A stretch of DNA of 32,973 nt from Bacteroidota bacterium. Its GTDB lineage: Bacteria > Bacteroidota > Bacteroidia > Flavobacteriales_F > PHOS-HE28. Within the stretch, counting starts at the first letter, position 1. The number at the start of each line of letters is the position of its first letter. The notes below the pieces were generated by a model that was not told where the DNA came from, made no database searches, and saw only the letters and a list, made by a program, of their open reading frames with translations. Shown here piece after piece: positions 1-32,973 of this stretch. A program made the translations under genes and the position numbers. Where the stretch lies: NCBI GenBank assembly GCA_023428865.1, contig JAEYWT010000147.1:1-32973 (forward strand), written 5' to 3'.

Positions 1-250
1 CCACCAGCCTGGCACGCACATCATCCAGATCGAAGATCTCTGTGCGTTGCTCATCCACCGACGTGCGCTTCTTCACACCGGGCTGCTTCTCCAGTTCGTA
101 GTAATCGCAAAGGCCTGCTTCGTTCAGCAGGTCGTATACCACCTCGCACCCGTGGCAACAGAAGTCCTTGTCATCGTGTTTCCGGTGTTCCTCGGCGCAG
201 GTGTCGCCACAATGGAAGCAGGTGACGGCGGTCAGTTGCTCGGCTTTCAT
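1..250 (-). CDS. Heavy-metal (Cu) translocating P-type ATPase, CcoI/FixI-like; N-terminal metal-binding domain only, gene runs off the window start
   Basis: Minus-strand ATG at 248-250. It translates as MKAEQLTAVTCFHCGDTCAEEHRKHDDKDFCCHGCEVVYDLLNEAGLCDYYELEKQPG. The CxxC...CCxGC...CDYY pattern is typical of the ATPase-cat_bd domain at the N-terminus of cbb3-oxidase-associated Cu-ATPases. Confidence 0.75.
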   Translation of the reverse strand, partial: MKAEQLTAVTCFHCGDTCAEEHRKHDDKDFCCHGCEVVYDLLNEAGLCDYYELEKQPGVKKRTSVDEQRTEIFDLDDVRARLV

Positions 251-312
251 GGTGCAAAGAGCGACGATCGTGCGGGTAGTGGAACTGACGGATGTCAGGC
301 ACCAGAACGAGC

Positions 313-333
313 GAAGCGGCACAAAGCCGCTTC
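313..333 (-). terminator. Hairpin directly 3' of tRNA-Arg (candidate terminator or processing hairpin)
   Basis: Perfect 8-bp stem GAAGCGGC / GCCGCTTC (313-320 and 326-333) with a 5-nt loop. It starts 3 nt after the tRNA CCA end on the minus strand. The trailing tract GCTCGTTCTGG is only weakly T-rich. Confidence 0.45.
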
Positions 334-336
334 AGT

Positions 337-411
337 TGGTGACCCCACCAGGAGTCGAACCTGGATCAAGAGTTTAGGAAACTCCTATTCTATCCATTGA
401 ACTATGGAGTC
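337..411 (-). tRNA. tRNA-Arg (anticodon CCT), CCA encoded
   Basis: Hand-folded 75-nt cloverleaf. Acceptor GACTCCA/TGGGGTC, D arm GTTC-AATGGATA-GAAT, anticodon arm GGAGT-TTCCTAA-ACTCT (anticodon CCT), T arm CCAGG-TTCGACT-CCTGG, discriminator A, then CCA. Confidence 0.9.
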
Positions 412-424
412 GGGATAGCGGGCG

Positions 425-432
425 CAAAAGTA
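425..432 (-). promoter_or_regulatory. Bacteroidota-type -7 promoter box (TAnnTTTG) for tRNA-Arg
   Basis: The minus strand reads TACTTTTG. The motif ends 13 nt upstream of tRNA position 1. I saw no clear -33 TTTG element. Confidence 0.35.
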
Positions 433-462
433 GTTGTATCCATCTTTCTACGCCTCGAAGGC

Positions 463-2547
463 CTAGCGCACCTCACTACCAGGCTGGACCATCACATCGG
501 GGCGTACGAAATGCAGCACACCCTCCGCATCCTCGGCCATCAACACCATGCCCTGGCTTTCCACGCCCCGCATCTTCCGAGGTTCAAGGTTGGCCAGGAA
601 AAGCACCTGCTGTCCCGGTAAGCTGGCTGGGTCAAAGTGCATGGCGATACCGCTTACCACCGTGCGCGGCTGTGCTTCGCCGATGTCTATGGTGAGCTTC
701 AACAGCTTATCGGCCTTCTCAACCTTCTCCGCGGTCACGATGGTACCGGTGCGCAGATCGAGCTTCGCGAAATCATCAAAGGAGATGTTGGGTTTCGCTA
801 CCTTCTCCACAGCGGGCTTAGCGGGTGCCGCTACCGGCGCCGGCTGCGCCGCATGCAGGCGTTCCACCTCGGCGACAATGGCCGCATCGTCGATCGGTTT
901 GAAGAGGTGCTCAGGTTTGCCCAAAGAAGCACCCGGCACGATAAGGCCGGAACGCAAGGCATCATCCCACTTCATGGGCCCGATCCCGAGCATGCGCCGC
1001 AGTTTTTCCGCAGTGAACGGCAGGAACGGATCCAGCAACACGCTCAACGCAGCTGTGATCCGCAAGCTGTTGAAGAGGATGGTGCGCACGCGGGCAGGAT
1101 CGGTCTTCTCCAATTTCCATGGCTCGGTCTCCGTAAGGTACTTGTTGCCCAGGCGTGCGGCGTGCATAGCGCTGGCCATGGCCTCCCGGAAACGGAACCG
1201 GTCCACTTCATCGGCCACTTTCGCAGGCAGGGTGTTCAACTCGGCCCACAACAAGACATCCTGCTCATTGCCATCTGTCGGATCAGGCACCTTGCCATCG
1301 TAATACTTGTGGCACAGTACGAACACGCGCTGCACGAAGTTCCCCAGGATACTTACGAGTTCGTTGTTGTTCTTGTCCTGGAAGTCCTTCCATGTGAACT
1401 CGCTGTCCTTGAACTCGGGCAGGATGCTCGCGAGTGCGTAGCGCAATTCATCTTGGCGGCCGGGCCACCGTTCGATGTATTCGTGCAACCACACCGCCCA
1501 GTTGCGGCTGGTGCTCAGCTTCTGTCCTTCGAGGTTGAGGAACTCGTTGGCCGGCACGTTCTGCGGTAGGATGAAACCACCGTGCATCTTCAGCAGTATC
1601 GGGAAGATGATACAGTGGAACACGATGTTATCCTTGCCGATGAAGTGGAGCAGGCGCGTATCGTCGGCCTTCCACCACTTCTCCCAATCGGTGCCTTTAT
1701 CCTTCGCCCATTGTTTTGTTGCCGTGATGTAACCGATGGGTGCATCCAACCACACATAGAGCACTTTGCCTTCGGCGTTGGGCAGCGGCACCGGCACGCC
1801 CCAATCGAGATCGCGTGTCATCGCGCGCGGGCGCAGACCATCCTTCAGCCAGCTGTTGCATTGGCCTAGCACCTGCGGTTTCCATTCACTGGCATCATGC
1901 TGTTGCACACCGTCCAGCTCTCCGGTATTGATCCACTTGTCCACCCATTCCTGCGCGCGGTCCATGGGCAGGTACCAATGTTTGGTGGACTTCAGAACAG
2001 GTGTGATCCCGCTAAGGGTACTGCGCACATCCTTCAGCTCCTTCGGGCTAAGGGCAGTGCCGCACTTCTCGCATTGATCGCCATAGGCTTCGGTATTGCC
2101 GCACACCGGGCAAGTGCCTTTGATGTAACGATCGGCGAGGAACTGCTTGGCTTCCTCATCGAAGTACTGCAACTCTTCCTGTTCCGTGAATGCCCCGTTC
2201 TTATCCAACTGTAGGAAGAAATCCTGGCTGGTCTGCTTGTGCAGTTCGGCGCTGGTGCGGTGGTAGATATCGAAGTGGATGCCGAAGTCCGTGAAGGCCT
2301 GGCCCATCATCGCATGGTACTTGTCCACAATGGCCTTCGGGGTAGTGCCATCCTTCATGGCGCGGATGGTGATGGCGGCACCATGCTCATCGCTGCCACA
2401 TACGAAGAGCACCTCCTTTCCACGGGCGCGCAAACAGCGCACGTAGATATCAGAGGGCAGGTAGGCGCCGGCGATGTGGCCGATGTGCAACGGCCCATTG
2501 GCATAAGGCAGGGCGGCGGTAACGGTGGTGCGTGCGGGTTCCTTCAC
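463..2547 (-). CDS. metG: Methionine--tRNA ligase with C-terminal Trbp111/EMAP-like tRNA-binding domain
   Basis: TVTAALPYANGPLHIGH (HIGH motif), zinc knuckles CPVCG...CEKCG, and a C-terminal FAKLDLRTGTIV...VVSGIA...MRGVESQGMVL domain. The open frame extends to a GTG at 2652. I chose the GTG at 2547 (VKEPARTTVTAAL), which gives the usual short N-terminus and leaves a 123-nt divergent intergenic region. The start is uncertain. Confidence 0.9.
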   Translation of the reverse strand: MKEPARTTVTAALPYANGPLHIGHIAGAYLPSDIYVRCLRARGKEVLFVCGSDEHGAAITIRAMKDGTTPKAIVDKYHAMMGQAFTDFGIHFDIYHRTSAELHKQTSQDFFLQLDKNGAFTEQEELQYFDEEAKQFLADRYIKGTCPVCGNTEAYGDQCEKCGTALSPKELKDVRSTLSGITPVLKSTKHWYLPMDRAQEWVDKWINTGELDGVQQHDASEWKPQVLGQCNSWLKDGLRPRAMTRDLDWGVPVPLPNAEGKVLYVWLDAPIGYITATKQWAKDKGTDWEKWWKADDTRLLHFIGKDNIVFHCIIFPILLKMHGGFILPQNVPANEFLNLEGQKLSTSRNWAVWLHEYIERWPGRQDELRYALASILPEFKDSEFTWKDFQDKNNNELVSILGNFVQRVFVLCHKYYDGKVPDPTDGNEQDVLLWAELNTLPAKVADEVDRFRFREAMASAMHAARLGNKYLTETEPWKLEKTDPARVRTILFNSLRITAALSVLLDPFLPFTAEKLRRMLGIGPMKWDDALRSGLIVPGASLGKPEHLFKPIDDAAIVAEVERLHAAQPAPVAAPAKPAVEKVAKPNISFDDFAKLDLRTGTIVTAEKVEKADKLLKLTIDIGEAQPRTVVSGIAMHFDPASLPGQQVLFLANLEPRKMRGVESQGMVLMAEDAEGVLHFVRPDVMVQPGSEVR

Positions 2548-2670
2548 GGGGTTCGGCTTCGGCCCGCGAAAGTACCGAAGTAGCCTATAGCGCGGCTCTG
2601 GCACTAGAATTGGGATGACCGGGTAACTTTCCACGGCCACCTGCCGTCCCACACCAAAACCAACCCTTGT

Positions 2671-3270
2671 ATGCTCTCTAGGACCGCTCCTTTCCTAATT
2701 GCGCTTGTTGCAGGCGTAACGCTAGCCACACCAGAAACACAGGCCCAGGCCTTTACCGAAGGCTCCAACAACATTTCCATTGGCTATGGCGGTGTCACCT
2801 TCCTAGGCGCGATCAGCCGCAACTTCGATACCTACACCGATGTGAACTACACCGGCTTAGGGCCGCTCTATTTCAAGTACGAGCGCGGCGTTTCGGAGAA
2901 TATCGGCTTGGGCATAAGCTTCGCTTACGCAACCAACGAATGGGTCTACAAGTATCAAATACTAGATGAGTCATACACCGAGACCACCAGCCGCTCCACC
3001 TACAGCATCCTGGCACGATTCAACTACCACATCGGCGACAGTGATAAGTTCGACCCCTACATCGGGTTCGGCTTAGGCTATCGCGATGCGAAATGGACCT
3101 CCCAGAGCAGCGGTTCTACCAATAGTGGTGTGGAGTTGAAATCGGTGATGCCCTTCGGCATGGACCTCACCTTCGGAGCGCGCTACTTCTTCACTGACAA
3201 TATCGGTTTGTATGCTGAAGTCGGCGCCGCAAAATCCGTGGTACAGGGCGGTCTGGCCCTTAAATTCTGA
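2671..3270 (+). CDS. Outer-membrane beta-barrel protein (OmpW/OMP_b-brl-like porin family)
   Basis: Signal peptide MLSRTAPFLIALVAGVTLATPETQAQA, alternating aromatic/Gly beta-strand pattern, and a C-terminal ...GGLALKF with terminal Phe. Confidence 0.7.
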   Translation: MLSRTAPFLIALVAGVTLATPETQAQAFTEGSNNISIGYGGVTFLGAISRNFDTYTDVNYTGLGPLYFKYERGVSENIGLGISFAYATNEWVYKYQILDESYTETTSRSTYSILARFNYHIGDSDKFDPYIGFGLGYRDAKWTSQSSGSTNSGVELKSVMPFGMDLTFGARYFFTDNIGLYAEVGAAKSVVQGGLALKF

Positions 3271-3311
3271 CATGGATCGGCGGTGTTAGCCGCATGATCA
3301 CCAACTTGGAC

Positions 3312-3342
3312 GCGGTATCGGTGGAGGCCCCATCGGTACCGC
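3312..3342 (+). terminator. Candidate stem-loop downstream of the OMP gene
   Basis: GCGGTATCG (3312-3320) pairs with CGGTACCGC (3334-3342), 9 bp including one G-U. The loop is 13 nt and is followed by GTTCTGC. The T tract is weak. Confidence 0.3.
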
Positions 3343-3349
3343 GTTCTGC

Positions 3350-4288
3350 ATGCATAGCATTTACCCACCTCCCCTCCGCCCCGGCGACACCATCGCTCTA
3401 GTTCCCACTGCCCGCGCGATCTCCATGGAAGAGCTGCGCGACGGCCTGGTCCTAGCCGAAAGCTGGGGACTGAACGTAAGGCTGGGCGCGGGGATCGGCC
3501 GCAAACACTTCCAACAGGCCGGCACCAGTGCTGAGCGCACTGCGGATCTGCAAGCCGCCATCAACGACCCGGCTGTGCGGGCCATCTGGTGTGCGCGCGG
3601 CGGTTATGGTACGGTCCACCTGCTTGAGCAGCTCGATCTTTCACCCTTGCAGAAGGATCCCAAATGGATCATCGGGTTCAGCGATATCACCGTGCTGCAC
3701 AATGCGTTGGCCAGGATGGACGTGGCATCGTTGCATGCGCAAATGCCGTTCAACATTGTCAGTAAGAGCGCGGCGTGCAAAGAGAGCTTACGCATGGCGC
3801 TCTTCGGCGAAGCGTATGGCATCGTCGGAACTATAGCCGAGCAGCCATTGGGTAGTACAACACCACGAATAGGCTCGTGCACAGCTCCTGTCATAGGCGG
3901 CAACCTCAGCATACTCTACGCCCTGCGGGGCACACCGTTCGATATCGACCCGGCGAGGAAGATCCTCTTCTTGGAAGACCTGGACGAACTACGCTACCAT
4001 GCCGACCGGATGATCCAGAACCTGAAGTTGGGCGGCTGGTTCCAAGACCTTGCTGGCCTTATCGTAGGGGGCATGACCGACATGCGCGACAAGAACCCCG
4101 AAGACCCCTTCGGAAAAGAAGTGGAGCAGATGATCGCCGAGGCTGTAGCGCCGTACGAATACCCGGTCTGCTATGGTTTTCCAGCAGGCCACATCGACGA
4201 TAACCGAGCGCTGGTCATGGGTACGAATGCAAAGCTCAGCGTTACCGCGAACGGCACAACGCTGAGCTTCGGTGGTGCTATGGGATGA
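3350..4288 (+). CDS. LD-carboxypeptidase (peptidase S66, muramoyltetrapeptide carboxypeptidase family)
   Basis: RPGDTIALVPTA, ARGGYGTVHLL, IIGFSDITVLH (Ser nucleophile context), LEDLDE, and GFPAGH (catalytic His context). Confidence 0.85.
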   Translation: MHSIYPPPLRPGDTIALVPTARAISMEELRDGLVLAESWGLNVRLGAGIGRKHFQQAGTSAERTADLQAAINDPAVRAIWCARGGYGTVHLLEQLDLSPLQKDPKWIIGFSDITVLHNALARMDVASLHAQMPFNIVSKSAACKESLRMALFGEAYGIVGTIAEQPLGSTTPRIGSCTAPVIGGNLSILYALRGTPFDIDPARKILFLEDLDELRYHADRMIQNLKLGGWFQDLAGLIVGGMTDMRDKNPEDPFGKEVEQMIAEAVAPYEYPVCYGFPAGHIDDNRALVMGTNAKLSVTANGTTLSFGGAMG

Positions 4289-4325
4289 ACGTGGACCCGA
4301 TCCGTCCACCGCTTCAAGCCTTCAT

Positions 4326-4970
4326 TCAATTCCGCTCGAACTTGTTGAAGCCTGCGGGGATCTCGAACAGGCTTGTCTTCTGCGCTCCCTTGGTCACCTG
4401 CTTCACTTCCAAACGGCTCACTTCCGCACCGTCCAGCTTCTGTTCGATGCCAAGCATGGGGAACACGCCTTTATTATCCTTGATCTGCAGGAAGAACACG
4501 GCCTGTTCATCCTTCCGGTTCAACGTTTCCAGCAGGGGCACGAAGAAGGTGAACTCATCGGCCGCCACCCAGTAGGTTAGTATGCGATCCTCCTTGGGGC
4601 TCTTCACCACCCATTTCTCGCATTTGTATCCGGCCATGTCCTTCATCTCCGAGGTCTTTTGCACGGTGGTCTCCACATCCTTGGGCAGCCGCATGTTCGG
4701 CACATCCATGTAGAGCTTGCGTTCGGGGCTGATGGCGGTAACGGACTTGTCGCGTGTATCCACCAGCATGATGCCCTGCACCTCCCCCTTGGCGCTTATC
4801 TCTTCGATCCGGATACGATCGCCCTTCACGTGATACTTGTAGTTGGTCACCACCGGGCCAGTGGTCTTGCTGAACTCGACCACCCCTTCGAAGGATTGGG
4901 CCGTAGAGGTGGAAGCAAGTAGCAGAAGGGTCGTTCCTGCTAGGAGGAGCTTGCGGAAGATGGCGTGCAT
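4326..4970 (-). CDS. DUF4412-like secreted protein
   Basis: The ATG at 4970 gives signal peptide MHAIFRKLLLAGTTLLLLASTSTAQS. The body shows the pattern YKYHVKGDRIRIEE...MLVDTRDKSVTAISPERKLYMDVP. The ORF-track N-terminal extension to 5108 has no signal-peptide logic. Confidence 0.5.
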   Translation of the reverse strand: MHAIFRKLLLAGTTLLLLASTSTAQSFEGVVEFSKTTGPVVTNYKYHVKGDRIRIEEISAKGEVQGIMLVDTRDKSVTAISPERKLYMDVPNMRLPKDVETTVQKTSEMKDMAGYKCEKWVVKSPKEDRILTYWVAADEFTFFVPLLETLNRKDEQAVFFLQIKDNKGVFPMLGIEQKLDGAEVSRLEVKQVTKGAQKTSLFEIPAGFNKFERN

Positions 4971-5096
4971 GGTTGGAGTCGGTTCCGTCCGAGGCGCGAT
5001 CGTATTCGCGTCTGAACGTGATATGGGCGGAAGAATCCTCAATTTTAGACCTTCAACGGGGTGTTCCGATCGTTTGTTACGCCAAGTTGCTACCAC

Positions 5097-5480
5097 ATGG
5101 CACAGCATAACGAAACAGGTTCCTTAGGAGAGCAATACGCGTGCCGCTTCCTCGAAGAGCTTGGCTACGAGCTGGTTGAGCGAAACTGGCGTTTCGGCAA
5201 AGACGAACTCGACATCATCATGCGCACAGCCCGCGAGCTGATCATCGTAGAGGTGAAGACCCGCGCCAGCAACACCCATGGCGAGCCCGAAGAAGCTGTG
5301 AAGAAAGGTAAGCGCAGCACCATGATCCGTGGCGCCAATGCATACGTTCAGCAAACTGGGTGCGAACTTGCGCTCCGTTTCGACATCGTAAGCGTGATCC
5401 TGCACCCTTCCGGCAAGCCGTACATACACCACATCCCCGACGCCTTCTACCCGACCATCCATGAGCGACCGTTCAAATAG
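5097..5480 (+). CDS. yraN: YraN family (UPF0102) endonuclease-like protein
   Basis: MAQHNETGSLGEQYACRFLEELGYELVERNWRFGKDELDIIMRT..ELIIVEVKTR is the canonical UPF0102 pattern. ATG at 5097. Confidence 0.8.
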   Translation: MAQHNETGSLGEQYACRFLEELGYELVERNWRFGKDELDIIMRTARELIIVEVKTRASNTHGEPEEAVKKGKRSTMIRGANAYVQQTGCELALRFDIVSVILHPSGKPYIHHIPDAFYPTIHERPFK

Positions 5481-6822
5481 CCGCCGCCCGAAAGGGGGCC
5501 GTACCTCCCGCCCCAGCGGCCCACGACCAACGGGGGGCGCACGCCGTTCATCAAGCGCCGATCCGCGCGAACGACGCCCACGACCCGAGGAGGAGGAAGA
5601 GCGTCCGCGGCACGCCGGTACTCGGCCACAAGGTGGTGTAAGGCCCGGCAGGTTCAACAACGAACGCCCGTCGCGTCCAAGCTTCAACAACGACGATCGT
5701 GCAGGCGAACGGAGCGAACGACCGCGTGGCACCCGCAGCGAACGGCCCCAAGAAAGTGGTCGTGGCGGTCGGTTCCACAGCGAACGCCCCACCCGTGCCG
5801 GCGCTCCACACATCGATCGCGACGAACGCCCACGCAGCCCCCGGGGAGAACGTCCCGCGAAGCCAAGCGCAAGTCGAGCAGCAAGCGCGGCTCGCCCCCA
5901 ACGCGCTGCCGCACGGTACGGTGAAGACCGCCCCACGAGCAAACGTGCGGGCAAGCGACCACCGAAAGCCATCCGCGAAGGCGGCAGCATGGATGCACCT
6001 CGGCAGGAACGTGGCTACCGCGAACGCGATGCCAGCACCAAACGCTTTGTTGGCCGCGGACCCGACCGTACGAGCAAGCGTGGCAAAAAAGCGGAAGAAG
6101 GCTTGGGCGATGGCCGCATTCGCCTGAACCGCTACTTGAGCAATGCCGGTGTAGCCAGCCGACGCGAAGCGGATGACCTGATCCAGGCCGGTGTGGTAAC
6201 GGTGAACGGAAAGATCGTGACCGAATTGGGTACCAAAGTGGGACCCGGCGATGTGATCCATTACGGCGGACAGAAACTGAGCACCGAGAAGAAACGCTAC
6301 GTGCTCCTGAATAAACCGAAGGACTTCATCACCACCACTGATGATCCGCGTGACCGCCGCACAGTAATGGCCTTGATCGATGATGCATGCACCGAACGGC
6401 TCTACCCCGTTGGCCGCTTGGACCGCCACACCACCGGTGTATTGCTCATGACCAACGACGGCGACCTAGCCAAGAAGCTCACGCACCCGAGCCATGGCGC
6501 GGAGAAGATCTACCACGCCACCTTGGACAAGTCCCTCACCAAAGCCGATCTGGAGAAACTGGTGGCCGGGGTGGAACTGGAAGATGGCCTGGCCGTTGCC
6601 GACGAAGCCAGCTACGTGGCCAACGGCAGCAAGAAAGAGGTGGGTCTGAAGATCCACATGGGACGCAACCGCGTGGTGCGCCGCATGTTCGCCGCCCTGG
6701 GGTACGAGGTGGTGAAGCTGGATCGGGTGGTCTTCGCCGGCCTTACCAAAAAGGACCTGCCCCGTGGCAAATGGCGCCATCTCTCGGAAAAAGAGGTGCT
6801 GTTCCTGAGCAAACGGAAGTAG
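5461..6822 (+). CDS. rluB: rRNA pseudouridine synthase (RsuA/RluB/RluF family) with a ~218-aa Arg/Pro/Glu/Ser-rich N-terminal extension
   Basis: S4 domain IRLNRYLSNAGVASRREADDLIQAGVVTVNG, and catalytic motif GRLDRHTTGVLLMTNDG. The ATG at 5461 overlaps yraN by 20 nt. An alternative internal start is Met177 at 5989. Confidence 0.85.
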   Translation: MSDRSNSRRPKGGRTSRPSGPRPTGGARRSSSADPRERRPRPEEEEERPRHAGTRPQGGVRPGRFNNERPSRPSFNNDDRAGERSERPRGTRSERPQESGRGGRFHSERPTRAGAPHIDRDERPRSPRGERPAKPSASRAASAARPQRAAARYGEDRPTSKRAGKRPPKAIREGGSMDAPRQERGYRERDASTKRFVGRGPDRTSKRGKKAEEGLGDGRIRLNRYLSNAGVASRREADDLIQAGVVTVNGKIVTELGTKVGPGDVIHYGGQKLSTEKKRYVLLNKPKDFITTTDDPRDRRTVMALIDDACTERLYPVGRLDRHTTGVLLMTNDGDLAKKLTHPSHGAEKIYHATLDKSLTKADLEKLVAGVELEDGLAVADEASYVANGSKKEVGLKIHMGRNRVVRRMFAALGYEVVKLDRVVFAGLTKKDLPRGKWRHLSEKEVLFLSKRK

Positions 6823-6847
6823 GACGGTAGTAGGCAGTTCGTAGTTC

Positions 6848-6873
6848 GCAGCAGACAGTGGTGGATCTGCTGC
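6848..6873 (+). terminator. Stem-loop downstream of the rluB-like gene
   Basis: Perfect 8-bp stem GCAGCAGA (6848-6855) / TCTGCTGC (6866-6873) with a 10-nt loop. It is nested inside a second 7-bp pairing, CAGTTCG...CGAACTG. There is no U tract. Confidence 0.35.
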
Positions 6874-6971
6874 CAACTACCTGCTTCGAACTGTTCATCC
6901 GATCACGCCAGGCTTGGTGCGAATAACATCGCCCTGTGAACGAACTGCACGGATCTTGCCGTTAGTGGTTC

Positions 6972-9659
6972 ATGGGCCGGGGTACCTTTCGCACTTTCCC
7001 GATGATGCGTATCGCCCGCAACGTACTTCTTGCGCTGGCCGCCCTGTTCGTGCTGGGGTTCGGCACCTTGGTGGTGCTGGCCAACGTGTACGAAGTAGAG
7101 GTGAAGCAGAAGCTCATCGGTGCCCTCAACGCCCAGTTGAACGCACCGGTGAGCGTAAGCGGCATGGACCTCACCCTCATCGCGCGCTTCCCGCAGGCCA
7201 GCATGCGGTTGAACGATGTGCTGGCACACGAGGTGCGCACGGATGATGCACCAGCCGATACCCTGCTCTACGCCCGCGAGCTCTTCCTCGAATTCAGCCT
7301 GTGGGACATGTTCACCGGCAACTACGCCGTGCAGAAGGTACACGGTGTGGGCACCAAGCTCTACCCCGGATTGGACCGCAACGGCAACGAGAACTACATC
7401 GTTTGGAAGACGGACAGTAGTTCCACCGGGTTTGCAGCCATCGACCTCAAGAAAGTAAGCTTCGAAGGACTCGACCTGCGTTTCCGCGATGACCGGTCGG
7501 CGCTGGCCATCACCGCAAGCAGCAAGACCTTGGCCCTGAGCGGGCGTTTCGCCGAAGACCTCAACACCCTCAGCCTGAACGGCGACCTGCATCTGCTCAA
7601 CTGGGCGAATGGAAAGGATCTCGTGCTCAGCGACCGCCAAGCTTACTTGCGCCTCGCCATGGAATTCGGTGGGGCCGATGCACTCTTCCGCATAACCAAA
7701 GGCGAATTGAGCAGCGGTGCCGTGCCCTTGGAAGTGACCCTGGCTGTGACCCATAGTACCAAGGGCGATGAGTTGGACCTGCGTGCCAATGGCCTTGGCT
7801 TGGAGCTGGCCGATGTGGTGCGCCTCTTACCCGAAAGCCTAACCAAGGGCTTGGAGCGCTACACCATGAAGGGTGAAGTGGACCTGGCCGTACACTACGC
7901 GGGGCCGCTCAGTAGTCCCTCGCTCAGCGTTGGCGCCAAGCTGGTCAAAGGCAAACTGAAGGAACAGCGCAGTGGCACCTCCTTCACCGATGTGTTCGGC
8001 GAATTGGCATTGGACCTTACCCCGAAAGGCACACCACAGAAACTGGTGGTGAAGAACTTCTCGGCGAAGAGCGGCAACGGCAGCATCAGCGGCAACTGGC
8101 AGAGCAACGGCTTGGCCAACGCCACAGTGAAAGCCGATCTGAAAGCCGATATCGCCTTGGCGGAACTGCTCCGGTTCGCGCAAGTGGACACCTTGGAACA
8201 GGTGAGCGGTCGCTTGAAGGCCGACCTCAACGTGAAGGGGAAACTGCGCGACATCGCAGATATACAGCCCAAAGACCTGCGCGCGCTCACCATCACCGGC
8301 ACGCTCGCTTCTCGCGATGCCACATTGAAGATGAAAGGCGTGCGGCACCGGGTGGAGCACCTCGACGCCGACCTCTCCATCCACGGCAACGACGCCACTG
8401 TACAAGGCCTGAAAGCCCAGTTCCAAGGGAACGCGCTGGTACTGAACGGCACACTCCGCAACCTAGTGCCCTTTGTCCTTTTTGATGACCAACGGCTCGT
8501 GGTGGAAGCCAAAGGCAGCTCGCCAAGGATCGATATGGCAGCGCTGGTAAGCAGCGAGGGCGCCAACCCTTCCACGAAGGACTATCGCCTTACCCTACCC
8601 TCTTCCATCGAACTGGACCTACAGGCCCGTGTGGATGAACTGGTCTTCGAAGAATTCAAGGCCACTGGCATCACCGGTACGGTAACCATGCGCAACAAGG
8701 TGCTGCGTGTTTCGCCCATGAGTTTCGCCACCGCCAGTGGCCATGTCACCGGCGGATTGGAGTTGGATGCGCGTGATGCAACCCGGCACTACCCGCTCGC
8801 CATCAACGCCAGCTTGGAGGGCATAGAGCTACAGCAGCTCTTCCGCGAGTTCCAGGATTTCGGTCAGGACTTCATCGGGCACAGGCACATCAGCGGCCGC
8901 ACCAAAGCGCAAGTGGCATTCAACGCACCGCTTTCACCGGATATGAAACTGGACATGGACCGCTTGGTTTGTGTGATCGACATCGGCGTGGACAACGGCG
9001 CCATCAAGGGTCACGGACCACTATTGGAAGTGGCCGATCACCTGCAGAAGAACAAACTCGTTGCCCCTTTCGTGGATGTGCCTGAACTGCGCAAGCGCCT
9101 TGGTGACATCCGCTTTGCCCGGTTGGAGAACCAGATCCAGATCCGCAACGGAGCAGTGCATGTGCCGCAGATGCTGGTGAGCAGTTCCGTAATGGACATT
9201 GAACTGAGCGGTACACATTGGTTCGATGATCGGATCGACCACCACTTGAACTTCCGGCTGAGCGACCTCTTCCGCAAGGGGAACGTGAACGACGAATTCG
9301 GTCCAGTTGTGGACGATGGCACCGGCATGCGGATCTTCCTGCACATGTATGGCACAGCCAGCGACCCCCGGTTCGGTAACGATGGTGCCATGGCCGCAGC
9401 AAAACGCAAGAAACAGTTCCAAGAGGAGAAGCAGGAACTGAAACAGATCCTGCGCGAAGAGCTGGGGCTCTTCAAAGGGAAGACACAGCCGCCCACCGCC
9501 ACCACGAACTCCACACCGGCACCGCAGTTCCAAGTGATCCAGAACGACACCGCCCCCACCGCTGGCGCACAAACCGGACCACAGCGGCCGCGCAAAGGCC
9601 TCAGCAGGCTGATGAAAGACCAGCAGGAGGAGGAAGAAGTGATCTTCGAGGTGGACTGA
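6972..9659 (+). CDS. AsmA family / AsmA-like C-terminal region protein (envelope lipid-transfer superfamily)
   Basis: N-terminal anchor MRIARNVLLALAALFVLGFGTLVVLA, followed by a long beta-rich body with the typical start KQKLIGALNAQLNAPVSVSGMDLTLIARFPQASMRLNDV. Alternative ATG starts at 7002 and 7005. Confidence 0.7.
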   Translation: MGRGTFRTFPMMRIARNVLLALAALFVLGFGTLVVLANVYEVEVKQKLIGALNAQLNAPVSVSGMDLTLIARFPQASMRLNDVLAHEVRTDDAPADTLLYARELFLEFSLWDMFTGNYAVQKVHGVGTKLYPGLDRNGNENYIVWKTDSSSTGFAAIDLKKVSFEGLDLRFRDDRSALAITASSKTLALSGRFAEDLNTLSLNGDLHLLNWANGKDLVLSDRQAYLRLAMEFGGADALFRITKGELSSGAVPLEVTLAVTHSTKGDELDLRANGLGLELADVVRLLPESLTKGLERYTMKGEVDLAVHYAGPLSSPSLSVGAKLVKGKLKEQRSGTSFTDVFGELALDLTPKGTPQKLVVKNFSAKSGNGSISGNWQSNGLANATVKADLKADIALAELLRFAQVDTLEQVSGRLKADLNVKGKLRDIADIQPKDLRALTITGTLASRDATLKMKGVRHRVEHLDADLSIHGNDATVQGLKAQFQGNALVLNGTLRNLVPFVLFDDQRLVVEAKGSSPRIDMAALVSSEGANPSTKDYRLTLPSSIELDLQARVDELVFEEFKATGITGTVTMRNKVLRVSPMSFATASGHVTGGLELDARDATRHYPLAINASLEGIELQQLFREFQDFGQDFIGHRHISGRTKAQVAFNAPLSPDMKLDMDRLVCVIDIGVDNGAIKGHGPLLEVADHLQKNKLVAPFVDVPELRKRLGDIRFARLENQIQIRNGAVHVPQMLVSSSVMDIELSGTHWFDDRIDHHLNFRLSDLFRKGNVNDEFGPVVDDGTGMRIFLHMYGTASDPRFGNDGAMAAAKRKKQFQEEKQELKQILREELGLFKGKTQPPTATTNSTPAPQFQVIQNDTAPTAGAQTGPQRPRKGLSRLMKDQQEEEEVIFEVD

Positions 9660-9744
9660 AGGACACTTGGAAGTTGCTCACTTCCATGTCGCTCAAGCAT
9701 TCCCCGCAATAGGTTCGGCCACTCTTCCGAACTTCACGCCCCGC

Positions 9745-11274
9745 ATGGACCTGTACTCCCGCAAACAACGTTGGAAGCTCGTGCTCGCCGTGGTGGCGAT
9801 GCTCATCGTGGGCGCATCGTTGTGGTACAGCAACACCATCGTGGAGCGCATTCGGGCCGAAGAGCGGCGTAAGGTGGAGCTCTGGGCCGAAGCGGTGAAG
9901 AACCGTGCGGAGCTGGTCAACTACACCGAGAAGCTCTTCGATCGCCTGCGCGAAGAAGAACGGAAGAAAGTACAGCTCTTCGCGGATGCCATGCAGCGCA
10001 TGGGCAGCAGCGATGACACTGACTTCTCCTTCTACCTGCGGGTGGTGAGCGACAACACCACCGTGCCTGTGGTGATCACCGACGAGAAGGGCAACAAGCG
10101 CTTCGATCGCAACATGGATAGTTCCGTAGTGAACCATCCTGAACGCCTTGCTGCGGAGATCGCCTCCATGGCCAAGGTCTACCGGCCGATCAGCATCTAC
10201 ATACCCGGCGTGGAGCGCCAGTTGCTCTACTACAGGGATTCCAAGGTAGTGACCGAGTTGGAAGAAGTGATGGACGGGATCATACGCTCCTTCATCTCCG
10301 AAACGGTGATGAGCACAGCCGTTGTACCCGTTATCTACACAGACAGCACCCAACGGCGTGTGATCGAATACGGGCACATCGACTCGTTGATCGCCCAGGA
10401 CAGCAGCGCCATGCAAGCCCGCATCCGCGCCATGGCACAGGCCAACGCACCCATCGCCATAGACCTGCCGGGAAAAGGGCGCAACTACATCTTCTACGAG
10501 GAATCGCTCGTGATCACCCAGCTGCGCTACTTCCCGTATGTGCAATTGATGATCCTCGGTCTCTTCCTGATCGTGGCCTATGCGCTCTTCAGCATCTTCC
10601 GCAATGCCGAACAGAACCAGGTATGGGTGGGCATGGCCAAAGAGACCGCTCACCAACTAGGCACACCCTTGAGCTCCCTCATGGCCTGGATGGAATTGCT
10701 GAAGGAGAACAACCCCGAAGCGGTAAGCGAGATGCGCAAGGATGTGGACCGACTGGAGGTGATCACCGAGCGGTTCAGCAAGATCGGATCAGCACCGGAC
10801 CTCACGTCGGAAAAGCTCTACCACACCTTACGCGCCACGGTGCTCTACCTAAGGCCACGCTTACCGGGCCGGGTGAAGATCGACATCCAGCAACCGCCGG
10901 ATGCCGATATGCTGGTCCCTTTGAACCGCGCGCTTTTCAGTTGGGTTATCGAGAACTTGATCCGCAATGCGGTGGACGCTATGGAGGGCGAAGGGTCCAT
11001 CAATGTGGAGATCGTTCCCGAAGGTGGCGAGGTACATGTGGACGTGACCGACAGTGGAAAAGGCATTCCGGCCTCTCAGCATCGTACTGTCTTCCAACCG
11101 GGCTTCACCACCAAGAAGCGCGGCTGGGGTCTCGGTCTATCCTTGAGCAAACGCATCATCGAACAATACCACGGCGGCAAGATCATGGTGAAGAAGAGCG
11201 CACCCGGCAAGGGCACCACGTTCCGGATCACCTTGAACCAAGGGGTGTTGAGCGGAGCGTTGGTGAGTGAGTGA
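9745..11274 (+). CDS. Sensor histidine kinase (two TM segments, ~270-aa extracytoplasmic domain, HisKA + HATPase_c); no adjacent response regulator
   Basis: H-box ETAHQLGTPLSSLMAWMELL, N-box ENLIRNAVDAM, DSGKGIP, and G-box GWGLGLSLSKRIIEQYHGG. ATG at 9745 (MDLYSRKQRWKLVLAVVAMLIV). The ORF-track start at 9667 is a TTG. Confidence 0.85.
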   Translation: MDLYSRKQRWKLVLAVVAMLIVGASLWYSNTIVERIRAEERRKVELWAEAVKNRAELVNYTEKLFDRLREEERKKVQLFADAMQRMGSSDDTDFSFYLRVVSDNTTVPVVITDEKGNKRFDRNMDSSVVNHPERLAAEIASMAKVYRPISIYIPGVERQLLYYRDSKVVTELEEVMDGIIRSFISETVMSTAVVPVIYTDSTQRRVIEYGHIDSLIAQDSSAMQARIRAMAQANAPIAIDLPGKGRNYIFYEESLVITQLRYFPYVQLMILGLFLIVAYALFSIFRNAEQNQVWVGMAKETAHQLGTPLSSLMAWMELLKENNPEAVSEMRKDVDRLEVITERFSKIGSAPDLTSEKLYHTLRATVLYLRPRLPGRVKIDIQQPPDADMLVPLNRALFSWVIENLIRNAVDAMEGEGSINVEIVPEGGEVHVDVTDSGKGIPASQHRTVFQPGFTTKKRGWGLGLSLSKRIIEQYHGGKIMVKKSAPGKGTTFRITLNQGVLSGALVSE

Positions 11275-11363
11275 GATGATGAATGCGGAACCTTCCATCA
11301 GGGCTCTGTCGACCGTGCAGATCGTCATCAGTTGCGAAATGAACCTTGAGCATTGACGAACGT

Positions 11364-12488
11364 ATGCCCGGCCTCTACTTCCATATCCCCTTCTGCCACC
11401 GGGCATGCACGTACTGCGACTTCCATTTCAGCACCTCCACCGTGCGTACACCGGTGCTCGATGCCATGGAACTGGAGTTGGTGCAGCGTTCCACGGAAAT
11501 TGGTGATGCATCCGTAGGCACCATCTACTTCGGTGGCGGAACGCCGAGTTTGCTTGGCCATGCCCGCATAGCAGCGTACATCCAACACGCGTGTGACCTT
11601 TTCCGGGTTGACCGCACAGCGGAGATCACCCTCGAAGCCAACCCGGACGACATCACCGCAGAGCGTTTGGACGAATGGCAAGCTGCCGGGATCACACGCA
11701 TCAGCCTGGGCACGCAGAGCTTTCGAGATGACCGCTTACTCTGGATGGGCCGTGCCCACAACGCCCAACAGGCCTTGACCAGCATCGGGCTGATCGAAAA
11801 GGCAGGTTTCTCTAGCTGGACCATCGACCTGATCTATGGTCTACCAGGTATGACCTTGGCCGAGTGGGACGAACAGCTTACCATGGCCTTGGACCACGGC
11901 ATGCCACACCTGAGCGCCTATTGCCTCACCGTGGAAGCGAAGACCGCACTGGCACACCAGGTGCGGTCCGGCCAAACAAACATGCCTAACGACGATGACC
12001 AGAGCGCGCAGTTCGACCGGCTGATGGAACGCATGGAACACGCCGGCCTGGATCATTACGAGATCAGCAACTTCGGAAGAGCGGGCCACTACTCCCGGCA
12101 CAACAGCAGTTATTGGGATGGTGTGCCCTACCTCGGTATCGGCCCTTCGGCGCACTCCTTCAATGGCACAACGCGTCGCTGGAACGTGGCCAACAACGCA
12201 CGATATGTGAAGGCATTACAGGAGCAAACCAACTACTGGGAAAGCGAAACACTAACACCCGCCCAGCGCACCAACGAGCGCTTGATGACAGGCCTACGGA
12301 CCGCCTTGGGGGTGGACCTTGCGAAATTGGAGCTGGATGCCCTGCTCCACAACTCGTCGGCCTTCCAACGGCATGTGTCGAACGGTCATCTGAGCATACG
12401 TGCTGGACGCTTAGTTTTGAGCAAAGCGGGTCGTCATTTCGCGGACCGCATCGCATCGGACCTCTTCGTCACCGACGATGATCGCTGA
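11364..12488 (+). CDS. hemW: Radical SAM family heme chaperone HemW (HemN-like, oxygen-independent coproporphyrinogen oxidase family)
   Basis: MPGLYFHIPFCHRACTYCDFHF (CxxxCxxC cluster motif), GGGTPS, and a HemN_C-like tail. ATG at 11364. Confidence 0.85.
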   Translation: MPGLYFHIPFCHRACTYCDFHFSTSTVRTPVLDAMELELVQRSTEIGDASVGTIYFGGGTPSLLGHARIAAYIQHACDLFRVDRTAEITLEANPDDITAERLDEWQAAGITRISLGTQSFRDDRLLWMGRAHNAQQALTSIGLIEKAGFSSWTIDLIYGLPGMTLAEWDEQLTMALDHGMPHLSAYCLTVEAKTALAHQVRSGQTNMPNDDDQSAQFDRLMERMEHAGLDHYEISNFGRAGHYSRHNSSYWDGVPYLGIGPSAHSFNGTTRRWNVANNARYVKALQEQTNYWESETLTPAQRTNERLMTGLRTALGVDLAKLELDALLHNSSAFQRHVSNGHLSIRAGRLVLSKAGRHFADRIASDLFVTDDDR

Positions 12489-13239
12489 GATCACCCACCA
12501 CGGCCGCACCTTCAAGGTGGATCTGGCCAGACCGATCGACCTTTCGTTCCCGTTGCATGCCGGCGAAGATCAGCTCAGGGCTTGGTGGGTAGAGCCCGTG
12601 CGCATGGAGGCGGTGAGGAACGGAGACACGGAATACGCCGTGAAGTCCGGTGCTCCGGTGAACTTCCGCAACGTCTTCTTCAATCCACATGGCCACGGCA
12701 CACATACCGAGAGCGTGGGCCACATCGCACCCGAGGTTTATCCGGTCGGCGACCAACTGAAGCGCTATTTCTTCACCGCACAACTCATCAGTGTACGTCC
12801 GGAAGAACGGCGCGCACCCGATGCCAAGACCGACCACGTGATCACCTTGGAACAACTGCGCCACACCGTGAACGAGCGCCCACCGGAGGCACTGATCATC
12901 CGCACGTTGCCGCAAGGCGATAACAATACCCGCGATTGGAGCGGAAGCAACCCGACCTACTTACAGAGCACGGCCTGTTCTTGGTTACGCAGCATTGGCG
13001 TTAAACACCTGCTTCTCGACCTTCCCAGCGTAGACCGTGAAGAGGACGGCGGTGTGCTGGCCGCGCACCATGCCTTTTGGGACTTCCCTAACACGGTGGA
13101 TCGCGAACGCACCATCACCGAATTGTTGAACATCGGCCCGGACGTGCGTGATGGCGACTACCTACTGGAGCTGCAGCTACCGCACTTCATGAACGATGCG
13201 GCACCGAGCAGGCCGGTGCTTTATGCTCTTCTGCCATGA
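12478..13239 (+). CDS. Putative cyclase family protein (kynurenine-formamidase-like fold)
   Basis: FFNPHGHGTHTESVGHI resembles the HxGTHxDxPxH metal motif, with Glu in place of Asp. The ATG overlaps the hemW end by 11 nt. Confidence 0.55.
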   Translation: MIAEITHHGRTFKVDLARPIDLSFPLHAGEDQLRAWWVEPVRMEAVRNGDTEYAVKSGAPVNFRNVFFNPHGHGTHTESVGHIAPEVYPVGDQLKRYFFTAQLISVRPEERRAPDAKTDHVITLEQLRHTVNERPPEALIIRTLPQGDNNTRDWSGSNPTYLQSTACSWLRSIGVKHLLLDLPSVDREEDGGVLAAHHAFWDFPNTVDRERTITELLNIGPDVRDGDYLLELQLPHFMNDAAPSRPVLYALLP

Positions 13240-13580
13240 CGTTGGAGGACTTCCGCGCCCATTGCCTGAAGAAACCCGGTTTCGGGGAGGACTTCCCCTT
13301 CGGTCCGGAAACGTTGGTATTCCGCGTAGGTGGTAAGATCTTCGCCTTGATGGATGCCGACAGTTTCCAGAGCGTGAACCTGAAATGTGATCCGGAGCGG
13401 GCCATCGAACTGCGCGAGCGCCACGAGGCCGTGAAACCCGGCTACCACATGAACAAGCAGCACTGGAACACGATAGACACACGCAGCGATGTACCGGTTA
13501 AACTGCTGCTGGAGCTCGCCGATCATTCGTACGAACTGGTAAAGGCCAGCTTGCCGAAGAAGGTGCGGGAGGGGCTCTAG
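13236..13580 (+). CDS. MmcQ/YjbR family DNA-binding protein
   Basis: FPFGPETLVFRVGGKIFALM...VNLKCDPERA...KPGYHMNKQHWNTI is the family signature. ATGA overlap with the upstream gene. Confidence 0.8.
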   Translation: MTLEDFRAHCLKKPGFGEDFPFGPETLVFRVGGKIFALMDADSFQSVNLKCDPERAIELRERHEAVKPGYHMNKQHWNTIDTRSDVPVKLLLELADHSYELVKASLPKKVREGL

Positions 13581-13602
13581 TGCGCAGCGGATCGCTTCCC
13601 GC

Positions 13603-13610
13603 TAGCTTTG
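13603..13610 (+). promoter_or_regulatory. Candidate -7 box TAGCTTTG (TAnnTTTG) upstream of the DUF502 gene
   Basis: Exact match to the Bacteroidota sigma-A -7 consensus. It ends 7 nt before the ATG at 13618, which implies a very short or absent leader. No clear -33 box. Confidence 0.3.
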
Positions 13611-13617
13611 CACAGCC

Positions 13618-14199
13618 ATGAGCAATACCACCCGTCGCATCGGCCGCATCCTCCTCAGCTTCTTCTTCAGAGGGCTGTTGCTGCTTGCGCCCATCACCAT
13701 CATCGTATGGGCCTTGTGGCAATCGGTGAGCTTTCTGGACGGCATCATTCCGCTGGACATCCCTGGCCTTGGGCTGCTCTCTCTGCTGGCCATCATCACC
13801 GTGGTCGGCTGGCTGGGCACCACCTTCCTCTACGAACCGTTGGCCACCTTTGGTGAAGAGCTACTGCAACGTATCCCCTTCCTGAAGACCCTATACGATG
13901 CCATCAAGGACCTGGTGGAAGCCATTGTTGGCAGCAAACGGAAATTCGACCGGCCTGTGTTGGTGAAACTCGGTGGCAACACGGAAGTGGAACGCTTGGG
14001 CTTCATCACCCAAACGGATCTGGGCCACCTCGGCCTTGGCACCGACAAGGTGGCGGTTTACCTACCGCACGCGTTCAACTGGAGCGGCAACCTGTACATC
14101 GTACCGGCGCGGAATGTGACACCGATCGATGCCCGGGCTGCTGATGTGATGAAGTTCGTGGTGAGCGGCGGGGTGTCGCACGTGGATGATGATGAGTGA
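13618..14199 (+). CDS. DUF502 domain-containing membrane protein
   Basis: Two N-terminal TM helices, then LLQRIPFLKTLYDAIKD...RPVLVK...LGFITQ...VYLPHAFNWSGNLYIVPARNVTPID...MKFVVSGGVS, the typical DUF502 layout. Confidence 0.75.
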   Translation: MSNTTRRIGRILLSFFFRGLLLLAPITIIVWALWQSVSFLDGIIPLDIPGLGLLSLLAIITVVGWLGTTFLYEPLATFGEELLQRIPFLKTLYDAIKDLVEAIVGSKRKFDRPVLVKLGGNTEVERLGFITQTDLGHLGLGTDKVAVYLPHAFNWSGNLYIVPARNVTPIDARAADVMKFVVSGGVSHVDDDE

Positions 14200-14240
14200 C
14201 GAAACATGCTCCGGCACGTCCATTGCATAGTACACGACAC

Positions 14241-15107
14241 ATGAAACGCATCTCCACCCTTCTGCTTCCCTTTTTCTTCGCCGCCTCACTAGCAGCACAG
14301 AACACGGTTGAAGTTTCCTCCTTCGCCTTCAGCGATGGGGTACACCCGACCTTCAGCTTCTTCTTCGAGGGCACGGATACCAAATACGTGGAGAGCTTCT
14401 GGCGCGATGAACTGAAGAAGATCAGTACGGCGGTGAGCAATAAGAAGGAAGTGATCGGTCAGGCCGCCGTTGTTCCGCAGATCTCCAGCGATACGGTGCG
14501 TATCTACGTGAAGGCTGAACAGCGCAAGAACAGTCCGAACCTCACCGCGCATGTGGCCATCATGACCACGGCGGGTTTCGTTGGCCCGGCAAGCGAGACC
14601 ACGGTGTTCGAGGGTGCGAAGTCCTTCGTGCAGCAGCGCAGTACCGCCTTACGCCGCCAACTGGCCGAACAGGAACTAAGCCTTGCGGAGCGCGGGCTTA
14701 CTAAGTTGAAGAACGAATTGGCCGACCTACAGCGCGAGAAAGAACGGGCGGAAGCCAATAGCGAGAAGAGCAAGCAGCGCGCGGCAGAAGCCGTACTCGA
14801 ACAGGAGCGGACACGTGCCGAGGCCGATGAACTCGGTCCACGGATCACTACCATGCAGGCTGAACTGGGCGAAACACCCAGCAAGGACGGCACCAAGGAG
14901 CTGAGCGCCCTGATCCGCGACAAGGACCGCGCCCAAGGCCGCAACCGCAAAGCGCACGACGAGGAGATCGCCATGCATAAGAAAGTGGATGAGCTGACCC
15001 AGGCGATCAAGAAGAACGTGGAGGACCAGGCGATAAAGAGTGAAGAGATCGCCAAGCAGGAGACCTTGGTGGCCAGCTTGCGTGAAAAGTTGAGTTCGAT
15101 CCGCTGA
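14241..15107 (+). CDS. Secreted hypothetical protein with a long C-terminal coiled coil
   Basis: The ATG at 14241 gives signal peptide MKRISTLLLPFFFAASLAAQN. About 130 aa follow as a globular part, then ~150 aa of heptad-like E/K/R/A/L-rich sequence (LAEQELSLAERGLTKLKNELADLQREKERAE...). Confidence 0.55.
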   Translation: MKRISTLLLPFFFAASLAAQNTVEVSSFAFSDGVHPTFSFFFEGTDTKYVESFWRDELKKISTAVSNKKEVIGQAAVVPQISSDTVRIYVKAEQRKNSPNLTAHVAIMTTAGFVGPASETTVFEGAKSFVQQRSTALRRQLAEQELSLAERGLTKLKNELADLQREKERAEANSEKSKQRAAEAVLEQERTRAEADELGPRITTMQAELGETPSKDGTKELSALIRDKDRAQGRNRKAHDEEIAMHKKVDELTQAIKKNVEDQAIKSEEIAKQETLVASLREKLSSIR

Positions 15108-15144
15108 TCGCAACGCCGCGCGCCAGCTACCTTTCGGCCCGCGC

Positions 15145-16062
15145 ATGCATGCCCGCAGGAATGCCCTCTTATTGCTGCACCTCACGGTGTTCATCTGGGG
15201 CTTCACGGGCATCCTGGGCAAGTTGATCCAAGAAGACCAGGGTACCTTCCCGCTGGTGTACACGCGCACGGTGATCGCCCTAGTGGGGCTTGCCATAGGT
15301 GCACTGTGGATGCGTCGATCACTCTCCCCACGCACCCCGGACCTGAAGCTCTACCTGCTCACCAGCCTCATCATCACCGCGCATTGGATCACCTTCTATG
15401 GCGCCATCGAGCTCAGCACGGCCAGCATCGCGGTGGCCTGCCTCAGCACAAGCACAGTGTTCACGGCCATGTTGGAACCCATCTGGTTCAAGCGGAAGAT
15501 GCGCCTATACGAAGTGGTGCTCGGGCTGTTGGTGGTAGCTGCCTTGCTGCTCATCTTCGGACTGGAAAGCGGCCACCGCGATGGCATCATTGTTGCCACC
15601 CTCAGTGCCTTGCTCAGTGCATGGTTCAATATCGTGAACGCCGTATTGATCAAACGAGGCGACGCCATGCGCATCGGTTTCTACGAAATGGCCGGGGCCG
15701 CCATCACCATGGCGCTCTATCTCTGGGTGGTGAACGACCTACCACCGCCGCTTTGGCAACTACCACCGGACACGATCCTCTGGCACCTGTTGCTCGGCCT
15801 GGTCTGCACCTCCTTCGCCTTCGTTGCGGGCATCGTGGTCATGCGCCAATTATCACCATTCACCGTCATGCTCACCGTGAACCTGGAGCCCATCTACACC
15901 ATCATCATCGCGCTGCTGATCTGGGGTAGCGTGGAAAAGTTGCGCACGGGCTCGTACGTCGGCATCGCGTTGATCCTGGTCTGTTTGTTCGTGAACGGCT
16001 GGTTCCAGCGCAAGCGCGACCGTGCAGAAGTGATCGAACCCGATCCGCTGACCCAAGGCTGA
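15145..16062 (+). CDS. DMT superfamily (EamA-like) transporter
   Basis: About 10 hydrophobic helices in two halves, with the N-terminus LLLLHLTVFIWGFTGILGKLI. Confidence 0.6.
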   Translation: MHARRNALLLLHLTVFIWGFTGILGKLIQEDQGTFPLVYTRTVIALVGLAIGALWMRRSLSPRTPDLKLYLLTSLIITAHWITFYGAIELSTASIAVACLSTSTVFTAMLEPIWFKRKMRLYEVVLGLLVVAALLLIFGLESGHRDGIIVATLSALLSAWFNIVNAVLIKRGDAMRIGFYEMAGAAITMALYLWVVNDLPPPLWQLPPDTILWHLLLGLVCTSFAFVAGIVVMRQLSPFTVMLTVNLEPIYTIIIALLIWGSVEKLRTGSYVGIALILVCLFVNGWFQRKRDRAEVIEPDPLTQG

Positions 16063-16107
16063 GCGATCTTTGCACGGCGGTCCTTTCCAACCAGGGCAGC
16101 TTCTCGA

Positions 16108-16719
16108 ATGAACAAGATCAAGGGCTTACTCGTTCTAGTAGGCGTAGGACTGCTGGTGTTCTTCATCACGCGTTCGGTGTATGAGCCTAAGGGTAAGACC
16201 GAAGAGGTCACTTCCACGGTGCTCTTGGAGCGCATCAAGCCGGTGTTGAAATTGGTAACGGTGGAAGGTGAATTCAACGAAGTGTACACGTATCGCGATG
16301 CACAGGCCACCTTCGATTGGCTCAAGAGCTTCTCTCCATTTCAGAAGAAAGCGATGCTTCGCGTGAAGGCGCGGGTAAGCGTTGGATACGATCTGCACGG
16401 CATGGGGCTGGATGTGGATGAAGCCACGAAGACCATCACCTTCAACGGCATGAGCGCCCCACAAGTGCTGTCCATGGAACACGATATCGACTACTATGAC
16501 ATGGAGTCGGGCACTTTCAACCCCTTCACGGCACAAGACCACACCCGCATGGAGGCCCAGGCCAAGAACATGATCCGATCGAAGATCCCCGAAAGTGGCC
16601 TATTCCGGGCTGCGGCGGATCGCAAACAGGAAATGATCATCGTGGTACGGGCATTGGTGGAACATGCCGGCTGGACCTTCGTGGACGCCAGTGGTCACGG
16701 CCGCCCGATCGACCATTGA
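16108..16719 (+). CDS. DUF4230 domain-containing protein
   Basis: N-terminal anchor GLLVLVGVGLLVFFI, then VLKLVTVEGEFNEVYTYRD...KKAMLRVKARVSVGYDL, typical of DUF4230. Confidence 0.55.
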   Translation: MNKIKGLLVLVGVGLLVFFITRSVYEPKGKTEEVTSTVLLERIKPVLKLVTVEGEFNEVYTYRDAQATFDWLKSFSPFQKKAMLRVKARVSVGYDLHGMGLDVDEATKTITFNGMSAPQVLSMEHDIDYYDMESGTFNPFTAQDHTRMEAQAKNMIRSKIPESGLFRAAADRKQEMIIVVRALVEHAGWTFVDASGHGRPIDH

Positions 16720-16747
16720 CCCGGTATCTTCGCACTCCGATCCACGC

Positions 16748-18736
16748 ATGTCCGGCACCACCCTCATCTCCCCCTGGCAATACTGCCCCAGCCTTACGCA
16801 CTACGAACGTTGGAAGACACGCGCCGTGCGCATCGGCGACATCGGCATCGGTGGCGACAACCCGATCCGGGTGCAGAGCATGACCACCACGGACACCATG
16901 GACACGGAAGCCACCGTGGCCCAAAGCATCCGGATGATCGAAGCGGGTTGTGAACTGGTGCGCATAACCGCGCCGAGCAAGAGCGATGCCGAGAACCTCG
17001 CCGAGATCAAGAAGCGGATACGCGCAGCGGGTTTCACTGCTCCCTTGGTGGCCGATATCCACTTCACCCCGAACGCTGCTGAAGTAGCAGCACGCATCGT
17101 GGAAAAGGTGCGTGTGAACCCCGGCAATTATGCCGACAAGAAGAAATTCGATGTGCGCGAGTACACCGATGGCGAATACGAAGCGGAGTTGGAGCGCATC
17201 CGCAACCGCTTCACCCCCTTGGTGCGCATCTGCAAGGAGCACGGCACGGCCATGCGCATCGGTACCAACCATGGCAGCCTGAGCGATCGTATCCTGAACC
17301 GCTATGGCGACACACCACAAGGCATGGTGGAGAGCGCCTTCGAGTTCCTCCGCATCTGCCGCGACGAGAACTACCACGAGATCGTGCTGAGCATGAAGGC
17401 CAGCAACGTACAAGTGATGGTGCAGGCCTATCGTCTGCTCGTACACCGCATGATAGCCGAGGGCTGGGACTATCCGCTGCACTTGGGTGTGACCGAGGCC
17501 GGCGATGGAGAGGATGGTCGTGTGAAAAGTGCGGCAGGTATCGGTGCCTTATTGGAAGACGGCATCGGCGACACGGTGCGCGTAAGCCTTACCGAAGACC
17601 CCGAGTTCGAGATCCCGGTGGCGCGTGCGTTGGTGGATCGCTACAATACAAGGAAAGGTCACGCACCGATCCCAGCGATGATCGACGCCCCTCTCCCCGG
17701 GATAGGGGCCGGGGGTGAGGGGTATTCCCCATTCACTCATCAACGTCGCCGCACTACCGAAGTCCTCAACATGGGCGCGCGCCATGTTCCGGTAGTCGTT
17801 GCCGACTTGAGCAGCAAGGAGAAGATCACCCCGGCCGCCTTATTCGCTTGGGGCTATCGCTACAGTGTTCCGTTGGACAAGTGGAACATCACCGACCAAG
17901 CGTGCGACTACGTCTTCCTCGGAAAGAACACGATCAACTTCGAGATACCGGGGACGCTGGGCATCATCCAAGAGCACGCCACCTGGCTCACGAACAAGAG
18001 CAAGGAGCGGCACTACCCCTTCCTCAGCAAGCAACTTTATCTCGGAGGCGCAGAACGCCATCCGCAGTTCAACCTGGTCTATGCAAGCTTGCCACAGCTG
18101 GACAGTCGCTTCATCACCGAGCTTAAGGCCGATCCCACCGCCGTGCTGCTCATCGACACGTACAATACGCATGGCATGGCCGAGCAGCGCCGCCTATTCT
18201 TCGAATTGATCACACAGGAATGTCCGGTCCCGGTGATCATCGGCCGAGCCTATGGCGACATCGCGAACGATGCGCTGGTCTTGCACAGCAGCACGGACAT
18301 CGGCCCCTTGTTCATCGATGGCTTCGGTGACGGCATCTTCATTGCCGATGAGGATGGTGGCCGCGAAGACCTGGTCTGCCGCACGGCCTTCGGCATCCTG
18401 CAAGCCACGCGCACGCGCACCAGCAAGACCGAATACATCAGCTGCCCCAGCTGCGGTCGCACGCTGTTCGATCTACAGGAGACCACAGCACGGATCCGCG
18501 CGCGAACCAGCCACCTCAAAGGCATCAAGATCGGCATCATGGGTTGCATCGTGACCGGGCCAGGCGAAATGGCCGATGCCGACTACGGCTACGTGGGCAC
18601 CGGCCCCGGCGTGATCACCCTGTACAAGGAAAAGGAAGTGGTGAAGCGCAATGTACCCAGTGAAAAAGCCGTGGATGAATTGATCGAACTGATCAGGAGC
18701 CATGGGGATTGGGTGGAGTTGGTGGACCAACATTGA
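16748..18736 (+). CDS. ispG: 4-hydroxy-3-methylbut-2-en-1-yl diphosphate synthase, long three-domain (A-A*-B) form
   Basis: IGIGGDNPIRVQSMTTTDT, RITAPS, VADIHF, NPGN, RIGTNHGSL, LGVTEAG, and cluster ligands ISCPSCGRT...GCIVTGPGE. A ~270-aa insert lies between the TIM barrel and the Fe-S domain. ATG at 16748. Confidence 0.92.
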   Translation: MSGTTLISPWQYCPSLTHYERWKTRAVRIGDIGIGGDNPIRVQSMTTTDTMDTEATVAQSIRMIEAGCELVRITAPSKSDAENLAEIKKRIRAAGFTAPLVADIHFTPNAAEVAARIVEKVRVNPGNYADKKKFDVREYTDGEYEAELERIRNRFTPLVRICKEHGTAMRIGTNHGSLSDRILNRYGDTPQGMVESAFEFLRICRDENYHEIVLSMKASNVQVMVQAYRLLVHRMIAEGWDYPLHLGVTEAGDGEDGRVKSAAGIGALLEDGIGDTVRVSLTEDPEFEIPVARALVDRYNTRKGHAPIPAMIDAPLPGIGAGGEGYSPFTHQRRRTTEVLNMGARHVPVVVADLSSKEKITPAALFAWGYRYSVPLDKWNITDQACDYVFLGKNTINFEIPGTLGIIQEHATWLTNKSKERHYPFLSKQLYLGGAERHPQFNLVYASLPQLDSRFITELKADPTAVLLIDTYNTHGMAEQRRLFFELITQECPVPVIIGRAYGDIANDALVLHSSTDIGPLFIDGFGDGIFIADEDGGREDLVCRTAFGILQATRTRTSKTEYISCPSCGRTLFDLQETTARIRARTSHLKGIKIGIMGCIVTGPGEMADADYGYVGTGPGVITLYKEKEVVKRNVPSEKAVDELIELIRSHGDWVELVDQH

Positions 18737-18760
18737 ACACAGACTTACCGCCTTCATCCA

Positions 18761-19786
18761 ATGAAGCAAGTGACCTGCTATTCGATCCTACTTGCCATTC
18801 TGATCCTTCTCTCTACATCCATACGGGCCCAAGATGACCAGCTGGTCAATGGAAAAGGAACAAAGCTGGGCAGTAGGTCGGCGTTTCTTTCCAAATGTCA
18901 CGATACCTGGAACAAGACCCCTGAGTTCTCCTTCATCGATCGCGAGCGCTTCTGTGAATGCGCCATCCCGATCTTCTTGTCCACTGAGGCCATCGCTTCT
19001 ACTACGAACCCGAAGATCCTTGAGCACGTAGACCTTGCCATCCTTATTGGAGGACGAGAGACGGCTTTCGAGGAGATCCTTGCGTGTTCTGGAATGGAGA
19101 TGGGCATGGTACGGCTATCAACCATTGGGCCGGATGGTGTGGCTCATATGCGGTCAGAGTGCTCGGCTCAGTTGGCAAAAGAAGCCACCATCCAGAATGC
19201 AGGCATTAGCGCACAAGTCCTATGTGATTGCCTCATTCATGAGGTCCTCTCGCGAGACCTGACCATCGGAGACATCTATGCCGCAATGGATCCGAACTCC
19301 CCGCTGTTCAATGAGGTTTTCCTGCCGTGTGCCGAAAACTCCACGAAAAAGGACTTTGACAGTATAAGTTCATCCGAAGACATTGCAGGACCGGTAGGTA
19401 CCACAACTGTTCCGGTGATCCAATACAGCAATGTCCACAAGGTCAAAGTCCGCCTTGGTGACACTGAACAATATTTCATCATTGACTCTGGCGCCGATGC
19501 CTGCATCGTATCGAAGAAATTCGCCGTTCAACTAGAGCAGGCGGGCCTGATCGATAGAACCACGACATTACCCGATCGTGACTACATGCTCGCCAATGGC
19601 ACATTCGTCACCTGTCAACGATTCCTAGTGAACGGCTTCCAGATCGGCCCACTCAGGATCGACCGGGTCTTGGTCGCCTGCATGGACCGGGACATCCAGT
19701 ACCTCCTGGGAAAATCACTTCTTCAGAAGTTCAAGACCTGGCGAATAGATGAGTCCGCGAAGACCATCTCCTTCGAGCGCTACTGA
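18761..19786 (+). CDS. Secreted retropepsin-like (clan AA) aspartic protease with a Cys-containing N-terminal domain of unknown function
   Basis: Signal peptide MKQVTCYSILLAILILLSTSIRAQD. Active-site context YFIIDSGADACIVS (D-S-G-A), and a C-terminal LLGKSLLQKF..WRIDESAKTISF. Confidence 0.65.
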   Translation: MKQVTCYSILLAILILLSTSIRAQDDQLVNGKGTKLGSRSAFLSKCHDTWNKTPEFSFIDRERFCECAIPIFLSTEAIASTTNPKILEHVDLAILIGGRETAFEEILACSGMEMGMVRLSTIGPDGVAHMRSECSAQLAKEATIQNAGISAQVLCDCLIHEVLSRDLTIGDIYAAMDPNSPLFNEVFLPCAENSTKKDFDSISSSEDIAGPVGTTTVPVIQYSNVHKVKVRLGDTEQYFIIDSGADACIVSKKFAVQLEQAGLIDRTTTLPDRDYMLANGTFVTCQRFLVNGFQIGPLRIDRVLVACMDRDIQYLLGKSLLQKFKTWRIDESAKTISFERY

Positions 19787-19814
19787 GCACTCTTGGTCAA
19801 ACTGGCCTTATGCT

Positions 19815-20840
19815 CTACCCTTTCGGCAACCGCATACGCTTATCCCGGAAAACGCCGATGTACTGCAGGCTTACTTCCATGCCACCGCGATACATGGTCT
19901 GTGTGCGAAGCTTGCTGATGTTGATGTCGTAGCTCAGGGCCGCTACGAAATTGCGCTCCCACTCGAACTGGATCGTGGGAAGGATGGCATCACCTACGCG
20001 GTAGAAAGCGCCTAAGTAGAAGGCCGAAGAGTTCTTGTCGGTGGTGTAGCGGCTGTCCACGCCGATCCTACGGTGCAGCAGACCACCTATGTTGATCTCG
20101 CGACTGATGCCTTGTTGGGCTACGAAGAACTTCGGCAACCACACCCAGCGCTTCCCGTCGATGCGTAATTCGCCATGGACCACGTAGCGGCGTAGCAGCT
20201 CATCCTCTGCACTTCCGAAGAGGGAAACACGCGGTTGGTTCAGGTGGAAAGCAGAAGTACCACCCTTCCAGCGGATACCGCCTTTCAACTCTCCTTTCGC
20301 GAGAAGACCTGCGCCGAGATCAACGAAGCGCGAGGAGCTGTTCGCCATGGCTTCGTTGTTGGGTAACGTGGGGTCATAGCCCGCGCCATTGTATTGGCTG
20401 TCCCAGCGCAGGCCTTGGAATTGGGCACTGCGTTGGCCATAACCACCTTGCAGACCGAACGCAAGCAAGCTTGAAGCGCCACTGCGGATGGCGTAAGACA
20501 CGCTCAGGTTGGCTTGTGTATCACCGAATCGCGCAGCCCCGGCACGATCGCTGAAGGCATTCACCCCAAGACCCAAATAGCGCCCTTTGCCGAGCTTCCC
20601 TTCGAGCACAGGTGCATCGTAACTGAAGGCATCAGTGCGAAAAGGACTGCCGATACTGCGCCATTGTTCGCGATGGATGATCGCGAAACGTTGGTCGCCT
20701 TCCATGTCACCAGCGTTCGCCGGGTTGATGACCAAGGGTGCATTGAAGAACTGTCCGAAGTGGACATCTTGAGCCCATACGGACTGCTGTGCGACAAGGC
20801 CGCAGAGCACCAAGCGCATCATGTGCATCAGCGTCATCAT
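19815..20840 (-). CDS. PorP/SprF family type IX secretion system membrane protein
   Basis: Signal peptide, then DVHFGQFFNAPLVINPANAG, the hallmark PorP_SprF N-terminal motif. The body is beta-barrel-like. The start ATG overlaps the stop of the upstream cargo gene (ATGA). Confidence 0.85.
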   Translation of the reverse strand: MMTLMHMMRLVLCGLVAQQSVWAQDVHFGQFFNAPLVINPANAGDMEGDQRFAIIHREQWRSIGSPFRTDAFSYDAPVLEGKLGKGRYLGLGVNAFSDRAGAARFGDTQANLSVSYAIRSGASSLLAFGLQGGYGQRSAQFQGLRWDSQYNGAGYDPTLPNNEAMANSSSRFVDLGAGLLAKGELKGGIRWKGGTSAFHLNQPRVSLFGSAEDELLRRYVVHGELRIDGKRWVWLPKFFVAQQGISREINIGGLLHRRIGVDSRYTTDKNSSAFYLGAFYRVGDAILPTIQFEWERNFVAALSYDINISKLRTQTMYRGGMEVSLQYIGVFRDKRMRLPKG

Positions 20841-23800
20841 CGTACCAAGGTGATGTTACCTGTCCGTTCGATCCGCGTTCCATCCTCCGCTCGGGCGAAT
20901 AGCGTGTAGACGTATACGCCGCTTGCACTGCGATCGCCATTCGCCGTTCCATCCCATCCCTGATCCACACTTCCGCTGGCGAAAAGGCGACTGCCCCAAC
21001 GGTCAAAGACAGCGAATTCCATTTCCACCACGGTCGGCCCTCGAACGTATAGCACGTCGTTGTTCCCATCGCCGTTCGGGCTGAACACATCGGGAATGAA
21101 GACCACTTCACTATCGCGGATGCAGATATCGATGGCCATGCTATCTGCACAGAAACCTTCGTTCCAAACTACCAGCTGCGTGCGATAAGATCCGGCCACG
21201 CCATGGTCATAGGTCGGGTTCACACCCGGTTCGTAGGGGATGGTATCCGCATTGATCACCCAGTGACCACCCACCGCATTGTTGCTCAGATCGATGAAGG
21301 TTACCTCTCGCTGCTCAAATGGGATGCACGTTTCATTGGGGTTGCTGCTGTACAGCGCGGTGATGACCGGCCAGCTAGGTATGCGGATCAAGCTATCGGA
21401 CTGGCAACCGGTCTCTTGGTTCGTCACAGTGGCCATGGCGAGCCCCCCTGCTGGCAGTACGATGCTATCCGCCACGATCTCTTCGGAACCCGTGCTCCAG
21501 TGGAACACGTAGGTACCCGGTGCATCCACGCCACCGCTCACATACCCGGGTTCTCCATAGCATTGCATGTCCGATAAGGTGAACTGCGGCTCGAATGGCG
21601 GATGCACCACGATATCGATGGTCTCTGTGACCGGATCACTACAGCCATCGTTGATGAAGACCGTATAGGTGGTCGAGGTGGTAGGACTCACGCTTACGGT
21701 CGCCGCCGGGAATAGTCCATTATCCCATTGGAAAGCGAGCAGACCTTGAGGATCGCCGCCTTGTGTCGTGGCAACGATGCCTGTGCCACCTCCAGTGCAG
21801 ATCGGGTTATTGGAAGCGACCAGTTCCACACTGAGCGCAGGGTGATCCGAGAAGCGGACGGTATCACTCGACTGGCAATTGCCGGAACCGTACGTATAGA
21901 CCAAGGTGTAGTCGCCATCGGGCAAGGTGCTGGGGTTGAAACTTGTGGTACCCAAGCCTTGGAACACGCCACCCTCTGGCGCAAGTGAAATGATGATCTC
22001 CACCTCGTTGGAACAGTAACGTTCTTGCACGCCGCTGATGGTGGCTTGTAGGAAGGGTATCACCGTGACTTCCACACTATCGCGGCAGCCGCCCGGAGTA
22101 GTGTACTGGATCATATGTACCCCGCTGCCAGCGACCGCAGGATCGAACAGCCCAGCATCGTCCACCCCTGCCCCAGTGAAGTTGGCCCCAGGAGGCACGT
22201 TCGCCAGGTAGAACGGACCAATGGAAGCGCAGACGGTAAGTGGATCGTTGGGGAGTTGTGCAGGATGAATGATCGCGATCAACGCATCACTGCATGTATT
22301 CGCTTCATACGTTAGCAGGTGTACACCAATACCAGCCTGTTGCGGCCGGAAGAACCAGTCGCCGTCGCCATTCTGCTGGATGGAAGCTCCTGACCAATCG
22401 CCATCCCATGGCCTTCTTCCCGTGGTTTCCTCATTCAATTGAAAGGCCGCATCGCCAGCGCAGAAGAAGAGGGTATCTACGTCCAAGCGCGTAAAGCCTA
22501 CCCAAATGCCGATGGTATCCACACAACCGTTGGGCGCGAAATAGAGGATCTCATCCCAACCATTGCCAGCTTGCACAGGATCGTATGTACCCGCAATCGC
22601 ATCCACAATGCCCTCGCCGGTCCATGTTCCACCTGCGGGAATAGCAGCGGGTTGCAAGGTGAAAGGAGCGGGCTGATCGGGACATGCGCTGCGGCTTCCT
22701 CCAATGTCCACCGGTTTCACATGGATGGTGAATTGTTCGTCGCAACCGTGCAGCGCATAGGTCAAGGTGTGCGTTCCACCGCCGGCTTCGTCCGGATCGA
22801 AGGTGCCGCGCAGCGAGTCCACGATACCGGCACCATACCAGCGACCGCCCCACGGCAGTGCGGGTATATCGAACGGCACGTTGCTCTCGCAGACGGTATC
22901 GAGCTGGGTTTCTCCGGTTATCACATCCACATTGATGGTCTTCGTATCGGAGCATACGCCCGCCGAATAGGTGACCACGTAAGAACCGACCGTGCTGGGG
23001 TCGAACCAACCATCTGGCGTGATGAAGGGCCCATTCCAAACACCCCCGGCCGGTGTGTGGTCAACGATCCGGAAAGGTGCGGTCCCGGGACAGGCAGCCT
23101 CATCAAGTCCAGCATCCATACTATCCACGAACAAGGTGATCTGCGCTTCGCAGCCGCCTGGAATACCATAGCTGAGCACATGCGCACCAGGGCCTGCGGT
23201 ATCCGGATCGAAGGTTCCGGCAAGGCTATCGAGGATGCCAGCACCGCTCCACCATCCCCCGGGTGGTTGGCTTTGTATATCGAACGCCTCGGCCGACTGG
23301 CATACCGAAGCAGGCACTCCAATGATCTGCGGATCCAGCACCACGATGGTGACGGAATGGCTCGCCTGCGCCCCTGTTCCATTCTCTGTAGCCACCACGG
23401 AATACGTCGTTGTCGTGGTAGGACATACGCAGATCGGTCCACGTACCGCTGGAAGACCGTTATCCCACACATACGTGTAGGCCAGACACCCGTTCACATC
23501 GGCGACCAGGTCGATACAGGATCCAGAGCAAATGGTATCAGCGGTAGCGATGATCTCCACATCGATCGGACACGTGCTGATCTGGGTGCTCGCGTGCAAG
23601 GTGAAATACCAGAGCGAATCACATCGATCGCGCAGACCGATGCGGAAGGAAAGGTCATACGGACAATTGCGCTCGAAGGGTGGCGCCAGCATGAGCCGTA
23701 GGTTCTGCGTATAACCCGATGCACAGCCCATGGGCTGCACGCCGACAACATCCGGTGCGCCTTCACCGATCAGCTGCACCACATCAACCACCATGGAGTC

Positions 23801-24319
23801 GCATGCCACGGGGTAACTGAAGTGTAGATCCAACCGGGAACTGTTGCACGCAGGTGCTGTGGGAATGGTCATTACCGGAGGCACGGGTGGCGCAGCATAG
23901 CTGGTCCATTGCGCCTCGAAACCACAATACGCCACGTTCTGGTCGCTCACGAAATGCACGGTGAGCACGCCGCTGTTCGCCACGATGGGCGGTGGTGCCG
24001 TTGTGCCCGAATACGCCGGACCGATCTGTGGTGAGTTGATAGAAGGACCGTCGTGGAAACTGATGAAGTCGTAACCCTGTTCGAGACAGAACAGCGGGCT
24101 GAACACCAAGGTGATCTGGCTGCCCGCATCGATGGTGAAGACGAGGTCCTCGTTATTGCCGTAGAGGTTGCCACCCGGCCCGGCTTCGCTATCCAGTAGA
24201 ATGCCCTTGCACTCGGTGACCGTGGTGTCGGCCATGTTGAATTCTGGCAACACCTGTCCGTGCGCTACACCGAGCGACACACCTGCCACGAGGGCCAGCG
24301 ATGTGCGTAAGCTGGACAT
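20837..24319 (-). CDS. Large T9SS cargo or adhesin: signal peptide, CUB-like domain, Cys-rich region, Ig-like modules, seven ~70-aa repeats, PKD-like domain, type-B (gliding motility-associated) C-terminal domain
   Basis: C-terminus VFIPDVFSPNGDGNNDVLYV...FDRWGSRLF...GWDGTANG...ASGVYVYTL...GNITLVR matches the CHU_C / type-B CTD pattern. See the sub-features for the other domains. Confidence 0.85.
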   Translation of the reverse strand: MSSLRTSLALVAGVSLGVAHGQVLPEFNMADTTVTECKGILLDSEAGPGGNLYGNNEDLVFTIDAGSQITLVFSPLFCLEQGYDFISFHDGPSINSPQIGPAYSGTTAPPPIVANSGVLTVHFVSDQNVAYCGFEAQWTSYAAPPVPPVMTIPTAPACNSSRLDLHFSYPVACDSMVVDVVQLIGEGAPDVVGVQPMGCASGYTQNLRLMLAPPFERNCPYDLSFRIGLRDRCDSLWYFTLHASTQISTCPIDVEIIATADTICSGSCIDLVADVNGCLAYTYVWDNGLPAVRGPICVCPTTTTTYSVVATENGTGAQASHSVTIVVLDPQIIGVPASVCQSAEAFDIQSQPPGGWWSGAGILDSLAGTFDPDTAGPGAHVLSYGIPGGCEAQITLFVDSMDAGLDEAACPGTAPFRIVDHTPAGGVWNGPFITPDGWFDPSTVGSYVVTYSAGVCSDTKTINVDVITGETQLDTVCESNVPFDIPALPWGGRWYGAGIVDSLRGTFDPDEAGGGTHTLTYALHGCDEQFTIHVKPVDIGGSRSACPDQPAPFTLQPAAIPAGGTWTGEGIVDAIAGTYDPVQAGNGWDEILYFAPNGCVDTIGIWVGFTRLDVDTLFFCAGDAAFQLNEETTGRRPWDGDWSGASIQQNGDGDWFFRPQQAGIGVHLLTYEANTCSDALIAIIHPAQLPNDPLTVCASIGPFYLANVPPGANFTGAGVDDAGLFDPAVAGSGVHMIQYTTPGGCRDSVEVTVIPFLQATISGVQERYCSNEVEIIISLAPEGGVFQGLGTTSFNPSTLPDGDYTLVYTYGSGNCQSSDTVRFSDHPALSVELVASNNPICTGGGTGIVATTQGGDPQGLLAFQWDNGLFPAATVSVSPTTSTTYTVFINDGCSDPVTETIDIVVHPPFEPQFTLSDMQCYGEPGYVSGGVDAPGTYVFHWSTGSEEIVADSIVLPAGGLAMATVTNQETGCQSDSLIRIPSWPVITALYSSNPNETCIPFEQREVTFIDLSNNAVGGHWVINADTIPYEPGVNPTYDHGVAGSYRTQLVVWNEGFCADSMAIDICIRDSEVVFIPDVFSPNGDGNNDVLYVRGPTVVEMEFAVFDRWGSRLFASGSVDQGWDGTANGDRSASGVYVYTLFARAEDGTRIERTGNITLVR
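21845..23317 (-). repeat. Seven divergent tandem protein repeats (~65-75 aa each, residues ~335-825)
   Basis: Recurring pattern C..(..)PF.(5-9)P.GG.W.G.GI.D...G.FDP..AG.G.H.L.Y....GC......V. Examples are PPGGWWSGAGILDSLAGTFDPDTAGPGAHVLSY, PWGGRWYGAGIVDSLRGTFDPDEAGGGTHTLTY and PAGGTWTGEGIVDAIAGTYDPVQAGNGW. The repeats are protein-level only, with no near-identical DNA copies. Confidence 0.7.
23903..24211 (-). other. CUB-like domain (residues ~37-139 of the 1160-aa protein)
   Basis: CKGILLDSEAGPGGNLYGNNEDLVFTIDAGSQITLVFSPLFCLEQGYDFISFHDGPSINSPQIGPAYSG...SGVLTVHFVSDQNVAYCGFEAQW aligns by eye to the CUB pattern C..G.......Y.....C.W.I.....I.L.F..F.LE...YD.v.i.DG......G...G...P......S....l...F.SD.s....GF.A.y. 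Confidence 0.55.
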
Positions 24320-24322
24320 GGT

Positions 24323-24772
24323 TCACGGGTTCTGCGCAGCGTTGATGGTAATGGCCGATGTAGTGATGGTATTGCTGCGGTTGCCCGCGCGATCCTCCAC
24401 GTAGAAGCTATAGGTCATCACTTCCTGGTCACTATTGCCGAGCAGGAAAAGCGGCGAAAGTTCCACCACCAGTTCGCCTTGTATGGCGATCTCGTGATCG
24501 GGTGGTGCCAGTGGTATGATATGGTAACCATCGGCTACGGAAAGTCGACTGTCCTTCACCCACAATGAGTGGTCATCCGGATCGGAGCGCCCTAGATCCC
24601 CATCGCCATCCTTGTAGCTGAACCGCAGCATCACCGGTGTTTGGAATTCGGTGATCTGCGCTGGTCCCACGCTGGTCAGTTCGATGGAAGGTTCCTTCGG
24701 CATCACCTCCACCTTCTCCTTCTTACAGGCCGATAGTGCGATCACGAAAAGGAATATGACCACCTTGTTCAT
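24323..24772 (-). CDS. Small lipoprotein, predicted beta-sandwich, unknown function
   Basis: Lipobox MNKVVIFLFVIALSAC-KKE, and an acidic DGDGDLGRSDPDD loop. ATGA overlap with the upstream gene, and its stop lies 3 nt before the cargo gene start. Confidence 0.6.
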   Translation of the reverse strand: MNKVVIFLFVIALSACKKEKVEVMPKEPSIELTSVGPAQITEFQTPVMLRFSYKDGDGDLGRSDPDDHSLWVKDSRLSVADGYHIIPLAPPDHEIAIQGELVVELSPLFLLGNSDQEVMTYSFYVEDRAGNRSNTITTSAITINAAQNP

Positions 24773-25710
24773 GCGGCAACGCGTAAAGTGAAGTAGTTGG
24801 TCATAGGAGTTCCGGTATTGTCATCCGGGATCTCCGTTGGCACGTCGTGATCACCGTCCTGCACATAGACCCTAACGAAGAGCACAGTGCCCGGTGCATG
24901 GTCGCCGAGCTGAAGGGAGACCTTGTGGGTGAAGGTGATGCTGCTGTTGCCGAAGTCGGGTCCCGAAACGGTCGAACCGGTCTGCAGATCCAAAGCAGGA
25001 ATGGCTTCGAAGGCCGTGCCCGCAAGAGCCACCTTGACTTTGTTGTGGGTAAGCGTGCTGGGTGGTGTGGTGTCGTCGGAAAAGGCGAACCAGAGATCCA
25101 CATTGCCCGCTGGCACAGTGATCGGTTGAATGCCTTCTCCCGTTCCACGAGCAAAGGCACCGGTGGTCGCATCAGCTGGAAAAGCCATCAGTCCGGTTAC
25201 CTGTGGTTGCAAATTTCCAGCGCCTGGAAGCTGACCGAACATGTCGCGCGCACCGGCAGCGATCCAATTATCGATGGCTGCTTTGTACGCTGCGCTGTTG
25301 GCTGGCCAGTCGGTGTTCTCGGTGAAGCCCAGCGGCATGATACCCGACGTGTTCGGAATGAAGATGTTCAGCCGCGCGTGAAGCAGGGAGGCGCTCACAT
25401 CGCCCGGCACCACGCGGTGCGTGTAACTGTTCTGCGGATCATTGGCGATCACCGGGTGCAGCACCAGCGAGTTGTACGAACTGCCTATGCTGCGGAACTC
25501 CGGCTCGAAAGAACCGTCGTGGCAACCGCTGATAGCGCAGTTCGGGCGCAGGATCCGCTGATGGATCCAAGCGAAGTTGCTCTGCGGAATGGCGTCCACC
25601 GTGGGGTTCGGATCGCGGCGCTCCAACGCATCGTACGGATCGGGCGTCTCCTTCTTGCACGCTGCCAGCACGAACACGATGAACGATATGCAGAGCAGGA
25701 ACTTCTTCAT
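24769..25710 (-). CDS. Lipoprotein with an N-terminal PSCyt-like (Planctomycete cytochrome-c-like) motif C-x4-CH and a C-terminal beta-rich domain
   Basis: Lipobox MKKFLLCISFIVFVLAAC-KKE. FAWIHQRILRPNCAISGCHDG...HRVVPGDVSASLLHARL...MP resembles the PSCyt pattern f..V.PIl...C..CH...(vvPG.p..S.L..rl). Confidence 0.55.
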   Translation of the reverse strand: MKKFLLCISFIVFVLAACKKETPDPYDALERRDPNPTVDAIPQSNFAWIHQRILRPNCAISGCHDGSFEPEFRSIGSSYNSLVLHPVIANDPQNSYTHRVVPGDVSASLLHARLNIFIPNTSGIMPLGFTENTDWPANSAAYKAAIDNWIAAGARDMFGQLPGAGNLQPQVTGLMAFPADATTGAFARGTGEGIQPITVPAGNVDLWFAFSDDTTPPSTLTHNKVKVALAGTAFEAIPALDLQTGSTVSGPDFGNSSITFTHKVSLQLGDHAPGTVLFVRVYVQDGDHDVPTEIPDDNTGTPMTNYFTLRVAA

Positions 25711-25712
25711 GA

Positions 25713-27044
25713 TCAGATGCGATCGAAGAGTGACTGTGTCCCCGCGTGCAACATGCCTGCGCCCATCACCTCGTTCTTCACGCCGAGCACCTCAGCGATC
25801 GTGGGCACTACATCGGTAACGATACCAACTGGGTTGCCCTCACCACCGATCGAGAGGCTCGTCGGTACGCTCGGTCCGGCCATCATGCCGAACACGCGCA
25901 TGGCATTGGCATCGCTGTGGTCGAAACTGTACCAGTCGTTCTGATCGCGGATGGCGTTGGGTTCGGCGTTGCGACCGCATTCGGGTACCGCGATGATCAC
26001 CGTGTTGTTGGCCATGCCGGGCACCTGGTTCTGTATGTAGTCCCACAGATGGCCTACGGCATGGTCTGCACGGTGCATGGCCGCGAGGTATCCGGTGAAA
26101 CTACTGTGGCAGCCATCTACGCCATCCATATTCACCACGGTAAGGGCCGGCTTGAACCACTTGATCACTTCGCAGGCATAACCCACGGTACGTAGATCAC
26201 CGGCATCGTGTACTGGAGGGTGTGCGATGGTGCCGTTCTGTGTCTTGGTGAACATTTCGGCCATGAAGGCTTTGATGTCCTGCTTCTCTTCAGGTGTGTT
26301 ACCGATGCTCGTGGGCACTGTGCCGTAACGCTCGAAGCTGTTGTCCAGAAAGGCCTTCATCTCGTAGATCGGCTCCAACTGGTCCTGCGGATGATACACC
26401 TTGGCGTTGGCCAGATATTGGTCACCCGCCGGGCCAAAGGTGATGTTCGGTGCGAAGAAGTTGGCTCCGTAACGTGCCCCATAGTTGGGGTTGATGCTGT
26501 AGTTGAGCAAGGGCACACTGTTGCCGATGCCATTGCCCACGAACCAGGTCTTCGTAGCGGGCAATCCGGCATGGCGCCGGAGATACTCGAAGATGGTCGG
26601 GTTGAGCGGCTTCTGTTGCAGGCCTTGTGTGGAAGCGGTGCCACCTTGTAGCAAGGAGTTCAAGCCACCATAGTGACCGGCGTTCACCGCCCGCATTTCG
26701 CGGAATAGGGTGCCCTGCTGTTGTAGGGTCTGCCCGAGGATCGGTTGTATCGGGTTGATCCCGCCGAGGCCGGTGCCGTAGACTATCTTCTGCGGAGGCG
26801 GTGTGCCGTTCAACATGTTGTAGAGTATGTTGCCCTCCACGTTGTCCGTCTGTGCATCGGCTAGATACCGTTGCAGTACACTCTCCTGTTGACGAACACC
26901 ACCGGCGAACATCACCAGCACCACATGTTCGGCCAGCTGCATACCCGATGCAGCGAACAAACGACCGCTGGGCAGGATGTATGGCGCAGCGAACAACCCC
27001 GCGGCGGCGGCACTCGTACGCGTGATGAACTTCCTGCGGTCCAT
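25713..27044 (-). CDS. Tat-signal DUF1501-like protein (alkaline-phosphatase/sulfatase-fold superfamily), divergent
   Basis: Twin-arginine leader MDRRKFITRTSAAAAGLFAAP. VVLVMFAGGVRQQES resembles l.l.GG.S..Dtf. VVNMDGVDGCHSS resembles the GGWDTH position. IIAVPECGRNAEPN...FDHSD resembles GEFGRTP..N..GRDHW. Confidence 0.6.
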   Translation of the reverse strand: MDRRKFITRTSAAAAGLFAAPYILPSGRLFAASGMQLAEHVVLVMFAGGVRQQESVLQRYLADAQTDNVEGNILYNMLNGTPPPQKIVYGTGLGGINPIQPILGQTLQQQGTLFREMRAVNAGHYGGLNSLLQGGTASTQGLQQKPLNPTIFEYLRRHAGLPATKTWFVGNGIGNSVPLLNYSINPNYGARYGANFFAPNITFGPAGDQYLANAKVYHPQDQLEPIYEMKAFLDNSFERYGTVPTSIGNTPEEKQDIKAFMAEMFTKTQNGTIAHPPVHDAGDLRTVGYACEVIKWFKPALTVVNMDGVDGCHSSFTGYLAAMHRADHAVGHLWDYIQNQVPGMANNTVIIAVPECGRNAEPNAIRDQNDWYSFDHSDANAMRVFGMMAGPSVPTSLSIGGEGNPVGIVTDVVPTIAEVLGVKNEVMGAGMLHAGTQSLFDRI

Positions 27045-27056
27045 GGTGGTGTTGGA

Positions 27057-27560
27057 TCAGTAGAACAGGTATTCCTCGCTCAGTGCGAAGGAGAAGTAGA
27101 TCAGTTCGGGTGTCACGTACGGATCCGCAGTGATCGTGTTGCGGAACCAGGTCTTCTCCGCTTCCGTGGGGTTGCGGACCAAGAAGCGGTTATACGTAGC
27201 GGTGATGAAACCGTCCACATCGGCATGCATCTCCTCCTGGGTCGGGATGATCACCCCGGGCTTGTTCATGAAGTTGCTGATGATCACTTCCCGTGCTAGC
27301 TGCTTGTCGCCAATGCTCTGGATGCATTGGTCGATCTTGTACAGATCACCGGGTGAGAGGGCCGTTTGGAACAGGTTGGCATGCAGGATCGCCGCATACT
27401 CCTGGTTGGTCTTCTCACGCTCCTTGTTGCCGCTGTATTGCGCCAGGTCCACCGGCTCCAGCTCGTACACGAACACCTCCTTCTTGCAACTGGCCAGAAG
27501 CAGGGTCCAGGCCAGGAAGAACCCGGCCCTACCGATCATGCTATGGAAGCTGCGGACCAT
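27057..27560 (-). CDS. Lipoprotein with helical DUF1549/DUF4214-like motif units
   Basis: Lipobox ...FFLAWTLLLASC-KKE. Unit FITATYNRFLVRNPTEAEKTWFRNTITADPYVTPELIYFSFALSEEY. Confidence 0.55.
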   Translation of the reverse strand: MVRSFHSMIGRAGFFLAWTLLLASCKKEVFVYELEPVDLAQYSGNKEREKTNQEYAAILHANLFQTALSPGDLYKIDQCIQSIGDKQLAREVIISNFMNKPGVIIPTQEEMHADVDGFITATYNRFLVRNPTEAEKTWFRNTITADPYVTPELIYFSFALSEEYLFY

Positions 27561-27569
27561 GCGCGTGGA

Positions 27570-27701
27570 TCAACGGCGTGCGTGGACCGACTTCTGCGCT
27601 ACAGAGCGTTCGCCTTTGTCGCTGCTGTGGTTGATCACGATCACGGCCAGCACGAGGATCATCACGGCGGCTTGTATCAGGGTGCGGTACTTCGTTTCCA
27701 T
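27570..27701 (-). CDS. Unannotated 43-aa single-pass membrane peptide (below the ORF-track length cut-off)
   Basis: Hand translation: ATG (27699-27701) METKYRTLIQAAVMILVLAVIVINHSSDKGERSVAQKSVHARR TGA (27570-27572). It has a hydrophobic core LIQAAVMILVLAVIVI and a basic tail. The stop lies 9 nt before the next ATG, and a CA-rich spacer precedes the start. Confidence 0.45.
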   Translation of the reverse strand: METKYRTLIQAAVMILVLAVIVINHSSDKGERSVAQKSVHARR

Positions 27702-27719
27702 GGTGTTGAGGGTTCAGGT

Positions 27720-27746
27720 GGTTGTTGTGGTTGTTGTGGTTGTTCT
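27720..27746 (-). repeat. 3 x 9-nt tandem repeat in the intercistronic spacer (mRNA sense AGAACAACC-ACAACAACC-ACAACAACC)
   Basis: The plus strand reads ggttgttgt ggttgttgt ggttgttct at 27720-27746. It lies between the stop of the 307-aa lipoprotein gene (27749-27751) and the small-ORF ATG (27701). Confidence 0.85.
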
Positions 27747-27748
27747 TG

Positions 27749-28672
27749 TCAGCTATTCACCAGGCCGGCATATTCATCGCCGACGAGGATGGCACGTTGC
27801 AAGCGTCGCAGGTCGTGATCGGCCATGAACGCGGTGGTGAGTTGGTAGGCTTCGTATGCACCCGGCTCGCGACCGAGGTACGAGCGGAAGAACAGACGCA
27901 CCAGCCCTTCATGGCCTTCGGCGCTGTTCACGAGGACCTGCAGGTAACCGCCTTTGTTCTGTGCGCTCTGGCCGAAGAGGATGGCACCGCTGTTGTGTTC
28001 CACCATGATATAGGCGGCGTCGAACTCGGCGTTGGTGGGGTAGCGGAAGAGCAGGTTGTCGAAACTCGCGTTGATGAAGTTGAACGCGTTCATATTGATC
28101 TCGTCATACACGTCGTTGAACATCATCCGGCGCGCCATCTCCACGGCATTGATCTGCCCTTCGCGATATGCCACCCGTGCTCCTTTCAGTTGGAGCAGAC
28201 GTTGCAACGCGCTGTTGCTTTCACTGGCGGCAATGGCGTTCCCGCTCAACGAATCGTTCAGTGCGGCTTGTGCGGCATTACCGATGAAACCATCGATCAC
28301 TTCATCGCTCACACCTTCTATGAAGCGGGCTTTGAACTGTTCGTAGGTGCGCTGGGCGTAGGCATGCTTGTACGATGAATCGCCCTGCACGAAGGCCGAG
28401 CTCGTCATCAGCTTGTTCACCAACGCCGTGCGGGCTTCCAACGAAAGACCTCCTGCGTTCAATGCGTTCACCTCGGCGCTCATCTCCGCATCCACCGGTT
28501 CGCGGCCGAGCAGATCGATGAACAAGCGGTTCACGTAATTGCGCACCACCACCGAAGGCACCGCATCGTAGTCCGGCGCCAGTTTGTTCGGTCGCACCAC
28601 CACTTCTTCCTTCTTACAGGACACAAGTAGCAGCACGGCAGCGAACAACGATATGGAAGGGAGCGTGTTCAA
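27749..28672 (-). CDS. Lipoprotein with repeated helical DUF1549/DUF4214-like units; first gene of the cluster
   Basis: Lipobox MNTLPSISLFAAVLLLVSC-KKEE. Units VVRNYVNRLFIDLLGREPVDAEMSAEVNAL...LVNKLMTSSAF and LVRLFFRSYLGREPGAYEAYQLTTAFMADHDLRRLQRAILVGDEYAG. The only in-frame start is a TTG at 28672 and the n-region carries no charge, so the start is uncertain. Confidence 0.55.
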   Translation of the reverse strand: MNTLPSISLFAAVLLLVSCKKEEVVVRPNKLAPDYDAVPSVVVRNYVNRLFIDLLGREPVDAEMSAEVNALNAGGLSLEARTALVNKLMTSSAFVQGDSSYKHAYAQRTYEQFKARFIEGVSDEVIDGFIGNAAQAALNDSLSGNAIAASESNSALQRLLQLKGARVAYREGQINAVEMARRMMFNDVYDEINMNAFNFINASFDNLLFRYPTNAEFDAAYIMVEHNSGAILFGQSAQNKGGYLQVLVNSAEGHEGLVRLFFRSYLGREPGAYEAYQLTTAFMADHDLRRLQRAILVGDEYAGLVNS

Positions 28673-28823
28673 GCTATGGTGACCTGTCTACGCCCCGGGT
28701 TGCGGTGGGTATACAAGTCCTCGATACAGAACATGCCCTGATCGACGAACCTCCTTTCCAAAACGACGGACCCGAACAGTTCCGCTCCTGCCGACCTATG
28801 TGCTCAATGCACACAATAGCCGG

Positions 28824-29111
28824 TCACGTACCCAAATACTCCTTGATCGCCTTCACGTACACCTCGAACGCAGCAATGCCTTTGGGGGTGATGCCACAAA
28901 CCGTGTTGGGGTAATTGTCCTTGAAGGTCTTCCGGACATCGATATAACCGACTTCCTTCAACTTGGTGATCTGCACGCTGAGGTTGCCGCGCGTAGCACC
29001 GGTCTTCTCCAAAAGAAAGTTGAAGTCGCCCTCTTCGAAGGCCACCAACAAGCTCATGATGGCAAGCCGGAGTTGGTTGTGCAACAGCGGATCAAGCGGA
29101 GCGAAGGCCAT
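28824..29111 (-). CDS. Winged-helix transcriptional regulator (HTH_34-like small regulator)
   Basis: MAFAPLDPLLHNQLRLAIMSLLVAFEEGDFNFLLEKTGATRGNLSVQITKLKEVGYIDVRKTF is the typical small wHTH regulator found downstream of a membrane protein in Bacteroidota. ATG at 29111. Confidence 0.75.
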   Translation of the reverse strand: MAFAPLDPLLHNQLRLAIMSLLVAFEEGDFNFLLEKTGATRGNLSVQITKLKEVGYIDVRKTFKDNYPNTVCGITPKGIAAFEVYVKAIKEYLGT

Positions 29112-29679
29112 CTTCCTGGCGTTTGAGCAAGAACCCGGGAACGATGTAGCCCAATAGCATGGCAGCACAATAAAGAGCCGTGAGCAAGCCTGCTTCTTGT
29201 GTGAAATGCATGGCGATGCCGGCGACCCAGAACAGAAGTCCGCCGAGGATCAAAGGGCGAAAACGCATGATCTGTCCGGTAAGGAAGGTGGGTAAGCCGG
29301 TCAACACGGTTATCGTAGGACCGGGATCAACACCATTGCGCAAGGTGCCGAACAAGAGCAACATCATGGTGATGATGAAACTACCCCAGACCCAACCCAC
29401 GATCCGGTCCATGGGATTGGTCGCTGCCTCCTTCTGGGCCGACCGGGCACCGTGGATCGAGCTGATGAGCCCACCGAGAACACCCGCTATTCCCCATGGT
29501 AGACCATGTCGCATGGCCGGGTCGAGATCCGATAACAGGTAAGTGGCCAGCATGGCACCGGTCAATAGCACCCCCCACAAAAGGAAGTAGAAACTGATGC
29601 GGTGAAAGCTCTTCTTCGCCTGGCTGATCATGCTTTCGATCAGCTTCAGGCTTTGCTCGGGGTGCATTTCCGTGTTCAT
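29092..29679 (-). CDS. Multi-pass membrane protein of unknown function, co-transcribed with the wHTH regulator
   Basis: MNTEMHPEQSLKLIESMISQAKKSF, then about 5 TM helices. It overlaps the regulator start by 20 nt. The longer start at 29706 would sit inside the predicted -7 box. Confidence 0.6.
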   Translation of the reverse strand: MNTEMHPEQSLKLIESMISQAKKSFHRISFYFLLWGVLLTGAMLATYLLSDLDPAMRHGLPWGIAGVLGGLISSIHGARSAQKEAATNPMDRIVGWVWGSFIITMMLLLFGTLRNGVDPGPTITVLTGLPTFLTGQIMRFRPLILGGLLFWVAGIAMHFTQEAGLLTALYCAAMLLGYIVPGFLLKRQEDGLRSA

Positions 29680-29699
29680 GGTGAATGAGTTGGATGGCG

Positions 29700-29727
29700 C
29701 AAACATAAACTTGTTTATTGTATAAAC
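29700..29727 (-). promoter_or_regulatory. -7 box TATGTTTG plus overlapping ATAAAC/GTTTAT inverted repeats (candidate promoter and operator)
   Basis: The minus strand reads TATGTTTG at 29700-29707, ending 20 nt upstream of the ATG at 29679. ATAAAC (29705-29710) tt GTTTAT (29713-29718) tgt ATAAAC (29722-29727) forms two overlapping perfect 6-bp palindromes in an AT-rich divergent intergenic region. Confidence 0.4.
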
Positions 29728-29751
29728 CTAATGCGATCGTACTTTTCATTC

Positions 29752-30396
29752 ATGGGAAGCTCCATACTTGTTGCCGGGGCCACCGGACTGGTCGGTAAAG
29801 CGGCGGTACACCATGCCTTGGCGGATCAACGGGTAGGCCGTGTGATCACGTGGGGGCGTCGGCCCCTGATCGGTCTGGAAGAGCGGGTGGAACATTGGGG
29901 CGGTGCGGATCTGCCCTCGGCGCTGAGGCGCGAGCCGGTGGATGCCGTGATCTGCTGCCTAGGCACCACCATCAAGGCTGTGAAGGGCGACAAGCAAGCC
30001 TTCATCCATGTAGACCATGACCTGGTGCTAGCCTTGGGCAATTGGGCCAGCGGCAAAGGCATTCGGTTCTGTGTGGTAAGCGCGCTCGCTGCCGACGCGA
30101 AAAGCCTTTTCTTCTACAACCAGGTGAAAGGACGCATGGAAGATGCCTTGCGGAAACTGGACTTCGCCGCCTTGCACATCTTTCGGCCGTCCATCCTCGA
30201 CGGGCCGCGTACCGAGCAACGAACGGGGGAGCAGGTCGGCTTGCTGGTGATGCGCGCCTTAGCGCCTTTGTTGCCAGCAGCTTCGCGGCCTATGAAGACC
30301 ACCGTGCTCGCCAAAGCCTTGGTGGAAGCGGCGTTGACCAGAACCACCGGCACCCACATCCATACCACGAAGGCGATCCTCGAACTGGCTCGTTAG
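29752..30396 (+). CDS. NAD(P)H-binding (atypical SDR / HTATIP2-like) oxidoreductase family protein
   Basis: Rossmann N-terminus MGSSILVAGATGLVGKAAV. Length is ~214 aa. TACTTTTC (29740-29747) lies 4 nt upstream of the ATG. Confidence 0.6.
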   Translation: MGSSILVAGATGLVGKAAVHHALADQRVGRVITWGRRPLIGLEERVEHWGGADLPSALRREPVDAVICCLGTTIKAVKGDKQAFIHVDHDLVLALGNWASGKGIRFCVVSALAADAKSLFFYNQVKGRMEDALRKLDFAALHIFRPSILDGPRTEQRTGEQVGLLVMRALAPLLPAASRPMKTTVLAKALVEAALTRTTGTHIHTTKAILELAR

Positions 30397-31667
30397 AAGT
30401 TCACCACACGGCCGCGGGCGGTCTTCTCTGCGGTGAACAGTTCGTTGCGCACCGGCTCCTTGAAGGCTTCGAAAGCCGGCATCAACGCCTCGTCGAGGGG
30501 TTCGGTATTGGGGAACTCCTCCTTGCGGTGATCCACTTGCTGGCCGTTCTTCCAGAACCGGAAACACACGTGCGGTCCTGTGGCGAGGCCGGTGCTACCT
30601 ACTTCACCGATCATCTGCCCTTGTTGCACGGCTTGCCCTTCGCGCACCAGGATCTTCTGCATGTGCAGGTATTGGGTGCTGTAAGTGCCGTTGTGGCGGA
30701 TCTTCACGAAGTTGCCATTTCCGCCAGTGCGGCCAGCCTTCTCCACAATGCCGTCGCCAACAGCGAGGATAGGTGTGCCGTACGGTGCCGCGTAGTCCGT
30801 ACCCAGGTGGGCCTTCATCACCTTCTGGACCGGATGTAAACGCTTTCCGCTGAAACCTGAAGTGATGCGGCTGAACTTCAAGGGCGCCTGTAGGAATGCC
30901 TTCTTCAAGCTCTTCCCTTTATCGTCGTAGAACTGCTCCACCCCATCGGCTTGCGCGAACCGGTATGCTTCCTTCACCACGCCGCCACTGATATACCGCG
31001 CCCCTACGATCTCTGGCGAACCATACGGCACACCATCAACGGACTTTTCGCGATAGACCACGGAGAACATATCCTCCTTCTGGATCCGGTAGAAATCCAC
31101 CGTCCATGCGAACACATCGGCTAGTTGCATGGCGAGCTGCGGATCGGCACCAGCCTTGGAAAGATCGTTGTACAAGGCACCGGTTACCGAGCAGGCGATA
31201 CTGCGCTCTTCCACGTGTACCGGGCGTTCGCCCATTTGCACACCCACCTGATCGTGCAGGTGGAACACCACATACCGCACCGGGTCGGCCTCGTACACGA
31301 AGTATTCCGGACTAAGGGTGTTGTCCTCGTCGAAGATGAAAGCGTAAGGATGGCCTGCACGCATGCGGCGCACATCGAAATGCGGCAGTGCCAGTTCCAC
31401 CAGGCCGTGTATGATGTTCTGGTCCACACCACGGGAAGTGAGCAGGCCTCCGAAGGTGTCACCCCGCTTCACTGCGCCATGTTCGAGCACGTAGCCCGCC
31501 ATGGGAATACCGTACGCATCGGGCGGCAGGGGCACGGTATCTTCCATCACCGCTGCTACGGGGTCCGGCGCGTACTGCACGCGCGGCCCTACATCAACGG
31601 CCAGAAAGAAGAACCCTACGGTACAACCCGCAGCCAATACGGCCAATCCCTTCTGCCACAATTTCAT
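30393..31667 (-). CDS. M23 family peptidoglycan metalloendopeptidase with N-terminal anchor
   Basis: HLGTDYAAPYGTPILAVGDGIV (HxxxD), GNFVKIRHNGTYSTQYLHM, and IGEVGSTGLATGPHVCFRF (HxC in place of HxH). Confidence 0.85.
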   Translation of the reverse strand: MKLWQKGLAVLAAGCTVGFFFLAVDVGPRVQYAPDPVAAVMEDTVPLPPDAYGIPMAGYVLEHGAVKRGDTFGGLLTSRGVDQNIIHGLVELALPHFDVRRMRAGHPYAFIFDEDNTLSPEYFVYEADPVRYVVFHLHDQVGVQMGERPVHVEERSIACSVTGALYNDLSKAGADPQLAMQLADVFAWTVDFYRIQKEDMFSVVYREKSVDGVPYGSPEIVGARYISGGVVKEAYRFAQADGVEQFYDDKGKSLKKAFLQAPLKFSRITSGFSGKRLHPVQKVMKAHLGTDYAAPYGTPILAVGDGIVEKAGRTGGNGNFVKIRHNGTYSTQYLHMQKILVREGQAVQQGQMIGEVGSTGLATGPHVCFRFWKNGQQVDHRKEEFPNTEPLDEALMPAFEAFKEPVRNELFTAEKTARGRVVNF

Positions 31668-31680
31668 CGGAGCGCAAGGA

Positions 31681-31720
31681 ACAAAAGGAGAAGCCCCGCT
31701 CCGTTACCGGGCGGGACTTC
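31681..31720 (-). terminator. Rho-independent terminator-like hairpin downstream of the DUF3108 gene
   Basis: Minus-strand RNA GAAGUCCCGC - 11-nt loop - GCGGGGCUUC forms 10 bp with one G-U. The plus-strand equivalent has an A-C mismatch. The hairpin is followed by UCCUUUUGUUCC. Confidence 0.5.
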
Positions 31721-31764
31721 CTTTCCACGGAGGTATGTTCACCTGTGGGGAACACACCCGCTCA

Positions 31765-32586
31765 TCACTCCTTCGCAATGGCGTGGTTCAGTCCTTCGTA
31801 CGCGCTCAGCTCCATCTTGATGGAACCCACGAGCACCTTGGCTTGCGCAAGCACTGGAATGCGGTTGCCGTCATCGGTGATCCACACGTTGAGGTCGTCA
31901 TTGCCTTTGAAGACGCGGCCTTCCTGCACCACGGGTTGGAACTTGAGGCAGCGGTACTTTCCGTTGCGCAACTTGATGGTCTCTTTACCCATGTACTTCA
32001 TGCGCAGCGGCCACAGCTCATCATCCAAGAAGGTCTCGATGGTGAAGATGTCGCCCACCTTGGCATGGCTGAAGTCCAGCGTGCGGGCATAATAGAAGGC
32101 ACTGAGCATGTCCTGCACACTGGCCGGCACTTTGTGTGTCTGCTGCTTCTGGGTGGTGACCTCGCCCTTGTACTGGTTGTACACGTAGTCTTGGGTGAAG
32201 TTGTAGCCACCCTCGCTCACGCGACGCACGAACGCGTAAGGGAAAACACCCTTGGCATCGAAGTGGGTCTCGTAGTGGTCGTCCACCTTGTAGAAGGTGT
32301 TGAAGGCGCCGAGGCTGCGGCCTTTGCCGGTGGCTACCCACACTTTGCGACCAGCGATCTCGCGGCTGCTCTCCTTCAATTCCACCACGGCTTCACCGGC
32401 GTTGACCCAGCCGTAGTGTACCACGTAGGTCAGCTTTTCGCCGGGTTTGAAAGCATCGTGCCTCAATTCACGGAGCTGGTGGAACTCCTTCCTCATTGTG
32501 GTGGTGGATGTGGAGGTTTTCGCTTGGCCGAAGCTCATGGTAAGCACAGCGAGTTCGGCCAGCAGGAATGTGGTTGAACGTGCCAT
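31765..32586 (-). CDS. DUF3108 domain-containing protein
   Basis: The ATG at 32586 gives signal MARSTTFLLAELAVLTMSFGQA. GEKLTYVVHYGWVNAGEAVVELKE, and VWITDDGNRIPVLAQAKVLVGSIKMEL. Confidence 0.7.
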   Translation of the reverse strand: MARSTTFLLAELAVLTMSFGQAKTSTSTTTMRKEFHQLRELRHDAFKPGEKLTYVVHYGWVNAGEAVVELKESSREIAGRKVWVATGKGRSLGAFNTFYKVDDHYETHFDAKGVFPYAFVRRVSEGGYNFTQDYVYNQYKGEVTTQKQQTHKVPASVQDMLSAFYYARTLDFSHAKVGDIFTIETFLDDELWPLRMKYMGKETIKLRNGKYRCLKFQPVVQEGRVFKGNDDLNVWITDDGNRIPVLAQAKVLVGSIKMELSAYEGLNHAIAKE

Positions 32587-32733
32587 GACCTGGGTATTGC
32601 AAACGGGGTGCCAATGCCCACAACGTGCCCAGCGTGGGCTTGTGCCAGTGTTGCGTGTTGAGGAAAAACGGGTTGGATGTTGCGCCACTGTTCCTGCGAC
32701 CCGTAACGCGTAACCACCTAACAGGCAACCCAT

Positions 32734-32973
32734 TCAGACCACGATGTTGACGATCCGTTTCGGCACCACGATCACCTTCTTCGGGGCTTTGCCCTCCAAT
32801 TTGGCCTGCACCTCGGGGTTCGCCAGCACTTGGGCTTCCACCTCCTCCTTGCTCAGGGCGATGGGGAATTCCAGCTGCAGGCGCGTCTTTCCGTTGAAGC
32901 TGATCGGGTAGCTGAAGTTGTCTTCTACGAGGTGTTGCGCGTCCCACTTCGGCCAAACGGCGGTAGTGATGCT
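32734..32973 (-). CDS. leuS: Leucine--tRNA ligase, C-terminal 79 codons (gene starts beyond the window end)
   Basis: Hand translation: SITTAVWPKWDAQHLVEDNFSYPISFNGKTRLQLEFPIALSKEEVEAQVLANPEVQAKLEGKAPKKVIVVPKRIVNIVV*. This matches the conserved LeuS C-terminal tRNA-binding tail. Stop TGA at 32734-32736. Confidence 0.8.
   Translation of the reverse strand, partial: SITTAVWPKWDAQHLVEDNFSYPISFNGKTRLQLEFPIALSKEEVEAQVLANPEVQAKLEGKAPKKVIVVPKRIVNIVV

Follow-up and report, generated by a model that had tools for sequence, protein, structure and literature searches.

DUF1501 proteins encoded together with PSCyt/PSD or with DUF1800 proteins have been described as conserved gene pairs of unknown function (PMC3542564, PMC5615132, PMC5122149). 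In T9SS, type-B substrate genes are described as normally having a porP/sprF-like gene directly downstream, whose product, the carrier, anchors the substrate (PMC12618676, PMC9143113), and in F. johnsoniae a type-B cargo and its PorP-like carrier make up a self-sufficient unit (PMC12618676). Here we compare with these systems an eight-gene cluster, g1–g8 (Table 1), found in a 32,973-nucleotide stretch of Bacteroidota DNA, which as a whole is referred to as the window. With a confidence only slightly better than even, we interpret it as a conserved cluster of two parts, in which the core (g1 and g3–g6, together with g2 in one subclade) would work as an outer-membrane-tethered metalloenzyme/cytochrome module and g7/g8 would provide a statically displayed adhesin.

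Table 1. Features of the g1–g8 locus and its upstream region (positions in the window).
Feature	Coordinates	Strand	Product or length	Description
g8	19815..20840	-	341 aa	PorP/SprF family; PF11751 4.6e-41, TIGR03519 2e-50
g7	20837..24319	-	1160 aa, signal peptide	T9SS type-B cargo; CUB, repeats, type-B CTD
g6	24323..24772	-	149 aa, lipoprotein	no known family
g5	24769..25710	-	313 aa, lipoprotein	N-terminal helical PSCyt1-like domain, C-terminal Ig-like beta-sandwich
g4	25713..27044	-	443 aa, Tat signal	alkaline-phosphatase-superfamily fold
g3	27057..27560	-	167 aa, lipoprotein	single DUF4214-like helical module
g2	27570..27701	-	43 aa, single-pass TM peptide	subclade-specific
g1/g2 spacer	27702..27748	-	47 nt	CA-rich; caagaacaaccacaacaaccacaacaaccacc..., read directly
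g1	27749..28672	-	307 aa, lipoprotein, TTG start	three DUF4214/PBS-linker/DUF1549-like helical modules
Upstream region	28673..28823	-	151 nt, non-coding	three TCGTCG-like repeats, then GGAACC...GCGTAGACAG
Upstream gene pair	28824..29706	-		~200-aa multi-TM protein and HTH_34 winged-helix regulator (HTH_34 1.5e-25), overlapping genes

The eight ORFs lie at the coordinates given by the first-pass annotation, and each junction it listed agrees with the sequence: beyond the g1/g2 spacer there are gaps of 9 nt (g2–g3), 12 nt (g3–g4), 2 nt (g4–g5) and 3 nt (g6–g7), and 4-nt ATGA overlaps at g5/g6 and g7/g8, both of which are found again in most related loci. The tight, operon-like packing that it described is borne out by these short gaps and overlaps. 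On the minus strand, no terminator-like site occurs in any intergenic gap of the cluster, g6–g7 included; the three sites that were detected all fall within coding sequence, and the total number of sites is below the shuffle expectation. Taken from the sequence, g1–g8 are probably co-transcribed as a single conserved envelope gene cluster.

Relatives of g4 were found in 497 species-representative genomes. Eighty such genomes contributed one locus each, except for one MAG with two, and over the 80 loci g4 identity is 62–93%, with g3 ranking second in conservation within the cluster (48–89%). Among the loci retained as full (n = 53, those with 1.6 kb or more upstream and 6.6 kb or more downstream of g4), g1, g3, g5, g6 and g7 stand alongside g4 in 52 and g8 in 41, so that the gene-neighbourhood comparison proposed at first pass shows co-occurrence of g4 with the CTD-B cargo (52/53) as well as with porP (41/53). 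In every full locus the genes run colinearly on one strand, whereas on both sides of the conserved cluster the flanks are reshuffled and the flanking genes vary from locus to locus. With colinear co-occurrence near-universal and the flanking genes different, chance is far from sufficient to explain the arrangement, and the cluster is conserved across many Flavobacteriales.

More distant lineages carry the core alone, without cargo or PorP, as four or five genes (g1-like, g3-like, g4, g5-like and usually g6-like; loci L084, L085 and L086), which makes the T9SS pair g7/g8 a clade-specific addition downstream of the core in the Flavobacteriales clade. The proposal that two modules have been joined is upheld by this distribution, since the core occurs by itself in distant lineages and the joined form is conserved throughout the clade. 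The occurrence of the core alone would also be expected if the locus consisted of two unrelated neighbours, one a DUF1501-type module of the periplasm and the other an ordinary T9SS adhesin and PorP carrier, held together by vertical inheritance and a compact genome with no shared function. The loss of the PorP gene from its place beside g7 in 11 of 52 loci points the same way, as does the self-sufficiency of a type-B cargo and carrier in F. johnsoniae (PMC12618676). However, in 52 of 53 loci, which cover g4 identities of 62–93%, g7 is the next gene after g6, separated from it by a few nt or overlapping it by 4 nt despite the reshuffled flanks, and no terminator-like site separates the two genes; we consider it rather unlikely that the two parts are unrelated.

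In g4, the Tat signal has invariant R3, R4 and F6. The protein gave no Pfam match at E ≤ 0.1, and its AF2 model is only moderately confident (pTM 0.80, pLDDT 71.9), with top PDB fold matches that are all sulfatases or alkaline phosphatases (probability 1.0, TM ~0.4). Distant g4 relatives match Phosphodiest, Sulfatase, Metalloenzyme and DUF1501, and the g4 profile finds two sequences, P0155 (1e-39) and P0172 (3.5e-34), that score above the PF07394 gathering score of 27 (28.6 and 28.0 bits, respectively). The initial description of g4 as DUF1501-like thus fails as a Pfam match but stands as remote homology: the link is transitive, through intermediate sequences that pass the PF07394 threshold, and would make g4 part of a sister subfamily of DUF1501.

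Alignment of the g4 profile with Xanthomonas NPP (1e-14) allowed the catalytic positions to be mapped. D310 and H313 align with NPP D210 and H214, which are Zn1-type ligands; like the fold, these are held in common with NPP and the sulfatases. The nucleophile position (NPP Thr90; Thr, Ser or FGly in NPP and sulfatases), in contrast, is occupied by an invariant His, the first metal-binding (beta1) Asp is replaced by Gly within a GGVR sequence, E-C-G-R stands where NPP has D-H-G-M, and three Cys are invariant. Based on this mapping, the active site of g4 appears remodelled but keeps one metal site, formed by D310, H313 and probably H376. If g4 were a conventional phosphatase, phosphodiesterase or sulfatase, exported by Tat to scavenge nutrients, with the lipoproteins and adhesin binding organic phosphate or sulfate polymers, the superfamily fold, the profile matches to NPP and sulfatases and the Tat signal would be accounted for. 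Nevertheless, the phosphatase/sulfatase-type assignment made at first is at odds with the invariant His at the nucleophile position and with the loss of the first metal-binding Asp to Gly, and both the change of DHGM to ECGR and the consistent pairing of the family with cytochrome-like proteins, for which hydrolases have no need, argue against it further, making such an enzyme distinctly improbable in our judgement.

The lipoprotein signal of g1 reads MNTLPSISLFAAVLLLVS-C and is followed by KKEE. Against Pfam, the window protein remained below threshold for DUF4214 (4.8e-4; 20.6 bits vs. a cut-off of 23.2), PBS_linker (1.1e-4) and PSCyt2 (0.089). Among 33 orthologues, however, 24 matched DUF4214, 19 PBS_linker (best 3.1e-8), 15 PSCyt2 (best 4.5e-5) and two PSD1, and in the PDB the g1 profile matched phycobilisome linker chains (ApcH, 1.4e-6). 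Calling g1 DUF1549-like is therefore tenable as remote homology, backed by the PSCyt2 and PSD1 matches among orthologues, although the window protein itself fails the named models. For g3, 23 of 33 orthologues matched DUF4214 (best 3e-5), and alignment of g1 with g3 by hhalign (probability 90%, E = 1.6e-6) indicates that g3 and the middle module of g1 are paralogues, both being DUF4214/PBS-linker-like. In the g1–g3 spacer of 12 related loci we found a conserved MEPKxRTLVQAAL stretch together with a hydrophobic segment, corresponding to g2, which gene callers also predict on independent contigs; the 47-nt CA-rich spacer is restricted to loci with g2. Most of the other loci examined have g1 and g3 abutting or overlapping and therefore offer no room for g2.

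For g5 (AF2 pLDDT 87.8; no significant fold match of the model in the PDB), C-x4-CH and G-x-MP were present in all 71 orthologues and CxxCH in none, and C-x4-CH followed by the MP motif recurred in three core-only homologues. The window protein matched nothing in Pfam at E ≤ 0.1, and the Pfam PSCyt1 model hit one of 32 orthologues, at 0.048. The suggestion that g5 is PSCyt-like accordingly lacks a Pfam match and the CxxCH motif but retains a weak collinear hhalign alignment with a genuine PSCyt1 domain, used as a single-sequence template (83 collinear columns, P = 0.0014, 17% probability); the protein is a candidate mono-haem c protein. No Pfam match was obtained for g6, which has a conserved acidic loop, Y-x-D-x-x-GDLG-x-x-DPD. 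Because a K-(D/E)2 surface-export signal occurs in ~10–60% of orthologues, depending on the lipoprotein gene, the topology of the cluster lipoproteins appears ambiguous.

As anticipated, g7 matched both PF00431 in its CUB domain (residues 51–137; 32.3 bits vs. a cut-off of 21.4) and TIGR04131 in the CHU_C/type-B CTD (residues 1074–1157; 1.4e-12), with PF13585 besides (8.7e-15). About seven tandem Cys-bracketed repeats of ~72 aa each span approximately residues 335–850. Of eight orthologues scanned, all had CHU_C and seven had CUB; a PKD-like region and weak SprB-repeat matches were also seen in g7 orthologues. These profiles firmly support g7 as a predicted CUB and type-B CTD cargo, and the strong PF11751 match, which confirms the earlier PorP/SprF assignment of g8, equally supports g8 as its predicted outer-membrane carrier. 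A gliding-motility adhesin operon like sprCDBF, in which g7/g8 would be a mobile SprB/SprF-like pair and the lipoproteins motility accessories, is compatible with the type-B CTD, the weak SprB-repeat matches, the PorP/SprF-family gene directly downstream of g7 and the finding of no PorE-like gene adjacent to g7/g8, a feature associated with mobile substrates (PMC12618676). Keeping in mind, however, that SprF bonds to GldK on the track through a C-terminal Cys-X-Cys (PMC12635249), that this motif was present in the last 40 residues of none of 43 g8 sequences, and that the core is found in other lineages with no adhesin beside it and has its relatives among non-motility DUF1501 systems, we regard a gliding operon as very improbable.

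Upstream of g1, the non-coding block is conserved in an alignment of eight close loci, and the 151-nt region gave no Rfam match. It had been described as devoid of both a TAnnTTTG box and a terminator; the latter is correct, but a one-mismatch match to the box, TCGTTTTG, is present. Ten of 67 loci have the motif CGTA[CG]AC[AC]G close to the start of g1, vs. 44 occurrences in 2.6 Mb overall, and the region is a candidate for the cluster's promoter or operator. Beyond it, gene callers predict 195-aa and 95-aa products overlapping by 20 nt. The first-pass annotation had suggested that the transcription unit may begin at the wHTH gene, whose ORF lies 151 nt from g1 in the window, but just 22 of the 53 full loci have this gene upstream, 159–1900 nt from g1, and g4 identity in these is 73% or higher. 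Being confined to the closest clade at variable distance, it therefore falls outside the conserved unit, and the pair is possibly a local regulator specific to that clade.

Under the favoured two-part interpretation, g4 would fold and acquire its metal or cofactor while still cytoplasmic, before Tat export, and g1 and g3, as outer-membrane-anchored helical lipoproteins, would capture it. Together with g5, probably a haem-c electron partner, g4 might then act on a periplasmic or outer-membrane-proximal substrate by chemistry other than classical phospho- or sulfo-ester hydrolysis. The g7 protein, exported by T9SS and held at the surface by g8 uncoupled from the gliding track, would act in binding or capture and be expressed at a fixed ratio to the core. 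Gene order and its conservation, the folds, remote homologies and substituted motifs are what the analysis shows; that the products form a complex, that haem is bound, that redox chemistry takes place and that core and adhesin are functionally coupled is inferred.

As regards known T9SS cargo/carrier pairs, g7/g8 resemble SprB/SprF and Fjoh_3952/Fjoh_3951 of F. johnsoniae and PG1035/PorP of P. gingivalis (PMC9143113, PMC12618676) in having a type-B CTD gene followed by a PorP/SprF-family gene, here with an overlap, and orphan type-B substrates without an adjacent carrier are known too, like the PorP-less loci described here. They differ in that g8 is without the SprF twin-cysteine tail and the pair is located downstream of five non-T9SS envelope genes. 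The DUF1800 (PF08811)+DUF1501 operon pairs of Proteobacteria and others, described beside bacterial chitin synthases (PMC5122149), likewise have a helical partner immediately upstream of the Tat-exported gene, and faint DUF1800 matches were observed in a g1 homogue of L086 and in the partner in L093. However, DUF1800 proteins are large whereas g1 and g3 are short DUF4214/PBS-linker-like lipoproteins, and our cluster has extra cytochrome-like and small lipoprotein genes.

The DUF1501 (PF07394)+PSCyt1/PSCyt2/PSD1 modules of Planctomycetota and Verrucomicrobiota (Kamneva et al. 2012, PMC3542564; He et al. 2017, PMC5615132) share with the core a conserved gene order and the placement of a Tat-signal alkaline-phosphatase-fold protein beside both a helical partner of DUF1549/PSD1 type and a protein that has a cytochrome-c-type motif. 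Unlike in these PVC modules, no core protein of the window passes the Pfam models, the PSCyt1-, PSCyt2- and PSD1-like parts form separate lipoproteins instead of a single large polypeptide, C-x4-CH stands in place of CxxCH as the haem motif, g4 has GGVR instead of an Asp-containing beta1 motif, each genome contributed one locus (one MAG two) where PVC genomes carry many paralogues, and a T9SS cargo and PorP are attached to the module. The partner logic of g4 recurs in its wider family, as represented by a DUF1800-like, DUF1501, cytochrome-c7-like and EF-hand gene order (L093), a PSD1-like gene followed by DUF1501 (L094), and, in L087 and L088, nearby genes for a PSCyt1 protein and a multihaem-like protein. 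Cumulatively, remote homology suggests that the core is related to the uncharacterised PVC and Proteobacteria modules in which a Tat-exported DUF1501 protein goes with a cytochrome c and a helical partner, either DUF1800 or DUF1549/PSD1, but is divergent and split over separate genes, and the cluster may offer a simpler system in which to study the long-unexplained DUF1501/PSCyt module.

All eight minus-strand open reading frames that the first-pass annotation had placed between positions 19815 and 28672 were confirmed: four lipoproteins (g1, g3, g5 and g6), a 43-aa transmembrane (TM) peptide (g2), a Tat-signal protein (g4), a 1160-aa T9SS type-B cargo (g7) and a PorP/SprF-type carrier (g8). 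No terminator-like site was found on the coding strand in any intergenic gap of the cluster, and the identical gene set was called on contigs of at least three independent sequencing runs. With a profile of g4 orthologues, relatives were detected in 497 species-representative genomes, from which 80 loci were fetched. Among the 53 loci with enough flank, gene order was colinear on a single strand throughout, g1, g3, g5, g6 and g7 were all present in 52 and g8 in 41, and the helical partner genes g1 and g3 lay upstream of g4 in 52; in most loci g5/g6 and g7/g8 again overlapped by 4 nt. The short gaps and ATGA overlaps from which an operon had been proposed are accompanied by the synteny in related genomes that had been named as a check. 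Identity to the window was 62–93% for g4, 48–89% for g3, 35–85% for g1, g5, g6 and g7, and 29–80% for g8. The flanks of the cluster are not conserved, the neighbours in Sanyastnella coralliicola being entirely different.

Features of the window and junctions within the cluster, read from coordinates and sequence
Feature	Position	Strand	Remark
tRNA-Arg	337-411	minus	anticodon CCT
IspG/GcpE	16664-18736	plus	690 aa (long); Pfam match in two stretches
Secreted 341-aa protein	18761-19786	plus	retropepsin-like Asp_protease_2 domain; convergent with g8
g8	19815-20840	minus	last gene of cluster
g7/g8 junction		minus	ATGA overlap (4 nt)
g6/g7 junction		minus	3 nt
g5/g6 junction		minus	ATGA overlap
g4/g5 junction		minus	2 nt
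APYILPSGRLFA of g4	26952-26987	minus	g4 residues 20-31
g3/g4 junction		minus	12 nt
g2/g3 junction		minus	9 nt
g1/g2 junction		minus	47 nt, CA-rich
g1	27749-28672	minus	first gene of cluster
Start region of g1	28637-28672	minus	TTG start; GTG 12 codons downstream
Noncoding block upstream of g1	28673-28823		candidate promoter or operator

Each of the 80 species-representative genomes contributed one locus, save one MAG with two, which suggests that the cluster occurs in one copy per genome. The two copies in that MAG, DAOORM01 (AMR_MDS_2545; loci L003 and L030, g4 identity 92% and 74%), are either paralogous clusters or the product of a mixed bin. L064 is the sole full-flank locus in which g4 (62% identity) is present and g1, g3, g5, g6 and g7 are not detectable by tblastn; the neighbours of its g4 are ORFs of 310 aa and 781 aa. 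Several of these Flavobacteriales-type clusters (L043, L048, L054, L063, L067 and L070) carry implausible organism labels, namely Chitinophaga pinensis, Chryseobacterium gleum, Comamonadaceae and Gammaproteobacteria, and are probably mislabelled MAGs. Cultured Flavobacteriales with the cluster include Sanyastnella coralliicola and Halocola ammonii. The TM peptide g2 is a real gene confined to a subclade, its MEPKxRTLVQAAL motif and TM segment being found in 12 loci, while g1 and g3 abut or overlap in most of the others. Elsewhere in the window, the IspG/GcpE gene is ordinary housekeeping context, and the division of its Pfam match points to a large insertion; at none of the 80 related loci was a homologue of the Asp_protease_2 gene present less than 10 kb from the cluster.

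A transcript led by the winged-helix gene (wHTH, HTH_34) and starting at 29679, as previously suggested, gained no support. The wHTH gene, which is separated from g1 by 151 nt and overlaps a membrane-protein gene, precedes g1 in only 22/53 loci, all with a g4 identity of at least 73%, at distances of 159–1900 nt; we therefore regard it as a clade-specific neighbour outside the conserved unit, and rejected it as a general operon head. The 151-nt gap holds a noncoding block that is kept in close relatives and consists of three TCGTCG-like repeats followed by GGAACC...GCGTA[C/G]ACAG, an arrangement common to the closer clades. A 9-mer of this block was found near the g1 start in 10/67 loci, compared with a background of about one per 60 kb, and this motif was not found outside the close clades. 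The block is a candidate promoter or operator of the cluster, and its conservation favours an element within the gap over a start at 29679. No riboswitch or known RNA family was matched upstream of the cluster, and a scan for sigma-70-type promoters was uninformative for Bacteroidota.

The first-pass annotation had taken g4 for a DUF1501-like enzyme of the phosphatase/sulfatase fold. In Pfam and NCBIfam searches g4 matched no family, DUF1501 (PF07394) included (no match at E<=0.1, gathering score not reached), the only signal being a sub-threshold Tat motif (TIGR01409, 14.7 bits vs 16.7) in which R3, R4 and F6 are invariant; the 120 close homologues listed were likewise all unannotated Flavobacteriales proteins with no Pfam domain recorded. 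A search of the single sequence against the PDB gave nothing meaningful. The AF2 model (pTM 0.80) matched solely structures of the alkaline phosphatase superfamily, which made up the whole of the top 50 in a Foldseek search of the PDB (most with probability 1.00, E down to 6.5e-9), and the g4 profile aligned with sulfatases and with the Xanthomonas nucleotide pyrophosphatase/phosphodiesterase (NPP) at 1e-14 to 1e-11, NPP itself at 1e-14. According to the model, then, g4 has the alpha/beta core fold of this superfamily. The wider family proved modest in an exhaustive profile search (737 clusters), and its distant members match Phosphodiest, Sulfatase, Metalloenzyme and DUF1501. Two proteins found by the g4-orthologue profile, P0155 (1e-39) and P0172 (3.5e-34), pass the PF07394 gathering score of 27 with 28.6 and 28.0 bits, and by sequence comparison g4 is transitively homologous through them to bona fide DUF1501 members. 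Since g4 itself has no Pfam match, it is a sister lineage of DUF1501 and, judged by Pfam, not one of its members.

The profile alignment with NPP indicates that the active site of g4 has been rebuilt. The Zn1 ligands D210/H214 of NPP correspond to D310/H313, the sole retained ligands among those mapped. The nucleophile Thr90 is replaced by an invariant histidine (H124), the beta1 metal ligand Asp54 by a glycine within an invariant AGGVR, and the Zn2 ligands D257-H258 (DHGM) by E355-C356 within PECGR, a motif that reads PE[H/F/C]GR across the wider family. At the NPP-mapped positions the bimetal ligand set of g4 is incomplete, and no Ser, Thr or formylglycine is present as nucleophile. These substitutions, the Tat export and the presence of three invariant cysteines together make a classical phosphatase or sulfatase mechanism unlikely, and the hydrolase assumption made for g4 is not supported. 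Directly after the Tat hydrophobic region lies APYILPSGRLFA, a segment that is invariant in orthologues and nearly so in distant family members. Such conservation is unusual beside a signal peptide, and the segment may serve the mature N-terminus in docking or recognition.

The adjacent lipoprotein g5 yielded an AF2 model (pLDDT 87.8) with a helical N-terminal domain followed by an Ig-like sandwich. All 71 orthologues contain C-x4-CH and G-x-MP and none contains CxxCH, and three core-only homologues likewise have C-x4-CH followed by the MP motif. Based on these motifs and the modelled helical domain, g5 is a candidate c-type cytochrome. The PSCyt1 model (PF07635) did not match g5 and hit 1/32 orthologues, at 0.048; an hhalign comparison of the g5 profile with the PSCyt1 domain encoded at locus L088 gave P=0.0014 over 83 columns at a probability of only 17% with a single-sequence template, and brought Cys...CH, vvPG..S.L, MP and WI..GA into register, the haem motif containing an insertion of two residues. 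Searches of the PDB found nothing meaningful with the single sequence and no match with the profile; the fold search returned no significant match, just generic beta-sandwich similarities; the matches listed in the g5-profile homology search were unannotated orthologues only, without reaching PSCyt1 proteins; and the profile showed no similarity to a multihaem-like neighbour of a distant g4 relative. Like g5, the lipoprotein g6 matched nothing in Pfam or NCBIfam; an acidic GDLG…DPD loop is conserved in it.

For g1, DUF4214 (PF13946) scored 20.6 bits vs a cut-off of 23.2 and PSCyt2/DUF1549 (PF07583) 13.2 vs 29.8. Among 33 orthologues, sub-threshold matches to DUF4214 occurred in 24 and to PSCyt2/DUF1549 in 15 (best 4.5e-5), with PBS-linker matches in 19 (best 3.1e-8) and PSD1 matches in two; against the PDB, the g1 profile matched phycobilisome linker chains. 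The lipoprotein g3, with DUF4214 matches in 23/33 orthologues, is a paralogue of g1's middle module, the two aligning in hhalign at a probability of 90%. The PSCyt, DUF1549 and DUF1501 labels of the first-pass annotation consequently stand as remote homology and not as family assignments, g4 and g5 having no Pfam match and g1 only sub-threshold ones; of the Pfam and TIGR models proposed for checking, CUB, PF11751 and TIGR04131 were found, and the thresholds of PF07394, PF07635, PF07583 and PF13946 were not reached by the window proteins. In automatic calls (L090-L092) g1 begins at the downstream GTG and is 295 aa long, a start that would truncate its lipoprotein signal peptide; from the TTG start a proper signal, MNTLPSISLFAAVLLLVS-C, is obtained.

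In g1, g3, g5 and g6 the lipobox is followed by C-K-K-E/D, the window sequence being C-K-K-E-E in g1 and C-K-K-E-x in the other three. Surface lipoproteins of Bacteroidota carry an export signal of K-(D/E)2 or Q-A-(D/E)2 after the lipidated Cys (PMC5080379), and this was found in only part of the orthologues (g1, 25/64; g3, 6/57; g5, 30/57; g6, 32/54).

The prediction of a T9SS cargo and its PorP partner was borne out. The cargo g7 contains a CUB domain (PF00431, 32.3 bits vs 21.4; 7/8 orthologues scanned, 20.7–38.2 bits), about seven tandem Cys-bracketed repeats of ~72 aa each, and a type-B CTD at residues 1074-1160 (PF13585, 55.1 bits vs 27, 8.7e-15; TIGR04131, 47.6 bits vs 35, 1.4e-12), with PKD and weak SprB-repeat matches in orthologues; g8 is recognized by TIGR03519 (171.9 bits vs 90.55, 2e-50) and PF11751 (141.6 bits, 4.6e-41). 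Type-B substrate genes are normally followed directly by a porP/sprF-like gene, whose product is needed for secretion and anchoring of the substrate, and orphan type-B substrates use a shared carrier encoded elsewhere (PMC12618676, PMC9143113). The latter accounts for 11 loci that lack g8 and have unrelated housekeeping genes after g7; CHU_C was still present in g7 of all seven PorP-less orthologues scanned. SprF is coupled to the gliding track via a Cys-X-Cys in its periplasmic C-terminal tail (PMC12635249), a motif absent from the last 40 residues of g8 in all 43 sequences, the window g8 having no Cys after residue 30; a gliding-adhesin reading of g7/g8 was rejected on this ground. In static PorE-PorP-substrate complexes a PorE-like gene lies in the same operon (PMC12618676), and none was found adjoining g8, the next gene in the window being the convergent aspartyl-protease-like one and those at L001 unrelated. 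The pair thus resembles neither a mobile adhesin of the SprB type nor a complex anchored by PorE.

More distant g4 relatives show a core of four or five genes (like g1, g3, g4 and g5, usually also g6) without T9SS genes, in agreement with the idea that the cluster joins two modules. L084 and L085 encode proteins of 305 (faint DUF4214), 167, 439, 320 and 151 aa followed by a convergent gene, L086 proteins of 312 (faint DUF1800), 170, 438 and 299 aa, and the P0164 neighbourhood proteins of 187, 452, 326, 137 and 134 aa; no partner genes were found around P0124, on a short contig. By this comparison, the g7/g8 pair is an addition to the core in this Flavobacteriales clade. That core and pair are adjacent and work independently is consistent with the independence of the core in these other lineages; the tight g6-g7 linkage is kept across loci and suggests co-expression in fixed proportion, and we consider independence rather unlikely.

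In the working that we propose for the whole cluster, g4 would be exported by Tat carrying a metal or cofactor, the outer-membrane lipoproteins g1 and g3 would dock it, g5 would partner it as a probable haem-c electron carrier, and g8 would display g7 on the surface with no gliding-track coupling. In its most complete form this would be a new type of trans-envelope machine, in which a CUB/repeat adhesin displayed by the T9SS on a PorP-like barrel is physically linked to a redox enzyme tethered to the outer membrane (an alkaline phosphatase scaffold with His for the nucleophile and Cys-containing metal ligands, Tat-exported with its cofactor) that is wired to an unusual C-x4-CH mono-haem lipoprotein. 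We judge so complete an assembly to be distinctly improbable; if true, it would show what chemistry the DUF1501/PSCyt systems as a class perform.

The cluster defines protein families that lack annotation (g4, g5 and g6 with no Pfam match, g1 and g3 with sub-threshold ones only), documents a lineage of the alkaline phosphatase superfamily with a non-canonical active site, and gives T9SS biology a case in which genes for envelope proteins outside the T9SS consistently accompany a type-B cargo and its carrier. In Planctomycetes, DUF1501-type modules occur in dozens of paralogues, which has hampered genetics. The window version offers an apparent single copy, small separate proteins, strong conservation (g4 62–93% identical across family-level divergence), cultured hosts in S. 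coralliicola and H. ammonii, and a T9SS cargo that can be localised with established tools, so that the role of such modules becomes more directly testable.

Modules of DUF1501 with PSCyt1, PSCyt2 and PSD1 (PMC3542564, PMC5615132) and DUF1800-DUF1501 pairs (PMC5122149) have been published as being of unknown function, and from 2004-2012 on these associations were flagged for their abundance, conservation and opaque function (PMC3542564, PMC5615132, PMC5122149). The loci that bridge g4 to DUF1501 match these published gene sets: L093 encodes DUF1800-like, DUF1501, cytochrome-c7-like with LVIVD and then EF-hand proteins, L094 a PSD1-like protein and then DUF1501, and L087 and L088 have genes for a multihaem-like and a PSCyt1-TPR protein close by. 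Since g4 relatives keep the core neighbours and the bridging members match the published modules, the core of the window is a variant of the DUF1501-type class that differs from the published modules in being split into separate genes and based on lipoproteins.

Follow-up and report, generated by a model that had tools for sequence, protein, structure and literature searches.

A lipoprotein with a conserved C-x4-CH motif beside a DUF1501-like gene in Bacteroidia is probably a divergent c-type cytochrome

The window analyzed here, a 32,973-nucleotide stretch of a Bacteroidota genome, carries a cassette of five genes, A to E, on its minus strand (Table 1). The order of these genes is kept in all 22 loci compared, with a match to gene A in 21; no match to gene A was found at the expected position in locus L104. 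Four of the products (A, B, D, and E) are lipoproteins, and the mature N-termini of all four read C-K-K-E. The paralogy of genes B and A is seen with hhalign (probability 96%, E 1e-9). Matches of the gene A family to the Pfam models PSCyt2, PSD1, and DUF4214 are weak and sub-threshold, and kinship of gene A to DUF1549/DUF1553 was found to be unsupported, as hhalign matched only one 50-aa unit (E 0.004, probability 8%). Homology of gene E to the C-terminal domain of gene D was rejected because only the signal peptides align. In clade-1 loci, and in these alone, the cassette is followed by a gene for a T9SS cargo protein; clade-2 cassettes are without the T9SS pair. The other member of this pair, a PorP/SprF-like protein, shares 58-64% identity with orthologs that bear PF11751.

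Table 1. Positions of the cassette genes, the gene D features, and the neighboring T9SS pair in the window
Feature	Position	Strand	Basis or remark
PorP/SprF-like partner of T9SS cargo	19815..20840	minus	orthologs carry PF11751
T9SS cargo, CUB + CHU_C type-B C-terminal domain, accessory	20837..24319	minus	Pfam CHU_C E 8.7e-15, CUB E 1.3e-7
Gene E, 149-aa lipoprotein, no known family	24323..24772	minus	position kept in 22/22 loci
Gene D, 313-aa lipoprotein, cytochrome c-like N-domain + beta-sandwich C-domain	24769..25710	minus	ORF
Gene D C-terminal beta-sandwich, residues 170-311, function not assigned	24778..25203	minus	AF2 full-length model
Gene D N-terminal PSCyt1/FoxE-type cytochrome c-like domain (putative), residues 37-166	25213..25602	minus	hhalign, AF2
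Gene D W149-I-x-x-G-A154, C-terminal helix signature W..GA of N-domain	25249..25266	minus	
Gene D M125-P126, putative distal Met ligand	25333..25338	minus	conservation; alignment to MP of PSCyt1-like domains and FoxE
Gene D VVPGD block, 'vvPG.p..S.L' signature as in PSCyt1 and FoxE domain 2	25399..25413	minus	
Gene D C-x4-CH motif, C58 AISG C63 H64, putative haem c site with proximal His	25519..25539	minus	
Gene D lipoprotein signal peptide, lipobox LAAC, mature start C-K-K-E-T	25657..25710	minus	sequence
Gene C, 443-aa Tat-signal protein, remote DUF1501 (alkaline-phosphatase superfamily) relative	25713..27044	minus	hhalign, leader
Gene B, 167-aa lipoprotein, gene A paralog, DUF4214-like helical units	27057..27560	minus	position kept in 22/22 loci
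Gene A, 307-aa lipoprotein, weak DUF4214/PSCyt2(DUF1549)/PSD1-like segments	27749..28672	minus	kept in 21/22 loci

The initial annotation had singled out the minus-strand codons TGC GCT ATC AGC GGT TGC CAC, read as CAISGCH, in a lipoprotein gene 2 nt downstream of a DUF1501-like gene. These codons lie at 25539..25519 and encode residues 58-64 of gene D, and the quoted context of helix, DG, later block, and MP is entirely present in the sequence: NFAWIHQRILRPN precedes the motif, DG follows it, and VVPGDVSASLLHARL stands 36 residues on and is followed by IMPL. The N-terminus, MKKFLLCISFIVFVLAAC followed by KKET, reads as a lipoprotein signal with a visible lipobox, whose cysteine, C18, is invariant both in a 24-sequence alignment and across two paralogous clades. 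The start codon does lie 2 nt past the stop codon of gene C, and the gene D stop codon overlaps the start of the next ORF (ATGA). Beyond the lipobox-derived N-terminus, C58 and C63 are the only cysteines of the mature protein; they are thus kept as a pair with the adjoining histidine. The gene D family comprises more than 1,000 representative clusters at 50% identity, and its members are named 'hypothetical protein' in all sources consulted. In one family (f26), the C-terminal domain is absent or replaced, and the N-terminal domain alone adjoins gene C.

We gathered 268 homologs of gene D, 10 of which are fragments without the N-terminus. All 258 full-length homologs have C-x4-CHDG-FEP. C-x4-CH is the first motif match in 257 of them; in the other, the N-terminus is over-extended and contains a spurious match, which was the one scored. 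In the 24-sequence alignment, in which identity falls to 40%, residues C58, A59, S61, G62, C63, H64, D65, G66, F68, E69, and P70 are invariant, as are M125-P126, 61 residues past the motif, and the helix W149..G153-A154. Across the two paralogous clades, with identity down to 30%, C58, C63, H64, D65, G66, F68, E69, and P70 are at least 95% conserved together with M125 and P126, and R99, V100, and P102 around the VPG block are conserved in both clades, as is the W..GA helix. Both cysteines, the histidine, and the spacer, a survey of which the initial annotation had proposed, are therefore conserved in the family and in the second paralogous clade. Short motifs do arise at random, and we estimate ~6e-4 expected occurrences of this one per protein of the size and composition of gene D. 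A functionless chance string is nevertheless vanishingly improbable and already refuted by conservation throughout the family and both clades; judged from these alignments, C-x4-CH in gene D is far beyond chance.

The PSCyt-like layout proposed for the region around the motif was borne out by profile-profile comparison but not by direct searches with the PF07635 model. Pfam gave no match for the gene D protein (none to PF07635 at E ≤ 1), the isolated N-terminal domain was without a PSCyt1 match even at E ≤ 10, and 0 of 91 gene D family members matched PSCyt1 even at E 10. A whole-genome scan with PF07635 (gathering score, 22 bits) found another locus, on contig C17, and missed gene D. The NCBIfam cytochrome models missed the family as well, their sole match being a weak one to c551 (E 0.0026) that spans the signal peptide, and a homolog search with the N-terminal domain alone returned only unnamed fragments of gene D's own family. 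When 253 N-terminal domains of the gene D family were compared by hhalign with 22 Bacteroidia domains that have above-threshold Pfam PSCyt1 scores and carry C-x4-CH, the two profiles aligned over 84 columns with a probability of 98.9% and an E value of 2.5e-17, against 0.05 for the reversed control. A second, independent run against C-x4-CH PSCyt1 domains gave E 1.4e-13, and comparison with canonical CXXCH PSCyt1 domains gave E 1.2e-9. A plain HMM built from the 22 domains recovered all 253 gene D family domains. These comparisons establish homology with PSCyt1 domains. Within the overall explanation that we hold to be probable, residues 37-166 of gene D belong to the PSCyt1/FoxE type of c-type cytochrome domain, from whose other members they have diverged strongly.

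In the profile alignment, the C-x4-CH of gene D matches CXXCH with a two-residue insertion between the cysteines. The VVPGD block aligns with PSCyt1, and FoxE shows IIPGDPEASKVF at the equivalent position; the MP falls on the invariant MP of PSCyt1-like domains and on RMPP/RMPL of FoxE, and W..GA aligns with the 'WI..GA.N' of both. FoxE, the dihaem Fe(II) oxidoreductase of Rhodobacter ferrooxidans SW2 (5MAB), is the nearest solved structure that can be reached via the C-x4-CH PSCyt1 profile. This profile matches it with E 4.8e-12, and both FoxE domains align, including IIPGDPEASKVF, RMPP, and WIKQGAK. The canonical-CXXCH sister profile matches FoxE, hydrazine synthase alpha, and the cytochromes c552, c6, c551, and CcoP. 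FoxE and the cytochromes c552, c6, and c551 were reached only through these intermediate PSCyt1 profiles; neither the gene D family profile nor its model matched FoxE directly, and sequence and profile searches of the PDB with the gene D family gave nothing meaningful (only alginate lyase and SiaC at E ~1).

Gene D and PSCyt1 (PF07635) share the same order of elements, namely a hydrophobic helix F..I.P.L...C, Cys-Cys-His, L.(S/T)Y..(L/I)M, vvPG.p..S.L, MP, and W(I/V)..GA.N. Unlike PSCyt1, gene D has an insertion of 20-25 residues (HPVIANDPQNSYTHR) ahead of the VPG block, a longer loop between MP and the last helix, an invariant CHDG-x-FEP-(D/E)F extension specific to its family, and a fusion to a beta-sandwich rather than to PSCyt2/PSD1. 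FoxE is a soluble periplasmic protein of Proteobacteria with two canonical CXXCH domains and a PQQ beta-propeller partner, FoxY, whereas gene D encodes a lipoprotein with one C-x4-CH domain and has a DUF1501-like gene as its partner.

Modeled alone with AF2, the N-terminal domain forms four helices with a pLDDT of 88.5. One helix ends three residues before C58, another precedes M125, and a long helix closes the domain, a predicted order of elements that is the same as in class I cytochromes c. A shallower first model of the full-length protein had a pLDDT of about 30 near the motif and of 80-96 in the C-terminal domain. Foldseek searches of the PDB with the confident N-terminal model gave 0 matches at E ≤ 10, so the cytochrome fold is without structural confirmation for this domain. 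The full-length model gave only weak matches of the Ig-like, NPC2, RhoGDI, and CopC types (E > 1e-3), all to the C-terminal domain.

The initial annotation needs one correction, in that C-x4-CH is not confined to gene D. It is the majority form of Bacteroidia PSCyt1 domains, being present in 23 of the 30 best above-threshold matches, and the Pfam PSCyt1 model therefore already tolerates this variant. The string C-A-x-S-G-C-H-(D/N) also occurs in above-threshold PSCyt1 domains (e.g., CAMSGCHDA). In Bacteroidia, the C-x4-CH domain often stands in tandem with a canonical CXXCH domain inside one lipoprotein, which argues that both are haem sites, and the pattern of C-x4-CH plus MP recurs in many unrelated architectures, including beta-propeller fusions. 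No earlier description of CX4CH or PSCyt1 in Bacteroidota came up in our literature searches.

The same site could belong to a degenerate, haem-free cytochrome-like domain that acts as a docking scaffold for the DUF1501-like protein, with CX4C as a disulfide or, together with H64/D65, as a small Zn/Cu/Fe site. The non-canonical cysteine spacing would fit this reading, as would the failure of any cytochrome HMM to detect the family and of Foldseek to match any solved cytochrome; the invariant CH-DG-x-FEP, foreign to ordinary cytochromes c, might mark another kind of site. However, a relic would be unlikely to keep Cys, Cys, His, and a distant Met-Pro over more than 250 sequences, two clades, and 30% identity, and the contiguous C63-H64-D65 cannot easily chelate one metal ion. 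The recurrence of C-x4-CH plus MP in unrelated architectures beside canonical CXXCH domains also speaks against degeneration, as does the acceptance of CX3CH and CX4CH as haem c sites in genome surveys (PMC10734462). We consider a degenerate domain quite unlikely. The evidence favors haem over metal or a disulfide at the C-x4-CH of gene D but falls short of proof. The CX4CH sites of the Desulfovibrio tetrahaem cytochrome c3 have the same four-residue spacing between thioether cysteines, but c3 has bis-His haems in compact multihaem folds, unlike the putative single haem, class-I-like helical domain, and Met ligand of gene D. No sequence kinship with c3 was seen, which appeared only at E > 0.5 when the PDB was searched with the C-x4-CH PSCyt1 profile.

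Gene C has no Pfam match, and a genome scan with PF07394 found two other genes but not gene C. As the initial annotation had proposed, the protein does resemble DUF1501, although remotely: hhalign aligned the two with a probability of 92% and E 6e-7 over the C-terminal 170 columns only. The alignment includes the DTH, EFGR, and DHG motifs (VDGCHS with GfDTH, and ECGRN..DHSD with EFGR..DHG). The N-terminal GGNDG motif of DUF1501 is replaced in gene C, and the likeness covers only the C-terminal half. The leader, MDRRKFI..AAAAGLFAAP, has the form RR-x-F, with R3, R4, and F6 invariant across both clades; TIGR01409 scores it at E 0.03, just under its cut-off, and homologs are named 'twin-arginine translocation signal domain-containing protein' in the databases. 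Of the cassette genes, gene C shows the strongest conservation (its top matches share 62-93% identity), and its family is carried by the named isolate Sanyastnella coralliicola. A Cys-rich redox cluster in gene C was considered and rejected, as C291 and C356 are specific to clade 1 and C312 is present in 19 of 22 sequences.

Genes C and D are adjacent in all 22 loci. Among 301 Bacteroidia genomes, gene D is found in 85, gene C in 86, and both in 84 (84 of 87 carriers). The three exceptions are one fragmented gene C and two single-gene matches, at least one of which lies beside a contig end. The pairing of PSCyt and DUF1501 that the initial annotation cited from Planctomycetota has a counterpart at this locus. 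Strict adjacency, co-inheritance, and the highest conservation in the cassette point to the gene C protein as its catalytic core. That this enzyme would need electrons is something we infer from gene linkage alone.

The explanation that we favor, with more confidence than doubt, is that gene D encodes a monohaem c-type cytochrome whose CXXCH loop is longer by two inserted residues and which serves as redox partner of the DUF1501-like enzyme. The protein has a conserved Cys-Cys-His site and a conserved candidate distal ligand, M125. The apoprotein would be exported by Sec/SPII, and one haem c would be thioether-linked to C58 and C63 by System I (CcmF/H), with H64 as the proximal and M125 of the Met-Pro as the distal ligand. 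The holo-domain, which the lipid anchor would hold at the membrane and which continues into the beta-sandwich domain, would then serve the DUF1501-like metalloenzyme, encoded 2 nt upstream and exported by Tat, as its dedicated carrier of single electrons. Covalent attachment of the haem, its ligation by His and Met, the role as a partner, and the substrate and direction of electron transfer are inferred.

An SPII signal on gene D and cytochrome c maturation genes in the genome and genus are consistent with such a pathway. At the end of its contig C377, this genome has a CcmF fragment; the genome is a MAG that is 81% complete and whose assembly is without an intact ccm operon. CcmB, CcmC, and CcmF are present in one genome of the same genus, a Cytochrom_C_asm gene is found in 12 of 12 same-genus genomes, and every high-quality cassette carrier checked has such a gene. 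Between Ccm and CcsBA, the alternatives raised in the initial annotation, it was the System I (Ccm) genes that were found. A dedicated System II lyase for this genus was rejected, since both Cytochrom_C_asm genes belong to System I, as CcmC and CcmF. System I matures the CX4CH haem sites of multihaem cytochromes such as c3. To our knowledge, haem is experimentally known among Pfam PSCyt1 proteins only in FoxE relatives, and it is not known from experiments on any C-x4-CH PSCyt1 domain. FoxE-type haems have Cys-Cys-His plus Met ligation, and in FoxE each Met binds the haem in the opposite domain (PMC10654088); in a monomer, M125 might therefore not be the ligand of its own haem.

Gene D might alternatively bind haem c and itself be the catalytic or sensing unit, for example as a FoxE-like protein that oxidizes Fe(II) or a different soluble reductant at the cell envelope or surface, or as a redox/ligand sensor, with the other cassette proteins being structural. 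FoxE, the nearest solved relative, itself oxidizes Fe(II) (PMC10654088), and clade-1 cassettes come with a T9SS surface protein and PorP; clade-2 cassettes, however, lack that pair. The C-K-K-E starts resemble in part the K-(D/E)2 signal for surface export in Bacteroidota (PMC5080379), but C-K-K-E-T has only one acidic residue, and surface exposure of gene D is therefore not confidently predicted. The strict adjacency and co-inheritance with a Tat enzyme that is the most conserved product of the cassette also count against this alternative, which we view as unlikely, though less so than a haem-free domain.

Gene modules of DUF1501 with PSCyt1/PSCyt2/PSD1 are known from Planctomycetes, Verrucomicrobia, and Lentisphaerae (Kamneva et al. 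2012, PMC3542564; He et al. 2017, PMC5615132), and we also found canonical PSCyt1-PSCyt2-PSD1 and DUF1501 pairs in some Bacteroidia. As in the PVC module, the cassette has a Tat-signal DUF1501-type gene beside a PSCyt1-type gene with a cytochrome motif, in a tightly conserved arrangement. It differs in that both partners have diverged beyond the reach of the Pfam models, and in that gene D carries C-x4-CH and is without PSCyt2 (DUF1549) and PSD1 (DUF1553). Three extra small lipoproteins are present, two of them with DUF4214/DUF1549-like helical units, and the Bacteroidia cassette occurs in 1-2 copies per genome, not dozens.

A broader reading is tentative, and we think it somewhat improbable: C-x4-CH could be the standard haem site of a Bacteroidota-wide class of FoxE/PSCyt1-type monohaem domains, and the cassette an unrecognized redox machine of the envelope or surface. 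Gene D may then connect a Tat-exported DUF1501-type enzyme with either the respiratory chain or a substrate outside the cell, for instance Fe(II), and the clade-1 cassette may work with a dedicated T9SS surface protein.

Judged by its genes, the gene D cassette appears to extend the cytochrome and DUF1501 module from Planctomycetes into Bacteroidota. This module has, since 2004-2012, been flagged as large, conserved, and wholly unexplained in PVC bacteria (PMC3542564, PMC5615132). A compact version, in one or two copies, is present in about 28% of the sampled Bacteroidia genomes, and the cassette defines at least five protein families without a Pfam or NCBIfam model. Since Bacteroidia include cultivable, tractable Flavobacteriales without dozens of paralogs, the function of the module is testable by simple knock-outs. 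If gene D is haem-bound, the substrate range of cytochrome c maturation would be wider than multihaem c3-type proteins, and counts of cytochromes in Bacteroidota genomes that are based on CXXCH would be too low.

Gene D, a 313-residue lipoprotein of the five-gene cassette A-B-C-D-E, carries the motif C-A-I-S-G-C-H on the minus strand, with codons as read in the initial annotation, which had also described the product as a lipoprotein encoded 2 nt downstream of a neighboring gene. Both descriptions are accurate: the protein begins with a lipoprotein signal, MKKFLLCISFIVFVLAAC followed by KKET, and a 2-nt gap separates the stop of the 443-aa ORF (gene C) from the gene D ATG. The start of the 149-aa ORF (gene E) overlaps the gene D stop. 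C58 and C63 are the only cysteines of the mature gene D protein. Coordinates are collected in the table.

Features of the cassette and of related loci
Feature	Location	Strand	Basis or remark
CAISGCH, C58-A-I-S-G-C63-H64 of gene D	25539..25519	minus	codons TGC GCT ATC AGC GGT TGC CAC
Gene D, 313 aa	24769..25710	minus	ORF reading
Gene A, 307-aa lipoprotein	27749-28672	minus	paralogue of gene B
Gene B, 167-aa lipoprotein	27057-27560	minus	paralogue of gene A
C-K-K-E after lipobox, all four cassette lipoproteins	28607-28618, 27477-27488, 25648-25659, 24716-24727	minus	
297-aa lipoprotein, two PSCyt1 repeats (Pfam 33.9 bits)	own genome, L002, contig C17, 788-1681	minus	PF07635 scan
118-aa CANCH cytochrome lipoprotein, after the 297-aa one	own genome, L002, contig C17, 428-784	minus	adjoining ORF
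ccmF, C-terminal 520 residues of CcmF	own genome, contig C377, bases 1-1635	plus	matches CcmF_C
Canonical PVC-type arrangement	L114 (G041:C239), 1097-7070	minus	
Gene C in two fragments with internal stops	L096 (G119), 10037-11382	minus	
Gene C in two pieces	G032:C58:63638-64690		gene D not detected in G032

A word-indexed search returned 235 homologues of gene D from Flavobacteriales, Bacteroidia or Bacteroidota MAGs, all unnamed or "hypothetical" and none with a precomputed Pfam domain. An exhaustive profile search gave 1,037 representative clusters for the family at E ≤ 1e-3 (213 at E ≤ 1e-30). After 10 fragments without the N-terminus were left out of a collected set of 268 sequences, both cysteines, the histidine and the spacer length were found to be kept in 258/258 full-length homologues, one of which had initially been mis-scored owing to an over-extended N-terminus. 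The alternative that the C-x4-CH of gene D is there by chance is refuted by this conservation. The family consensus is C-A-(N/L/V)-(S/P)-G-C-H-D-G-x-F-E-P, and in a 24-sequence alignment reaching down to 40% identity, C58, A59, S61, G62, C63, H64, D65, G66, F68, E69 and P70 are invariant, as are R99, P102, S108, R113, M125, P126, W149, I150, G153 and A154 downstream. The paralogous clade 2 (~30% identity) retains C-x4-CHDG-x-FEPD(F/Y) and a later Met-Pro. At five clade-2 loci, gene D also has a conserved block, R(I/L)TNCCFVN(Q/E)(D/N)DRMPQDN, that places an adjacent Cys-Cys pair immediately ahead of Met-Pro and is missing from clade 1.

Pfam scans found no match for the gene D protein, for its isolated N-domain (residues 37-166) at E ≤ 10, or for any of 91 family members, and NCBIfam gave one weak c551 match (E 0.0026), whose span takes in the signal peptide. 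When 61 Bacteroidia genomes were scanned with PF07635, above-threshold matches were obtained in 30. At the 30 best loci, the matched domain has C-x4-CH in 23 and CXXCH in 7; the former is usually C-A-x-(S/T/P)-G-C-H-(D/N), such as CAMSGCHDA, and its Pfam alignment begins at model position 3, so the first Cys is skipped. Alignment of 253 family N-domains with 22 genuine (above-threshold) Bacteroidia PSCyt1 domains using hhalign gave a probability of 98.9% and an E value of 2.5e-17 over 84 columns, compared with E 0.05 and 1% for the reversed 22-domain template. A plain HMM built from the 22 domains recovered all 253 N-domains (best E 1e-17). Separate hhalign runs yielded E 1.4e-13 against C-x4-CH PSCyt1 domains and E 1.2e-9 against canonical CXXCH domains. 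In the alignment to CXXCH domains the first and the second Cys are matched across a two-residue gap, so that C-x4-CH is a CXXCH into which two residues have been inserted. Every profile comparison aligned the MP and W..GA blocks. The PSCyt-like layout proposed in the initial annotation thus stands on profile-profile comparison and fails in direct Pfam HMM scans: as judged from sequence, gene D lacks formal Pfam PSCyt1 membership and is demonstrably homologous to PSCyt1.

Against the PDB, the C-x4-CH PSCyt1 profile matched both domains of FoxE (5MAB, E 4.8e-12) and hydrazine synthase alpha (E 0.003). The canonical sister profile matched hydrazine synthase alpha (E 5e-6), FoxE (E 3e-5), cytochromes c552, c6 and c551, CcoP, and the bc1 cytochrome c subunit. 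FoxE, a c-type cytochrome with two haems, has Cys-Cys-His/Met ligation at both, and the Met of each domain ligates the haem of the other (PMC10654088). Neither a PDB sequence search nor a profile search with the gene D family itself reached a PDB sequence. The full-length AF2 model (24 sequences) had a pLDDT of ~30 near the motif and a confident C-terminal beta-sandwich (residues 170-311), for which Foldseek found at most weak Ig-like/NPC2/RhoGDI/CopC-type matches. Modeled alone with 91 sequences, the N-domain reached a pLDDT of 88.5 and a pTM of 0.86, with four predicted helices (residues 46-54, 75-82, 109-115 and 135-151). One helix stops three residues ahead of C58, another precedes M125, and the long C-terminal one bears W149; in the model, this order of helices and motifs is that of class I cytochromes c. 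Foldseek returned zero PDB matches for the N-domain model, and its fold assignment is thus based on sequence profiles.

In the window's own genome, PF07635 detected a locus other than gene D, on contig C17, where the 297-aa lipoprotein carries CTMGNGCH (C-x5-CH) in its first repeat and CQGCH in its second. As in gene D, W..GA.N closes all PSCyt1-type domains of this contig, and C-x5-CH is a second non-canonical spacing within the genome. Six other Bacteroidia loci encode ~480-540-aa fusions of an N-terminal C-x4-CH PSCyt1 domain (CAV(S/T)GCH) to a beta-propeller with sub-threshold NCBIfam matches to PQQ-associated propeller, hydrazine synthase beta and YncE, resembling the cytochrome (FoxE) and propeller (FoxY) pair joined in one protein. 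At eight more, small lipoproteins have two or three tandem cytochrome domains, the first consistently C-x4-CH and the later ones CXXCH. Some Bacteroidia have the canonical PVC-type arrangement; L114 has three such genes in a row, in which PSCyt1 proteins of 783 aa and 724 aa flank a DUF1501 protein of full score (514 bits).

Genome surveys count CX4CH, like CX3CH, among the haem c motifs (PMC10734462). Another alternative, that the gene D domain is a relic that no longer binds haem, we consider unlikely. In the Ccm check proposed in the initial annotation, PF01578 was absent from the window's MAG (81% complete) and present in 12/12 genomes of the same genus, one of which has identified CcmB, CcmC and CcmF genes (System I). 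System I is able to mature CX3CH and CX4CH sites. The MAG itself contains a ccmF cut by a contig end, so that no more than part of the System I operon is assembled there. System I is widespread in the class, as shown by CcmF_C matches in 122 of the 151 Bacteroidia genomes sampled, and four high-quality cassette carriers without such a match all have Cytochrom_C_asm genes. A maturation gene was present in every complete carrier genome checked, although this is a weak test. The invariant Cys-x4-Cys-His and Met-Pro, the PSCyt1/FoxE homology, Sec/SPII export and the Ccm machinery lead us to favor a covalently attached haem c, ligated by His and Met, as the most likely, and indeed probable, state of gene D.

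Gene order was the same around two divergent gene D homologues. With 20 further fetched loci, and both paralogous clades included, it was kept in 22/22: a ~300-aa lipoprotein, a ~165-aa lipoprotein, a ~440-aa Tat protein, gene D and a ~150-aa lipoprotein. Downstream of clade-1 cassettes lie genes for a T9SS cargo protein (CHU_C) and for PorP/SprF. Among 301 sampled Bacteroidia genomes, 85 had gene D (strong match), 86 had gene C and 84 had both; the exceptions were one genome with a fragmented gene C and two single-gene matches, at least one of them next to the end of a contig. Within the window's genus, only 2/8 other genomes carry the cassette. The split gene C copies in G119 and G032 look like decaying cassettes. 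In six genomes of one family, gene D matches profile positions 1 to ~177 alone, and the cytochrome-like domain is kept beside gene C with the beta-sandwich absent or replaced, which suggests that the N-domain is the indispensable part of gene D.

Gene C, called DUF1501-like in the initial annotation, had no Pfam match and no PDB relative; hhalign aligns it to DUF1501 (probability 92%, E 6e-7) over 170 C-terminal columns, a remote relationship. This alignment pairs VDGCHS with GfDTH and ECGRN..DHSD with EFGR..DHG. R3, R4, F6, D310, H313, D375 and H376 are kept in both clades, and no cysteines are conserved across both. Genes A and B are paralogous to one another (hhalign E 1e-9), and the only segment that they have in common with PSCyt2-PSD1 proteins is a short DUF4214/DUF1549-like unit. 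Gene A orthologues recurrently show a series of sub-threshold matches: DUF4214 first, then PSCyt2 (N-terminal part), and last PSD1 (C-terminal part). K-(D/E)2 is a published surface export signal of Bacteroidota (PMC5080379); the CKKEE of gene A fits it, the other three, including C-K-K-E-T of gene D, fit in part, and CKK(E/D) recurs in orthologues of the cassette lipoproteins.

The strict linkage of gene D to gene C makes a dedicated electron-transfer partnership with this Tat-exported DUF1501-like protein the most economical function, one that we consider about evenly balanced. The remaining alternative, which we consider less likely, is a haem protein with a FoxE-like catalytic or sensing role of its own. 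Our literature searches found no account of C-x4-CH PSCyt1 domains or of the five-gene cassette. A DUF1501 + PSCyt1/PSCyt2/PSD1 module has been described from PVC bacteria (PMC3542564, PMC5615132), and this locus represents it in Bacteroidia in a split and highly divergent form.
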